A stretch of 61,669 nucleotides of DNA, the filler included, from Dirinaria sp. TL-2023a (lineage: Eukaryota): NCBI GenBank assembly GCA_051941275.1. It is 4 parts of 4 records of this genome, joined end to end, with 100 filler letters (N's around TTAATTAATTAA, not from the genome) between each part and the next. Parts side by side here need not be neighbours in the genome. Positions count along the whole stretch, not along the records: positions 1 to 15,366 come from JAVEBF010000551.1; 3 more parts are not named here. One strand, given 5' to 3'. Below, in pieces: positions 1 through 61,669 of the stretch. Positions within the stretch are counted from its first letter, which is position 1. Each line of letters opens with the position of its first letter. The notes under the pieces were generated by a model. The model saw nothing but the letters and a program-made list of their open reading frames with translations. It was not told the DNA's origin and did not search any database. The translations under genes and the position numbers were made by a program.

Positions 1-1856
1 TCTCGCTTTCTATTACATTTAATGGGACCTTGCAGCCTGACTAGATGTTTGGGACAGAGAGAGATGAGATGCTTAAGCAATAAGTATGGACTTTTGAAGC
101 ATGAGAATGCACCGATGCCGCTGTAAATTGACATGCCAAGAAGACAGAAATCTGCCCCGACCTCACCCCTCATCGGGGCCTCGGGTGAGCGCCGCCTTAA
201 GGTCGCGCGATCTGGATGATCGTCGCGCGACCCTGGGTGATCCGGGGTGACCCCAAGTGATCCTGAGTGGCTGCGCCCCCTTCTTGGGGGTGAGATGCTA
301 CCCGATCGCCATTCTATTTGAGACCAGGTCCGCAGGTCTTTCGGACGTAGTGGATCCGCAGCGGTTAGCGAGACCGCCCGGCCGCATGTCTACTGAAAAA
401 GCAGCGATAATGGAAAATGATCTAATATCGACCTCAAACATATTCTTTTCTTCCTGTCTTCGTTAACAGTTTCTATTCCTTTGCCCTCTTTCCTTCGTTT
501 TTCTTCCCTCTTCGCTCGCACAGCTCACGCAGCTGTCGGTTCCTCCAGTACCGATTTAAGACTGTTCTGAATCCTCCTTCACGGCCCGTTTTCTACGCTA
601 TCTCTCAATCGCCGTCTCCTCATTGTTGCGTCTTCTACCGTCCAACCTAGTGTTGCTGGTCTCAATAGGAGATGCTAGGGTTTGGTCTTGTATAGAAGAG
701 GTCGGTCAAGGAACAACGGGTGTCTCTGTGATATAGTATATATCACGGGTAAAGGTACTTGGTACTTGTGACAGTAGGTACTATTGCAAGATGAGTATTA
801 AACACGATGCCAGAAGGGCGTCGTGTTGGGAGTCTATATACACATTGCTCCTACTCCTGCTCAGCTGTGGATTTCCCCTGCTCAGTTACTGATCAATCCG
901 TGCTCAGTTCTAATCAACCTCAGGGTCCACTGAGCAACCTGCATAACCCTAGATCAACCCTAGCTATTAGAGCGGGGTCCTAACACCATTCCCTCTCTAG
1001 TTTAGCTTCGTCTCGAAGCTTATATACTTAACTCTGCCCTTCTCCTCGTCATGGCCTTCCGTCATGTCAACTCGTAAACCTGAGTTCAGCAACGTTCGTC
1101 GCCATAGACTTACAGATTTTAATGAGCGCTGCGGTGATAATATGATTAAGAAGTGCTCCATCTGTGTTAAGCATTCTCGCAGTTGCAAGATGTGTATGTC
1201 ATGAACCTCACCTGGAAGCACCTTTGTGTGGTTAGGTGCCTGCCCTGGAGGACCGTGAAGGACCCTGATATTAAGGGGTTTTGCACTATTCCCTTCTAGG
1301 CGTGTTATCCGCAAACCCGACCCCCTATTCGTTGCTTGCACCTCCTGTCATGGTGCCAAGACCTCAAAATGTGTGGCCCTCCTAGGGAGTAGGGTGAGCG
1401 CCGTCCTACGATTAGCCGCCGCGCGCTCATATGTGATCTTTGGACTTTGGTGCTCCTGGTTAAGCTGCTTCCTCTATCGTAAAATACGCATTCATGCGCA
1501 TGAAGGTTTTGGTTAGGGTTTCACTACCTAACGTTTTGTCTGGCGGCCCATTCTCTAGATATTCAGGTCGCCTCCGCACTCAGGATACCTGGGAGATGAA
1601 CATTCCACACATCGCGATTCCTGCTGCGTGGAATTATACATATGCGTTTGCAGCATCGAAAGCACTTGGGGTGGACCTGGTGAAATACGGCTCGGTTCCC
1701 TTTCTCTCTCTCCATACTCGGTGTTCAGTTGAGTAATCTCTACTTGATATCTAATTTCAATCTAATTTCAATCTGGCCCCTAATATTCTAAAACTCGCTC
1801 GTTTCTAAACAGAACAGCGGATCAGCCTGGACCACACTGCTAACACTCGTTCCATC

Positions 1857-3901
1857 CTAAGGCCTCGCATCACCAATGGCAAGTACACTGTCCCATCGAT
1901 CAGAAGCAGTAAGAAGAATGTTCGGGATATGTCTCTCGCGTTGCTTTGTGCAGATTGATTAGCATAGACATTGTGTAACGACGAAGAACCTTACAAAAGC
2001 GTTGGAATCACCGGTCTCTTCGTACTATATGACAGGAACTTTTAGTCATCTCGATATCAGTTGATCTGCGGTTAAGAGGTGCTCTTACGTCGTTATATGC
2101 CCCTGACATTCTTTGACTCAGAAAACATTTGAACGGCATCATATCCTGCAGGATATACTCGTACAAGTTCTTTCCCGCCACGTCCGTGGCTGGTTTCAAG
2201 ACTGCGAACAACTCGTTGCGGACAATGCTCCATCCATCGTGCCCGTCTAATTTCAAGGCATAGAGGAGGTTTCCGATATGGTTCTGAATGAGAGCATGAT
2301 GAATCTTGGCCCAGACGCTTTTCAGATCATTCGTGCATCCCGGCGAAGTCACACGCAAGTTGATACCCTGTCGTTGCAATGTTGGAATATGGAGCTTCAC
2401 GCCTTCAAAATCGCGAATAGCAAATCCTCTGATCTGTCGAGACCGAAAACAGACGCGCATCAAGGTGTTTTGCCCATGAGCCTCGAAGCCAATCCCGTAC
2501 TGCAAAAGCGGTGGCAGCAGAAGCTGTAATAAGACGGAAACATATCTGCTCAACTTGTGATCAAGATATTTTCATGCGATCTTGATGACGAGTGAACAAA
2601 CCTCATAAACCAGTCTTGCTTCTCTTCAATCGTCTTGAGATGAAACACGATTTCCGCATGTGTATAGTTCGAACCAAGAGGTCGCTCCCCAAGTGCTCCC
2701 GCTATAATAAGTGTCTCACCATTTGCTCGCGCTCGTGGTTCCAGATCCTCTCGAATGATACAGGAAAGATTCCGTGCGATATCTTCGTCCTCCTGAGCCC
2801 CTGCTACCGCAGCAATCTCTCTGAACAGCCACAACTCCTCAGGCATTAGACTATACAACTGGTCTCTGACGATCTGACCTCCCAGTGTTTGACAGGGCCG
2901 GATCGCCCGGACATCTGAACCAATTTGGCAGGCAATGGAAAGCTTCAGATGATACGGAATGGCGAGTTCTGGTCGCAGGGTGAGAGTGCGCATCGAAGCC
3001 TGGGTGTCGGCACATTCCGCAATGGACTTGACAAGGATTGTGCTTGGGAAATAATGATAAACACATGGTAATTGGAGACTCAGACATGGAATAATAACTC
3101 TATCGTCGGGAGGATTCGCGATTCCTAATCGGGCCAGCAATGGTTCAAGCGTGTTCTCAAAGGGACCGAAAATACGCATCTCCGTCTTCAAGACTGATAC
3201 GAATGCCATCTTCGGTGATAGCATTTCCGGGAGGTCCTTGGGCGTCACAGGCTCCATCGGTGGCTGGGCACGGCATAACCGATGAAACTGCTTGCTATTA
3301 GACATACGAATTGTATATATTAGGCTCACAGAATCCGTACCGGATGAGTCGGGTGACCCAGAACTAGCGCTCTTTCCCACATGATAGACGGTGAAATTAG
3401 ATGTATCGGTCGTGGTGAGGAATGTATGTCCAACCATCGCTCTGTAGCTTTTCCTTCAGTAAAGCGAATACAGAAAGCTGACATGATATAGAGACCTTGA
3501 TTTGCGACGCTATTACGCATTTCTGCAGCCATCTCCTCCATGACCGGCTCGTCCACCTTGACCGAGAATATATGACGGTTTAGGAATCGAAATACAACAT
3601 CGGGAGCTAAAAGCTCCTCTCGGGTGTCCTTGTCAATTATGATAATCGGCGGCCGCAGCATCTCAGGCCGAATGAAGGAAACAACTTGACCTTTGTGACT
3701 ATAAACACATGCATTCGATGATAATGTGACTTGCACACATCTCTCCGTTCGGTGTGAGCCCCCTCGTATGCTGAACAAGCTGATGCATGACTGCTCCAGA
3801 GAATCAACTGCCGCACCGACTAGACGCTCGTTCACGATATGGGATAGTAGACGCTTCGTCGTCTCAACTAGAGCTTGCTCGTGTGTCGAGTGAGGCATCA
3901 T
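1857..3901 (-). CDS. IucA/IucC-family NRPS-independent siderophore (NIS) synthetase-like amide ligase, AnkE-like; multi-exon
   Basis: Exons from ORFs 3326-3901, 2550-3437 and 2008-2553 join through GT-AG introns. NIS motifs are present: ETTKRLL..VNE, GHPTHP, QASMRT, HLKLS, EAHGQN, IRDFEG. The last exon reads QRERHIPNIL..., with a TAG stop at 1857-1859. Confidence 0.88.
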
Positions 3902-4433
3902 GGCGAGGAGTATTGTATAATATTTCAGATCTCATCCATTTGCGGACCTACCTTAGTATTTGCTTCCTAGACGAGGGGCAGAGCACTGGAAGAGTGTGGG
4001 AATTTATATGCGGGGCATGTAGCAGTCAAGCAAGGTAGAACGCACGCATACAGTAAGCTAGGCGTGGATGGGACATACATCTAGCGTACAATTCCCGCTA
4101 CTACACTACACGTGTCCTGACATAATGTCATGCACTCTTATGTCGAGAATTTTTTATACGCTCCGCGAAAAACTTAACATACTCTCACCGATCCCAACAC
4201 ACCGCGGGGATAGTTTCCGTGCCTTTACAGACGGTGATGCGCCGCTCATAATGGCATAAGAAGGCTCTACGGAACACAGACAGGACCAAAAGCGCTGTAG
4301 GCGAAACTACTACTCATCTCACGCGTTTACACTGAAAACAGCCTCGATCTCTAACTTTACTTATCCACGGCTTGTACCTCTTCACATCCTGTCGTATTCT
4401 AAAAACCACGATCTCTTCAATTCGGTCGGCAGA

Positions 4434-6441
4434 CTAGGCCCAACGATCGTGCACAATCTTAACTTTTACCGGAGAATTGATGATTGGTGCGAACTGATCC
4501 GTAATTTGCATGTCGGACTCGGTAGTCTCGAATAATTCCATTTCGAAGCGCGAGAAGAAGACAGCCATAGTGGCGTAGAGCTCCATGTATGCAAGGCTAT
4601 TGACTCTTAGTCATGCGTCTTGAAACATATTACTGCAGAGGAACATACTTGGTAGCTATGCACTGGCGACGCCCTTTACTGAATGCAACGGCCCATTTCT
4701 GCAGATTCTGCGCCTCGGTGCCCATCCAACGCTCCGGGATGAAAGCATTGGGTTCTGGGAAGATCTTCTCGTCACGTTCTATCACAGGGTGCACCATTGA
4801 AATGATTGTCTGTTGTGAGGTTAGAATTTCGGCCCTTGCTTGGAAATGCTCAGACATACCCCTCCGGCAATCTGATAACCTCCAATCTCTATTCCGTCCT
4901 TGGGTACAATCCGGGGGAGACACCCAGGCACTGTATTGCTCAATCGAAGCGTTTCCTTCACAACGGCAGTCTAAGTATCAAGGGTCAACGACACATCAAG
5001 GTTACAGCACGAATTTGACGCACCAAGTAGGGCAAGGCCATTATCCTTCGGTGATCAAATTCCTGGATGAACGGCTTCGCTTCAAAGAGCTCTGCTTCCA
5101 ATTTCGCCTTGACTTCAGGATTGGTAAGAAGAAAGTATGTCGCAAAAGACAACACGTAACTGGTCGCCTCCATCCCAGCGACTATATAGTTGAAAACATC
5201 ATCGAAAAGCGGCGCAAAATCCAGTGGGGCCCCGGTTTTGCGTCTCGATTTTACGATCAGATCGAAGAATGTATCCTGGCCGTCGGGCTGCTTGCCTGAA
5301 TCATGAGCTAGAACTGCTTCATCCAACCACGACTTGAAAATCTGTTTACTAGTTACCCTCTATTCCCCAGAGAGACGAGAAAGTGGTCTAACAAGGACCA
5401 ACCTTTTGATAGCCAATTATCCCCGGTTGTATCCAGTCAACCACAAAGGCCGGGAGCGATATAATTGCCCAATTGACCACACTATAATAAATTCCTTCAA
5501 GTCGAATTAGTCGACCTTTCCTTCAGTGGAAGGTCAAGCCGTATGTACTCAGCCATGTAATGCCGGTAAACTTGTCGACACTACGCATCAACGGATGATA
5601 GTGATCTGCGTCTGCGCCAGGCGCACCGATCAAACCAAGGGATTTTCCAAACAAGAGTTGGCACACCATATCTGCCTAGTGCGGTCTATCAGCCCAAACC
5701 GTTTATACAACCGAGGATTAGATATAGCTACCGCAATTGCACGATAGACTCGCTGAATTACTGTGTGTTTTCCGTCCTTCCCTTGACGGGCCATCGACGC
5801 CGCCGCCTTGTCCAATTCCGATGCTATGGCCGGACCCAGACTGTCCACTGCCTTCCGGGAAAATAATGATACCACGGTATTGCGGTACATTTTGTGCTCT
5901 GCTGGATCGCAGATAGTGAGGATTGAGCCATCGATACCGAGTTTTTTATAGAAGGTGTGTGCTTTGGCAAAGTCTGTACCCGAATCGTAGATTCTATTAT
6001 CAGAGAGTCAATGACACATATCAGACCTAGTGACAGGGTGAAAAGCAGACGCGTGATAATAACTCGGATCTCCAATATGGACGTGATCAGTAGCGATACG
6101 AATCACCGGGGAATATGTATGTGCGTTAGTGATAATCATGAGGCCATGGCTGTTCACTTACTATATTGGCTGTGCATAGGGATCAATCTCTTAAAGTATC
6201 CATCACCTATGATGTTGTAGAAGGCTTCATATAAATGGCTTGCCGCAGCTACTTTGGGTCCTGGGATCCCGCTCAATTTGTGGAAGTAGACACGACGGAC
6301 ATAGTTGCAGAGGAGGCACACGAGGGCTATCAGACCAAGAGCCAGTCTTGGAAATCGAGTCACCGGGATTGAAAGATTGTCTTGCTGTAATATGCCCTTC
6401 CACTTGCCAGACATGATCGATATGGTATTGATTAGGTCCAT
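4434..6441 (-). CDS. Cytochrome P450, AnkB-like cluster tailoring enzyme; multi-exon
   Basis: N-terminal TM segment followed by IPGPK, I-helix AGMEAT, ETLR (ExxR) in the exon near 4950, PERW, and heme motif FSKGRRQCIA. The last exon LAYMELY...DRWA* ends at 4434. Confidence 0.92.
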
Positions 6442-7180
6442 GATCACACGTAGAATAACCTGAGGTCAGAATATAGGTGTTATCCTTCTTGATGTAGCCC
6501 TACCCAAGAAGTTTCCTGTATCACATCAAAAATCATGGGGATCTAATCCACCTGCAGTCCAAAGGTCGGCAGAAAGCTGCACTTTGTTTTCGTTTCGATG
6601 GTCGACAGAATTTGCGCAGTCACATCGGGCAAGCAGATTTAGCGTTTGGACATGCCTGTACGGGGTGTATATATGCCTTCTTTCTACGCTAAACATGCAT
6701 TTTTAATCCTGCACACTAGTATGCTGGTAGTTAGTCTTCGGGCCGTGCGCATAAATCGTTGCACACGGACTTCTCCGAGACTCAAATCATCATTGTATAT
6801 TGGTTTGAAAACTTTAGTCTTGAGGCATTAAAAGCACCGTTTCATTCGCTGGCTCTGTCCTCTAACGTTGACACACCTTTGCTTTAGTGTCGGGTACGCT
6901 TGTGCTATATGTAGCTATTCGCTTTGATGGAACACTTAAGCATTAGGATCTCGATAAGGTATCTTTGGACAATCACATCATTGTTCTAAGGTAAGAGGTT
7001 GTAATCTTGAAATCGTAGTTAAACTAATACCGTTGTCTTGATCAGGCTTGTGCATGTCCAAGAACTCCGCGGCACGGGAACACGAAAGATGACCCTACCT
7101 AGCGCATCAGAAGGCCTTTCAACTTTTCCTAGACCATATGAGGAGAACTTTTGAATTTTACCTAGACCGCATTAGGACGC

Positions 7181-8824
7181 TCACTGACTTGACTGACAGC
7201 AAGAATCAGAAATATTGACCGCTGAATCGACTAAGGTTCTGCTTTCTATAGAGCCTCTGGCTATACACACATCCAGTTGCTTGAATTGTTGTGTACGTGG
7301 ACCATTCTGTGAGCCAAGTTTTACTTCCGAAAAAAGCCTTTCCAACACCGCACCGGCACTCGATCCATAGAGCTTGCTGATCACATCAAAAGGGTCGAGC
7401 TTGTGAGATAATCCTGCGTGGGCTTCATCACTCATATCTCGGCTGGGTGGGAGCCTCGTGCATACGCCCATGGTTGGTCTTTCTGGAGATGGATCGTCGA
7501 GATACAAATTTGACCCGCTTTGGTTCCTGCTGATGAATACTCGTCGGCAGAGGTACACTTCCAACAAACTGAATGTAACTGGGTATTTGGAAGACAGCGC
7601 ATTCATTCTTTTCAGGACTTTTTGTGCTCGGGAGTAAATCCGACGCTCGACCCCGTCATCGATACCAATCAGTAATCGTCTTAGAGCTGTTCTCGCTATT
7701 GAGGATGATCTAGCCTTTTCGTTGTTGCGGGTAATATTGTTGCTCTCCACTAGAGCTGGTCTTACTACCTGAAAGACGTAGAATAGGTGTCCAAAGGATT
7801 TAAAGTCATGCGGCTTTTCCTTCTCCGGGATAAGGCAGAAGAAACCGGCCCATATAGGGTCGTAGGTACTCAGAGAGTGTAGGATGGAGTCCAAGGATGG
7901 TAGTACCCCTTTTACGAGGAATTGACGGAGGATACAACATACCCAGTCCGCCGAAGGAGATACTCGAACTTCAAATTCACGAGTCAGGATGTCCCTTTGT
8001 GACAGCTTGTAGTTGATATAGCGGCGAAAAACACCTGCAATTTGTTCGTGACGCTTCTCTACCGCTTCCATCCACTGCAAAGCTTGTTGAAAGGTGCAAT
8101 ATCCATCCCGCAGGCGCTGGTCTATGGACTGATAGTAGTGGAAGCTTGGGATATCCAGACAAAGGTTGAGCTGGCGCCCATGGTCTTGATGTGGTGTGGA
8201 TGTACGGCTGAGTAATGCCAAAAAATCCGCGATCACCGGGGCGGAACGGGCTATGTATTCCACTTCGTAAAGTGTTGGTCCAGCATATTGAAGTTTCTCT
8301 ATGTCAATGGGTCCGCCTTGAGGGATGCTGGATTGAAGGATCCGGGCGGAAAATAGGCACATGCCGGTAATGATGGTGAATTCGCCCTTGTAGAAGTCAT
8401 CCGGTACAATTTGGGCCATAGGACTCGAGAAGTGCAGGTAATTGGTGGAAGTCAACGCGAATCGCTTGAGTCCTGGAATACAGAAGTCAAACCGAACCTT
8501 TTCGAACCAAGTAATGCCCTCCGCAATGCGTGCAGGCCCTTCACAGGGTGACCCTCCCACCAGACCACTGTCAGTCACTCTGATCATCGTTGCCTCTGTG
8601 TGACGATGGTTGATCAGCTCAGCGGCTCTCATGGCGACCTTGTGTCCTTTGTAAACGGCCTTGCCATATTTCGCGTCAATAGTTTCATCGCTACATGATG
8701 AATGGAAATATCCCAGGATTTCTGACGAGCATTTCTTAGTGCAGAGTTCGACATCATGAAATGAGATGACGGCCGACTCTCCGGATTGACTCTGGATATC
8801 TGCAATGAGGACTGGTGTTTCCAT
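7181..8824 (-). CDS. Putative fungal tRNA-dependent arginine-containing cyclodipeptide synthase (RCDPS, AnkA/AvaA-like)
   Basis: Continuous 547-aa ORF with no recognisable classical domain. It carries TIITGMCLF, PTLYEVEYIAR, LDIPSFHYY and a C-terminal DDGVE (DDxxE) motif at 7646-7660 followed by RRIY. Size and neighbours (P450, NIS, PLP enzyme, OMT) match the ank cluster. Confidence 0.8.
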   Translation of the reverse strand: METPVLIADIQSQSGESAVISFHDVELCTKKCSSEILGYFHSSCSDETIDAKYGKAVYKGHKVAMRAAELINHRHTEATMIRVTDSGLVGGSPCEGPARIAEGITWFEKVRFDFCIPGLKRFALTSTNYLHFSSPMAQIVPDDFYKGEFTIITGMCLFSARILQSSIPQGGPIDIEKLQYAGPTLYEVEYIARSAPVIADFLALLSRTSTPHQDHGRQLNLCLDIPSFHYYQSIDQRLRDGYCTFQQALQWMEAVEKRHEQIAGVFRRYINYKLSQRDILTREFEVRVSPSADWVCCILRQFLVKGVLPSLDSILHSLSTYDPIWAGFFCLIPEKEKPHDFKSFGHLFYVFQVVRPALVESNNITRNNEKARSSSIARTALRRLLIGIDDGVERRIYSRAQKVLKRMNALSSKYPVTFSLLEVYLCRRVFISRNQSGSNLYLDDPSPERPTMGVCTRLPPSRDMSDEAHAGLSHKLDPFDVISKLYGSSAGAVLERLFSEVKLGSQNGPRTQQFKQLDVCIARGSIESRTLVDSAVNISDSCCQSSQ

Positions 8825-9289
8825 TGATTCTCTGCTTCTGCCCTAGGCAACAATATCGAATAACTCTATACCTGCTGTTTGTACAAGTTCCCAGGTTGCA
8901 TCGGCTCCCTTTCATCTTGCCCTTAAAGAACGCTAATCTGAGATCGGCACCCGAACCGTTAGAAAGGAATGACTCTGTAGTGAGACCCTGCATAGAGTCA
9001 ATTTTTGTGACAAATTGCCTCTATGCTACATAACCTTGCTCGCATTCGGAGTCACCGGAGTGGACATGTAGGCCGAAGACAGGGGACCCTGCACTGGCAT
9101 GTATATCTACGCTGGTTCCACGGGAGTACATCATATACGACTATGTCCGAGGGATATGCTGGAGGATGCTAGGTAAACTCATCTATTTGGGAATAGCCAG
9201 GAGATACGTATAGCTGGATGGATATTTAAGAATTGGATTTCTGGTCCATGAGAAGTGTGTTCCTTTCACCAAGCCCAGATTTTCACAAG

Positions 9290-10644
9290 ATGAAAGTCAA
9301 CAGTGCCAGCAAGAGTTATACTCGCATCAAGCAAAGATCCATCCCGGGCGTATGGATGAGATCTGGGACGTCAAAGGGTCTTTTCATCCGTAGAGAGCAT
9401 CTGCCAGAATCGCCAAAGGATTGGGAACCCATTTTGCTGGACGTTATGGGATCCAGCGACGGAAATCCACAACAAATTGATGGGATCGGAGGAGGGACGT
9501 CGACAACATCCAAGGTCGCTGTGGTCTCACAATCAACACATCCCGAGATAGATGTGGATTATACCTTCGTCCAAATCAACTCTTCAACTGGAAAAGCGGA
9601 GATGTGGGGGACGTGTGGGAATATGGTCGCTGGCGTTGGGCTTTTTGCTTTGGACGAAGGCCTGGTGAATCTGTCAGGCCAGCAGGAAATTGTAGGGCGA
9701 CGGCTTCCACTGTGACTGGGACTGCCACTGTGACTGAAACTGAAGAAAGGCGCTTATTGGTAATGCAGATTGAGATCAAGATTTTCGCCACTAACACAAA
9801 CCAGATGCTTAAGGTCACTGCCAAAGTTACGGCAGATGGCAAGGCGGAGGAAGGTCGAGACCACCGCATGTTAGCCAATCCGATTCCACCAGGAAGTCCA
9901 ATCAAAGTCACTTTTTGTGCGCCAAGCGGGAGCATCACCCGAGGACTCTTTCCATCTGGGGAATCGACCACACATCTCCCTATTGGGTGCCCGGACACCG
10001 GCGCTCCCCTCCTTGTCCGAGCTACCTTGATTGACTGCGCCAATCTTTTTGTCTTTGTGGATGCAGAATCGATGCCCTCACGATATCGCATCGAAGGCCC
10101 CTCCAGCAGAGCGTCCAAGGCGATTGTCGAAACGATCCGACGCAGAGCTTCGATCCACTTGGGGCTTTCCCGCACCTCAGACGAGGCTGCGCAGCGTCAA
10201 GGAATACCAAAGATCGCTATCGTCGCGTCTTCGGGCTCTTGGGCCAGCCGAGCGAGCTTGTCAACCTCGTCGGCAGACGTGGAGGTGACGGCATTCAGCA
10301 TGGGCAATTTGCATCCAACCTTCCAACTTACGGGAGCAATTTGCCTCGGAGCCGCCTTGAGTATGCCAAATACTGTTGCGTCAGACTGCTGGCGATCTGT
10401 CAGACCCAACACACCGCCTCCAGATAGCTCCGAAAGTCTTCTGGGGCGTACCGCCCCAGAGTCTAGAATGTGGCGCATCAAGCACCCTATGGGATGGATC
10501 GATTCTGAAATCTGTTGGTCCCGAAACGCGGGTGGGGAATTTACGATCGAGAAGGCGAGTGTTATTTGCACTGCTCGGAAACTCTTCCAAGGATCTGTAT
10601 TCTATCGCCAAAACTGCATGACCTGGCTTGAGCAGGAAAGGTAA
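9290..10644 (+). CDS. PrpF/AcnD-accessory family (methyl)aconitate isomerase, diaminopimelate-epimerase fold; 2 exons
   Basis: MRSGTSKG, QIDGIGGGTSTTSKVA, DVDYTFVQ, TCGNM (catalytic Cys), FSMGNLH and TARKLFQG. A phase-0 intron at 9692-9768 joins ORFs 9233 and 9604. An alternative ATG lies at 9248. Confidence 0.9.
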
Positions 10645-11964
10645 AAGTACTGTAGATGCTGCATACACCTCAGCACTACTTCGGCAAGTTGGTCATCGGG
10701 TCGCATATATGCATGAGGTATTGATGCTTTTGTAGATACACGTGGCATGAAGCATCGAAAGCACTTGATGTAGCTATGGCAAGTTGTAAAACCAGTGCTC
10801 CTCAGTATCTGTCTGATGTGACTATCTTCCCACAACAGCAAATCAGATCTTAGGCAGGGCTGAATCTACTTGGTAGCACATAGTCCGCGTACGAAGAGGT
10901 ATTGATTGGCCATCCGGACTGAATTTATACGGCGGCTATTTTAATGCCATAAGTCCTGATTGGCAAAATGCACGCTGAGACCGGGTCATTCAGGCGACTA
11001 CAGGCGAGCTTGGTTGAGCTCGGGCGTATCATGGGTACGAGTACTGTACGGATTACTCCGCATCTCGTATCAAATGAGCTGTGTCTGGATGATCATATTA
11101 TTGAAGTATGAGGAGGCATAGACATACATTGCATTCAATACTTGGTAAATACCTGAGGAAGGAAGGAAAAGGGGGATATTCTATGTAGCGGGATGGAAAT
11201 TCTGCAACGCCAAGACACTAACCATATCTGGTAAGATTGCCGAGACCAGCGCTATTGGAGCGCCTCAGACACACATTTCATGTACAACAACACATACTCG
11301 TATCTTATTTGCTGATCCTTTTAGGCGACATCTAGACTACTCTCTACATGTACATAAGGTAGCTAATCGCGCTACCTGAACGGCACTGGCGCCGCTAAAG
11401 TACCTAAGATAGCTTAGAGCTCAGGTACTACCGAGCTACCTTACCGCCGCCTTGGCAATGGGCGCTTCTCACCTACTTCTAGCTTTTTGCTTCCTGCTCC
11501 TCTTTGCTTCCTCAGAGCATATTATCACATTGAACCAATTCCTTCATTTGAATCCTTCCCGTGCATAGAGCTTTCAGCGCTAAGGTAAGAAGGCCGAGGA
11601 GGCTTGCGCTTTGCCGAGCCTGTCCGCCAAACTCCTCGTCGTCCAACTTTCACTTTAGCACTAAGGTGGGTTGCATGTAAGGTACGGGTATACCTACCTA
11701 CTACTACTAGTACCAACCGCGTATTTCCCCACATACCTGAATCACAACATTCAAACGGGGTCCCCGCAGCTAATGCAGCGATTAGTTGAAAAAAGCAATG
11801 ATCTCCGCCAAGACTCAAGATGGAATTCTAGTGTGGGGAAAAGAGTCCATCAGACGATTGTGTACGGAGGCAAAGCTCTGACGAATCTTCGAAAACTTCC
11901 AAATTCCGGCACTACTCAGCTTTCGCTACTGTTCTCGATCGGGATGACGTGATCGGTGCTCGCA

Positions 11965-12885
11965 TCAACCAAAATTGTCATTCCCACATTTCTTTTGCGA
12001 CTTCAACTTCACCAAGCTAAGCCCGTTGAATACCGGAAGCAAGATGACCTCCAAGCTAGGATGCTTGCACGGAATCAGCGATTGATCCATTGCGTTATGC
12101 CTCAATCCACCCGAAGCAAAGTAGTGGTCACTTACCTGCCGGGCCCATTTGTTGAACCCATCCACGCTCCTCGCTTGCTGAAGGTGGTGTCCCATCTCTG
12201 GCTCATCTGAAGCGGGGTTGCTGGGAGTCGTATCGGCCACGAGACCTTTATGGATAGCTAGTTATGACGTTAACTGATGCACTCTTAACGATGGATAGGC
12301 ATCCAATACTATCGTCGACAAGAACGATTCCATTTTCTGCAAGCAGACCTCTCTGGAGGATGATCTCGAAATACTCAATATACTCTGCTTTCCGAGCATC
12401 GATGTAGATGATATCAAATGGACCTTCTTCGATGCATTGCAAACTGTAATTCATCAACCGAAGATTCCTCTGTCCGGTCTCGTATGCTTCACTTACGTCT
12501 GAATTGCAAGGCCCTCCAAGAGATGAATCTTCCCTTCTGGATCGTACTTCCGGAAAGCAGCCTTGCATGCCTTAATCGAGCGAGGGCTAGCCTCACACGT
12601 CCAAACTTCCCCGCTAATGGACTTCATTCCTTCTTTCCATGCCAGAGCGCTATATCCCGTGAACGTCCCGATCTCAAGGACACGCCTCGCTTGACGGTCT
12701 CGGGCAAAGAAAACATAAAACTGTGCCTGAAGCGCGCCGCTCATCATCTGTGATGTGTCAAAATTATCGATGGTCCAAGCTTCCTGTTCTGCGAACATGG
12801 GATGGATATCGGTAGAATGACATCGGCAGTACTCGTCCACCGCGGCCGCGGTTTCCGGTGGAAATGGGAGGATGCTCTCAAACAT
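11965..12885 (-). CDS. SAM-dependent O-methyltransferase, CCoAOMT/COMT-like (Methyltransf_3), AnkF-like; 4 exons
   Basis: VDEYCRCHS, VLEIGTFTGYSAL, FDIIYIDARK, VDDT and EVILLPVFNGLSL across spliced ORFs 12493-13194, 12248-12568 and 11965-12240. The start is taken at MFESILP. Confidence 0.88.
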
Positions 12886-13548
12886 TGTGTACTTGGATAT
12901 AAATCTGCTGTTTGTGATGACAGAGGAACCTCCTACTTGTTGCTTACCTGCTACGCTGTCTATTGCGGAAGTTGAGGAGCCTAAGTCCGAAAGGAAACCC
13001 TTGCTGGAACAGCTGCAGGCCAGCCTTTTGAATGCGCTCGTGTAGGCATGCTGAAGGCGACAGCATGCGTGCCCAGGAGCATGGGTATGAGCATCCATGC
13101 TCGTTCGCATAGGGTTCTTAGTACGCGGCGACTCCGGCGTTCGACGATCGTGGTGGGTCAATTCGTTCTCATTGTACGCATAGCTTTCTACCAATCATCG
13201 AGCTTTAGACTGAAACGCTCAAGCCTGAAAAAAGGTTCGAAAGTTTACTTTTGCCAGAAGGTCTCCTGAGCAGAGGCTATGGTCAATGGTCCTGTTTTCT
13301 AGCTTCGCGATTTCTTGCCACCAATACAAGAGATTGTGAAGCTTTTCCGAAGCGGGGAAACCGTCTGTTGACGCACCTCGTGAAGACGAGACGGGTAGTC
13401 GGAAGGTGTCCGGCCATCGCCGAAAGTCTCCATACACGCGCTTTTAGCGTAGACTATGGGCGGATATGCCCGTCGCAAAGAATCAACAAAAAGGGAAGCT
13501 CAAAAGCACAGACCAATACTGTTAGACCATCGCAGATCCCATCCTCAC

Positions 13549-15366
13549 ATGATCAGGTTTGGGGTCCCCCTTGCAAACCACCCTTTACCCCCATGGGTGA
13601 TTAATAAGACAGAATACGTGTCTCCGCTCCTGGCGGCTACCATCAGTTCGAATTTACGGATTTTATCTAGTGGACACTCAAGGAAGAAAGACAACGCTCA
13701 CGGTGGATAATGGGGCAATACACATTTGAGAGATCCCGACCTTTGTGTGGGAACAAGACTCCCTTCGTCTCTCGATCATTGTTGTTGGGAGAGCCGATAC
13801 CACCTGATGACCCTCATGTATGTTGACGCCGTTCGAGTGATTATCTATCGAACTAACACTTGAACCGAATGCACGAGATAACAAATTTGTAGGCTTTGAG
13901 TGTTTCAATGCCAAGTTGGGAGTCCATACCCGCGTCCTTAGCTGGTGAAGAATGGACTATGGGCAAGATGCAGACAAGCTATCCCAGGTCTAGTTCGCAG
14001 ATATCAATTAATCATCAAACAGTCACTCTAACTTCCATTATATTAGATTCGATATTCACCGTTGCATCAAGCAGTTAATCGCCGCTGTTAGGGCAAGGCT
14101 CAAGTATTCGGCAGACATGGACTGTATGATTTTCCCCTCCGAAGAAGCTGCAGCGCGTTGCATGTCTACATTCAAGAACAAAGACTCAACTTTACCTCTC
14201 CGCTCGATCCGTTTCCTTTTATCCTCCCGAATTGATGCACCAGAAGTAGCTAAGTGGGCAAGCTTTTCTGCCGTGCTGTACCACCAAACCCTCGAATACG
14301 AAGCAGCTCAGTTCTGGGAACACTTTGGAGACGGCATTTCCAGCCGACACGCCCTCTTCTGCCTCGCACAGTTTCAATTCTTGGATTCTGAACCTGCGGA
14401 CTCCAGGACCGGGTTTTCGACGGCCGCCACAAGCTCGCATATCAGCTCAATGTCCTTCCCAGGTTGGACTAATTCGGCTTTGTGGGAGAAACGGTGCTGC
14501 CAATCTCTACTCGCAGAGTGTGCAACGTCCAGGGATCCACACCAGAAGCCTGTCAGCCCAGAAGATGTCTTCCTGTATCCCAATGGAATGAGCGCAATAA
14601 GCGCAATTGCACGGGGACTCGCTCACCAATCGGACAATTCCGAGGCTGTCATATATGGGTGGCCCTACGCCGGAACTGTTCCATGTATCAAAGCATGTGG
14701 ATACAGTCGTTTCGAAATGTATGGACACGGCACTGCAGAAGAGCTGGATCGACTGGAGTCCTTGTTGGCATCAGGCGCTCAGGTTGCGATCCTGTTCTGC
14801 GAAATACCATCGAATCCTCAGCTACAAACACCAGATTTACATCGAATTCGAGACCTCGCCGACAGATATCGATTTATTGTTGTTTGTGATGAAACGGTGG
14901 CAACGACCGTCAATGTGGATATCCTGCCCTACGTTGATGTCGTGATCAGCAGCTTGACCAAAATCTTCAGCGGGGCGTGTAATGTTATGGCCGGGAGGTA
15001 AGCCTCAACGAGCTAAAGCAATGGATTGGTAGTCTCTAATCCGATAGTCTTCTGCTCAATCCAAACTCGGAGCACTACGACCTGATCCGTTCCTGTCTGG
15101 AAGATCAATATGAGGATGTTCTTTTCCCCCAGGATGCAGTCACGCTAGCGCAAAACTGTTCCGACTTCATTCCCCGTGTGCGCCAATGCAACGAAACCGC
15201 CTTGAAAATTGCCAACATCTTCGCGGCTCATCCGTCAGTCGATCTTGTTTGCTATCCAACCACGGTATCAACATCGTCGCTCTACGAGCGATACCGTCGT
15301 GAAAAGGGTGGCTATGGGTATCTTCTCAGTATCGTTTTCCGCGAGCCGGGGAGTGCAGTCCGGTTC
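13549..15366 (+). CDS. PLP-dependent cystathionine gamma-synthase-like enzyme, AnkD-like; 3' end lost in the assembly gap
   Basis: LSVSMPSWE, SYPR, GDGISSRHA, VFLYPNGMSAI, FCEIPSNPQL, VVCDETV, PLP-lysine motif SLTKIFSG (14951-14962) and GGYGYLLS. The first exons and start are uncertain. Confidence 0.87.
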
Positions 15367-15466
15367 NNNNNNNNNNNNNNNNNNNNNNNNNNNNNNNNNN
15401 NNNNNNNNNNTTAATTAATTAANNNNNNNNNNNNNNNNNNNNNNNNNNNNNNNNNNNNNNNNNNNN
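15367..15466. other. Assembly gap with synthetic TTAATTAATTAA linker
   Basis: N-run / TTAATTAATTAA / N-run; the same structure occurs at ~30832-30931 and ~46262-46361. Confidence 0.97.
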
Positions 15467-15684
15467 TATTTGGGGGGCGGGGAACGGGGGCTGGGGGGCA
15501 ACGGAGATAGTTGAGGCAGTGATGGGATAGATTTTGATCTGGCTTTTGGTAAAGTTGAAGATAAGAGGTATCTCTGCTTTGAAGAAGCTTGTAGCCGCTG
15601 ATATATAGTTCTTGCAAATATTACGTACTTGTCAATTTTTCTTGTTCTTTCGTTCATCTCTTTAAAAAATAAATTTCTTGTCGG

Positions 15685-15721
<37 letters not shown>

Positions 15722-18700
15722 CATTCTTAAAATATTTCTTTACCACTGTTGTAACCGTGGTTGAGGAGAACACTCCTTTGTCAAATTACAAGTTACTGCA
15801 CAGCGCGATAATGGTCGGTATCGAGGAACAAGTGAGTAGAGCTTGAAAAATCAGATCAGCTTCAGACTAAGAACATGCTGACGAGAGATACGTAGAGCTG
15901 CTTCGAGATGTTTAAGACACTCTCGAGTCTGTCCTGTTTGGGCACTGGTTGCGAACGGTTTTCGTTAACTATGATTTTCGGACTCTAGATCTTTGGTATT
16001 TGGAACTGTCCGAACCCCTCTGAAGATTTTGGGTTTTGCTTACAGCAATGCGCTTTGGTGGATGTGCTGACTTTGAGGGGCTCTCAGAAAGTGTTGACAC
16101 ATGTTGGGTCCTTGATCAACTTCATGTAGACCCTTTTCTAAAAGTTTTGAGGAATTTGATTTTGCCGAAGCATTTTGCGGAATGGATCACTAGAGATGCT
16201 GGTGGACAGAAATAAGGTAGTCATGTGCCCTCCTAGCTCCTATTTCAACAAAGCAGATTCATTCGAGACCCCACTGGTTTAATTTTCCATCTTTCTCGCT
16301 ACGACCATCACAGTTCCGGTCGTCTGGTCTTCGACTGTGATGCCAATACAGTGAAGAGTAGGATCAATGTCCACAAGTATGTAGGAAAGCCAAGAAGGAG
16401 CCCGAGTAATTAGGCTGTCGTTCAGCAACGCGATAAGGATACCAAAAGGCTTGAAATTGTGATGCTGATTGAATCAATGGTAGAAGCACTAATTTGAGAA
16501 ACATCACCTTATGTGCCATCAGATTTGACTATCCATGTTCCAGAATAATACTGGGCGAAAGCAAAGGTGCAGATTTTCTTCAGCAGTCCTAAATGCTGCG
16601 GGGCCTATAGAGTCCTGGCACTGTAGTGACAGACATATATTGCTGGCCGCAGAATCAATATGCTCACATCATGATCTTTAAGTTCTGTGCCCCAGTAAAG
16701 AAAAGAAGGAATGAGACAACATCGTCCATGTAGACTCAATTGGCTTAAAGTTTGATGGAATCGCCCAGAAGTAAGGGCATGTTCTTGCGGATACCAACAA
16801 GGCAGAGAAAGACGGCCCAAACTTTTAAGACGAGCTGATCGAGCAGGACTCGGTCACAGGCGAGCGTGAGAACAAGGCATAGATCGAGCCTGAACACGCT
16901 CTCGAGATCCGCAATGCAAGGAACTGCTCACATAGGTTGGAGCATCCAAAAATTCCCGCAGGGAAGTGATCGATTGGCAAGCAATCCCTAACGGCTCGTA
17001 TGATAAGATCATGGGCCGCTGGGGAAAATCTATATTCTCTTCCGCAATCGGCTTGGCCATCCAACTGGATCAATTACAGTGAACGTCCTGAAATGGAATG
17101 ACAACGAATCAAGGGACGGTCAGCAACGTTCTCACGGATTTATCCCGAGTCATCCATAACAAATAAGCCATTGAGGGCAAGAATGTGAGGCCGAACCATA
17201 GCTCAGCAAAATTCACATACCTTACCTTACCAAGTGATGCAAATGACATTTATTGTGCGCTGCCATCATCAAATTGACACTGACTAGAAGATTAGAATCA
17301 ACTTCCGCTTTACCACACACATCTGACCTCTGCAGGTAATTAGACTGAATATCGAATTTCTTGCAGACTCTAATGCAGGTGTGTTGTTGACGCAATTGAC
17401 GTCACCTGCTCGCACACTCGATGTTCACCTCCCTGACGCACCCACCACGTTCATACGAGGAAATCCAGTGAAATTGTGAGATCTTTAAAGCTGGGGCTTC
17501 TGGATTTGCAAGCGTCAAAATTCGTACTAAAGCCAAAAGTATTATACGATGACAAATGAGAGGATAGGAAAAAAATTGGTCAAGGCTCGAGAAAATCCTC
17601 AGGAAATTGAGTGTGGTATGACACTAGTAACAGCAAAAATTTTGATAATGTGGCAAAGAACCTTCATTCAAAGATGAATGCAAAACAGCTGTGGCACCGC
17701 ATATGGCTCAAAAGGGTCTCAGTGGACGTAGCCGGATAGCTCACAAGATTACAGAATGTCGTGATCTTACTTACAGCTGGATCATTCAACCTGCAGCTTG
17801 TAATGTCGAGACGGATGATTGGTGCACAATTGAAACCTGCAGCTGAAGACCAAAGGTTTATGGCTGGGTCCGTACAGATCTCCCTCCCTTAAGCTTCTCC
17901 CTTTGCCTTTTGCTTCATGAAAACGCACCAAAATCTTAGTTATCTCGACAAATCACTCTCAGAGGGAAATTGGATATAGCTAAAGAGCTACATCTACACG
18001 ATCTTTAGATTTCAGAAAAGGTGGGTTCGAGACGAATGTTATAATGAGAATATACACATTAGCAAGGCGACTTTCGGAGGAGCTCAAAGGATCATTAGAT
18101 GGCAGTGGAAACGATAGCAAGGTCAACAGGCTTTTTCGCAAAGTGAAAGAAAAGGCCTCGTTGCCCACTTTAAAGCAACAGTTGGCCAGAACGGTCGGCT
18201 TGCAGGATAAGGGCATGGAAGGTTGAGTAGTGATATCTGATGATGAGACCTAAGATCGATGCGATGCGGCTGCAAGCGGCCAACCAGATATGTTGCATAA
18301 ACGACTTCGATCAGACTGGAGTTGATGCTTGTAAGACACACAGCAGATGAGGGTGGAGAAGCTGACAATTTAGATTGGATCATCTTGAAGAGCTTGAGGC
18401 GTCCCGGCGTCGCAATCGGCAGTCAGCAAATACCGCACCAAACGGCAGAGACCAGGTTCACCCAATTAAAACGATATCCACTCAAGCAAAGGCCAAAGAG
18501 TGACACCACCTTGATCATCAAATGAAGATGAAAAATTTCCTTACTGCTTGTGTTATGATTGGCTTGTCGTCATACCTAGCGCTTGATCAGCAGGGTGATC
18601 CTTGCGAATCTTGAGAGCGGGTGTGGCGCTCTTCTAGAAGACCCGTAGAAGGCGGGCTGGCGGCCCCAGATTTTCGGGGGCGACAGGCGCACGAACTGGA

Positions 18701-19623
18701 ACAACAAGCGCAGGCATGTACAGTATGTAGTCAGATACAACAGTACGGAGTACAACAGAGAGGCCACAACAATTGCTTAGGGACTGGCTGATTGGCCAGC
18801 TGCAAAGACAGTGCAGCGGAAAGGAAACAAGCGGTGCGCGGAATGCGAACATCCAATTTCAAATACACTTTGAGCTACGTGTAATGCTCTGCAATCGAAC
18901 CATAATGTACACTCCGTACAGAGTTTGCGAAGGTTATCATCAAGCCACATGACGCGAAGGGAAAAGAAGAGGCGTCGCCATGTTCAAACCAGGGATCACC
19001 TCAGCCGTACAGGGATAAAGGCCCTTACTTAGTCTCGGCAAGCATCGGGTTATTACATACGACTACCTCCAAAAGAGTGAAAGACGGCGTTGACCTTTTA
19101 CGCTCGAAAGACTAATGTAGGCGCCGCTCCTCTCGTCCAATACGCTGCCAGGAACCAACAGGTCGAAGGATGCAGGCATGGAGTATGGTTCCATTGCAGA
19201 TGGTAGAAGTACGAGTACAGTATTGTCTCCTAAAGTCCGACATGAAGCGTATGTAACTGGAGCTTGCCACGCGTATCTGGCATATGTAAGTGGGAGCGCC
19301 ATGAGGAAGGAGACGAGAGTGCAAAGTCGCATTGATAACGAGGCAGGGGGAGGGGCTAGAATGGTCATTGAGCATGCACGTGTACAAATTGTACGAAACT
19401 CCTTCCATGATTATGATTATTACCGTTCGACGGAGCAACCTGGAATAGTCCTTTTCCAAAAGCGGGGCTCGGCAATGATTGCTCTGCCATTCCCTCGGGT
19501 CCGAGGATGAAGTATCTTACATACCTACCCTATCATACTGTACAGATACCCTACCTTACCTACCTTAAGGTAAGGTAAGATGCTCGTCACTTGAAATTTG
19601 GATACTTGCCGGTAGCCTAGAGT

Positions 19624-19732
19624 ATTCGAAGGAGTGGAACATTCGAAGGAGTGCAGTATTCGAAGGAGTGGGCTCCCCCATCCCGAACTCTCCATCCTTC
19701 TGGCATCGCCTGCATCGCCTGCATCGCCTGCA
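19624..19732. repeat. Two short tandem arrays: ATTCGAAGGAGTG x3 (17-bp period) and GCATCGCCT x3
   Basis: Copies of the first unit start at 19624, 19641 and 19658; copies of the second start at 19703, 19712 and 19721. Confidence 0.9.
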
Positions 19733-20653
19733 AGTGGCCTTGCTGAGGGCACTGAAATACCCAGTTTCCGCCCTGCCCGCAGTGATAAGGTTGTGAGGTC
19801 TTTGCTGGGACAATATCTTATGCAATGTCCACCGAGCTGTTTAGGGTTGCGTCTGACCTCTGTTTCCGGCAGCTGCGGCTAGCATACTTTGATTTGTATG
19901 GCACGCGACTGGCTGTGCGTTAAGCGTGGCGTGGGACAAGCAGCTGTCGTATGCAGCAATTCGTGGAGATCGAGGCTAGTAGGATTGCGCAAACCCATAG
20001 GTAACGCGGGAGCGATTGGTAAGTCGTGTACGGAGTACTGTAGTGTGTGTCAACCGAGTCAGAAAAGTGTCGCGACTCAGACAACTGGAAACGTTGACGC
20101 ATGGAGATCATACTCTACTCCTTCGAGTATGAGCTGACGGGGTCGGTACGGGGCCAAAATTGCGTACTAACCCGCACCTAGTGCTGCTAGCCTTCCTGTG
20201 CCGCGCTGGATTGGCGCGTTGATTGAAGCGCATAAGATAGACCTGCGTCCTACAGGATCTAGGAATGTGACGGCGCCCACATCAGCAACCAGTCGTGAGT
20301 TCAAAATGGTGGTGGAGATCCTTGCAGCAGCTCCATGTCGCTTGTGCAAGAATGGTCGTAGTGCTTCCTCCAAAGCCATCTCCAGAGAGCCACCCGATCC
20401 TTAATGCCATCCGCATCAATTACACCCGTCGCGCTTCCAGAGCCCTCGGACATGGTCATTCTTCAGGCCCGTGACCGTTGGCTTAAGCTCGAACGTTCAT
20501 AAACTTCCGTCGTCGTCCACGTCTCAGATATTGCTTCCCCCCACTTTCCGTCTGCAGCCTTAAAAACGACTACCAAGGTAGCAATATCTCACTGCCGGAC
20601 GACTATCACTGTTATTGAAGTTCACTGGGAGTATCACCGTTGTGTTACCCATC

Positions 20654-22658
20654 ATGGACAGGCTCGGCGCTTGGAACGTGGCCCGTAGATACGAGAAGCG
20701 ATCGCTCCTGATTGCCATCAATCTTGTTGCTGGCTTGTCGATTTTCTTTTTCGGATATGATCAAGGTGTCATGGGCGGTGTCAATGGCACTCGCCATTAC
20801 GCCGAGACAATGGGATTCGGTTACTGGGATGCGAGCAAGGGCTTGGTCCATGTGTCAAAACCTCTCCTAGAAGGCGGCATCGTCAGTTGAAAGACTCCAT
20901 CTGAAATTGGATCGGCGGCTAACATGATCCAGGTCGCCGTTTACTACCTGCCCGGTACTCTCTTCGGCGCTTTCCTGGGTGGTTGGTTTGGAGACAGATA
21001 TGGACGGATCAAGACCATAGGTGTAGCTTCTGCTTGGGCCATTGTTGGTGCAACGCTACAGTGTTCTGCTCAAAACGCGAAATGGATGTTCTGCGGTACG
21101 CAAGACTGGTTGCACTGCTGAAATGGTTCTGTGGCTAATGCGACATAGCTCGTACGCTGAATGGTATTGGTACGGGTATCCTGAACGCCATCACACCAGT
21201 GTGGGCAACCGAGACGGCCGAGCATACCTCACGGGGTCAATTTGTGTCCATTGAGTTTACTCTCAATATTTTTGGTGTCGTCGCAGCTTACTGGATTGAA
21301 TAGTAAGTTTGGCCTCTCCGGTGACAGATTGGTTGCTCACTTCCTCTCAGTGGATGCAGCTTCTACGGGAACAAGGAGTCATCTTTCATTTGGAGATTCC
21401 CAATTGCCTTCCAGATCGCGCCTTTGATCCTGCTTCTCTGTGTGATATGGATTATGCCTGAATCGCCTCGATGGCTTATCAAAGTTGGTCGCGAAGAGGA
21501 GGGTCGATACATTCTTGGTCGACTTCGTGGGGAGGGAGGCGCAGACGAGGGCAGAGCAGAGGCAGAGTTCCAAGACATCAGGAACATTGTGGAACTTGAA
21601 AGGAAGACCTCCAAACAGCAAACTTACTTCGCGATGTTCACAGGCTGGGGATCTGGGAAGCTCCACACTGGGCGGCGTGTTCATTTGGTTGTCTGGCTCC
21701 AGATTCTCCAGGAGTGGATTGGCATTGCTGGGATCACCATTTATGGGCCAACAATCTTTACCATCGCCGGAATTTCAGCAGAACAGCGTCAATGGGTCTC
21801 TGGTCTCAATGATATTACTTACATGGTATGTCAAAGCACCCCACCATCTAAGAAATTAAGATGTTGACAGCCGCAGATTGCGACGCTTCTCTGCGTCTTT
21901 ACCTTGGACAAAATTGGCCGGCGATGGACCCTCTATTGGGGATCTGTCGGTCAAGGTATCTGTATGTTTGCCGCTGGCGGTCTGGCCCGTGCTACGCAAA
22001 ACAAGGTGAATGCTGGTGAAGACCCCAGCGGTGTAGGTGGTGCAGCTACATTTTTCGTCTTCTTGTTCACGGCCATTTTCGGAGCCACTTGGCTCACAGT
22101 ACCCTGGCTGTACCCGGCTGAAATCTTCCCTCTGGAAGTTCGTGCAAGGGGCAACGCTTGGGGCGTTGTTGGTTGGTCTGTCGGCAACGGATGGACGGTA
22201 TGTTTGCCTTCTTGATCCTGCCCTGTAGGGTTCGTATCTCGCATCGAGCTAATCATCTTATTACCCGATAGGTGCTTCTTTTGCCGACCATGTTCTCGGC
22301 TCTGAATGAGAAGAGTCTTTACGTTTTTGGAGCGGTCAATGCTGCGACCATCGTGATTGTGTGGGCTCTCTATCCCGAAACCAATCAGCGCACTCTGGAA
22401 GAAATGAATTTGGTTTTCGCCTCGGACAGTATCTGGAATTGGGAGGCAGAGAGGAACTATGCATTACTCAAGGAGCAGAATCCTGAGCTCGTGCAAGCGG
22501 CGCAACGAGGCAACAGTATTGTCACAGATCCGGAGTCTGGGGCTCCGGTGCGGTCTGGTAGCCTTGTCCCGAGGAACATGAGCTTAGATGCAAAGACGTT
22601 TGAGAAGTCCGGCTCTGACGAATTCGAAACCGAGAAGCCTCCGGTGAAACACAATTAA
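20654..22658 (+). CDS. MFS sugar porter (STL1-like sugar/polyol:H+ symporter); multi-exon
   Basis: FFGYDQGVMGG, GDRYGRIK, PESPRWL, QEWIGIAGITIY, DKIGRR, PWLYPAEIFP and YPETNQRTLEEM. Confidence 0.93.
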
Positions 22659-25638
22659 ACCATCCATTCGGCAGCATCCAGGATAAGCAAAATCCAGTTC
22701 TACGAGAGTTTTGAAACGTTGCCTAGCCCCTTCGGTCATCTTACATTCGCTTACCCTAATTTCGATGGCTTAGCGCCGCATGACAGAACCGGCTGGATGT
22801 TCAAGCGAGGGATCTATCTGACCTCCAAGCGTTCGCTCGTTGGATAGCTGCTGTATTTCCAGGTTATATAGATCTCCGATCCAAGCTCAATACTGAACAT
22901 GTGCGGTAGACATACAACAAATGGTACTTGGATCTTGCTGATTACTGATAGCCACGTGTTCGCGCCTGCTTTCATTGTGATGAGTTTACAAATGTGCCGA
23001 AAGATAATTTGTGTCTTAAATCTTGAGCTCTCGATATGTTGTGATGTGTCAAGCGTATTCTTACGAGGACAGTCGATAGTCTTCCTGAAGGTCAACATAC
23101 ATACCTTCCATTCTTACAGCATACTACCCACCTTTTGTCATTAACAATGTTTGGAGAGCCACATACCATCTGACATCTTTTCCTTCTTTGTCTTCCAACT
23201 TCAACATTGCTGAAATAGCTAGGGTCTACTCTCGCCGTCGTCAGCAACATTCAGGACAGACGAATTTTCTCGGTCTACGCTCCATTGTTACTTCAGTCGA
23301 CGAAGCAGAGCTTTCAGAACTTTGCGATAAAGCTCCTGAAGAACGCTCTTCCTAATTTATAACAGTTGCCATAAAGATAAGATAAGTAAAAGACAAGAAT
23401 TTGTATATATAATTCGCATTACTATTAAGATACAGCGGGCAAACACTTGTTCGCATATAGGGTTGAGACGCAGTATCTGCGTTTCTTCAGCATCTGTAAG
23501 ATTATTAACAGGGAATAGAGACATGGACAGGAGCAAAAGCTCTGCACTCAAGCTTTACTGCCACCAAGTTGCTAGTCGAATCGTTTGACAAGATCTGCAC
23601 TCGCATTCATCTCCGTGAGACAACCCTTCTCATGAAATTTGAGCAACTGACAGGGAGATAGATGATTATTGTTGCCGTAAATGCTTCAGCCCCTAACTGC
23701 TGGGAAGTGAAACTGTTCCGCTGTCTCTTCTGGACTGAAGAAGCGACTGAGACCCTTTGCCTTGATTCTGTGATTTGTTCAAAATCGATCTTGTTTAGCT
23801 AGGGCAGAGAGCTATTGGCCGTGTTACTTCGCAACTCGCAGGTAACAATGTATTAATTCGTTCAAGTTTGTGTGAATCAGACCAATTTCACAGAATAAGC
23901 ACTGACCTATCAGTTCATTGCCAGTATATTCTTTGTCAAGCTTCGCTTTCAGACCATTATGAATTTCTTGCTCTCTGTCTCTCCTCCTTTTTCTTAGTCG
24001 TGTCTGTAGAGTCAGCTTTTGGGGCCGTGCCTCGCTCACACGTTCCTTCATAAAGGGACTGAAAAAGAAAATAATATGTCCAACACAATGAGGAATGCTA
24101 AGATCCTCTTTCGTTATAGTTGTAGGACTAATCTCAGTAACCGTCTTTAATATCGCGGCTTATCATTGGCAATGTCCTCCATACACCTGGCCCTATTCTC
24201 TGGCTGGATCAAATGATCCTCATCATCAAAGAACAATCGTCATTCCCTCGTCCCCGCTTCGATTGTACTAAGATTTCAACCTCAACACCTTAGCTTTGGC
24301 ATTTCTCGCATCTCCCGTCTCGCGCCTGTCTCCGGACCCTCAAGTTCCTCTGCATCCTCGTCTTAATCTCCCTTCTCACTCCGCCAAACCTCTGTCATTC
24401 TCCGCATCCAATGGCCGTCCGCAGATCAACCCTCCCCCCAAACGCCCAGCAGCTCTGAATCGTCGACCTTCACCATCTCGTGCTCTGCACTATCATTTCA
24501 AAGCGACGGAAAGCGGCGATATGCTCGGAGCAGAAGATTGACTAGACTAGCAGATCTCCATGTTCAAGATATCGAAAGGTCAATGGGAAAGTGACCAAGT
24601 GGTGGTTAAGGACGAGAGACCACATATGCCATGAAAGAAGATATCATTAAGAATAATTGCTTCAAAAGGGTGCGCAAATTGTAGAGGTCTATCTACTCTG
24701 AAAGTTCAATATGCCATTTTGTTCGCCTGCAAATGAATTGCGTCGAATGAGGTGCTGCGAAATATCCCAATTCAACTTTCTAATGCTGCGAGAGGCCTAC
24801 TGCGAGCAGGATTTTGCAAATCACGAGATAGAATCCTGGCTAACGCGGTCAGGGCCACCAGTGAGATCAACTGAAAGTCGCCTGGCTGACCAACCCCCCG
24901 AACGAGCCAGATCACTACTCGGTAGTACCTGTGCTCGCCAAAGGCCCAACTACAGTCACCTACCTTAGACAGCCCCCTGTTGACGCGACAGCAATGGTGG
25001 ACAAGGGAATGCTATTCTTACACGGAGAGGGAGCAATATTATCGAGAGAAATTCCTCCCGTCCCGGTCGATGGCCACACATGCTTGCCTAGCCAAAAGAG
25101 TAGTCCATCTTCGTCCTTGTATGGATCACGGAGTCCCCGATAACAAATTTCTCAGGCAGGATATACCTAGCCGAGCTGGCTTCAGCACTAGGGTAATAAT
25201 AAGCACTTAACGGGTAGCTTAAGGCGATGCAAATCGAATAAGCTCCTGTGGCGCCCGTAATAAAGGTGCACTAGCATCCCGGCCTCGCCATGGCCGGCCA
25301 CACGGAAAATCCGATCGGGAGATCATCAGAGAGAACAGCAGCCCGTTGCTACGATGGCAACCAGTCAGAAGACTAGTTTGTAGGCTTCTCATCGAGCTGA
25401 CATTCTGACCTGATTGTTTATGCATGCGCGGAGTCTGGTCATGACATACTTTATCGCAACCGGAGCTGCCCTACATCGAGGATCGAAAGTTCAGTGTTGT
25501 GACCAATTAGTGCGCCATGGATAGATCAAGAAGTAGGTGCCATTCTTATACGCCGTTCTTTTCATATTGCTAGTTTTCCTTCTTTCTGGAAATTTTGAGC
25601 ATCTCTGTTCTCGAATTCAGCAATGATCACATTTGACC

Positions 25639-27413
25639 ATGCTGGCAATACTTCAGGTTTTCTGGCTACTCTCTTGTACGACCGTCTTCTATGCCTTGTA
25701 TCGCGCTGTATACAACAGATACTTTCACCCACTCCGTCATTTCCCAGGCCCTTTCTGGAGTTCTGTAACCGACTTCATCAAGCTATGGATCTTACACACC
25801 AAGCAAGCTCACACCCTTGGTCTCGAGTGTCATAAGAAGTACGGACCCGTAGTCAGAGTCGCGCCAAACCTTCTCGCTATTGATGATCCACTGCTGCTGC
25901 CTCAGGTCTACCATCGACGCGTAGATAAGACAGACGTCTATACTGCGGCCGTTTTGGGCGAGCTAGCTACTGCTTTTCAAACCCTCAAGCATGAAGAGCA
26001 CGCGGCCAAAAGAAAGCGCGTAGCCAATTCTGTGTGTTCTTTCATTTCTCAGCTTGCTGCAGACCCTACAGAGCAAACCCTTCAATCAAAAACCACTGCT
26101 GATGACATTCAGTTTACACTCACCAATCTCAAGCCGCTCGAGGGCCAGATCGATGAACGTATTATGCAATGGACGAATGTATTGAACGATAGATTTGCAC
26201 GAAAAAGTAAAAAGATGGATTTTGCTGCGTGGGTCCAGTGAGTCTTCTATTCCAGAGAGACCTCGTAAAACAACTAGATTGAGTTATTCAGATGGTTTGC
26301 GTACGATACCATTTCTCAACTTTCATTTGGAGAGCCTCTCGGCTTTGTCAAAGAAGGTCGAGATGTTGGGAGACTGATCGAGAACTTCCACGATATGGCT
26401 CCCTTCGCTGCCGTTGTCGGAGCACTGCCATGGCTTGCAAAGCCGTTCCTCGAGAATCCTATTACGCGCCACTTTGCCATGCCTAAGCCCGGAGACAGTA
26501 CGGGAACAGGGAAAATTATGGTCGTAAGACTTCTGCCTTTCTTAGAAGCAGAAGTTTCCTACTAAGATGAGTGATTGCAGTTCAGAGATAATCTCCTCGA
26601 AGAGCGTCTCAAGGACGCTAGGCCCAACCAAAAAGGAGACTTTCTTGATAACATACTCGCCTCTAAGAATGATGATGGATCCCCCATGACCATTGAGGAA
26701 GTGAAGTCCGAATGCTTTATACTTATGGTTGGTGCAGCCGACACGACTGCTGCTTTCTTCTGCGGCTTCGTCAACTTCGTCATGCAAACACCTGGTGTGT
26801 ATGAAAAGCTGGTCAGCGAAATCGACGACTTCGACCGGCGTGGCCTGCTTGCTCACCCTGTTGCCCTCTTCGAGCAGGTGAAACAAATGCCATACTTCAA
26901 AGCCTGTCATCTGGAGATAACGCGTTTCTATCCATCAACTCCGATAAATCTACCAAGATATGTCTCAGAAGGAGGTATGGATCTATATGGGATGCACGCC
27001 CCTGCTGGAACAGAAATTGGCGCCAACCCCTACGTTGTACAGCGAAATAAGGCCGTGTTCGGTGAAGACGCAGATCTATTCCGTCCTGAGCGCTGGCTTG
27101 AAGACGAAGCGAAGTCGGCATACATGGAGAAATACATTATGACCTGGGGGTACGGTACCCGAACCTGCTTGGGCAAGAACATCGCGTTAATGGAAACTTT
27201 CAAGCTCATGAATCACGTAAGTCTGCCATGATATCTTGTTATCTCAAGTAGTTCGCTAATTCCACAATGCAGTTTTTCCGGGTGTTCAAACCGAGCATCT
27301 GTAATCCTGAGAACCCGTGGAAAGCAGAAAATCTGGGGTTACTAGTGCATTATGACATGTGGATCAACCTTGCACCCCGGCAGATGAATTTTGGAGAGGC
27401 CAGCAAAGGCTAG
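25639..27413 (+). CDS. Cytochrome P450 (pisatin demethylase/benzoate hydroxylase-like clan), standalone
   Basis: N-terminal TM plus HFPGP, KYGPVVRVAPN, GAADTT, EITR, FRPERW and heme motif WGYGTRTCLG. The last exon ends with TAG at 27411-27413. Confidence 0.92.
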
Positions 27414-29600
27414 GCGACTTCTTTTTCGGTGGGAGACGTGCCAATCGCAGACAAAGCAATGGACTGAGATCGAATTTGTAAGTTCTAGGGTTAGGACCGA
27501 GGGACACGCGCGGCAACTAGCCTGTTCCGTTGCGGACGCTGATGTCTGGAAGGCTGAATGTTTCGAGTATAGCTGCCTAGCGGCCGTCTTGAATAGAGTA
27601 TGCTGTTTTGCATAATGAATGGCCACTCAGACGAAAGATAGTCGGCATCAGTGGCTCGTCAGAGATTTCCCTGGCATCTCCTCGTGTGGCCCAAAAGTAT
27701 GTGGAATCCCTGATAGGGTAAGCCGAACATTGGATGGTACTAGCCAGGATTTATGGCGTTCCCCTACCTAGATAACCTCCATACCGTGGACCTGAACCGC
27801 AGGACTTGTCGTCTAATACGCGTTATCGGAGAGAAATCTGGAAGTCATGAAAGTAGGCGCCGCTTCCTGATTTTTCCCCCGGCCCCTCTTCCTATTTTCA
27901 CGCCTGTTTCTCACCACTTCCCGGGTCTACTTGGTCTTCTCTCGCTTTTTCTCAAGTCATTGAAGAGACATGTTATTAACAAGATTATGATGATCTTCCT
28001 CAAGTGAGTTTGTTTTTGGGGGGTTGGATTGCTCACTTCTATGAGCGAGCGTGCCTCCGTGCTTCAAAAACTTCGAAATGATCTCCAATAAATTTTACGA
28101 GTAGCCGAGGGGCGAGACGACTTGAATTTTCGAGAAGTCAATTACTTTCTCATACCTCTGTTGCATGCATCATACTTTTCTCTGAGACCTATAGATGTTG
28201 AGGCAGTGCATGCTCCTTCGCAAGCGAATGAATAGAGAAGGATTGAACGATTGACATTGTAAATCTGGGAGGTGGTAGGGGGGGATGTAGTCAGGAAGGC
28301 ACGTTGTTAGAAGTCTGTTCCGGTGTGTGGGTTATGAGGAATATTTAGGGTTATCTTTAAAACACTTCGAACAAAGGTCTCACAAGGTAGGTAAGGTAAG
28401 GTGAAATCATGCGACAACCCTAAGGAATTTGTTGACCATATCTAAGGTAAGGTAGGTCTCTCGGTCCGAGTTAATGAGATAAAATTAAAATACTTCGAAA
28501 TTTGCGGCTTGAGACTTTTAACATTTAGCCACGAAATGGATTTGATTAGTCATCGTAACATGGATGCCGTTTCTCTTCTTTGTTTGGGTTTCAGAAAACG
28601 CTTTTACAGATGATTGAGTCTTAGCACTTGGCACAATTTGCAGCGAGCCTTTTGCAGTTTCATAATGGCTGGCAAGCAGAGCTGAATCCCATCATCAGTC
28701 CGACCACTATTTTAACCAATCACTTTTATCGTATGACTTCCAAGTATTCATGACAAGAAATATGTCTGTGGCGAATTGAATGAAAACTCTGAGCAATTTT
28801 GAATGAGATCGCTTGTTGGGTTCAATTCAAACCTGCTCGAGGGACCAATACGAAGGTTGTTTGACAAGCAGTCGTATATCTGCCATCTTCATCCTCACAC
28901 GTGTCACGACGCCATGCAAAAAGCTTTAGGAGATATGTCTGCTGGTGCTACTTAGACATTCCGGGGGGAGGGGGTTTGGAATTTTGGCCACAATTGTAAC
29001 CGCAGGAAAGAGATAAGGTCTGTCATAATGCAGAATTTGTACTGCATAGTCTTTCACATACTTTCAGACACTTCGAGTCTCTTTTATGTGATGTGGTCTG
29101 GCCTCGCTCTTTGTCTTCCAAGCCAACGCCTTGTTCTTTACGAACCGGATGGTTTGGCACAATTATCTTCGTCCAACATGTAGCGCGGCTCGAAACGCGC
29201 ACTCTGTAAAGATAATGACAGAGAGAACATTCAGCCTAATTCTCATAACGAAGAGCCTCGACCAAGGATGCCTTTGCTAGCACACAAGCACTCGTTGTTA
29301 GCACAACGAACGGTGGCTTGCTCTAGTCTTTGTTCCATTTATAATTCATATTCTTTATACTCACGTTTTCATTGTTCGCACACGTGCCTGCCACATGGTT
29401 TGGAGGGCTGGCGAGGGCAAATCCACAAGATATTCGAAAATATACATTCGTTGCCCCATTCCTGCGTTTAGAAATTCTCTTCGTGAAATTGTTGATCAAC
29501 GAGTTCCGCAAAAGTGCCTACTTCGTACGTTCTTTGAATTGGCGTGTCCGGACATTTATAAGAGTAATCAACGTTGACCATTTATAAAATTGTTCTGATC

Positions 29601-30376
29601 ATGTTTCTTCTACAATCCTTTCTCCTCCTGGTTCCCTGCTTCTCGCTGGCCACAGCGGCGATCATTACTGAATATGTGACTGTTAAAACCGTCACAACGA
29701 TTTACACGCCCAGCGGTAAATCATCTATCGCTGTTGCTAAGGCTACGGTAAATCCTTCGACTCCCGGAGCTCCCTCGGCCAATCTACCGACCGCCACAGC
29801 GGTTGCAGTCAGCAAGACACCCGTCGATCACGTCAACTCTTACCAATCAAACTCAGACTTCATAAATTCAATCCTCAGCTCAACGAACTCCTTCCGCGAA
29901 CAGCACGGTGCCGCTGCTCTGACCTGGAATGATACCTTGGCCGAATATGCGGCCTCACATGCCTCCAGCTGTGTATTTCAGCACACTCACGGCCCCTATG
30001 GCGAGAACTTAGCTGCTGGCTATGCTACTGTCGAGGCCGCTGTGGATGGTTGGGGTAACGAGGGTCAGCAATATAACTTCGCGAGCGGCAGCTTTAGTAT
30101 GCAAACCGGACATTTTACACAATTGGTATGGAAGGCGACAACGGATGTCGGTTGTGGTAGGATCTTTTGCAATAAGGCTGGCACTCCGGGTTGGTATTTG
30201 ATGTGCGAGTACTTTCCGGCGGTAAGTGGGATTTGATCTTTCTGAGTTCTGGTGCCGTGGATCATCAGGAGGATTTGACAATTCTCAGTTTGCTTGTGAT
30301 GTGCCAAAAGCTAATCCGAGATTGATAGGGTAACGTTATTGGAGCTTTTCAGCAGAACGTACAAAATCGCATATGA
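29601..30376 (+). CDS. Secreted CAP/SCP (PR-1/Pry1-like) protein
   Basis: Signal peptide and Thr/Ser-rich linker, then NSFREQHGAAALTWN, HTHGPYGENLA, GHFTQLVWK, VGCG and CEYFPA|GNVIG; one intron. Confidence 0.92.
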
Positions 30377-30831
30377 AGGTCTCAAATAATTACATTCATG
30401 CTCGGAGAGGCTTTGGAAGATTTCTTAAATCGTCTGGGCGTCTTTTTTTTTCCATGAGAAAAATGGGTATTGACTACATCGTTGTGACTGCGTGAGTCGG
30501 TATCGATCTCAAGAGGAGTCGAACGTGAAAGTAAATGAGGAAAGCATTGCTATTCAATCAAGGCGGCGTTGCGAAATTTCCTTTTCTGGGATGTGGGTTA
30601 TTGATTAAATTAGTTTTTCATTAATAGAAAAATTACCTGGACTTTGAAAGCATAAACATGTTACGTAATCGAAGTATCATTTCGAACAAGAATGTCGATC
30701 TTAAAAGGCCGGCGATGAGGATCACTTGTACGTGATACCGGCTACGACCCTATTGCAATGTCAATAGAGTCAAGTATCCTCGATTTTTTCTGTTGACGAT
30801 GAGAGCATAGTGAGAGCAGTGTGTTCTCGTG

Positions 30832-30931
30832 NNNNNNNNNNNNNNNNNNNNNNNNNNNNNNNNNNNNNNNNNNNNTTAATTAATTAANNNNNNNNNNNNN
30901 NNNNNNNNNNNNNNNNNNNNNNNNNNNNNNN
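30832..30931. other. Assembly gap with synthetic linker
   Basis: N-run / TTAATTAATTAA / N-run. Confidence 0.97.
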
Positions 30932-32149
30932 CATGAGCCTTGGTTACCCTTGGTTGCAGATGTCCCAGGCTAACGACCGATCTCAGTCGAGGTTCCTTAG
31001 CTTACGTACAGTATTTTAAGGTAAGTCAAGATCCGTAAGGTAGTACCTTAGGACTGTCTAGAAGTTTTATTAGCTCCTAAGGGGTTTCATTATTGAGCTA
31101 ACCCTATTTTGGGTTAGTGATTTGGCAGCAAGAAAAGACTTCGCTATCGCAGAAGCAGTACTGGAAATGCTTTTCAAGCACACTTTTAAGAATGCGAACT
31201 GGCAGGCCCATTTATGGCTGGATACTGTAATGCGAAGTGGATTCCTGCGTGTCAGTTTAGGGACCTCTAGTGTTAAAGAGAATCTACCTTGGAGACTCCG
31301 TACTCGTGCATGACATAATCTCTTGATCGGTCCCCGGAGAATGGAGGCTAGGGTAGCCGAAACCTAATCTGAAGTAGAGTCGCGGAAGCGGCGGGGTCTA
31401 ACCGACTTTTCTATTGCAGGAAAAGTCATAAAATGGTCTACATGTACATACTAAAGTGATTATTACCTTTTAGGTATCATCGCCTCCATTGTTTGGCTGT
31501 CTTAGAAAGGGGGATCTGGCCTAAAAAGTCATCACGTCAGAGCGCAGAAAGGTCATGCGAGGTCGCGAACCCCTCGAAAGTGATTGGATGCTGGTGTGGG
31601 AGCTTGAGAAAAAGGAAAGCTTGTGAAGCTCCACTTCAAGTATAATTACTGTGTAAGGTGCCTACTGTTCACAGTCCCTTTTGTCTTCAATGTAAAATAA
31701 TTGTCAAAGGTCTGCCACCCTACATGTGATTATCATCATATCATGGGCCATGAGCAAAAGCGCGGACACTATCATGCAGCACTAATGTCGATCCCTAATC
31801 CATGCCCGGCCTGGGGTCAATGACCGTCACCTGTATTAGGTGCACTTGTGCCGTCCGGGTCCGCATTGGGATCCCAGTTCGGTAGAGGACAAAGGGAAAC
31901 CAGCGACACCTCCTATTCGTCTAGGGGGCGTCTCCCCCGGGATTCCCACGGACTTGCCGCTTTCGACCGGCCTGAACCCGAGAGAGAGAGCAACTAGAAC
32001 GGAGAGTTCGATGATTGTTGGAGCTAATGCCGTACTCACTGGTACTTTGACCTTGGTTCTTTCACTCCTTGGGCCCCATTCTTCTGCATTTATTTGCATG
32101 TGCCACACGGGTCTGGTCAAATGAATTGGCTTTCCCATAAAAAGCACAT

Positions 32150-34500
32150 ATGCAGTACGCTGATTATCCCCACCAGTACCCCTCGGTACAGACAATGCGC
32201 CATGGTGACGGACTGCACAACGAAGCCGAGCGCGAAACGACCTCTTACAAACAGCACAATGGCACGCAGGAGGGCCCTTTCTCCCCAGTCACCGCTGTCA
32301 AAGATTTTCAAGATCACCATCGGCCTCCTCCCCGAAGGCCAAGTACCCCCAATTTTGATAAATCGTCTTCGAGGTTAAGGTCAGGCCCAGCGCCCCCAGT
32401 GCCAGACTCGCAACACCGCTTTCGACACCCTGTCCGTGATGAGTGAGTGTTTTCCAGAACCCATTGTCTATCCTCACCTTAATACAAGAACTACAGTAGT
32501 CTTCGTGCGACTCACCGGCAGCCCCACGTCCAGGATTATCATGGCTCACGAAGCCCATCACCTGTCTCCGGGATGTCATCAGACGAAACATACGAGACTC
32601 AGGCAACATCTATCCAGATGCCTCCCTTACAAGCAGAATCCGCCCTGGAGCCCAATGATCAAATGGAGCCTTTGCAAGGAGACCTTGCTGGCTCTTTCGA
32701 CCTGGTTGCCCCTGCTCAAGAAGGCCACCAAGGCTTTTCGCTAGAGGCAAGATCGTTACAGATCTTTTCCCATGAGCACCTTATGGTTATATTTGCAGAT
32801 CCATCACTACTCCTTAGATTTACAGCGTTTCTAAGTACATATCGACCACAGTCTGTACCAATCCTAATTTATTACCTTGACGCGCTGAAAGCGCTCAAAG
32901 CCATGAAATACGCCAACGCAATCGCTGAGGCGTTGGCTCCGATTCCCGGGCACCTTTTTACTGCCGATCAAGCACCTCCTAGTGTCAATGCTGCATTAGA
33001 GCAAAAGGCAAATCAAGCGTTCGACGTACTGGTCAAGGAGGAATTACCGGCATACGTTACTCAGATGTACATACAGATTGTTAGCTTGAGCATCTCCCAA
33101 AGAATTACAGGCGTTCTCGCTCCTCACCTGCGAGAAGCGTCAGAAGGTCTTGCGGAGGTCTTCTGTCTCACGGATCCCTCCAGGCCCGACAATCCGATTG
33201 TTTTCGCATCGGAAGGTGAGAAATCGCAATTGTCAGTTTTGAAATTGCATACACATCTAATGTTTCTCTTTACCAGAATTCTGCCGAACGACTCAATATG
33301 GAATGGGCTACACTATCGGGCGCAATTGTCGATTCCTCCAGGGTCCGAAGACAAACCCACTTAGTGTCCGGAGACTACGAGACGCTGTCAAATCGGGGAA
33401 GGAACAGAGCGAAGTTTTTCTCAACTAGTAAGTAGAGGCTTTTCGGGAGATTGACTGCCGCTCACCCAAAATAGTCGGCGTGACGGATCGCCGTTCATGA
33501 ATCTACTCATGATTGCTCCTCTATGCGACAGTCGGGGCAAGATACGGTATCATATTGGTGCCCAGGTTGACGTGAGTGGACTGGCAAAAGACTGTACAGA
33601 TCTGGAATCCCTTCAGAGATTAGTCGTTAAGCAACAAGAGCAACAGCGTATGTCTGACAGCAATGGTGGCGCAGCGGACGAGCAGCAAGAGAAGGGAGAT
33701 GAATTCCAGGAATTGAGCGAGATGCTAAATATGGGAGAGTTGGAGACTGTTAGAAGGCACGGCGGCCGCATGCACAGGGAGTATCAAGAAGAAGACACCG
33801 AAAGTTCTCGAAATGCAGCGTTGCATAAACCAAGGCTCTTGCTTGAAGAGCCAACTTCAGACCCTACGCGTGAATACACTCCGGGAAGTCGTCTGAGCGG
33901 CAGACTGAAAGGCGTTTATCAGAATGTGAGCTCTCTTCCAACGAACAGATCATGGACCCTGGGCTGACCGGAGCATAGTATCTCTTGATTCGCCCTTATC
34001 CTTCGTTGCGCATTCTATTTGCTTCGCCTACGTTGCGGGTTCCGGGGATCTTGCAATCGCCTTTTATGAACAAAATTGGTGGTTCTGGCCGGGTTCAGGA
34101 TGAGCTGACGGCAGCGCTTGCTGAGGGTCGCGGTGTGACGGCGAAAGTCAGATGGGTATCCAAAGCCGATGAAGAAGGTCGTAATCGCTGGATTCACTGC
34201 ACCCCATTAATCGGCAGCAACGGCCAGATTGGCGTCTGGATGGTCGTCCTCATCGACGACGATCAAGGGATTAGCCGCAGGTGGAAGCAAGCTCCTCCAG
34301 TAGCCACCTCCAGAGGTAAAGACTATGGATCTTCTCGAGAGGCCCAAAGCCGTTACCGCAGCAGTGAAGAGCTCGCGTCGGGTGACCGTAGTGGTCCGAG
34401 CTCCATACGCAATGAGTACAGGGCCAGAGGTCATCCTGATATGCGGAATGGCGGTGGCTCGGTGCGGTCTGCGTCCCCCAACTCAGTCCGAATCTATTGA
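32150..34500 (+). CDS. RGS-like/LOV/C-terminal PAS-like blue-light photoreceptor (fungal RGS-LOV type)
   Basis: LAEVFCLTDPSRPDNPIVFASE, canonical GRNCRFLQGP (33318-33347), LNYRRDGSPFMNLL and IGAQVDVS. An N-terminal helical RGS-like region (LLLRFTAFL..YYLD) and a C-terminal RILFASP..WIHCTPL domain flank the LOV core. Four introns are inferred. Confidence 0.88.
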
Positions 34501-35239
34501 GCGTGCGTGCCTGTCCAGCTGGCTATACATGTCGGAAAGTATTTACATCTCATTGGCGGGGGCTACGTTCACATAGCCCTTTAAACTTAGACAGCTTCTT
34601 ATCCGTGTATATCTATTTGATTAGCGGGGCGTCAGATACCATATAGCATATCGAAAATAGTCTTGGCCTTAGCTTGTTGCTTGGAATAAGAAGATGGATC
34701 CCGGGTCCAGGTAATAATTCAGAGATGCGGCTCAATTGTTTACAGCCTCAAGTATTTAATTCAAGCGACCCATAGTTGCATTCAGATACGATTGTACCGG
34801 CAGCCCGGTCATACACTTGAGCTGGGTACCTACCTTACCTTATCTATTCTTTGCAACAACCGAACCGTTGAATTTCTTGCCATTGGTTTATTTATTCTCA
34901 TACCGGACTGCCTACAATACCTTATACCTACCTCGACTTACTCCATTCTACCAGCAGTCTTACCATTTTGAAGCGGTCCGTACTTCCAAGCGAGAACCCG
35001 ATCCACCGTAAAAATCTTGACACAAAGCAGGTTCCCAATCTCAATGCTCCTTTAAAGGCAGTCTGAATGTACCCACCTTCCACCCATCCCGTCGTCTTAC
35101 AGACTTAGAGTACCTTACCGCAAAGAAAGGGACCCCTATGGCGAAACTTTAGCAAGCAATCGTCAACACAAGATCCGGCCTGTAATCCAAATCATTGACG
35201 ACGCCGAACTGGCCGGATCCTCGCGTCATCGCCTCAGTG

Positions 35240-36469
35240 ATGCCGTCCATCAAGCTCTGCATCCAGCTTGCTTTCGTCGCCAGCTTCGTCTGCTTGGTCA
35301 CCATCCTTCATAGCTACGCTATTCCATATCTAAGTCTCGCTACACCCAAGCTTGGGGCAGGTTTCGACGAAACCGTGATGGAGACCCCAGTCAACACTCC
35401 CAGGCAAAGATTAGTTGTAGCGGAACCATCGCAATCTGGTCTGCTGCCCACCCCCTTTCGGCCGGGGAAACCCAAACCGCCAGGATCGCAGTATTCCCGA
35501 GTAATGGTCGTTCCGCGCACGAAAGATGAAGATATCAGCTGGATTTCACAGGAGGTGCCAGACTTGGACTTGACCATGTATGTTGCCGATGACCCCGAAG
35601 CAGAATTACATCCTCCAAAGAACAAGGGGCACGAGGTCATGGTCTATCTCTCATACATAATTGACCATTATTACACCTTACCAGACATATCGATATTCAT
35701 GCACGCGCATCGGTGGACCCACCATAACAATCTGTTCCTTGGGGCGGATGCCTCACAAATGCTCCGGCGACTGAGCAATGAGCATGTAGTAAGAGAGGGT
35801 TACATGAATATGAGATGTCACTGGGACCCAGGCTGTCCTGAGTGGCTTCACTTCAATGGTACAAAAGAGCTAATTGGAAAGCAAGAAGAAGCATATCTTG
35901 CGAAGAGCTGGAAGGAGCTGTTTCCACTGGAGCCTTTTCCAGCATACCTAGCTCAGCCATGTTGTGCACAATTTGCCCTGTCTCGGCAGCGCATACTTTC
36001 GATCCCCTTGAGCCGCTTTGTCTTCTTCAGGGACTGGATGATGAAAACACCACTAACAGATTACATTTCAGGAAGGATCTTGGAATACTCATGGCAATTC
36101 ATCTTTACAGGCAAAAGCGCACTTTGCCCCGCTGAGCATATATGTTATTGCGATGGATTCGGACTTTGTTTCGGCAGCGCAGTTAAATACGAGGAGTATG
36201 TCCAGGCTGAACAAAAAAAGCAAAAACTGGGAAAGAATTTGGAGGAGTTGAAGGAAGCAGACGCGGCTTCCAAGTCCTCTTCAGCTGGTCAAAATTTGAT
36301 TAAGATCGCACCACCGGACCCGAAGCGGCTCAATGAGCTCCAAGGTCATATCAGTGCTATTGAGGGAGACATGGCGAGGTGGCTACAGGAAGCCAACGAG
36401 AGAGGGAGAGACCCTAAGCTGCGAGCTGAAGAGTGCGGACGACAATGGAGCGAGGGAGACGGCTTCTGA
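35240..36469 (+). CDS. DUF3431 family membrane-anchored protein
   Basis: N-terminal TM, PKNKGHEVMVYLSYIIDHY, FMHAHRWTHHN, PCCAQFALSR and SGRILEYSWQFIF. Confidence 0.85.
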   Translation: MPSIKLCIQLAFVASFVCLVTILHSYAIPYLSLATPKLGAGFDETVMETPVNTPRQRLVVAEPSQSGLLPTPFRPGKPKPPGSQYSRVMVVPRTKDEDISWISQEVPDLDLTMYVADDPEAELHPPKNKGHEVMVYLSYIIDHYYTLPDISIFMHAHRWTHHNNLFLGADASQMLRRLSNEHVVREGYMNMRCHWDPGCPEWLHFNGTKELIGKQEEAYLAKSWKELFPLEPFPAYLAQPCCAQFALSRQRILSIPLSRFVFFRDWMMKTPLTDYISGRILEYSWQFIFTGKSALCPAEHICYCDGFGLCFGSAVKYEEYVQAEQKKQKLGKNLEELKEADAASKSSSAGQNLIKIAPPDPKRLNELQGHISAIEGDMARWLQEANERGRDPKLRAEECGRQWSEGDGF

Positions 36470-37187
36470 AGCGTTGAAGGTCCAAGAAGATTTTAGCTTC
36501 TGCACAAGACTTCGATCCGCAAGGCACTGGTTACAGCTCTGGGTGATAAGTTGCTTCGTATAAGGACAAGCACCGCACCTTGTTTTTTTGCTTATAAGGA
36601 GCAAGTTGCTGGTAATTCGAGTGCAAAGCCACGAGTGCTAGTATATGATTCATATAATCGATATGCTTTGCTCTTGATACATGACTGCCAATTATCTCTT
36701 CATTTGCTCGGAATTGCGTTTGTGGTTGGTGATTATGGTGAAGATGAAGTAAGCCTGGGATGCATGCATGCCATGTTAGAATTCAGGACGACCCCTTCAT
36801 GAGAATGAATTCGTTATGGTAGTGTAATGGTACTCAAGATCATCACCTAATCTAGAGTACCTGACTGTAATGTGGATAGGATGACTGGGCGCCTTGCATT
36901 TAATCAATATTGTACGCCAAGGCCGCTGACTGTCCCCAACTCAAATCCCGCTCCCTGTGCAAACATCCCAAAGTCTGCAAACAAGCAAACACGCGTCAAC
37001 ACTAGACTTCTACATCCAGGTAAGAACATCTCGACTCTCCTGCTTTTGGCCATGGATCACACAAAGGGCGCAATGGCTCATACTGAGACCAAGCAAACCT
37101 TCTCGAACTCAGTGCCAGCTGCGCGACTGAGTTACAGCCCGTTCGCGCCCATACCCACCAACAGTAGAGCATTGAGCCAAACCTCAG

Positions 37188-38615
37188 ATGGCCCTTCAGA
37201 CTGGCCCTTACTACTCTCGATCTCTCAATCATCCCGAAGAAGAGGTGTGTGCTGGAGATCAACATGTCCAATACCCAGACTTGGACTCTTCAATGGCGCC
37301 AATGTACTCCCTAAATGATGGAGCCCTTCACATTCATCCAAGTACGACGGGCAATCAGAATCGTCACCTTGCCGGACTCATGCAGGCAGCCACAGCTGCT
37401 GCGGATGAAAGTGCGAACTACACCGGGGCATCTGGCACTTCTGATGCCTCAAGCTTAGCAAGACAGCAGAGAGGCACAGTCACTGGTAGGCTATCTCCTT
37501 AATGCGGGTCATTACACTTTTATGTAAGCTAAGAAAGTACAGAAACAATAACGACGTTTGCGAGTGCTGAGCAAGGGCTCTCAAGCACGAGCAGTCGAAA
37601 TGCATCGTCGCGCAAGCGAAAGCGGCAGACTAATTTCCAGGAACCTCAATATGCGTCGCAAGTCCCATTGCACGAAGAGGCAAATTCAGGAAAATCAGCG
37701 CTCAGGCCCAAGCAGGACTCTCAAGAGGCAATTGATAGTGATACATCCGTTGCCGGAATACAGTCGGCCGCAGCGCTCTTTCGAAGCCCATCATCTTCGA
37801 GTAAGAAATACACTAGACCTCCCATGTCTAAGCTGTACACTTCACTCGAATTGAGTCCAGAAAACTTCCTCCACCTACAAGCTACGGCAAAGTCATACAT
37901 GCTCGATCCAGAACATCCCGAGCGCAGGGATTGCGTGGGCCAGCGTGGCAGGGGGGACTCGGAACTTGTCAAGATGAGGCTCTGGAACTGCGTCGCGCGT
38001 TTCCTCGACGAAGACCGCCATGGTCAATCTTACTTTGGGGAAGATGTCCCTGGCAATGAGGGCGCGAAAAGGACGATGTCCTGGCCAAGGGATAGGAGCA
38101 AGATCATTGGGGCAGTGATACCTTTGCTGCGACGCATGGTCACAAATGAGAGGCAGAGGCAATATGCTGTGGAGACTCGAAAGGGGACCAGTTCAAGCAG
38201 GGAGAAAAAGATAGTACCCGAAGACCCAATGGTACTAGACGACTCCCGGTCGAAGCAAGATTCCCAGCCAGTTGCGAATGGCGAAGAAGTGTTGTCGGTC
38301 CGTGGCAGCGAAAGCTTCAAATTGCAGTTCAACATACATGTACTCCGAGATGGACATCGGGTTATTCAGCAGCGGTTTGACACCCTGGCCGAAGAATGCC
38401 CGGATCGCCAGCAGATATATGCGCAGCTTCTCCAAGTCCAAGACGGAGGTATTGTTACCAGTCTTGAGGGAGTCAGGGTCAGCGTACTGCTGCCGCAAGG
38501 CCTTGTGGCGGTAAACAGCGATAGTGACTGGCTGCAAGCATTGTCCTCCGTTCGAGGGACGGTTTGGATGGACGGGGAGGTCAAAGTTCTGATCGAATTA
38601 CCTCCCAATCAGTAA
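37188..38615 (+). CDS. Conserved fungal hypothetical protein (possibly nuclear)
   Basis: ORF 37188 splices (about 37487-37542) into the frame of ORF 37668-38615. It has an RKRKR NLS-like stretch and a conserved-looking block YTRPPMSKLYTSLELSPENFLHLQ...LLRRMVTNERQRQYA. The start is uncertain. Confidence 0.7.
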
Positions 38616-39340
38616 TAATGATTATTGAATTGAGCAATCTTAGCATCATCCCGGGCTTCCCAGCTACTGCGTCCGCTACCGTGCAACGACAAAGTTGCCG
38701 AACGCATGAGAAGCGTCGAACCAACAGGCTCTTTTGAAATCGACAGCCGGCTGCATGATCCCTTTTCGCCCAAACGCTAAGGTAAGACAGGGGCCCGAAC
38801 CACGCGACGAGGCGTGCTCGGCGTGCTCATAGCTTACCTAGACGAGAAACATGTCCTGCAGTACGAAGTTATGCAGGTCACTCTGTCTGGTCTGACGTGC
38901 AGCCTGCATCGATCTGTTTTTTTTTTGGTCCAACTCATCTTCGTTTTTCATCTCGTTCATTTCACGCTAGATGGCCATGTTTAATCTCCGTAAAATTATT
39001 CATGTTTACAATTGTGTTAATGATGATGGCAGAGACAGGTCGCCGGTATCGTTCCCCTTCCCTGCCTCTCTCGAACTACCTTACCTTCGGCTTCGTGTTC
39101 TACTCTTAGCGTATGTGTAGATCCGAGCGGCCAAGAGATGTTCCGGGCAGAGCTCCCCCTCGTTCCCTTCAGGCATTACAAACCGACGAAAGAGGGCAAG
39201 AGACGGATGAAGGATCGCGCGTATGGGTTCTCTTAGGGTTTGCCGGGCTGCCGATCCTCGTGGAAGCTGGGGTTGACATGGGGCCTCGGTGCCTTCCCCC
39301 TCCCCCACCGGGCCAGGAAAATACCTACTAGTGAGATATA

Positions 39341-39396
39341 GCCCATCCAAGCCCATCCAAGCCCATCCAAGCCCATTCAAGCCCATCCCAGCCCAT
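39341..39396. repeat. GCCCATCCAA 10-bp minisatellite (about 5.5 copies)
   Basis: Directly visible tandem array upstream of the G-alpha gene. Confidence 0.9.
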
Positions 39397-40285
39397 GTAC
39401 CTTAGTAGTCACTTTTGCCTCGGTGAGTGAGCCACACACGCTGGAACTGGCACTTAAAAGTCCCACCGTCAGCTTATGCCAACCCTCATCTACCTTAGCT
39501 TCACTTCTCCGGTCCTACAACCTCGGTGATTTCCTCATAGCTGTTTCGTCCCTCTCTCTGCCCCAAAGCTTGTTCTGCTGGCCCTCCCGCAGTAACATAC
39601 CCACACATGATTGAGCGCTCTCCGAACGCCATCCCCAACCTACACGGAACGCTCGGATGCTGCTTGAAGAGTTGTATTCGTTGCATTATTGACAAGCTTT
39701 GACTTCAAAGCCTTTGACAACCATACCATCTACATCATTCAATCTACTTACTCTCTCCTACACGTAAGTGATAGCTAGAGGTCTCTGTTCCTCGCGCCCC
39801 GCTTCTCGATATTGTCCTCCCCGCGTTGAACAGAGTCCTTGACCTCAGAACCAGCAGAGCGTCATTGCGCGGGTCAATTCACTAGGTAGTGCCTCGACAG
39901 GTTGTTGTCGTTGCTGTGTGACCAGAGGCTGACTCCCGTGCGCTTCAACTGGCAGGCTGCAACACTTGAAAAAGCCACTCAGCTTACTATACCATAATAG
40001 AGTTACCATCTCTCACAATAAGAGCACTTCCAATTCACCGCCGCCGCAGTCCCGCCGAGGAACTTGCATATGATTGTCAACTCCAGCGTCGTATCGCTTA
40101 AACGAATCTAGATTAAGCCAGCTAGATAACATTTGCATGAGGCTCATTCAGGGCTCTGTTTCATTTGCAAGCTCAAAGAGTAGATTCCACAACCAACGAA
40201 CGTGAGAGCTTAGTGAAAACAACACATCTGCTCATCTGCGAATTTGCCCTGTTACCGGTTTTCCGTCGCTTCGATGGTCTTTAGC

Positions 40286-41574
40286 ATGTGTTTCCCCAAG
40301 GCTGGAGGCAATGCCCTCACCCGATCAACGAGCGAGGAAAGGAGAAAGAACGCTGAAATAGACAAATTGCTAAGAAGGGATAAAAAGGTACAAGCAAAGC
40401 AGGTGAAGATTCTGCTGCTCGGTAAGTCTTGCACACTAAGGTACTCTCCATATCTAATAATAATCATAGGCGCTGGCGAGTCTGGGAAATCAACGATACT
40501 CAAACAGATGCGAATCATATACGCTGAAGGGTTTCGTCTTGATGAGCGTAAAGAAATCCGGCAAGTGATATTTTCCAACATGGTTGTCGCGTTCAAGATT
40601 ATCGCCGAAGAGATGCGGGAGCTGGGACAAGATTATGAGAACCCCGAGTCTGAGGTTGGAAACAATCACTTGTATGAACCATGGACCCTTGGGCTAATAC
40701 CATTTTAAGGAACACGAGAAGATTATAGCAGCCGCGGAGGACCTTGGTCCGGAAGACCAGTTCCCTCAAAAATGCCTTCCGGCTATGAAGGCGCTGTGGA
40801 ATGATCCATCGGTCCAGTCAACGATCAAACGCGGGAACGAGTTTGCTCTTCATGACAATATACAATAGTAAATCCCGCGACGCTTCCACGAAAGCCTTTG
40901 TGCTAACACTGCTCAGCTATTACAACAACATTGACCGCCTCTTTTCACCTGATTACTTGCCTAATGATCAAGATGTTCTCCGCTCCCGACTACGCACAAC
41001 TGGGATCACCGAAACTCTGTTTGAGCTTGGCCAACTGAACTACCACATGTTCGACGTTGGTGGCCAACGATCCGAACGAAAGAAATGGGTTCACTGCTTT
41101 GAGGGGGTCCATTGCCTCATGTTTGTAGCTGCTCTCAGTGGCTACGATCAGTGCCTAGTAGAAGACAAGACCGCTGTATGTCCTACCCGCTGCTTGTTGA
41201 ACGATAGAAACTGATCTCTCCCGGCCTTTCAGAACCAAATGCAAGAGGCTCTTCTGCTTTTTGAGTCGATCATGAGCCTGGCGTGGTTCAAGGGTTCATC
41301 TATCATCCTTTTCCTCAACAAAATCGACCTGTTCAAGGAGAAACTCGCCGAAAAACCGGTGTCGGAGTATTTCCCGGACTACACGGGCGCAAAGGATGAT
41401 TACAATGCAGCATCGAAGTACTTCGCCACCAAGTTCAAAAGTCTCAACCGGACCGAGGACCGGGAGATCTATGTGCATTTTACCAACGCGACCGACACAA
41501 ATCTGCTCAAAATAACCATGGCGAGTGTTCAGGACACTATCATCCAGAGCAACCTGTCAACCTTGATCCTATAA
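40286..41574 (+). CDS. Heterotrimeric G-protein alpha subunit, fungal group II (GNA-2/GanA/MagC-like)
   Basis: [41 protein letters not shown] and TNATDT. The N-terminus is MCF without a myristoylation Gly, typical of group II. An alternative ATG lies at 40274. Confidence 0.93.
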
Positions 41575-42227
41575 AGTTGGGGCTCCGAATTCCTGAACCC
41601 TATAGCTTTACGACATCGCTTTCGCTGTCTACGATTTCCATCATCATATACCCTGTTGCACTGCATGAGCGAGCTTTACTTCTTCCTCCTGTCTTCGCTT
41701 CGTAGAAAGCATGTAGAGAGACGTTCTTGGACTGTTATGTATGTAGAATCGGTGGGCATAAAAGCTGTTGCTTCAGAGCGACTTTGGAAAACGTGAATAT
41801 ATTTTTTAACATACACCGATTAAATACTGTATGTGTCGCCTTGCGTCAATGGAAGCCGGAGAGTTTTGTACTCCGTACTCGCTCGGATTGACAGTTGCCT
41901 CAATACTGCTACTTATGTGTACGTAGCGACTTTTGTGCAACATGCAACCGAGGGAGGCAATAACGGATCTGACTACATACATTTCTTACCTGAGCTCGCC
42001 GAGGGAAGGTACCTGTCTCGCATACCTTACTGTACCTCGTCTCGCTCGTGTAATAGTAAGGTACATTACATTACTTTATTGACCATCTATCGGCCCGACT
42101 GTGGAGCCGGAAGCTGGGCAAAACGTACTCCACCCACAAAGAAACTTGACTATGTACTTGAAGTACTCTTTTCTATTGTAAGGCGACTCATCTCCGTGCA
42201 ACCTTGCATATCTCCATTCTCTCGGCT

Positions 42228-43375
42228 ATGTTGTCCTCTTACTGGAACGAAATTGCTCGTAGAAACGCCTGGACTTGCCTATCCTGCTCTGTCAGGTCCT
42301 CACCCCAACTCCTCCCAGCGAGTTCCACCACCCGGTCCGTCCCCTCGAGCCTACATCAGCGCAGACCTTCCTCGTCAAAATCCCTCAATCCGCCTAAGAA
42401 TGAACATCGAGCAATCAGTACCCAGTCTGAGGCTCCGGCTGCAGAAATTCCAAAGCGGCCAAGTACCCGCAAAGCTCGAGACGCTGCGGGAGATCAAGTA
42501 GCGAGACACAACGAAACCCGACTGAATCTACCAAGCGTGCCTTCAACGCAGCACTTACATCCCCCTTGTTGGTTTATACTATACTAGACGTCTCTGAGCT
42601 TGTGCTAAGTCCACTCATAGCGATACATGTAGCTTCCTTTTTCTCTATTCATAGACCCATATCCGTTACTACAGCAGTCCCCCCAAAGTGCACCGACTCT
42701 GCATTCTCCTCAATCTTTTCAACACGCGAGCAAAGCAAAGATGAGCGCTCAGAAGTAATCGATACCATTTCCGGGGCTATTGACAATATGGAAGACGATG
42801 CTGTGGAGCAATTTCGGCAAGCAGAAAGTCAGCAAGAGTCTAGCCCGCAAGCTGCAATCGCTCAAAACTCAGCTTACCATTCTGAGCTAGGCAACGCTGC
42901 AGAGTTCAATGTGCAACAACCCAAGACCATACATATCAGCCTACAGGAGCTAGCCAAGAACTTCCAACCCTTCACTCCCCCACCAACGCCAGCCCCTATG
43001 GATCCGAAGACACCTGCGGAGCGAAGTGCCCAGCCAGCCGCTCAAAAGAAATACACCACAACGCTCACCATCTTTGAAAGTACCTACCCCAACGGACACA
43101 GGACATACAGGGCACGCACTTCTCCGATCATGGAAGAATCAGTACAGAAACAAGCCTCAGACATCAGCAAACCTTCGACCGTGCGGCAACCGTTCCTAAA
43201 CCGGCTGCGGGAAAGGCATCGACAGCTTGAGCAGAGGCAGGAAAAGGGGACTCGCAAAGAGGTCTGGCGGACTCTTAGCGTCAAAAGGCAAAGAAAGCTC
43301 AAGATGAAGAAGCACAAGTATAGGAAATACCTGCGCCGGACGAGAACCCTCAGGAGGAGACTTGATCGAGCTTGA
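42228..43375 (+). CDS. COX24: Mitochondrial small ribosomal subunit protein mS38 / COX24-like (DUF1713)
   Basis: Presequence-like N-terminus, SFFSIHRPIS, and basic C-terminus SVKRQRKLKMKKHKYRKYLRRTR; one intron near 42570-42620. Confidence 0.8.
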
Positions 43376-43955
43376 TTGAAATTAATCTAACGGCGATTGG
43401 TTTTCATAGCGGAGAAGCTTTCGTTTACACTCGTGGGGCGAGAGGCGTTATTTTCTACGGTATCCAGCTACACATTCTGGTATTAGAATCGATGCAACAC
43501 CATCATGAGAATTTGCCAAGTCATCAAGAAACAGTTGATCACCACAGCTGAGGATTGATTGGTTTGCTTTCATCGGGCTTGTGACGGATGCATAATGTCG
43601 ATCACTTGTTAGCTACATGCATTACCCTTTAGGCGTCAATGGTCGAAGTACACGGTACACACCATTATTTCCATGTACCACCTCTGCGCCCATACCTACC
43701 TTGAGTTCCACATGGGTAACACTTTCAGCTCTTTGGAAATGCCGTAATATCTGATCTACTGTTTTGCTCCGTAAAACACGGCATTTTGACTTTCTGTCCT
43801 TCACTGCCGCTCAACGTGGACGTCAAGTGCCCCGCGTAACCCCACATCGCCAGCTGACAGATGAGCCCGCGTCACCGTGTCTTGGGTACTTGTACTCTTT
43901 TACGATAACACGCTAACAACATTCTCTGTTCTTGATCTCTTAACATACCGTCGAC

Positions 43956-46189
43956 ATGATTCCTAGCGGTAATGCCCGGGCTTCGCCAACGAGCAAAGGG
44001 GCAGAGCAAGCGGCACTCCCAGCACCCTTGGATCCTCTCAGACCAACATCGTTCTTCCTGGCTAATGAAGAGGCCGTCGAAAAATCTATCTCCTCTGAAC
44101 CAGGTGTCGATAGTACATTTGGGGTTCGAAGTCTCCAGGACACGACAGCAGACGTGGCCGACGAGGCTTCGAGAAAGAACCTTGTAGAGGCTAATGATGT
44201 GGACGACGCGGACGGCGAGAGTATAAGAAGACGGTACACATTGAAGCCCAGACTTTCTCCACAGAATAGCAATCTCCAAGTGCTGGAAGCCGAGTCTCTC
44301 GCGAACACAGCCAACTCCTCTCCCCGAAAACTCCTACGCCGTTCATCTCCTCCAAGTACTTCCCAGTCACTCGCTTCGCTATCGCAGGCTTCACAAGACC
44401 TGAGTTCATCGCTGTCAAGTAGTCCAAAATCGATCTCGAATAGGTCCTTCAGGCCTTCCGATGCCGATTCCGCGGATGGTGCAAGTCAAGCGGTAGCCTC
44501 AAGCGAGGATGAAGCTGAAGTGTCGCCGGAAGTGGGGGATAGCGCTCCACAGCTTATCATGCCGAGCATCAAGATACCCAGCAGAAGGCCTTTCACCGAT
44601 CGAGGGAAACGGATCGGGCGGTTGAAGATACTCATCGCTGGTGATTCAGGTACGGACACTTGCTGCAACTGGTCCTCACACTTCAGCTGACATTGAAAAG
44701 GTGTTGGCAAGAGCTCTCTCATAAAGTCTGTTGTACAGATGTGCGAAGACATTGTTCACGTCGACCCATTGTCTCCATCATCCTCCTATTCTGAGCAGTC
44801 CTTCCATCCGAAAAGCAGAGTCAAACGAGATGCCGTTGCGACTGGCAGAACGGAACATGTAACGGAGGTATTCGCAAGCACTAAGCCTTACCCTCTGTGG
44901 TGGTCGGAGATTGAAGAGCACAAGGTCTTTCGAAAACACAAGAGCATGGGCGATGCTGTACTGGAGCGAAACATTTGCTTCGTCGACACACCCGGTTATG
45001 GCCGGGAACCGTCTGCTATGGAGCTGGTGCTACAGTATCTTGAAGAACAGCTGTCTAGAACGCTTTCTTCTGCCTGCATGACCGAAAGAGACCTTGTGAG
45101 TATGCTAAGTGGGGATGGTGGGACACAAGTTGACCTTGTCCTTTATATGGTATCTCAAGGTATCTTACGCATGCCCAAGTGTTTCGCATCTGTGCTGACG
45201 ACTTTTCGGACACAGACATCAAGCCTACGGATCTAGATTTCTTACGTCGTTTAACAGCTTTCACCAACGTTGTGCCATTGATTGCCAAAGCGGATCTACT
45301 GTCCCAAGCAGAAGTAGAAGCATTAAAGGCAACCATGGCGGAGAAACTCGGAGCTGCTGGAACTACGACCTTTACGCTCAACAGCGATTCTGTCAATCCT
45401 CCACCATACACAGTCTGCTCTGCACCCTCAAAGGATGAAGACACAATGGACGCCAGCCTCCTGATGTCTCCCGATTACGTTCAACCTCTCATCTCGTCCG
45501 AGCTCAACCATGTGGTGCAGCAAATCTTCGACCCAGAGAACATCCCCCGCCTGCGCCATCTCGCGGCCGCGAAACTCGTCCGGCATCAAATCTCCGCTTC
45601 ACCTTCCGCAACCCTATTCAACAGCAGACTCGGAAACCCACCATTTTCACCAACATCGACCGCTTCTTTCGCCACAAGATCCCAGTCCCTAACCCAATAC
45701 ACCAACTTCCCCTCGTCGTACCTGCAGGCCCAAATCGCGGACCACACTCTCCGCGAGGAACGCCTCGCGCAAGCTCGGCTCGCCAGGTGGGCCACGGACC
45801 TGCAGCGCGGATTACACAACGAACGGGCGCGCTACGAGGCGCTTGCGCGCGGCGAGCGAGCCGTGTGGCTCACGCAGCGGCTGAGCGAGTGTGCCAACGA
45901 CGAGACTCCTTCATCAGGGAAGAACCTTCCCCAGACAGCAGCGGTGGTGAAATGGAGCTCTTCTCCTTCTCCTCGAACGAAGCCAGGAGCGCGCAGCGAG
46001 ATGGACGCCAGCGATCCGCTGGGCCTGGTCAATTGGGCGGACGTGATGCGGCGGAGAGGCTGGACGATCCTCGAAGTCGTGGGCGGGTTCGGCGTGCTCG
46101 GCGCCATGGCGGTGTGGGTTGCCCGGGGCTCGGAATGGACCATGAGCGGCGAGGGGGGCTGGTGGGCATGGTGGACGGGAAGTGGGTGA
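43956..46189 (+). CDS. Septin-like P-loop GTPase-domain protein with C-terminal TM segment
   Basis: ILIAGDSG|VGKSSLIK (split by an intron), NICFVDTPGY, NVVPLIAKAD, and a hydrophobic C-terminus. Confidence 0.78.
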
Positions 46190-46261
46190 TGATCGAGGCT
46201 ATGACCACTTTTTTCTTTCTTTTCCCCCTGTTTTTGGGTGGGACGGGAAATGGGACGGGAG

Positions 46262-46361
46262 NNNNNNNNNNNNNNNNNNNNNNNNNNNNNNNNNNNNNNN
46301 NNNNNTTAATTAATTAANNNNNNNNNNNNNNNNNNNNNNNNNNNNNNNNNNNNNNNNNNNN
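46262..46361. other. Assembly gap with synthetic linker
   Basis: N-run / TTAATTAATTAA / N-run. Confidence 0.97.
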
Positions 46362-47092
46362 CAGCCGCAATACCACCTACCTCCTCATCTACAACACGCT
46401 CTCGGCCCTTCTCTGGTTCACGATCCTCGCGCGCACCGTGCTCCTGCTCCCCCTCGTGCCCACCTCACACATCCACGGCGCCGTCTCCTCCTTCACCAAA
46501 TACACCCAAACCCTCGCCATACTCGAGATCCTGCACTCGGCGCTCGGGATCGTGCGTTCTCCGCTGCTCACCACCGCCCTGCAAGTCGCGTCGCGCCTGT
46601 TCGTCGTCTGGGCCGTCGTGGAACCGTTCTACGCCGCCACCGCCCCGAGTGGGTTCTACATCTCGATGCTGATGGCGTGGAGTTCGACCGAGGTGGTGCG
46701 GTATGGTTACTTCGCGCTCAATTTGAACGGCGGGGTCCCCGGCTTCGAGAAGTACGGCGTCCCCCGCTGGGTGAGTTGGCTGCGGTACAATACTTTCTAT
46801 GTGCTGTATCCCATGGGCATCGGGAGCGAGTGTGCGTTGGTGTGGAAAGCGAGTGCGGAGACGGAGAGTACACTGGTCAAGAGCGGGTTTTGGGCCGTTT
46901 TGGCCGCGTATGTTCCAGGTAAGGGGGTCTTTCCTTTTTCATTCGTTCTTTCATTCTTTGCATGGTTGATGGGATTGGACGTGGGCGTGTTTTTGCTAAT
47001 TTTGTGTTTAAGGGAGTTATGTGCTCTACACGCATATGCTCCGGCAGAAGCGGAAAGCGCTCAGGGGCAAGGCACCGGAGAGGAGAGGGTGA
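46362..47092 (+). CDS. PHS1: Very-long-chain 3-hydroxyacyl-CoA dehydratase (PTPLA family); 5' end in the gap
   Basis: YLLIYN, QTLAILEILHSALGIVRSP, QVASR, WSSTEVVRY, WLRYNTFYVLYPMGIGSE, and last exon YTHMLRQKRK. Confidence 0.9.
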
Positions 47093-48174
47093 GCGAGGTA
47101 TGATTATCATATGGTTGTTTACCAGTAACGAGGTCTCTTGGATAAAGACCATCGACCGATTCTATTCTTCTGGATCGAATTTCGGCCCTCCCTGCATTAT
47201 CGAACACCCCCTATCACCGAACCACGAAAGCCATAATATTCGTGGTACCTAGCGCTTTGGATCGACTCCTCTCCCGACTGTTGTCCGCAAAGCTCTAGGA
47301 CTTGCCGTCCGCGAAAGCCAGGAGGTTGATTAACCTTACCGAACGCCAACAGAGGCATATCTTCTAAAACGACTCCGCAAGCTGTATTGCTTGCTCAGCC
47401 CGTCTCCCGTTGATCCGAGACCTACATAGGCTCCAGAACTATACTCAAAAGAAGGGAGGCGGGGAGACGAATTGGAAATATTTCGAGGCCTCTAGAGGCC
47501 TCATTCCCAGAGCTCGGTCGCGGACGTGATGAACACACGATTCAAGATCATCGAATGTAAATTACAAGTCATAAGAAGGGCCAGTGACACCGGTGGCTAA
47601 TAATAAAGATCGATTTGATGGTTTCCCGATGGGTGGGTATCATGTTCATATACAGGACAGACGAGATAAATAGTGTCGCAGATCATTGATAGAGACGCCA
47701 AATTCTTATCTAGATGATTCCCATTTACGGTTGTTCGCAACAGCATGCGTTGACTAGTCTCCCGCACAATGGCCTCGAATCCACTTCCTGGCAAGTCCGT
47801 AGTTTCAAAAACCTGACTGACATATGACCAGTGTGCTCGCCCTAGGGAAATCTGAGAAGCTCTTACATCAATGCAGAGAGAAGGTCACCTTTACACGGAC
47901 AAGGATGGATGCAGGATTACAGCCTTTGCCTTGGAAAGCCTTCAGCCCATATAAGGAATTGCGACGCTATAAATCAAAGCACAAAGTCGCGATATATCTG
48001 GTATTCGATGCTCCTTACCTACCCAGCCCCAAGCCAACGCCATCATCCAACCGTAATGCATGTCTCATCGTCTTCCCAGATCCAATAACATTCCTTCCCT
48101 GCTAACATGCTCGGCGTGCAGTGGCGCACTGCGAGCCGAGTTTGTATATCCTTTAAACTCCCCAGCATTCTGTC

Positions 48175-51100
48175 TCACACATCCAAACTCCTTCTCACAG
48201 ACCCAAATCCTCTTTTGAGCATTTCTTGCACATCAAAGCTTCTCCTATTTAGGGACGCTTCCTTTGGCGATGTGATTGCATGTCCTTTCCGCCTTTCATC
48301 GTCCTCAACTAGTGTATTAATCCTGTTTGTTTCTCCATGACCTGCACCCTCGGCTCGGTCTTCACTCTCCGAATGTTGTCGCCTCCGTACCCCACCTCGC
48401 TCTTCAGCGCCCGTCTCGCTGAACATGACTCTTGGTCTGTTGAGCAGTTGTTGGACTTCACCCTCGCGTTTCACCTGGTCTGCAACTGAAGGATCGGAGG
48501 TTCGATTGAGGATTCGAGTCTCTTCAACCCATTCACTTGGGCGCCTGGTTGTGCTGAGCAGATTTGGAGAAGTTCCATCCACACCAGCGTGTTTGTCAAA
48601 TCTTTGCTTCACCAACGGATCCTTCTCTAACTCCTGGAAGACATCGACGTCGGATTCCGTTACGAGGCCTTTGAGGCAGCGCAGGGCGATCTCGAATGTC
48701 CAAACGGACACAATAACCATGACAAGAGTGAGCCACCAGAGGGAATTCCTTCCAAAGCCGTATAGCAAGCCATCACGAACATGGTAGATCACGTTGTTGG
48801 AGTATTTTGCACTAAGGATCAGATTCCAACTCCACCAACCGCCAATACTCAAGAGCATGGCGATTACGCAGGTGATGCTCTTGTTATGAATCTCGAGAAA
48901 TTGGAGCTTCGTAGCAATGATAATGACACATGCTGTAAAAGTCAAGGCACCCATGGAATAGAGATCGTTGCTTATATTGGTACGTGCCCGGCCGTATATG
49001 TATAGCATAGGGAAGAAGACGAGCATAGCTTCCGAGGTGGCCATGAAGACCCATGCAACGTAGATGCTGAGATTGAACCCGCCGTTGCAATGACCAAGCG
49101 TATACAATTCGGGAACAGCGAGAAGGGTGGATGGTCCAAGGTCTTTCTCGAAGATACCCAAGAAGATGACGGGCAAGGACGTAAAGAGAGTATTGAACAT
49201 GGACAGAGACCACGGTTCATAAAGAGATGTACCAGTGTAGCCGGCATAGCGCTGGAAGAGCGCTTGTGTAAGGTAGAAGAGCATCTCTTTCCAAAAAGTG
49301 CCGAGGGTGTATTTACAAGTGCGGACGTAGTTCCAGCGGCCATGCACGAGGAGAAGTCGGAGAAGAAAGCGAAACTGGGCGATGGAGTAGTCGGAAGTGC
49401 GAGCTGCCTGAAGACCCTCTTTGCCAGTAATACCAATGCCAACGTGCGCTTCTTGAATCATAGCGATATCGTTTGCGCCATCCCCAATGGCAAGAGTAAT
49501 GGCATGCTTCACTTTTCTTCGAATCGCGCTGACAAGCCAGGCTTTTTGACTTGGAGAAGCCCTGCAACAGACGACCGAGTCTACTAGGATGGCTAGATCG
49601 AGGAATAGCCGCTTTGAAGGTTCTTCAGCCTCTAGTGAGGCCAAAGTTTGCCCGTCGATAACCACCACAGAATGAGCGACACCACCACGGCCGATCTCAA
49701 GAGTTGCGGCAGCCATTCGCTGATCCACATCGCCTGCCTCGTGATCTAACACCGTAATCGAAGAATAATCTTTGATCAAATGGCAAGAATGACCAATGTT
49801 GATGGCGGTCTCTCTCTTATCGCCGGTGAGCATCCACAATTTGATTTTAGCACGCCGGAGCTTCTCAATGGTCTCGGGGACTCCACGCTGCAGTTTGTCT
49901 TCGACAGCTGTTGCCCCTGCAAGCTCAAGTTCTTGCTCGATCAGCTCTCCTGCTCGTTCTACCTGCTCTTTCCGATTAACCAGGCTTGTAGATGCCTCAA
50001 GATAAATCTTTTGCCACCAGGCATAATCCTCCTCTCTGAGGAACCTGTAACCGTAAAGGAGTATCCTGAGGCCTTCAGTGGCAAAGTCGCTGATATGCTG
50101 GAAGCACCTTTCGAAGACCGCTTCCTCATCAATAACGAGAGCTTCCTCAACTAGCTCCTGATCGTCTTCATCCGCACTCTGGAAGGACAATCTACTAATA
50201 GGGCTTAGTAGTGCGTTTCGGTTCGCAAACGTTTGAGACGGTCGAGGCGAGTAGTATGCCTCAGCATTTCCAGACGGGGTAAAATCCACATCAGTCTCGC
50301 GTTCTCTGAGCCAGTCATCCAACTCGTCGGGAATCGATTGCAAGCGTTTGGCAACCATACTTGGCCGTGGAATGCCGCCGAAGCTGTGACGCTGCATACT
50401 AATGCTTGATCGGCCAGTGACAATTGTTTGACCTTGTTGCTCGCTATTTCTCCGGATAACCTCTTGAGCCTCTAAGCTTTGCCGCTTGATAGCCTTCTTC
50501 TCAACTTTCGTAGCCTGCTCTTGCGCAAGAGCCGCCAATCGTAGCCTATGCATTATCATAGAATCGGCGCCTTTACATATGACGCATATGCGGTTGTCCG
50601 GGAACCGCACGATGATTGACATTCTCTTCCTGTTGCTCGAGAACTCAATCAAATCGAGTATCTGGTAAGTCTCTGACAAAGATTCAGCTGTGCCGCTGGA
50701 GGCTAAGGTCTCGATAGTGATGGTTCGAGCTTCTCTATCAACAACAATGTAACCGAGCTCCTGTGCAGCTCGAACTAAGGCGGCTTCGTCTGGAGATGCT
50801 GCCTGGTAATTTATCTCATCATTCTCGCCTTTCTCCGGTAAACAACTATGGCAGAGAGCTATGGAGAGCAGAAAGAACCGAACCTTTTTGGCGAAGATTG
50901 TATGTGGCCGCTGTCGGATGTATCGTAGAAGATCTTCCGTGCGCAATTGCGAGTTATGAGAACTACCAGCTGGCTTGCTTTGGACGTCGGGTGGCACATT
51001 GTAAGGAACAGAAGAATTTGCAAAATCGATTGCTGTCGTTGAGGGCGGTGGCGATCCAAATATATGGCTCGTGCGGGAGTCATTGGCCTGCTGCCTGATG

Positions 51101-53289
51101 GGTTTTTTACCTTTACTGTGCCTGCGCCGAAGTGCTGGCCGTCTGGTTGTGTCATTGACAGAATCTACGCTTATGTCCGAGTCGTGAAGCCACGCTGTCC
51201 CTGCTATGCTCATCTTCCTGAAGCGCATGGAGTTATCGGTCAGAGTACCTGTTTTATCCGAAAAGATGTAATTGATCTGCCCTAACTCCTCATTGATTGT
51301 TGAGGTTCGAACCTCCATTGGCGTTTCTGACGACTCATCGTACATTTCGATGTCGTTCATGAGCGTCGTCTGAAAAAGCTTGACAATCTCCAGACTAATA
51401 TAGAGAGACAAAGGGACCATTGTGTTGAAGAGGATGACGAACGAGGTCAAGATTTGAAAGAATCTTACTTTGGCATCAGTAAGATACCAAGCCTTCCTCT
51501 GGTATATTTTGTCCCAAATCTTGTAAGCCACACTATTGAAGATTGCCAGAGCTATAACAAAAGCAACAATGACAACCACAACTTTGTTAACTGCAGACTG
51601 CAGAGCAGGAGCTTTGATCCTAGGATTTTTGGTAGCGTTCATCCTAATTTTACACTCTTCGCCGGAATAGATGGCCAGGCCGACAACCTCTTGGGTATTT
51701 CTTAAAAGACTTCCTCTGTAGACGATCTCGTTGTTTGTCAACGGAAGTGTCTCTCCAGCCAAGGTGACCTTTCCTTCAAAGTTGTACAGGTCTATATTCG
51801 GATCCTCAACCACCAAATGAGCCCTACATCTAGCGATGTCGTCTACGGAGTCGCAGCTTTTCGCTAACGATGCAGGCACATGCTTGCTCTTCAAGTTTGT
51901 TTCTCCGTCAAGTGCCATGGTCTCAAAATACGCTATTGAATTCGCTCCATTTACGTGGAGAAGGGCAAGGTCAGCTGGTGCTGCTTCGTCACGCTTCAAT
52001 CGGACCAAATCCCCGACCAGGACCTCCTTCCACTTCTTCATTGCCCAGTGACTGAGTCCGCCGCCCGAAGCCGCATCTTGAAGGCGGAGAACAGACGTCT
52101 CCTTCGTGTTCTCAGCCTTATCAAGCTTATAACGTTGAATGTCCTCGTATCCCTCTTTAGCCATCGCAATTGTGACAAAAAAGGCAAGCGGTACGATTGT
52201 AGTATAGTTTCCAGTCGTACTCAAGTCAGGTATCATCTGGAGTATAGAGACGCACAAGAAGTAAAAATTGGCAAGCTTTGAGAATTGTGCGAACAGCTGG
52301 CGTGGCAAAAAGTTCCATAGAGTATACTTGCTCGAACTTATTGTATTGTCAACATATTCTCGGCCAGTCCGCTCGTCAGTGAGAGCCTTTTGCCGTGTAG
52401 GGTCTATTAAGATATGTCGCCCGTCTTTTGATGGGGGAATCTCTTGGACACGCAAAACAGTTTTTCGCGCTCTGTCGTATGCAGCATGCATGCGTGAACG
52501 GAGACTCGCTCGGGCTGCTTGGCTCCTTGCCCACGTCTCGTAGTGCGGTAGAGTAGCTGATCGTTTAGGCGTGTGTTTGGGGGACCGTGAAGACAGCTCG
52601 ATCTCCTCCCGGTCCGGAAGAGCTGGTGACACCGTGACGGTGGCATTTCTTTTCTTGCCCGCTTCGGACGTCGCACTTGCTTCAGACAATCTTCGAAACT
52701 CGGTTGATCCCTCTGGCCTGGAGGGCTCGGACGAAGACCCATGTTCTGATCGGTCCTGGACGCTGCGCGCGAATACCGATCTACGTAGTGAAAAGCCACG
52801 TTGTCGAATTCGAGGTGATATCGGAGACGTGGAGGCGGAAGATCTGGTCGGCGCTGATACTGCGGAGAATGGCTGTGCATCTCGGGAACCTAGCGGTGAC
52901 CATGAACGTCCTTGCGAGCTTGGTCCACTCAGTGCGCTCTGTGTATCGATTGACAGGTTTGAATAGATGAGGGGTCTTCGCGTGCTCTGTCTTGACCCCA
53001 GTGGAACGTGGGGATTATGACTCCCATCCCAGCGATCAGCATCACTTTTACGTGTCTGGTGCAAGGTGGGCTGCTCCTCTTCGTTCGAGGCTGGGATGTT
53101 ATTAAGTGTAGCATGAGGAGTAGTTGTAGAAGTAGAAGCAGGAGGATCGACACTGTTACTATTGCTTAAACATTGCTCAGGATTGAGTTGTTCCGCATCC
53201 ACGACCAGCGAATCTTTATTTTGCTCCGTTGATGCCTCTTTCAAAGGGCCCCCATGGTCTTTCGGGTTTTCATTCTCACCGCTTGACAT
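48175..53289 (-). CDS. DNF3: P4-type ATPase phospholipid flippase, Dnf3-like
   Basis: Single 1704-aa ORF with QFSKLANFYFL, LDGETNLK, phosphorylation site DKTGTLT, SPDE, LTGDKRETA and GDGANDIAM. Confidence 0.93.
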   Translation of the reverse strand: MSSGENENPKDHGGPLKEASTEQNKDSLVVDAEQLNPEQCLSNSNSVDPPASTSTTTPHATLNNIPASNEEEQPTLHQTRKSDADRWDGSHNPHVPLGSRQSTRRPLIYSNLSIDTQSALSGPSSQGRSWSPLGSRDAQPFSAVSAPTRSSASTSPISPRIRQRGFSLRRSVFARSVQDRSEHGSSSEPSRPEGSTEFRRLSEASATSEAGKKRNATVTVSPALPDREEIELSSRSPKHTPKRSATLPHYETWARSQAARASLRSRMHAAYDRARKTVLRVQEIPPSKDGRHILIDPTRQKALTDERTGREYVDNTISSSKYTLWNFLPRQLFAQFSKLANFYFLCVSILQMIPDLSTTGNYTTIVPLAFFVTIAMAKEGYEDIQRYKLDKAENTKETSVLRLQDAASGGGLSHWAMKKWKEVLVGDLVRLKRDEAAPADLALLHVNGANSIAYFETMALDGETNLKSKHVPASLAKSCDSVDDIARCRAHLVVEDPNIDLYNFEGKVTLAGETLPLTNNEIVYRGSLLRNTQEVVGLAIYSGEECKIRMNATKNPRIKAPALQSAVNKVVVVIVAFVIALAIFNSVAYKIWDKIYQRKAWYLTDAKVRFFQILTSFVILFNTMVPLSLYISLEIVKLFQTTLMNDIEMYDESSETPMEVRTSTINEELGQINYIFSDKTGTLTDNSMRFRKMSIAGTAWLHDSDISVDSVNDTTRRPALRRRHSKGKKPIRQQANDSRTSHIFGSPPPSTTAIDFANSSVPYNVPPDVQSKPAGSSHNSQLRTEDLLRYIRQRPHTIFAKKVRFFLLSIALCHSCLPEKGENDEINYQAASPDEAALVRAAQELGYIVVDREARTITIETLASSGTAESLSETYQILDLIEFSSNRKRMSIIVRFPDNRICVICKGADSMIMHRLRLAALAQEQATKVEKKAIKRQSLEAQEVIRRNSEQQGQTIVTGRSSISMQRHSFGGIPRPSMVAKRLQSIPDELDDWLRERETDVDFTPSGNAEAYYSPRPSQTFANRNALLSPISRLSFQSADEDDQELVEEALVIDEEAVFERCFQHISDFATEGLRILLYGYRFLREEDYAWWQKIYLEASTSLVNRKEQVERAGELIEQELELAGATAVEDKLQRGVPETIEKLRRAKIKLWMLTGDKRETAINIGHSCHLIKDYSSITVLDHEAGDVDQRMAAATLEIGRGGVAHSVVVIDGQTLASLEAEEPSKRLFLDLAILVDSVVCCRASPSQKAWLVSAIRRKVKHAITLAIGDGANDIAMIQEAHVGIGITGKEGLQAARTSDYSIAQFRFLLRLLLVHGRWNYVRTCKYTLGTFWKEMLFYLTQALFQRYAGYTGTSLYEPWSLSMFNTLFTSLPVIFLGIFEKDLGPSTLLAVPELYTLGHCNGGFNLSIYVAWVFMATSEAMLVFFPMLYIYGRARTNISNDLYSMGALTFTACVIIIATKLQFLEIHNKSITCVIAMLLSIGGWWSWNLILSAKYSNNVIYHVRDGLLYGFGRNSLWWLTLVMVIVSVWTFEIALRCLKGLVTESDVDVFQELEKDPLVKQRFDKHAGVDGTSPNLLSTTRRPSEWVEETRILNRTSDPSVADQVKREGEVQQLLNRPRVMFSETGAEERGGVRRRQHSESEDRAEGAGHGETNRINTLVEDDERRKGHAITSPKEASLNRRSFDVQEMLKRGFGSVRRSLDV

Positions 53290-54389
53290 GCCAAGGTAGC
53301 CTCACTTCCCGTGGCGATTTGAGCATTAAAATTGTGCGGAAGACGAGACTCGCATTGCTTATCTAGGAATCTCGACTATGTACGATGGCCTTTCGATGAT
53401 TGGAAAGGTGTGCGCAATCACTCCATGGATCGAGTCTCGGAGTCGATAGGGAAAGGAAGGCACGGTACTCTGGAAAGATTGATATGATTAATGTAGCCGG
53501 ACGAGAGGAAGCGGATGAAAGAGAGAGAAGGATGTCTAGCGATTCACATTCCATACAGAGATTCCAACCACGAGTCTCATGTTTTTGTTCCGAGGTTGCG
53601 TACGAATCCCATCCTTGGCTTTAAGTCTCTTGGCTCTTGGCAGCTTGGAAGCGGGTGTCGCGGTCTTGGCGAATGCAGGGTCTTTCTCGGAACAACGAGA
53701 ACAAGGGGGTAGGCTCGTAGGCTCGTAGGATAAGCTATTAAATGTACGCAGCGAGGCAGCGCAGCTCTACATCCCCAAGGATTTTGGGTCGTGCTCAAAG
53801 CGTTACTCAAGATAGTGACTAAAACATACGAATGCGGTTTTTTTTTTTTTTTTTTTTGGGTGCTTCTGGGAAATAGTCTGGGTGCATACTGTACATTATA
53901 CAAGTACTGTAGTGGACGCTCTTGGCCATAAATGCTTGGCAGATTGGTAGATATTATAAAAGTACATAGAGATCCTGCTTCTTTGGTAAATCGATTCCCT
54001 GGTCATACTAGCATTGCGCATACCTAGAGAGACCGCAGTCGTAGCTGACAGAACATAAGCTGGCAAAGCAGCGATAGAAAGCGAAGGAGGGTTCCGTGCC
54101 AGCCAGACAATGGCCGAAGATGGCCAAGTATTACCCAGATATCCACCAACTCCGGCATTCAAGACTCGGAGGTAAGATTAATTAAGCGCAAATTATGGCA
54201 AGTCAGCAGGCAGCGCATGATGGACTCTTCCTTCCTCGGAATCACGCCCCTCCGTCGATGGCCTAGACCTGTCTTGATATATATGTCGTGGTACAACGTT
54301 ACGCTTCCCCAAACGCCCGGGATATCTTCGTCCCTGATACAATGGTTGCAACTGGTAGCAAGAAAAGCACCTCGAACTGACAGTGTCCG

Positions 54390-56297
54390 TCACATATCAG
54401 CGTTCTCTGGGCTGAGACTTGAGGGGTCAATGGTATTGAAGGAGACCAGGTTGTGCAGATGGTCCATCTCTTCACTGGAAGTCTCTTCGTGCATCTGCAT
54501 CGCCATGCCTGGATCGTCTATACGGGGCGAGTGCATTGGCAAGTTCAGGTTCTGCTTCGAATACATCTCGCTCAGCAAAAGCCCATCGTCAGATAGGTTT
54601 GAGTGATGATCTTGCGAGATTGACAGAAATTCGGTGGACGGGCTTCTCCGGAACCCGTTGAGAGGCGGTGACTGATCAGCTATGACCGGGTCCCCGTGGC
54701 TATATGCTGAAAGCGGCGATACTGAGGGATGGATCATGCTCGGATGTTCAAGCATGGGCGAAAGGAATGGTAGACTGTAAGGCTGATTGAAATTGGCAGC
54801 AGGCACACTCTCCATCTTCTGACCCGAAGAATAGAGTCCTGGACTTGCGTACTCTGAAGGGGATGCCGTTGTCGTCGCGGACATAGGATGTTGACGATAG
54901 TCAAATCCATATCCGGAAGAGGTATCAATCCTCAGGTTAGGGCCCAATGGGCCAAGACCGTTATGATGTTGGGGCACAGGGGCATATATGTTGGCATCGG
55001 TGATGTTCGTGGAAGGATGTTGAATGTGAAAAGACGGCATGGGCGACTGGAGTATCGAGAAATCAATAGCAATAGGGACAGATTTGCTTCGCGTTCGCTT
55101 GTGGCCTCGAGAGCCTTGTGGAGGAGCGGTGCCGAACGGTGTCTCTTGAAACACAGCAAGGTGTGGATGAGGCATATGATTCGGCTGCGACGCTGGTCGA
55201 GGTATAGCAGGAGACGTCGGGGCCGAAGCGGCCATTGCATGTGGGTCGAAGGGCCCGTGCCTGTTGCGGAAGGAATCAAGGGACACCAATTTCGCAAGCT
55301 CGCCACATAGTTGTCTTGGGTTACCTCCAAGGTGATGTACCATGACACGGGAAGCTTGCTGTTCTTCAGTGAAATCGCCACATTGGTGAAAGCCGCCAGT
55401 ACCGGAGGAATCCATGAAGAAATTGGGTGCCCGGTTCAGCTCGACCACAAGCCCTCTTGGTCGTGACGGCATACCGCTGGGATCTGCTGGCGAAGCACCA
55501 TTCTCGAGTATGATGTTCTTGATGTAAGAGAACGGGTATTCGATTTTGTAGCCAGCAGAGTCATTATTGATATAGTAAGTCAAACAGGCCTTATCCGGGG
55601 CGTAGAAAATGACGAGATCCATGGCATTCTGTCCGACCCGGCGCCAAGTACCGATGCTCAAAGACTTGCATGTGAAGTGATGGATGACTGTCATAATGTC
55701 AAAAATGAAGAGTACATAGGACCACTCATTCTACTAACCAACTTTACCTGGATTCGAAGACTCTGTATTGACCAGTGTCCCATTGCCGTAGGCATTCATG
55801 GATGCTGGGCTGCGTCCGAAAAGATCTCGAGCCAACGGTTTCCCGGATTCCATTGCCTGGACCATGAGGTATTGGCGCATCGACTCTGGTATGGAGTCAC
55901 AATCCTCGCCGGTTTCGATACTCTTCTTGGCAAGCATCTTAATCTTCGCACGTCTGAAATCAACAGGTGAGCATTGTGTAGGCACCGCGAATTCATTTGA
56001 GACACACCTATTTTGAAACCAGATCTGGACGGATCTCTCGGTCATGTTGATGTCCTGCGCTATACGTTCGCGGACTGCTGCAGTCGGGGTGGCATTCTTG
56101 TTGAACTCTACTTCCAGTGTCCCCAGCTGGTCCTGCGTAGCTCTCTGACGCTTTTGATTCTTCTGTTGTTGAGTGAGTGTGCTTTTTCGTGGAGGTCGAC
56201 GAGGCCCGGACGTGCCGATTGGACCCGCGGTCGGCGGCGAAGGGGTCGAGGTGGAGGTTGAGGTCGACATGAGGTCGATTGTTCTTGGTGACTGCAT
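54390..56297 (-). CDS. Homeobox transcription factor, Pho2/Hoy1-like
   Basis: Homeodomain [10 protein letters not shown]...[16 protein letters not shown], followed by the conserved [17 protein letters not shown] domain; two introns. Confidence 0.9.
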
Positions 56298-58990
56298 CTG
56301 GTAAATGATTGCAGATTTCAGAAGCTTAACACAGTCCGAAGAACTGCGTGCTGCACCGACACGGACAATCGAGTCTCGTGGCAGAATGTTAAGGTCGCGC
56401 GTATGAACAAGGGATTGTATAGGGTAGGTTGCCGAGCTCTAGAAATGCTTCTTGAAAGCTGCCTCGAGTTCCGAATTGTTGTAATGAAGCTCAAGGCTGT
56501 ATATTCAGCAGCAAGGAAAAGAGCTGCGTTGGGGCAAAAAATAGTGGTGGCTTAGAGGCGAGCTGGATTGAAGTGGGATTAATCAGTGAAAAGCAAAGAC
56601 GAAAGGCAGACGAAGGAGTGTAATGGACATCCGAAAGGAGCGACAAATGTCCGTGAGCACAGTAGAAGCAACTAAGAATAATAATAAAAGGAATGACGGA
56701 AATGCCGAAGGGCGGTGGCGACGACAAGGAGGTCGAGAAGATGCAAAGCAAAAGTACAGTAAGTAGGCGATTGTAGAAAGACTGGGGGGGTGTGTGAAGA
56801 AGTTTCGGAGGGGGAGGTACGAGGAGCCCCTGAACCCGTGACGGGCTCGGCGGGCTTGACGGGATTGCCAGAGACCAGAGACCAAACACTGCACAGCGGC
56901 AACGCAGGGTCAGGTCGGCAGCATCTCTTGGCCAAACTCTCTGAAAACTGTAAGGTACAGTAGTAACAGTACAGAGTACGAGCTACAGGTGCCTTAAGGT
57001 ACAGAGTCAGTAAGTACTAACTGTACATAATAAGCTACAGACTTTCCATGCACAAGCGCTGCCCATAGTAATAATATTCTTCTTCGGATTATTCTGTCTT
57101 ACCTCACTACGGTGGTGCTTGTACAGTACTGTCCAGGCTTACAGCATGATTGATTTTGCCTCTCCTGGCCGCAGGCTGTTGGCAGTGAACGAGCTGGCCA
57201 GCGCTGCGCTACGCTCAAGCTGCAGCCAAAGGGCCTCCCACGTGAACGCATCAAAAAAAGGCTTTCCTAGTGGCGGGTCTTTTTTAATGTTTACTACTAT
57301 AGGTCTGACGCATGTTGAACCGTGGTCGAAGATAACCACACGCGGTGAACCAGCCTTCCGTATCTTCCACGAGGGCTTTCTCACTTCCGGCACGGGCACA
57401 TGAACCAGAATGGTCTCTTTGCAGTCGGTGCGCCTTGGACGATGCTGCTCCAGGTACATTGTACATCACCTCACTTTACGCAGCGCTCGTAGCACCACCG
57501 TCGGCGCCACCATGTCAAGAATAGCCGGCGGCTCAACTTGCTCCGTCTACATGACCAAACATACTAACATAGGCTCGATAGTCGATAGGATGGATCAGGG
57601 CTTCGGAAAAAGGTTCGGCAACTTTCAGCCCTTAGGTCAGCAGGTGTTGGTGCTGCAGGCTGCTGTTAGGTTGGTCTTAGTCGTTGCTGGGCGGTTAAGG
57701 TAGGATTCTGAGGGGCTCTTGAAGCGGGCAACAGTGTTGAGCGGTTGAGCCGGACTATCTTTTGACTCAGAAGCAGACTTTTTGCTGGTTGCCTGCGGGG
57801 CCAGAGCGGGATTGCAGGCTGCGGTGAACCACAACTTCTGCGCGACTGCAGGTGGGCGATAGGAACAGGTATAGCTCGTCGTTTCAGGATGCTGCGCTAA
57901 TGCCAGGCACCCGCCCTGGACCCCTGGTTCCTTGGTCATTGTTTTTTTTTGCAGAGCAAATCGCCGTTCAATCGCCCTACTTACTTAGTACTTACCTTTT
58001 CATAAGCCTCCATTCATGATTATTATTATGATTATTTTTATTATGATCCTTATGCCTACTCATCAGCGCGTAGACCAGTGCTGCATCATCAGAATTATGA
58101 AAGGATCGTCGCCAAAACTCGGCACCATTCATGATTATTATTCGTGCCAGTAGCATTCGACGTGGCCCTTTGCGCATCAGCACTCACTCATGTCAGACTC
58201 ATGTTTATTATTATTGCCGTGCCGCCGTGTCGCAAGCATTCCCCTATCATGCAGTCGTTTTCTCGGTGTTGTCATACTATGCATATTATTGTTACTAAAC
58301 ATATACACTGCTACACCACACCCTCCTCGGACATGTGCGGCGGGCCATTGCCCATGATCCAGCAAGCCTCTCCCCCCTTCAAGGGGCTTGCAGGTTCCGC
58401 CCCAAGAAGGTTGCAAACAATATGTAAGGCGGTATCTTCTCGTTCTTATCACAACACTCACGCATTAAGTTCTGCCAATGGTTTAAGAATGACTGGTAGG
58501 CATTGGCTCGAGACCCAAACAGGAATCGACCCTGGCTGCGAAATCCTTGCGGGATCGGTATATCTCACGGCTACACTATATTCAGCACGGATCGACCTCT
58601 TGACACCATTCGCCACAGAATTTGTCTGCAACAGCTTTGTTCGTTAGGGCGTTCAATCAGACAACGACCATTTGCAAGAAGGATGTATGCTATGGCGATT
58701 TCGAGGTTTTTTGAGCTGCTATCCGAAAGCCCCGTCAAGGCTCCCTACGTCCCGCGGCGACAGACATGTCCAGTATGGCTATCCATCGTCGGTTCCATAA
58801 CGTTCCTCAGACGAGGGAGATTAGCTTGATTGCGTTTCGGTACGCCGCCCATTGATGCAAGCCTCCACAATGATCTGATTATCAACGCGATCGCATACTT
58901 TTCCAGCTATGCGGGCAACTTAAGGATCGGCGCAGTCAGCCTTGTGCAAGGTACGCTGCAGAGGCTCAAGAGTGCCTGACATCCATTGTA

Positions 58991-59803
58991 TCATGGTTGC
59001 GGTGGCGTTAGACCGTAATGAGCGAGGAAGGCAGGCAAGTGCCTCTCGCACCTGGCTAACTACACCGAACACATTAACCCGTAATGCTACAAACATCAGG
59101 CATAATATTCAGTAACTTACGAGGCTCTTGTTAGGGATAATCCCATCTTTAATCCACAAGCCCCAGAATCCGTACATGTTTGCCATTATTATATCAGTGG
59201 ACAGGCGATCGCCAACCACCGCGATTTGATTGGCTCTGTTCACTCCAGTCTCCGGCCTCTCAAGAAAGTGGTCCAGAATTTGCGCGCCGCAACCGGGTTT
59301 CTTCGTCGAATGTTTCAATACTTCTACCCCCGTAGCACGTTGAAGGATCTCTGCCTCTTTACCGTCTACATCATCATTGGTACCAGTGGAATTGCTGACT
59401 ATCAGCAGCCGGCTGCCTGGGTAGGCTCTGCTTAAAGCTCGAAAATGAATCTGAACTATGACTCAGCTTCGCTGAAAACAATACAAAGCCATTCCACGGA
59501 GTAAACGCCGTATCATTCTCAAGTACGACAAATGGAAAAAAGAGAAGAGATGCACTTCTGAGAATTTAGAGCTTAACTTACGTAATAAGGCTTATAGATT
59601 ACATTCTCTAGCGGCCTAGCAAAGCAATCATCCTTGTCGAGCACGACAGCTCTGATGTCAGGATCATGTCCATGATTGAACCTGGCAAAGGCCTTGGATA
59701 GTGGGATGGGTAGATCATTGAATGTAGATACTGTAGCGTGAGGTAAACAGAGTGATGGTTTGTATACAAGCTTGAAAATGTTCAAAGATGCAGAGACGTT
59801 CAT
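58991..59803 (-). CDS. GEP4: Mitochondrial phosphatidylglycerophosphatase (HAD IIIA)
   Basis: AVVLDKDDCF, LLIVSNSTG, HSTKKPGC and VVGDRLSTDI; two introns; stop at 58991-58993. Confidence 0.88.
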
Positions 59804-60145
59804 TGAGTAAAAGACTCACATTAGAATAATCGATACCTGGAAAGATTAAAAGGTAAAAGGACATTTTCAAATGTTCAGCTTGAGGGAGAGGTAAGATACA
59901 TGTGAGAAATAATAAGGTATCTTAGAGTGCGTAATTTACTCCAAAAAAGCTGAAAAAGCTCAGCAGAATGGCACTACATTTTTAGTAACGAGCATTAGCG
60001 CCGTTTAAAAACAACGCTGCCCATCCCATCTTAAGGCCTACCTTATATCTCAATCAGACCTGATCCTTCGTCGAGCGCTACATCACAGTGCAGCCAAGCC
60101 ATTCGTTCCTATAATTTTTGTGCAATTGGTGCAGACTCCCTAACG

Positions 60146-60758
60146 ATGACGAGCACAATCGGTATCCCCATCAAGCTCCTGAATGAAGCCCAGGTGAGCA
60201 AGAGCATCGTTCCCCCACAGCCGCTATAGAATCGCAGCTAATACTTCCCTTGATCACCATAGAACCATGTCGTTACCCTCGAGATTACGTCTGGCCAAGT
60301 GTACAGGGGGAAGCTCATCGAAGGTATGGGTCCTCATTTTTCTAGGAGGTCCATTGAGACAGCCCTGTTCCCATCAAGTTCACGCTGTGCCATTCGCTAA
60401 TTCAGACCCTTTACCAACTGTAGCCGAGGACAATATGAACGTTCAGTTGAAAGATATCACGGTCACCGCGCGCGATGGCCGAGTCAGTCATTTGGATCAA
60501 GTTTACATCAGAGGGAGTCATGTCAGATTTTTCATCGTCCCGGATATGCTGAGGTAAGGCCCTCCCTGAGCCTAGGTCTTTGGCTAGGCCACGAGGAACA
60601 TCGTTTATTTGTGGAAGAGTGTTTGAGACTAATTGGAGCACGTCCTCAGGAATGCGCCCATGTTCCGATCGAGAGGAACGAGGGGACGAGGTGTAGGGTT
60701 GGCGAGAGGAAGAGCTACTGTGAATAGGGCGAGAGGGCAGAGAGGAGGCAGGGGATGA
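60146..60758 (+). CDS. SMD3: Small nuclear ribonucleoprotein Sm D3
   Basis: [55 protein letters not shown] and an RG-rich tail; three introns. Confidence 0.95.
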
Positions 60759-61042
60759 TAAGAATATTGCTTTTGGAATAGCAAATCTTCAAGGAACCGG
60801 GAAGAGCCTGTAAAAGGGGCTTGACAAGAGAAGATTTAAGAGCGCCCGGCGGCCAGTGGAAATTTCCTGCACTGGAAAGATCCGCAAAAATTATTAGAGC
60901 CAGAGATACCCCTCGAAACGAGTATACCTTTTGAACCGACCATTTATAAGTTAGAACCAATTCGCAACCATGTAATAAAATTAATCCTAGTAACTTTGAC
61001 GTACTGCTTTCCCTTGTCTCCCACTCTGGCTTCTCCCCCACC

Positions 61043-61147
61043 ATGTCTCCTACAACAACCCCGCCAACGATCGACCATCCGCTCCGCCTCCTCTACCTCT
61101 CTCCACCAGAAACTCCGACACCAGCCCCTCTACAAGGTCCAAATCAT

Positions 61148-61180
<33 letters not shown>

Positions 61181-61669
61181 ACCCCTAAAACCGGACCGCA
61201 AACTTACCTACCTTGACACAGGCGATACCCTCACCCTCTCAACGCCCTACTACAGCGCCGCGATCCCAATATGGCACGACACGCTCAGCCCCGACAAAAC
61301 CTCAATCTCCGACTGGCGGTCCGAATGGCTCGCTTCTGAAGCAGGCGAGGTAGTTCAAAACATTGGAGCATGGATAATCGGCGCACGGAAACCGGCTTCG
61401 AACGCGGAGCTCGTATGCCAACTCACCCCCCCCAACGGGGCCTCCCCCCAACTCTACACTTTCCACCCGAATTAATATACTTACTATCTCCTAGGAAATA
61501 TTAAAACAGCTCTTGAGTACGATCAAGGAAGTGATTGAGCATCATAGTAGCAGCAATAGTGGTGGTGGTGAGGATAACGCGGCGTTGCGACTGGTTCTAG
61601 GCCTACCGCAGCCATTGACGCCACGGCTTGTGCTGGGTGCTGAAGAGTGGGATGATATTGGGCGGGAAT
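61043..61669 (+). CDS. Alpha/gamma-adaptin-binding p34 / Irc6-like protein (partial, runs off the window)
   Basis: After an intron containing (CT)n, the reading is TLTLSTPYYSAAIPIWHD...EWLASEAGEVVQNIGAWII. Confidence 0.65.
61151..61178. repeat. (CT)n microsatellite in intron
   Basis: About 14 CT units are visible. Confidence 0.9.

What the first reader, a model, noticed from the sequence alone, without database searches (positions are those of the whole stretch)
1857..15366. Core-less biosynthetic cluster: a PrpF-containing variant of the ank (NK13650) RCDPS pathway
Seen in the sequence: six tightly packed genes (NIS ligase, P450, 547-aa orphan, PrpF, O-MT, CGS-like PLP enzyme), including two divergent pairs, with no PKS, NRPS or terpene synthase. 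Known from memory (Yee et al. 2023, Aspergillus thermomutatus ank cluster): AnkA RCDPS makes cyclo-Arg-Tyr, P450 AnkB desaturates it, FMO AnkC hydroxylates, PLP enzyme AnkD installs homoserine by gamma-replacement, NIS AnkE adds citrate, AnkF methylates and ATP-grasp AnkG adds Asp. Five of those seven roles have counterparts here, plus an extra PrpF. Inference: the cluster makes a distinct, probably undescribed Arg-diketopiperazine-homoserine-tricarboxylate. Standard tools would likely label it only as a siderophore locus.
Basis: partly seen in the sequence, partly recalled or inferred. Interest (0 to 1): 0.93.

Follow-up and report, generated by a model that had tools for sequence, protein, structure and literature searches.

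The report
Ank-type arginine-cyclodipeptide cluster with PrpF
A short contig from a lichen-forming fungus carries a relative of the known gene cluster for the NK13650 enzyme inhibitors, built around a tRNA-dependent arginine cyclodipeptide synthase and holding one extra isomerase gene, but the contig ends inside the cluster, so its full content and product remain unknown.

Summary
The locus is not core-less. The 547-aa "orphan" is an arginine-containing cyclodipeptide synthase (RCDPS). It is 47-51% identical to AnkA over its full length and keeps the family's Cys, DDxxE and Tyr residues. The NIS ligase is 55% identical to AnkE. The PLP enzyme belongs with CndF (E 8e-84), far from primary-metabolism enzymes. 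The methyltransferase resembles the cation-dependent O-methyltransferase PaMTH1. PrpF is intact and keeps the Lys and Cys that align with the SK and CGN motifs of solved PrpF. It shares a 465-bp divergent promoter with the RCDPS gene.

Three caveats apply:
- The window is four contigs joined by linkers. The cluster's contig ends at 15366, inside the PLP gene. Absence of the AnkC-like FMO, the AnkG-like ATP-grasp enzyme and the ABC transporter therefore cannot be claimed.
- antiSMASH 7 already detects RCDPS clusters.
- No second RCDPS locus with a PrpF was found.

Verdict: an ank-family cluster from a new lineage, with a possibly functional extra PrpF. Interest is moderate.

The parts
1857..3901 (-). 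NIS synthetase gene (AnkE-like). Exons 3901-3341, 3287-2602, 2545-2089, 2024-1995 and 1943-1857 (stop included). 606 aa, with IucA_IucC and FhuF-like C-terminal domains.
   Evidence: Pfam. tblastn of AnkE (P0051) covers residues 8-561. The C-terminal exon was placed by alignment to three AnkE-group proteins. Global identity to AnkE is 324 of 585 aligned positions, 55.4%.
4434..6441 (-). Cytochrome P450 gene with 9 exons and 530 aa by my model. Seven of its eight introns are GT-AG. Intron 1 (6161-6112) has a GTAAGT donor but no in-phase AG acceptor.
   Evidence: Pfam p450 on two pieces. Read by eye: an IPGP hinge, AGMEAT, KETLR, PERW and the haem motif FSKGRRQCIA. The model gives a continuous reading frame. 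Its 3' half is 54-62% identical to a P450 beside an RCDPS gene on metagenome contig L012.
7181..8824 (-). RCDPS gene, the core enzyme. Single exon, 547 aa (P0001), stop codon at 7181-7183.
   Evidence: No Pfam family and no PDB sequence match at E<=1. 37 relatives found. AnkA aligns over residues 1-518 at 46.6%, or 249 of 492 positions globally. C156, Y349, D389, D390, E393 and Y486 are conserved in 33, 32, 32, 32, 33 and 29 of 33 aligned sequences.
8825..9289 (.). 465-bp divergent promoter region shared by the RCDPS and PrpF genes. It holds CGGTGACTCCG at 9047-9057 (minus strand).
   Evidence: Coordinates. Motif (found post hoc, weak).
9290..10644 (+). PrpF-family isomerase gene. Exons 9290-9691 and 9769-10644 with a 77-nt intron. 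425 aa (P0038).
   Evidence: Pfam PrpF. The identical 425-aa protein is in the database and maps to these exons. Best solved relative is Shewanella PrpF 2pvz, E 1.5e-44, with its 'SK' Lys and 'CGN' Cys aligned.
11965..12885 (-). Class-I cation-dependent O-methyltransferase gene (Methyltransf_3). Exons 12885-12497, 12443-12310 and 12257-11965. 271 aa.
   Evidence: Pfam. Introns read, open frame checked. First exon aligns over residues 1-127 to PaMTH1 (4qvk, 4ymg) at E 1e-28.
12886..13709 (.). 824-bp divergent promoter region of the MT and PLP genes. It holds CGGCGACTCCG at 13126-13136 (plus strand).
13710..15366 (+). CndF/AnkD-type PLP gamma-replacement enzyme gene. Exons 13710-13817, 13893-13987, 14047-14997 and 15048-15366. 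491 aa are present, and the 3' end is lost at the contig end.
   Evidence: Pfam Cys_Met_Meta_PP. CndF (8zif, 568 aa) hits at E 8.1e-84 with its residues 71-379 aligned. The next best hit is BesB at 6e-17, and primary-metabolism-type enzymes score 8e-9 or worse. The SLTK lysine motif is kept. Exons.
15367..15466 (.). Artificial joint (N44-TTAATTAATTAA-N44) between contig 1 and the next contig. It marks the true end of what is known about the cluster.

Best explanation
Contig 1 of the window holds most of an ank-family biosynthetic gene cluster. The source of the identical PrpF protein labels it as coming from a metagenome-assembled genome of a lichen-forming Lecanoromycete.

Proposed mechanism, all by analogy:
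1. The 547-aa RCDPS uses Arg-tRNA and a second aminoacyl-tRNA to make cyclo(Arg-Xaa). Xaa is most likely Tyr, as for AnkA.
2. The P450 oxidises the diketopiperazine or its aromatic side chain.
3. The PaMTH1-like O-methyltransferase methylates a phenolic or catechol hydroxyl.
4. The CndF/AnkD-type PLP enzyme turns O-acetyl-homoserine into a vinylglycine-type electrophile and attaches the C4 amino-acid unit by gamma-replacement.
5. The AnkE-like NIS ligase adenylates a tricarboxylic acid and joins it as an amide to the new amine.
6. PrpF is an extra pathway enzyme. It is divergently transcribed from the RCDPS gene and keeps the Lys and Cys that align with the SK and CGN motifs of solved PrpF. 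It performs an allylic double-bond shift on an unsaturated tricarboxylate, as Adi1 does on aconitate, so the acid moiety probably differs from the citrate of the NK13650s.

Shown here: the family assignments, homology to AnkA and AnkE, conserved catalytic residues, gene order and intact reading frames. Inferred: every chemical step, Tyr as the second residue, and the role of PrpF. I give about 0.9 that this is an ank-family RCDPS cluster and about 0.45 that PrpF acts in the pathway. The confidence given for this explanation is for the combined statement.
For: RCDPS:
- E 3.2e-132, 47% identity and 91% coverage to the protein named ankA.
- It falls in a 17-sequence clade (SH-aLRT 99) that contains AnkA.
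- Cys156, Tyr349, Asp389, Asp390, Glu393 and Tyr486 are conserved. They fit the C193, DDXXE, Y392 and Y515 reported for AvaA (whole text read). The mapping is by spacing and is my inference.

NIS:
- 55.4% global identity to the protein named ankE.
- In T. rugulosus the NIS relative (locus tag ..01406) and the RCDPS relative (..01400) are six locus tags apart. RCDPS-NIS linkage therefore recurs.

Other genes:
- PLP: CndF at E 8e-84, against 8e-9 or worse for solved primary-metabolism-type enzymes.
- MT: PaMTH1 at E 1e-28.
- P450: a 54-62% identical P450 lies beside a 55-67% identical RCDPS on contig L012.
- PrpF: intact 425-aa frame. The Lys and Cys align with the SK and CGN motifs of solved PrpF; that these are the catalytic residues is recalled. 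It lies between the core gene and the MT/PLP pair, 465 bp from the RCDPS start.

From papers:
- A PrpF-family aconitate isomerase works inside a fungal metabolite cluster, Adi1 in the Ustilago itaconate cluster (passages).
- AnkA makes cyclo-Tyr-Arg, AnkE is proposed to form the amide in NK13650B, and AnkG adds Asp (figure legends).
Against: - The contig ends inside the PLP gene and has only 1.8 kb left of the NIS gene. The gene set is incomplete.
- No hydroxylase is on the contig to make the catechol that a PaMTH1-like O-MT would suggest.
- Orthology of the P450, MT and PLP genes to AnkB, AnkF and AnkD was not tested.
- P0001 lies outside the tight AnkA subclade (quick tree only; the careful search did not finish). 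Tyr specificity is therefore not secured.
- No second RCDPS locus with PrpF was found. None of 14 metagenome RCDPS loci has a PrpF, NIS, MT or PLP relative in its flanks. Those RCDPS genes are mostly only 33-38% identical, and several flanks are short.
- I looked up ten relatives from the PrpF search: the eight best non-self hits and two longer fused forms. Seven clusters carried names. None of the named ones comes from a species in the RCDPS hit list.
- The first P450 intron lacks a canonical acceptor. This could mean assembly error or decay.
- No expression data were available.
Confidence: 0.5

Rival explanations
1. This is a plain orthologue of the ank cluster that makes NK13650-type compounds. 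The AnkC-like FMO, AnkG-like ATP-grasp and ABC transporter genes lie just beyond the contig end. PrpF is a passenger gene with an unrelated role, for example in catabolism of unsaturated or aromatic-derived acids.
For: The contig is cut inside the PLP gene. The published cluster lists NIS, ABC, HP, PLP, FMO, MT and ATP-grasp genes and no PrpF. The closest PrpF relatives, at 43-54% identity, come from fungi that are not in the RCDPS hit list. Some relatives are fused or merged with a fungal transcription-factor domain, which fits a separate small regulon. A PaMTH1-like O-MT implies a hydroxylase that must lie elsewhere.
Against: PrpF sits in the middle of the cluster and shares its promoter region with the core gene. 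The same 11-nt CGG..CCG element occurs exactly only in the two divergent promoters of the cluster within 61.7 kb. That element was found post hoc, and I estimate its chance at about 0.06. The RCDPS lies outside the tight AnkA subclade.
Confidence: 0.3
2. The cluster is decaying or silent. The P450 cannot be spliced correctly, so no mature product is made.
For: Intron 1 of the P450 has a consensus GTAAGT donor and a CTAAC branch site, but no AG until about 6073. Using that AG would delete the conserved SPVIRIATDHVHIGD segment.
Against: All other reading frames and the other seven P450 introns are intact. A single base error in a metagenome assembly or a rare non-canonical acceptor would explain the defect equally well. 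Catalytic motifs are kept in all six genes.
Confidence: 0.1
3. This is an NRPS-independent siderophore locus, as an IucA/IucC-based rule would label it.
For: IucA_IucC and FhuF-like domains are present. The closest named proteins carry the automatic name 'siderophore'.
Against: The closest characterised relative, AnkE, is an amide ligase of the NK13650 pathway. No hydroxamate- or diamine-forming gene was seen on the contig. The neighbours are an RCDPS, a CndF-type PLP enzyme, an O-MT and a P450.
Confidence: 0.03

Closest known systems
ank cluster of Aspergillus thermomutatus (NK13650 pathway; Yee et al. 2023, read only through the highlight PMC11610942 and legends in PMC12568646)
   Same: The RCDPS core is 47-51% identical to AnkA and the NIS ligase is 55% identical to AnkE. 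A Cys/Met-family PLP enzyme and a methyltransferase are in the same cluster, and there is no PKS, NRPS or terpene synthase. A P450 in the ank cluster (AnkB) is recalled only. The gene list read names none.
   Different: A PrpF gene lies inside the cluster. No FMO, ATP-grasp or ABC gene is on the 15.4-kb contig, which may be truncation. The source's label says Lecanoromycete, whereas all named RCDPS relatives are Eurotiomycetes or Sordariomycetes. The RCDPS lies outside the tight AnkA subclade.
Fungal RCDPS family (AnkA, AvaA and homologues)
   Same: No Pfam domain, about 500-550 aa, and the invariant Cys, DDxxE and Tyr residues.
   Different: The second amino acid is not known. tRNA dependence was not tested.
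CndF (PDB 8zif), a fungal PLP-dependent gamma-replacement enzyme of the citrinadin pathway
   Same: E 8e-84 over CndF residues 71-379, with the SLTK lysine motif kept. Use of O-acetyl-homoserine as gamma-electrophile is recalled knowledge of this family.
   Different: The nucleophile here would be a cyclodipeptide hydroxyl, as recalled for AnkD, rather than a carbon nucleophile. The C-terminal 70-80 residues are missing from the contig.
PrpF family: Shewanella PrpF (2pvz), Mii (3g7k) and Ustilago Adi1 aconitate-delta-isomerase
   Same: Full-length PrpF domain. The Lys and Cys align with the SK and CGN motifs of solved PrpF. Adi1 is a fungal precedent for a PrpF enzyme inside a metabolite cluster acting on a tricarboxylate.
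   Different: Only about 35-40% like the solved bacterial enzymes and 54% like its best fungal relative. The substrate is unknown. I found no PrpF reported in a cyclodipeptide pathway (as far as listed).
PaMTH1 (PDB 4qvk, 4ymg), the Podospora cation-dependent O-methyltransferase
   Same: The first 127 residues align end to end at E 1e-28, and the family is Methyltransf_3.
   Different: About 30 residues longer by my model. The second metal-site motif reads DD where I recall DN in plant CCoAOMTs (recalled, not tested).

Membership tests
RCDPS (arginine-containing cyclodipeptide synthase) | Sequence homology to AnkA/AvaA over the full length | tested here: met
   E 3.2e-132, 47% identity and 91% coverage to the protein named ankA. 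tblastn covers AnkA residues 1-518.
RCDPS (arginine-containing cyclodipeptide synthase) | Catalytic Cys, DDXXE and two Tyr residues (C193, Y392 and Y515 in AvaA) | tested here: met
   C156 in 33 of 33, D389 and D390 in 32 of 33, E393 in 33 of 33, Y349 in 32 of 33 and Y486 in 29 of 33 aligned sequences. AvaA itself was not in hand, so the mapping to AvaA numbers is by spacing.
RCDPS (arginine-containing cyclodipeptide synthase) | No recognisable conserved domain | tested here: met
   No Pfam family and no PDB sequence match at E<=1.
RCDPS (arginine-containing cyclodipeptide synthase) | tRNA-dependent formation of an Arg-containing cyclodipeptide | not testable with these tools
   Needs expression or an enzyme assay.
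ank-type (NK13650) gene cluster | AnkE-type NIS ligase linked to the RCDPS gene | tested here: met
   55.4% global identity to ankE. The two genes lie about 3.3 kb apart on the same strand.
ank-type (NK13650) gene cluster | AnkD-type PLP gamma-replacement enzyme | tested here: inconclusive
   CndF-family membership is clear (E 8e-84).
ank-type (NK13650) gene cluster | Methyltransferase (AnkF) and P450 (AnkB) | tested here: inconclusive
   Both enzyme classes are present. Orthology was not tested. The P450 role is recalled, since the gene list read names no P450.
ank-type (NK13650) gene cluster | FMO (AnkC), ATP-grasp (AnkG) and ABC transporter | tested here: inconclusive
   None is on contig 1 or on the other three contigs of the window. 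The contig ends inside the cluster and no whole genome is held.
PrpF family isomerases | PrpF domain with the Lys and Cys of the solved enzymes (their catalytic role is recalled) | tested here: met
   Pfam E 4.5e-41 and 1.6e-31. 2pvz at E 1.5e-44, with 'SK' and 'CGN' aligned.
NIS siderophore synthetase locus | NIS ligase together with genes for a hydroxamate or diamine chelating unit | tested here: not met
   No such gene was found in the scanned pieces of the contig. The nearest characterised relative is not a siderophore enzyme.

The most novel reading that the evidence does not exclude
PrpF has been recruited into an arginine-cyclodipeptide pathway. It converts a TCA-cycle aconitate isomer, or an aconityl intermediate, so that the AnkE-like ligase installs an unsaturated tricarboxylate instead of citrate. 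A lichen fungus would then make a new NK13650-type compound, possibly a histone acetyltransferase inhibitor like the NK13650s. It would also be the first PrpF-family enzyme in cyclodipeptide biosynthesis.
Probability: 0.2. Interest if true: 0.6.

Novelty: new variant of a known kind. Interest (0 to 1): 0.42.

Why it matters
NK13650 A and B inhibit the p300 histone acetyltransferase at 11 and 22 nM (passages). Natural variants of that scaffold are therefore of pharmacological interest. The ank pathway is the founding example of the fungal tRNA-dependent RCDPS family.

A relative in a lichen-forming Lecanoromycete extends the family beyond the named relatives, which are all Eurotiomycetes or Sordariomycetes. 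An embedded PrpF gene gives a concrete, testable idea for how the acid building block could be varied. Lichen fungi are hard to culture, so a compact cluster of six or more genes with defined gene models is a practical target for heterologous expression.

It is not a new kind of system. The core enzyme, the ligase and the PLP logic are all known, and current genome-mining software has a rule for arginine-containing cyclodipeptide clusters.

Tried and rejected
- Whole genome of the window: not held. The rest of the cluster could not be sought.
- Primary paper (Yee et al. 2023): not held by PMC id or DOI.
- Public sequencing runs for 5400-15366: none was listed, and no RNA holder was listed.
- Earlier findings of this scan: nothing by sequence or by words.
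- ESM Atlas for the MT exon and the PLP exon: family-level names only, Methyltransf_3 and Cys_Met_Meta_PP.
- Metagenome scan with the RCDPS alignment: 270 pattern matches gave 14 loci. By tblastn at E<=1e-5, none of the 14 has a NIS, PrpF, MT or PLP relative, and one (L012) has a P450 relative. Thirteen of the 14 RCDPS genes are only 33-38% identical, three pairs are near-duplicates, and five loci are under 6 kb. This says little about close relatives.
- Fused PrpF proteins of 961-1072 aa: I hoped for an NIS-PrpF fusion. The extra domain is a fungal transcription-factor domain.
- Shared promoter words: no 7-, 8- or 9-mer is common to all four promoter regions.
- Automatic longest-ORF splice search: it over-fitted with 40-44-nt introns, so I replaced it with reading by eye.
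- tRNA genes on the contig: none.
- Pfam on 29 small ORFs of the flanks (1-1990 and 10605-11949): nothing above noise.
- PDB sequence search with the NIS middle exon: no hit at E<=0.001.
- Careful maximum-likelihood tree: not finished within the time limit, so the quick tree was used.
- Literature: among the 10 listed of 25 papers holding at least two of the terms lichen, RCDPS, RCDP and arginine-containing cyclodipeptide, none holds 'lichen'. The PrpF / fungal / gene-cluster search listed 3 papers, none on cyclodipeptides.

Full report
**What the window is.** The 61,669-base window is not one stretch of genome. Three joints of the form N44-TTAATTAATTAA-N44 lie at 15367-15466, 30832-30931 and 46262-46361. 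They divide the window into four pieces of about 15.3 kb each. The protein database records the finding's own proteins on a contig of exactly 15,366 bases. The finding (1857-15366) therefore fills one short contig, and its right end is a contig end. No whole genome is held for the window.

The other three pieces carry unrelated genes: a sugar transporter, another P450, a CAP protein, DUF3431, a G-alpha subunit, a septin-like protein, PTPLA, a P4-ATPase and a homeodomain protein. None holds an FMO, ATP-grasp or ABC gene. The source's name for the identical PrpF protein marks it as coming from a metagenome-assembled genome of the lichen genus Dirinaria, which is a Lecanoromycete.

**The observation.** Pfam on the open frames confirms five of the six gene families. 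The 553-codon frame matches nothing. I built gene models from homologues and splice signals.

| Gene | Coordinates and strand | Size |
|---|---|---|
| NIS | 1857-3901, minus, 5 exons | 606 aa |
| P450 | 4434-6441, minus, 9 exons | 530 aa |
| RCDPS | 7181-8824, minus, 1 exon | 547 aa |
| PrpF | 9290-10644, plus, 2 exons | 425 aa |
| O-MT | 11965-12885, minus, 3 exons | 271 aa |
| PLP | 13710-15366, plus, 4 exons | 491 aa, then cut |

The PrpF model is identical to the database protein P0038.

The two divergent pairs are real: RCDPS/PrpF at 465 bp and MT/PLP at 824 bp. The flanks 1-1856 and 10645-11964 gave no family match, and the contig has no tRNA gene.

**The orphan is the core enzyme.** A search with the 553-codon frame found 37 relatives. 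One is the A. thermomutatus protein CDV56_108942 at E 3.2e-132, 47% identity and 91% coverage. UniRef names it 'Arginine-containing cyclodipeptide synthase ankA'. AnkA aligns over residues 1-518 to 8824-7310, with 249 identical of 492 aligned positions.

In an alignment of 33 family members, several residues of the window's protein are conserved:

| Residue | Conserved in |
|---|---|
| Cys156 | 33 of 33 |
| Tyr349 | 32 of 33 |
| Asp389 | 32 of 33 |
| Asp390 | 32 of 33 |
| Glu393 | 33 of 33 |
| Tyr486 | 29 of 33 |

These fit the C193, DDXXE, Y392 and Y515 reported as essential in AvaA (whole text of the highlight paper). The correspondence is my inference from spacing, because AvaA itself was not in hand. 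There is no Pfam family and no PDB sequence match, as described for this family.

In a quick maximum-likelihood tree the protein pairs with an unnamed JGI protein (SH-aLRT 98). Both sit in a 17-sequence clade (99) that also holds AnkA and its close relatives, but outside that tight subclade. The careful search did not finish. Tyr as the second residue is therefore the best guess, not a result.

**The ligase.** The middle NIS exon is 60% identical to a 90%-identity cluster of 14 proteins. One member is the A. thermomutatus protein that UniRef names 'NRPS-independent siderophore synthetase-like protein ankE'. My 606-aa model is 55.4% identical to AnkE (324 of 585 positions).

The T. rugulosus relative of the ligase has locus tag TRUGW13939_01406. 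The T. rugulosus relative of the RCDPS has TRUGW13939_01400. The RCDPS-NIS pairing therefore recurs in another genome. AnkE is described as the enzyme proposed to make the amide bond in NK13650B, AnkA as making cyclo-Tyr-Arg, and AnkG as adding aspartate (figure legends).

**The other tailoring genes.**
- **PLP enzyme.** It matches CndF (8zif) at E 8.1e-84 over CndF residues 71-379 and keeps the SLTK lysine motif. The next hit is BesB at 6e-17, and solved primary-metabolism-type enzymes score 8e-9 or worse. It belongs to the fungal gamma-replacement clade, not to housekeeping cystathionine enzymes. About 70-80 C-terminal residues are lost at the contig end.
- **Methyltransferase.** Its first exon aligns end to end with PaMTH1 at E 1e-28. 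I recall PaMTH1 as a cation-dependent O-methyltransferase for vicinal dihydroxy aromatics. That would call for an aromatic hydroxylase, and none is on the contig.
- **P450.** It has the usual hinge, I-helix, ExxR, PERW and haem motifs. A metagenome contig, L012, has a 54-62% identical P450 next to a 55-67% identical RCDPS.

I could not reach the AnkB, AnkD or AnkF sequences, and the primary paper is not held. Orthology of these three genes is untested. The gene list I could read names NIS, ABC, HP, PLP, FMO, MT and ATP-grasp, and no P450.

**PrpF.** The gene is intact. Its best solved relative is Shewanella PrpF (E 1.5e-44). The lysine of 'SK' and the cysteine of 'CGN' are aligned. That these are the catalytic residues is recalled. 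The alignment also supports the 77-nt intron of the database model.

A scan of 1.84 billion representatives gave 2831 relatives at E<=0.001 and 324 at E<=1e-30. The best non-self hit is 54% identical. I looked up ten relatives: the eight best non-self hits and two longer fused forms. Seven clusters carried names: Penicillium paradoxum, P. canescens/P. arizonense, Mollisia, A. aculeatus, Niveomyces, A. caelatus/A. pseudocaelatus and Thozetella. None of these species appears in the RCDPS hit list. None of the 14 metagenome RCDPS loci has a PrpF relative in its flanks, although those are mostly distant RCDPS genes with short flanks.

So PrpF inside an RCDPS cluster is, as far as I could look, unique to this contig. 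That cuts both ways. For a pathway role: it lies between the core gene and the MT/PLP pair and shares the core gene's promoter region. An 11-nt CGG..CCG element (CGGYGACTCCG) occurs exactly only at 9047 and 13126, one in each divergent promoter, within the whole 61.7 kb. I derived that motif from these two sites, and I estimate its chance at about 0.06. A fungal precedent exists: Ustilago Adi1, a PrpF-family aconitate-delta-isomerase, works inside the itaconate cluster (passages).

**How it most likely works.** By analogy with the ank pathway:
1. The RCDPS makes cyclo(Arg-Xaa) from aminoacyl-tRNAs.
2. The P450 and the O-MT decorate the side chain or ring.
3. The PLP enzyme adds a homoserine-derived unit by gamma-replacement.
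4. The NIS ligase caps its amine with a tricarboxylate.

All known PrpF-family reactions are allylic shifts in unsaturated di- or tricarboxylates. The simplest role for PrpF is therefore to supply or convert an aconitate-type acid for the ligase. All these steps are inferred. Only the family assignments, conserved residues and gene arrangement are shown.

**Problems and rivals.**
- The cluster is cut, so the missing FMO, ATP-grasp and ABC genes may simply lie beyond 15366. The product may then be an ordinary NK13650 with PrpF as a passenger.
- The first P450 intron has a GTAAGT donor and a CTAAC branch site, but no AG where the frame needs it. The only downstream AG would delete a conserved 15-residue segment. 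This may be an assembly error, a rare acceptor or early decay.
- A siderophore reading is unlikely, given the nearest characterised relative and the neighbours.
- No expression data could be obtained.

**Novelty and score.** The core enzyme family, the ligase and the PLP logic are published. antiSMASH 7 has a rule for arginine-containing cyclodipeptide clusters, so this locus would not be missed or labelled only as a siderophore locus. What is new is the lineage and the embedded PrpF. The source's label says Lecanoromycete, whereas all named relatives are Eurotiomycetes or Sordariomycetes. I rate it a new variant of a known kind, of moderate interest (0.42). Its high score, the 'core-less' framing and the claim of a distinct product go beyond the evidence.

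Noticed in passing
window 15367-15466, 30832-30931, 46262-46361: The window is a chain of four contigs of about 15.3 kb joined by N44-TTAATTAATTAA-N44 linkers. Features must not be read across these joints.
   Followed up: yes
window 6161-6112 (minus strand): The first intron of the cluster's P450 has a consensus donor and branch site but no AG acceptor in the required phase. The next AG, near 6073, would remove the conserved SPVIRIATDHVHIGD segment. This could be an assembly error, non-canonical splicing or early decay.
   Followed up: partly
window 9047-9057 (-) and 13126-13136 (+): CGGYGACTCCG occurs exactly only twice in 61.7 kb, once in each divergent promoter of the cluster. It may be a Zn2Cys6-type regulator site. 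It was found post hoc and is weak.
   Followed up: partly
L012:1-3577: A metagenome contig holds a P450 (54-62% identical) directly upstream of an RCDPS (55-67% identical) on the same strand. This is the closest DNA-level relative I found. Its RCDPS match is split into three pieces, which suggests introns or frameshifts, unlike the single-exon gene here.
   Followed up: partly
P0075 (1072 aa) and P0084 (961 aa), relatives of the PrpF protein: In Aspergillus caelatus/pseudocaelatus and Thozetella, a PrpF domain follows a fungal-specific transcription-factor domain in one predicted protein. This is either a real fusion or merged gene models.
   Followed up: partly
window 48178-53301 (-): A single open frame of 1708 codons encodes a phospholipid-translocating P4-ATPase on the fourth contig. 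It is unrelated to the finding.
   Followed up: no
window 26575-27228 (+) and 21325-22655 (+): The second contig carries another P450 (E 1e-40) and a sugar transporter. No link to the cluster is evident.
   Followed up: no
window 15667-15717: A long T run (about 35 T) lies near the start of the second contig, just after a G-rich stretch at 15467-15500.
   Followed up: no

Follow-up and report, generated by a model that had tools for sequence, protein, structure and literature searches.

A PrpF-Family Isomerase Gene Divergent From an AnkA-Like Cyclodipeptide Synthase Gene in a Lichen-Forming Fungus: A Candidate Accessory Enzyme of an ank-Type Cluster

Introduction

Gene clusters with an arginine-containing cyclodipeptide synthase (RCDPS) have been known only since 2023, and little of their tailoring chemistry has been explored. 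The NK13650 compounds are arginine–tyrosine compounds made by the ank cluster, and the acid ligated by the NIS enzyme of this cluster is reportedly citrate. The ank cluster of Aspergillus thermomutatus contains NIS, ABC, HP (AnkA), PLP, FMO, MT, and ATP-grasp genes (PMC11610942); PrpF is absent from this gene list, as the initial annotation of the locus described here had stated. In PMC12568646, AnkE is named as the NIS and AnkG as the ATP-grasp enzyme, and the NIS step is proposed to form an amide bond.

Characterized members of the PrpF family (PrpF, Adi1, Mii, and LigU) isomerize unsaturated di- or tricarboxylic acids, the fungal Adi1 acting on cis/trans-aconitate (PMC4720413). LigU, Mii, and YbhH are bacterial catabolic enzymes for oxalomesaconate or methylitaconate. 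For Shewanella oneidensis PrpF (SoPrpF), substitutions of K73 or C107 abolish growth on propionate (Rocco 2017; PMC5690661). The closest functional analogy to the role proposed below is Adi1 of Ustilago maydis, the PrpF-family aconitate-delta-isomerase of the itaconate cluster, which hands trans-aconitate to the next cluster enzyme (PMC4720413). A literature search for links between PrpF and fungal gene clusters, cyclodipeptides, or NIS enzymes returned none; in the literature found, a cofactor-free PrpF-type isomerase in an RCDPS pathway is thus previously unreported.

Organization of the Dirinaria Locus

The window, i.e., the whole stretch of DNA analyzed here (61,669 nucleotides), consists of four contigs (15366, 15365, 15330, and 15308 bp), ordered by length and concatenated via N44-TTAATTAATTAA-N44 linkers. 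For the PrpF protein and the RCDPS protein alike, the protein database records a longest contig of 15366. All statements about the cluster cover positions 1–15366 only, which are one 15,366-bp contig derived from a MAG and cut at both ends, the right end lying inside the PLP gene. With a contig of this length, the ank genes missing from it prove nothing. The source genome is a lichen-fungus MAG of Dirinaria, a lichen-forming Lecanoromycete, and the eukaryotic character of the window is seen in its sparse ORFs and its introns. The genes at 20–60 kb, among them G-alpha, a flippase, a sugar transporter, a second P450, and CAP, belong to unrelated contigs; for this reason the last three, which lie at 20–30 kb, were considered as cluster members but rejected.

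The gene order on the cluster contig is NIS, P450, RCDPS, PrpF, O-methyltransferase, and PLP enzyme (Table 1), so that ank-type genes lie on both sides of PrpF: RCDPS, P450, and NIS to the left, the O-methyltransferase (OMT) and the CndF-like PLP enzyme to the right. The divergent pairing of PrpF with the RCDPS, with less than 500 bp between them, was already part of the initial annotation and is confirmed by the distance that separates the two start codons. The RCDPS matches no Pfam family; it keeps Cys156 and D389-D390..E393, residues that are invariant or nearly so in an alignment of 27 sequences (catalytic motif names taken from PMC11610942).

Table 1. Features of the cluster contig and of the adjoining linker.
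Feature	Position	Strand	Evidence or remark
NIS synthetase gene, approximate span, ~3 exons	2011..3901	-	PF04183 IucA_IucC + PF06276 FhuF
Cytochrome P450 gene, approximate span, several exons	4633..6007	-	PF00067 on ORFs 4633-4977, 4988-5359
AnkA-like RCDPS, 547 aa, single exon	7181..8824	-	47% identity to A. thermomutatus CDV56_108942
Divergent intergenic region, RCDPS start codon to PrpF start codon, 465 bp	8825..9289	.	
PrpF-family gene exon 1, 134 codons; MRSGTSKG, GGGTSTTSK (Lys75), GTCGN (Cys109)	9290..9691	+	PF04303 141.4 bits
Spliceosomal intron, 77 nt, GTAGGG...CAG	9692..9768	+	Spliced product equals P0001 (...GQQEI|IEIKIF...)
PrpF-family gene exon 2, 291 codons + TAA stop; C-terminal domain	9769..10644	+	PF04303 110 bits
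Class-I (catechol-type) O-methyltransferase gene, approximate span, convergent with PrpF	12248..13194	-	PF01596 Methyltransf_3, two ORFs
CndF-like PLP-dependent gamma-replacement enzyme gene, truncated by contig end	14117..15366	+	PF01053; CndF 8zif, E 8.1e-84
Artificial contig linker N44-TTAATTAATTAA-N44	15367..15466	.	Different contig beyond linker

Similar to the ank cluster of A. thermomutatus, from which NK13650 comes, the Dirinaria contig carries an AnkA-like RCDPS, a NIS enzyme, a PLP enzyme, and a methyltransferase, which are four of the seven ank gene types; this likeness rests on gene types, with AnkA as the one Ank protein compared directly by sequence. The Dirinaria cluster differs in having a P450 and a PrpF-family gene, neither of which was reported for ank, and in its host, a lichen-forming Lecanoromycete and not an Aspergillus. 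FMO, ATP-grasp, and ABC genes were not found at positions 1–15366, on a 15.4-kb contig that ends inside the PLP gene. The locus is an ank-type cluster variant whose PrpF protein is a diverged representative of an established family. Going by the ank chemistry, PrpF is the sole cluster gene without an obvious step; the other five genes would already account for a citryl, O-alkylated, and methoxylated cyclo-Arg-Tyr.

The middle exon of the NIS gene has no match in the PDB at E <= 0.01. Also, k-mers shared between the PrpF/RCDPS intergenic region and the other cluster promoters did not go beyond shuffled controls: four 8-mers occur in at least three of the four cluster intergenic regions, where shuffled sequences gave 1.97 on average and 8 at most.

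The PrpF Gene, Its Family, and Its Active Site

The PrpF gene (9290–10644, plus strand) is intact and consists of two exons with a GT..AG intron. It is read by joining two plus-strand ORFs in different frames, 9233–9715 and 9604–10644, across the 77-nt intron; the coding part of exon 2 ends at 10641, followed by the stop codon at 10642–10644, and the product has 425 aa. This product and P0001 of NCBI ('MAG: hypothetical protein Q9191_004245 [Dirinaria sp. TL-2023a]') have identical sequences, and the splice reading therefore agrees with an independent NCBI gene model. The presence of the intron identifies the gene as fungal and not as a bacterial contaminant of the MAG.

The assignment to the PrpF family made in the initial annotation is borne out by Pfam scores, by solved relatives, and by the fold model. 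With PF04303 (PrpF), for which the cut-off is 27, the two exon ORFs score 141.4 and 110 bits, and PF04303 is also listed among the precomputed domains of P0001. Among solved structures SoPrpF (2pvz) is the best relative (E 1.5e-44), PA0793, Mii, YbhH, and LigU also being among the best, and with a profile of 16 sequences the solved relatives of the family are found at E 1e-72 to 1e-89. The AlphaFold2 model of the protein (pLDDT 81.8, pTM 0.81) was compared by Foldseek with known structures; all top matches are PrpF, LigU, Mii, and YbhH (E 1e-30 to 1e-34), with a query-normalized TM of 0.62–0.77, whereas amino-acid racemases and epimerases of the same superfold, including DapF and proline racemase, reach TM 0.4–0.5 and stand at ranks 17–49. 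The predicted fold of the protein is the two-domain DapF-like fold of PrpF, LigU, and Mii.

The catalytic pair is kept, with Lys75 aligned to K73 and Cys109 (in GTCGN) to C107 of SoPrpF, and the equivalents of both residues are invariant in all 16 fungal relatives compared. The initial annotation had recognized the conserved Cys correctly and had no mention of Lys75; it set TCGN against a usual NCGN, but of these relatives 6 have T, 9 have N, and 1 has S in front of the catalytic Cys, and TCGN is thus ordinary variation. The pocket motifs GTSKG, GGxTSxTSK, CGN, and TAR are unchanged in the Dirinaria protein. The protein is most likely a cofactor-independent isomerase that would use Lys75 and Cys109 in a two-base 1,3-allylic proton shift.

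Comparison with the known systems shows both common and distinct features. The Dirinaria protein shares with SoPrpF (2pvz, 2pw0, and 5k87) the Pfam family, the two-domain fold (TM 0.75–0.77), the equivalents of Lys73 and Cys107, and the four pocket motifs; it differs in overall sequence (29% identity in the Foldseek structural alignment), in being encoded by a eukaryotic gene with an intron, in having Cys in place of Arg382, and in that no acnD or prp neighbors were found. LigU, Mii, and YbhH have the same fold (query-normalized TM 0.68–0.73), the catalytic Lys and Cys positions align with Mii and YbhH, and these two keep the Arg that corresponds to Cys401 of the Dirinaria protein. Like Adi1 (PMC4720413), the Dirinaria protein comes out closer by score to oxalomesaconate tautomerase than to PrpF. 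The Tad1 decarboxylase and Mtt1 carrier families, which belong to the Adi1 cluster according to the same paper, were not found on the Dirinaria contig by Pfam, and the presumed consumer of the isomerized acid in Dirinaria would be a different one, an NIS ligase.

One of the explanations for such a protein is that it is simply a canonical enzyme, either the 2-methylaconitate isomerase of the methylcitrate cycle or the 4-oxalomesaconate tautomerase of the gallate pathway. OMA_tautomer (211.5 bits) and prpF (183.7 bits) are the sole NCBIfam matches at E <= 1e-5, which would fit this explanation. However, both scores are less than half of the curated equivalog cut-offs, 440 for 4-oxalomesaconate tautomerase (NF033377) and 440.55 for PrpF (TIGR02334), and on these scores the protein is orthologous to neither. 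Moreover, Pfam searches of the contig (92 large and 129 small ORFs) revealed no AcnD-type aconitase or prp families, and no gallate or protocatechuate genes. A canonical function is therefore disfavored, and we regard it as very improbable.

Deviations of the Sub-Clade and Its Phylogeny

Dirinaria PrpF retains 82 of the 96 alignment columns whose conservation among 72 other family members reaches at least 80%. One deviation is Cys401, which stands for an Arg kept by 97% of the sampled family and equal, by alignment, to R382 of SoPrpF; this Arg is located two residues past the inter-domain hinge I379-M380 (hinge named in PMC5690661). The change from Arg to Cys is common to all five members of the nearest clade, i.e., the Dirinaria protein and its four nearest relatives. 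In addition, the loop 164–172, for which the family has G..I.GV, is diverged across the sub-clade, and it has low pLDDT in the model. Because the sub-clade lost an Arg that is otherwise so widely kept, a canonical tricarboxylate substrate is less certain; together with the divergence of the loop, as judged from the alignment, this loss may indicate that the substrate is not a classical tricarboxylate.

The maximum-likelihood tree was built from 84 rows (22 close relatives, 36 named fungal matches, and 26 more distant representatives) that were hand-picked from 311 proteins. Dirinaria PrpF falls inside a sub-clade of 11 rows with 100% support and a patchy distribution, the named members of which are A. 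aculeatus, A. tanneri (EYZ11_007142), P. paradoxum, P. coprophilum, Trichoderma austrokoningii, and Hirsutella minnesotensis; A. tanneri has an additional copy within the main Aspergillus clade. The three other Lecanoromycetes (Pseudevernia, Lambiella, and Xylographa) form a separate clade with 98% support, and the AU test, for a group that was chosen after inspection of the tree, rejects a topology that places them together with the Dirinaria protein (delta lnL 120.8, p 0.005). The end branch of Dirinaria PrpF (0.47) is equal to the tree median, which argues that it is not a decaying copy. The phylogeny thus suggests a specialized, patchily inherited paralogue and not a vertical housekeeping copy, and it favors, without proving it, recruitment into the cluster.

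Occurrence of the PrpF–RCDPS Pair in Other Genomes

The alignment of 27 RCDPS proteins was scanned against JGI metagenome contigs, which gave 13 loci, and the PrpF, NIS, P450, OMT, and PLP pieces of the window were searched against these loci by tblastn. PrpF was found beside the RCDPS at none of the 13 loci, of which 12 are distant (RCDPS identity 31–38%), several are near-duplicates, and the flanks span 0–10 kb; the NIS, OMT, and PLP pieces were likewise found at 0 of 13. At the closest locus (L012; 55–67% identity, 3.6-kb contig), a P450 homologue is located directly upstream of the RCDPS, in the place of PrpF.

The search with a profile of PrpF relatives gave 1092 matches at E <= 1e-30, and the best 120 are nearly all fungal. 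AnkA-like RCDPS matches come from 14 named species, of which only A. thermomutatus is represented in these best 120 matches. Its PrpF homologue (CDV56_106971) belongs to a different clade from the Dirinaria protein and lies on a contig no longer than 86,909 bp, while AnkA (CDV56_108942) lies on a contig of 169,864 bp. The 14 include none of the six species named from the sub-clade. Synteny of PrpF with an RCDPS elsewhere, a check proposed along with the first reading of the locus, is therefore not seen in the metagenome loci or in A. thermomutatus; a second PrpF–RCDPS pairing is absent from a small reachable sample, and this counts as a weak negative.

Proposed Role of PrpF and Alternative Explanations

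The explanation that we favor over the others, while rating it as rather less than probable, is that PrpF would be a lineage-specific accessory isomerase whose substrate, an unsaturated polycarboxylic acid, is connected with the NIS step. It is proposed that PrpF would isomerize an aconitate-type acid by an allylic shift before the NIS enzyme joins this acid to the modified cyclo-Arg-Tyr at its amino-carboxypropyl arm; with an alternative timing, the acyl part would be isomerized after the NIS ligation. The resulting product would differ from the citryl NK13650 compounds. Considering the substrates of the characterized relatives and the precedent of Adi1, allylic isomerization of an aconitate-type acid is the most economical mechanism. 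This somewhat broadens the idea of the initial annotation that PrpF would provide the NIS ligase with trans-aconitate or methylaconitate, an idea that agrees with the chemistry of the family. The parts of this proposal differ in strength. Gene structure, family, fold, catalytic residues, and placement within the cluster are established. That PrpF belongs to the pathway of the ank-like cluster seems moderately probable; that its substrate is an acid and that this acid is connected with the NIS step is, taken overall, possible but doubtful.

The PrpF paralogue might instead be a bystander that serves other metabolism, such as the catabolism of organic acids or aromatic compounds known from many fungi, while the cluster makes a citryl compound of the NK13650 type without it. 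PrpF genes are very common in Pezizomycotina, often with several per genome, as the number of profile matches illustrates, and the same sub-clade is found in species without an AnkA-like RCDPS match. The result for the 13 RCDPS loci points in the same direction, as does the fact that the ank cluster functions without PrpF; for each of the remaining genes of the contig there is either a counterpart of the ank type or an evident role, and a product can be explained without PrpF. Some relatives are also annotated as fusions to Zn-cluster transcription-factor domains, which hints at other small clusters. On the other hand, ank-type genes flank PrpF on both sides, with the core enzyme 465 bp away; PrpF is not the vertical copy of the Lecanoromycetes; and no second Dirinaria PrpF is present among the best 120 of the 1092 matches, in a MAG that is possibly incomplete. 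Weighing these data, we consider it somewhat unlikely, though a serious contender, that PrpF is a bystander. It is also possible to consider a role in tailoring of the scaffold itself, i.e., a double-bond shift or tautomerization of a dehydro-diketopiperazine, or epimerization of an alpha-carbon by the same two bases, on a peptide-derived intermediate; the enzyme would then have abandoned the chemistry of polycarboxylates. PrpF-family members are not known to act on peptides, and the other pocket motifs are intact, both of which speak against such a role. The lost Arg in five of five nearest-clade members and the diverged loop would fit it; the fold is common to the cofactor-independent epimerases and racemases DapF and proline racemase; and a P450 able to create an unsaturated intermediate is located near the RCDPS here and also in L012. 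Dedicated diketopiperazine stereoisomerases exist in bacteria, according to PMC10156859. Even so, tailoring of the scaffold by PrpF appears unlikely.

A related proposal concerns the whole sub-clade with the change of Arg382 to Cys. It may have been re-tooled for secondary metabolism, so that the enzyme would act on a cyclo-Arg-Tyr intermediate or would make an unsaturated, non-citrate acyl donor for the NIS enzyme; we give this proposal a low probability. If it is true, then a compound of the NK13650 type with a new structure would be expected, and PrpF would be the first enzyme with this fold in the tailoring of peptide natural products. If PrpF is a true enzyme of the pathway, then the locus would indicate that a lichen fungus makes a new p300-inhibitor scaffold similar to NK13650, and it would extend either the range of acids used by NIS ligases or that of substrates accepted by the PrpF family. 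If PrpF is a bystander, then what remains is an ank cluster variant with a P450.

Some minor observations concern the protein and its relatives. The fusion partners of distant relatives (Fungal_trans, MaoC, and isochorismatase) gave no usable functional link. Leu227, in the position of a family Pro, is present in the Dirinaria protein only, and exon 2 carries a 28-residue insert of low conservation at approximately residues 339–366.

Residue 401 of the PrpF protein

In the PrpF protein, the 425-aa PrpF-family isomerase-type product of the ank-like cluster, a cysteine, Cys401, stands at a position where 97% of 72 other family members have arginine. This position corresponds to R382 of the Shewanella oneidensis 2-methylaconitate isomerase (SoPrpF), just past the inter-domain hinge, and the Arg-to-Cys change is common to all five proteins of the nearest clade. 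The substitution may be a marker of altered substrate in the PrpF protein.

The annotated N-terminus of the protein is basic, without acidic residues. Translation from an in-frame ATG that precedes the annotated start codon by 41 nt (9249-9289) would give 14 extra residues, MRSVFLSPSPDFHK.

Genes accompanying the cyclodipeptide synthase

Among 13 metagenome loci encoding the arginine-containing cyclodipeptide synthase (RCDPS), L012 carries the closest relative of the window enzyme (55-67% identity), apparently with two introns. The P450 of the window has a 54-62% identical homologue directly upstream of this RCDPS gene, on the same strand; therefore, a P450-containing variant of the RCDPS cluster is present in at least two organisms, with differing gene order.

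CndF (8zif), which catalyses gamma-replacement in citrinadin biosynthesis, is a very close relative of the PLP enzyme at the contig end (E 8.1e-84), and this proximity suggests amino-carboxypropyl transfer from O-acetylhomoserine as the putative reaction of the latter. In the leftmost part of the contig that bears the cluster (window 1-2000), two minus-strand ORFs gave no Pfam match.

Table. Positions of the features discussed
Feature	Position	Strand or remark
Linker N44-TTAATTAATTAA-N44	15367-15466	
Linker N44-TTAATTAATTAA-N44	30832-30931	
Linker N44-TTAATTAATTAA-N44	46262-46361	
ORF without Pfam match	3-389	-
ORF without Pfam match	1000-1347	-
Cys401 codon of PrpF protein	10489-10491	
PLP enzyme gene, CndF-like	14117-15366	truncated by contig end
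P450 homologue and RCDPS match	L012:8-645 and L012:1878-3576	same strand

Composition of the window and distant relatives

The three linkers separate segments of 15366, 15365, 15330, and 15308 bp; accordingly, the window consists of four distinct MAG contigs strung together by length, without contiguity.

In two distant PrpF-family relatives, P0061 (1072 aa) and P0070 (961 aa), the annotation puts a PF04082 domain (fungal Zn-cluster transcription factor) ahead of the PrpF domain in one polypeptide. This architecture is either a genuine fusion or the result of merging adjacent gene models; whichever its origin, it hints that other fungal PrpF paralogues are located in small regulated gene clusters.
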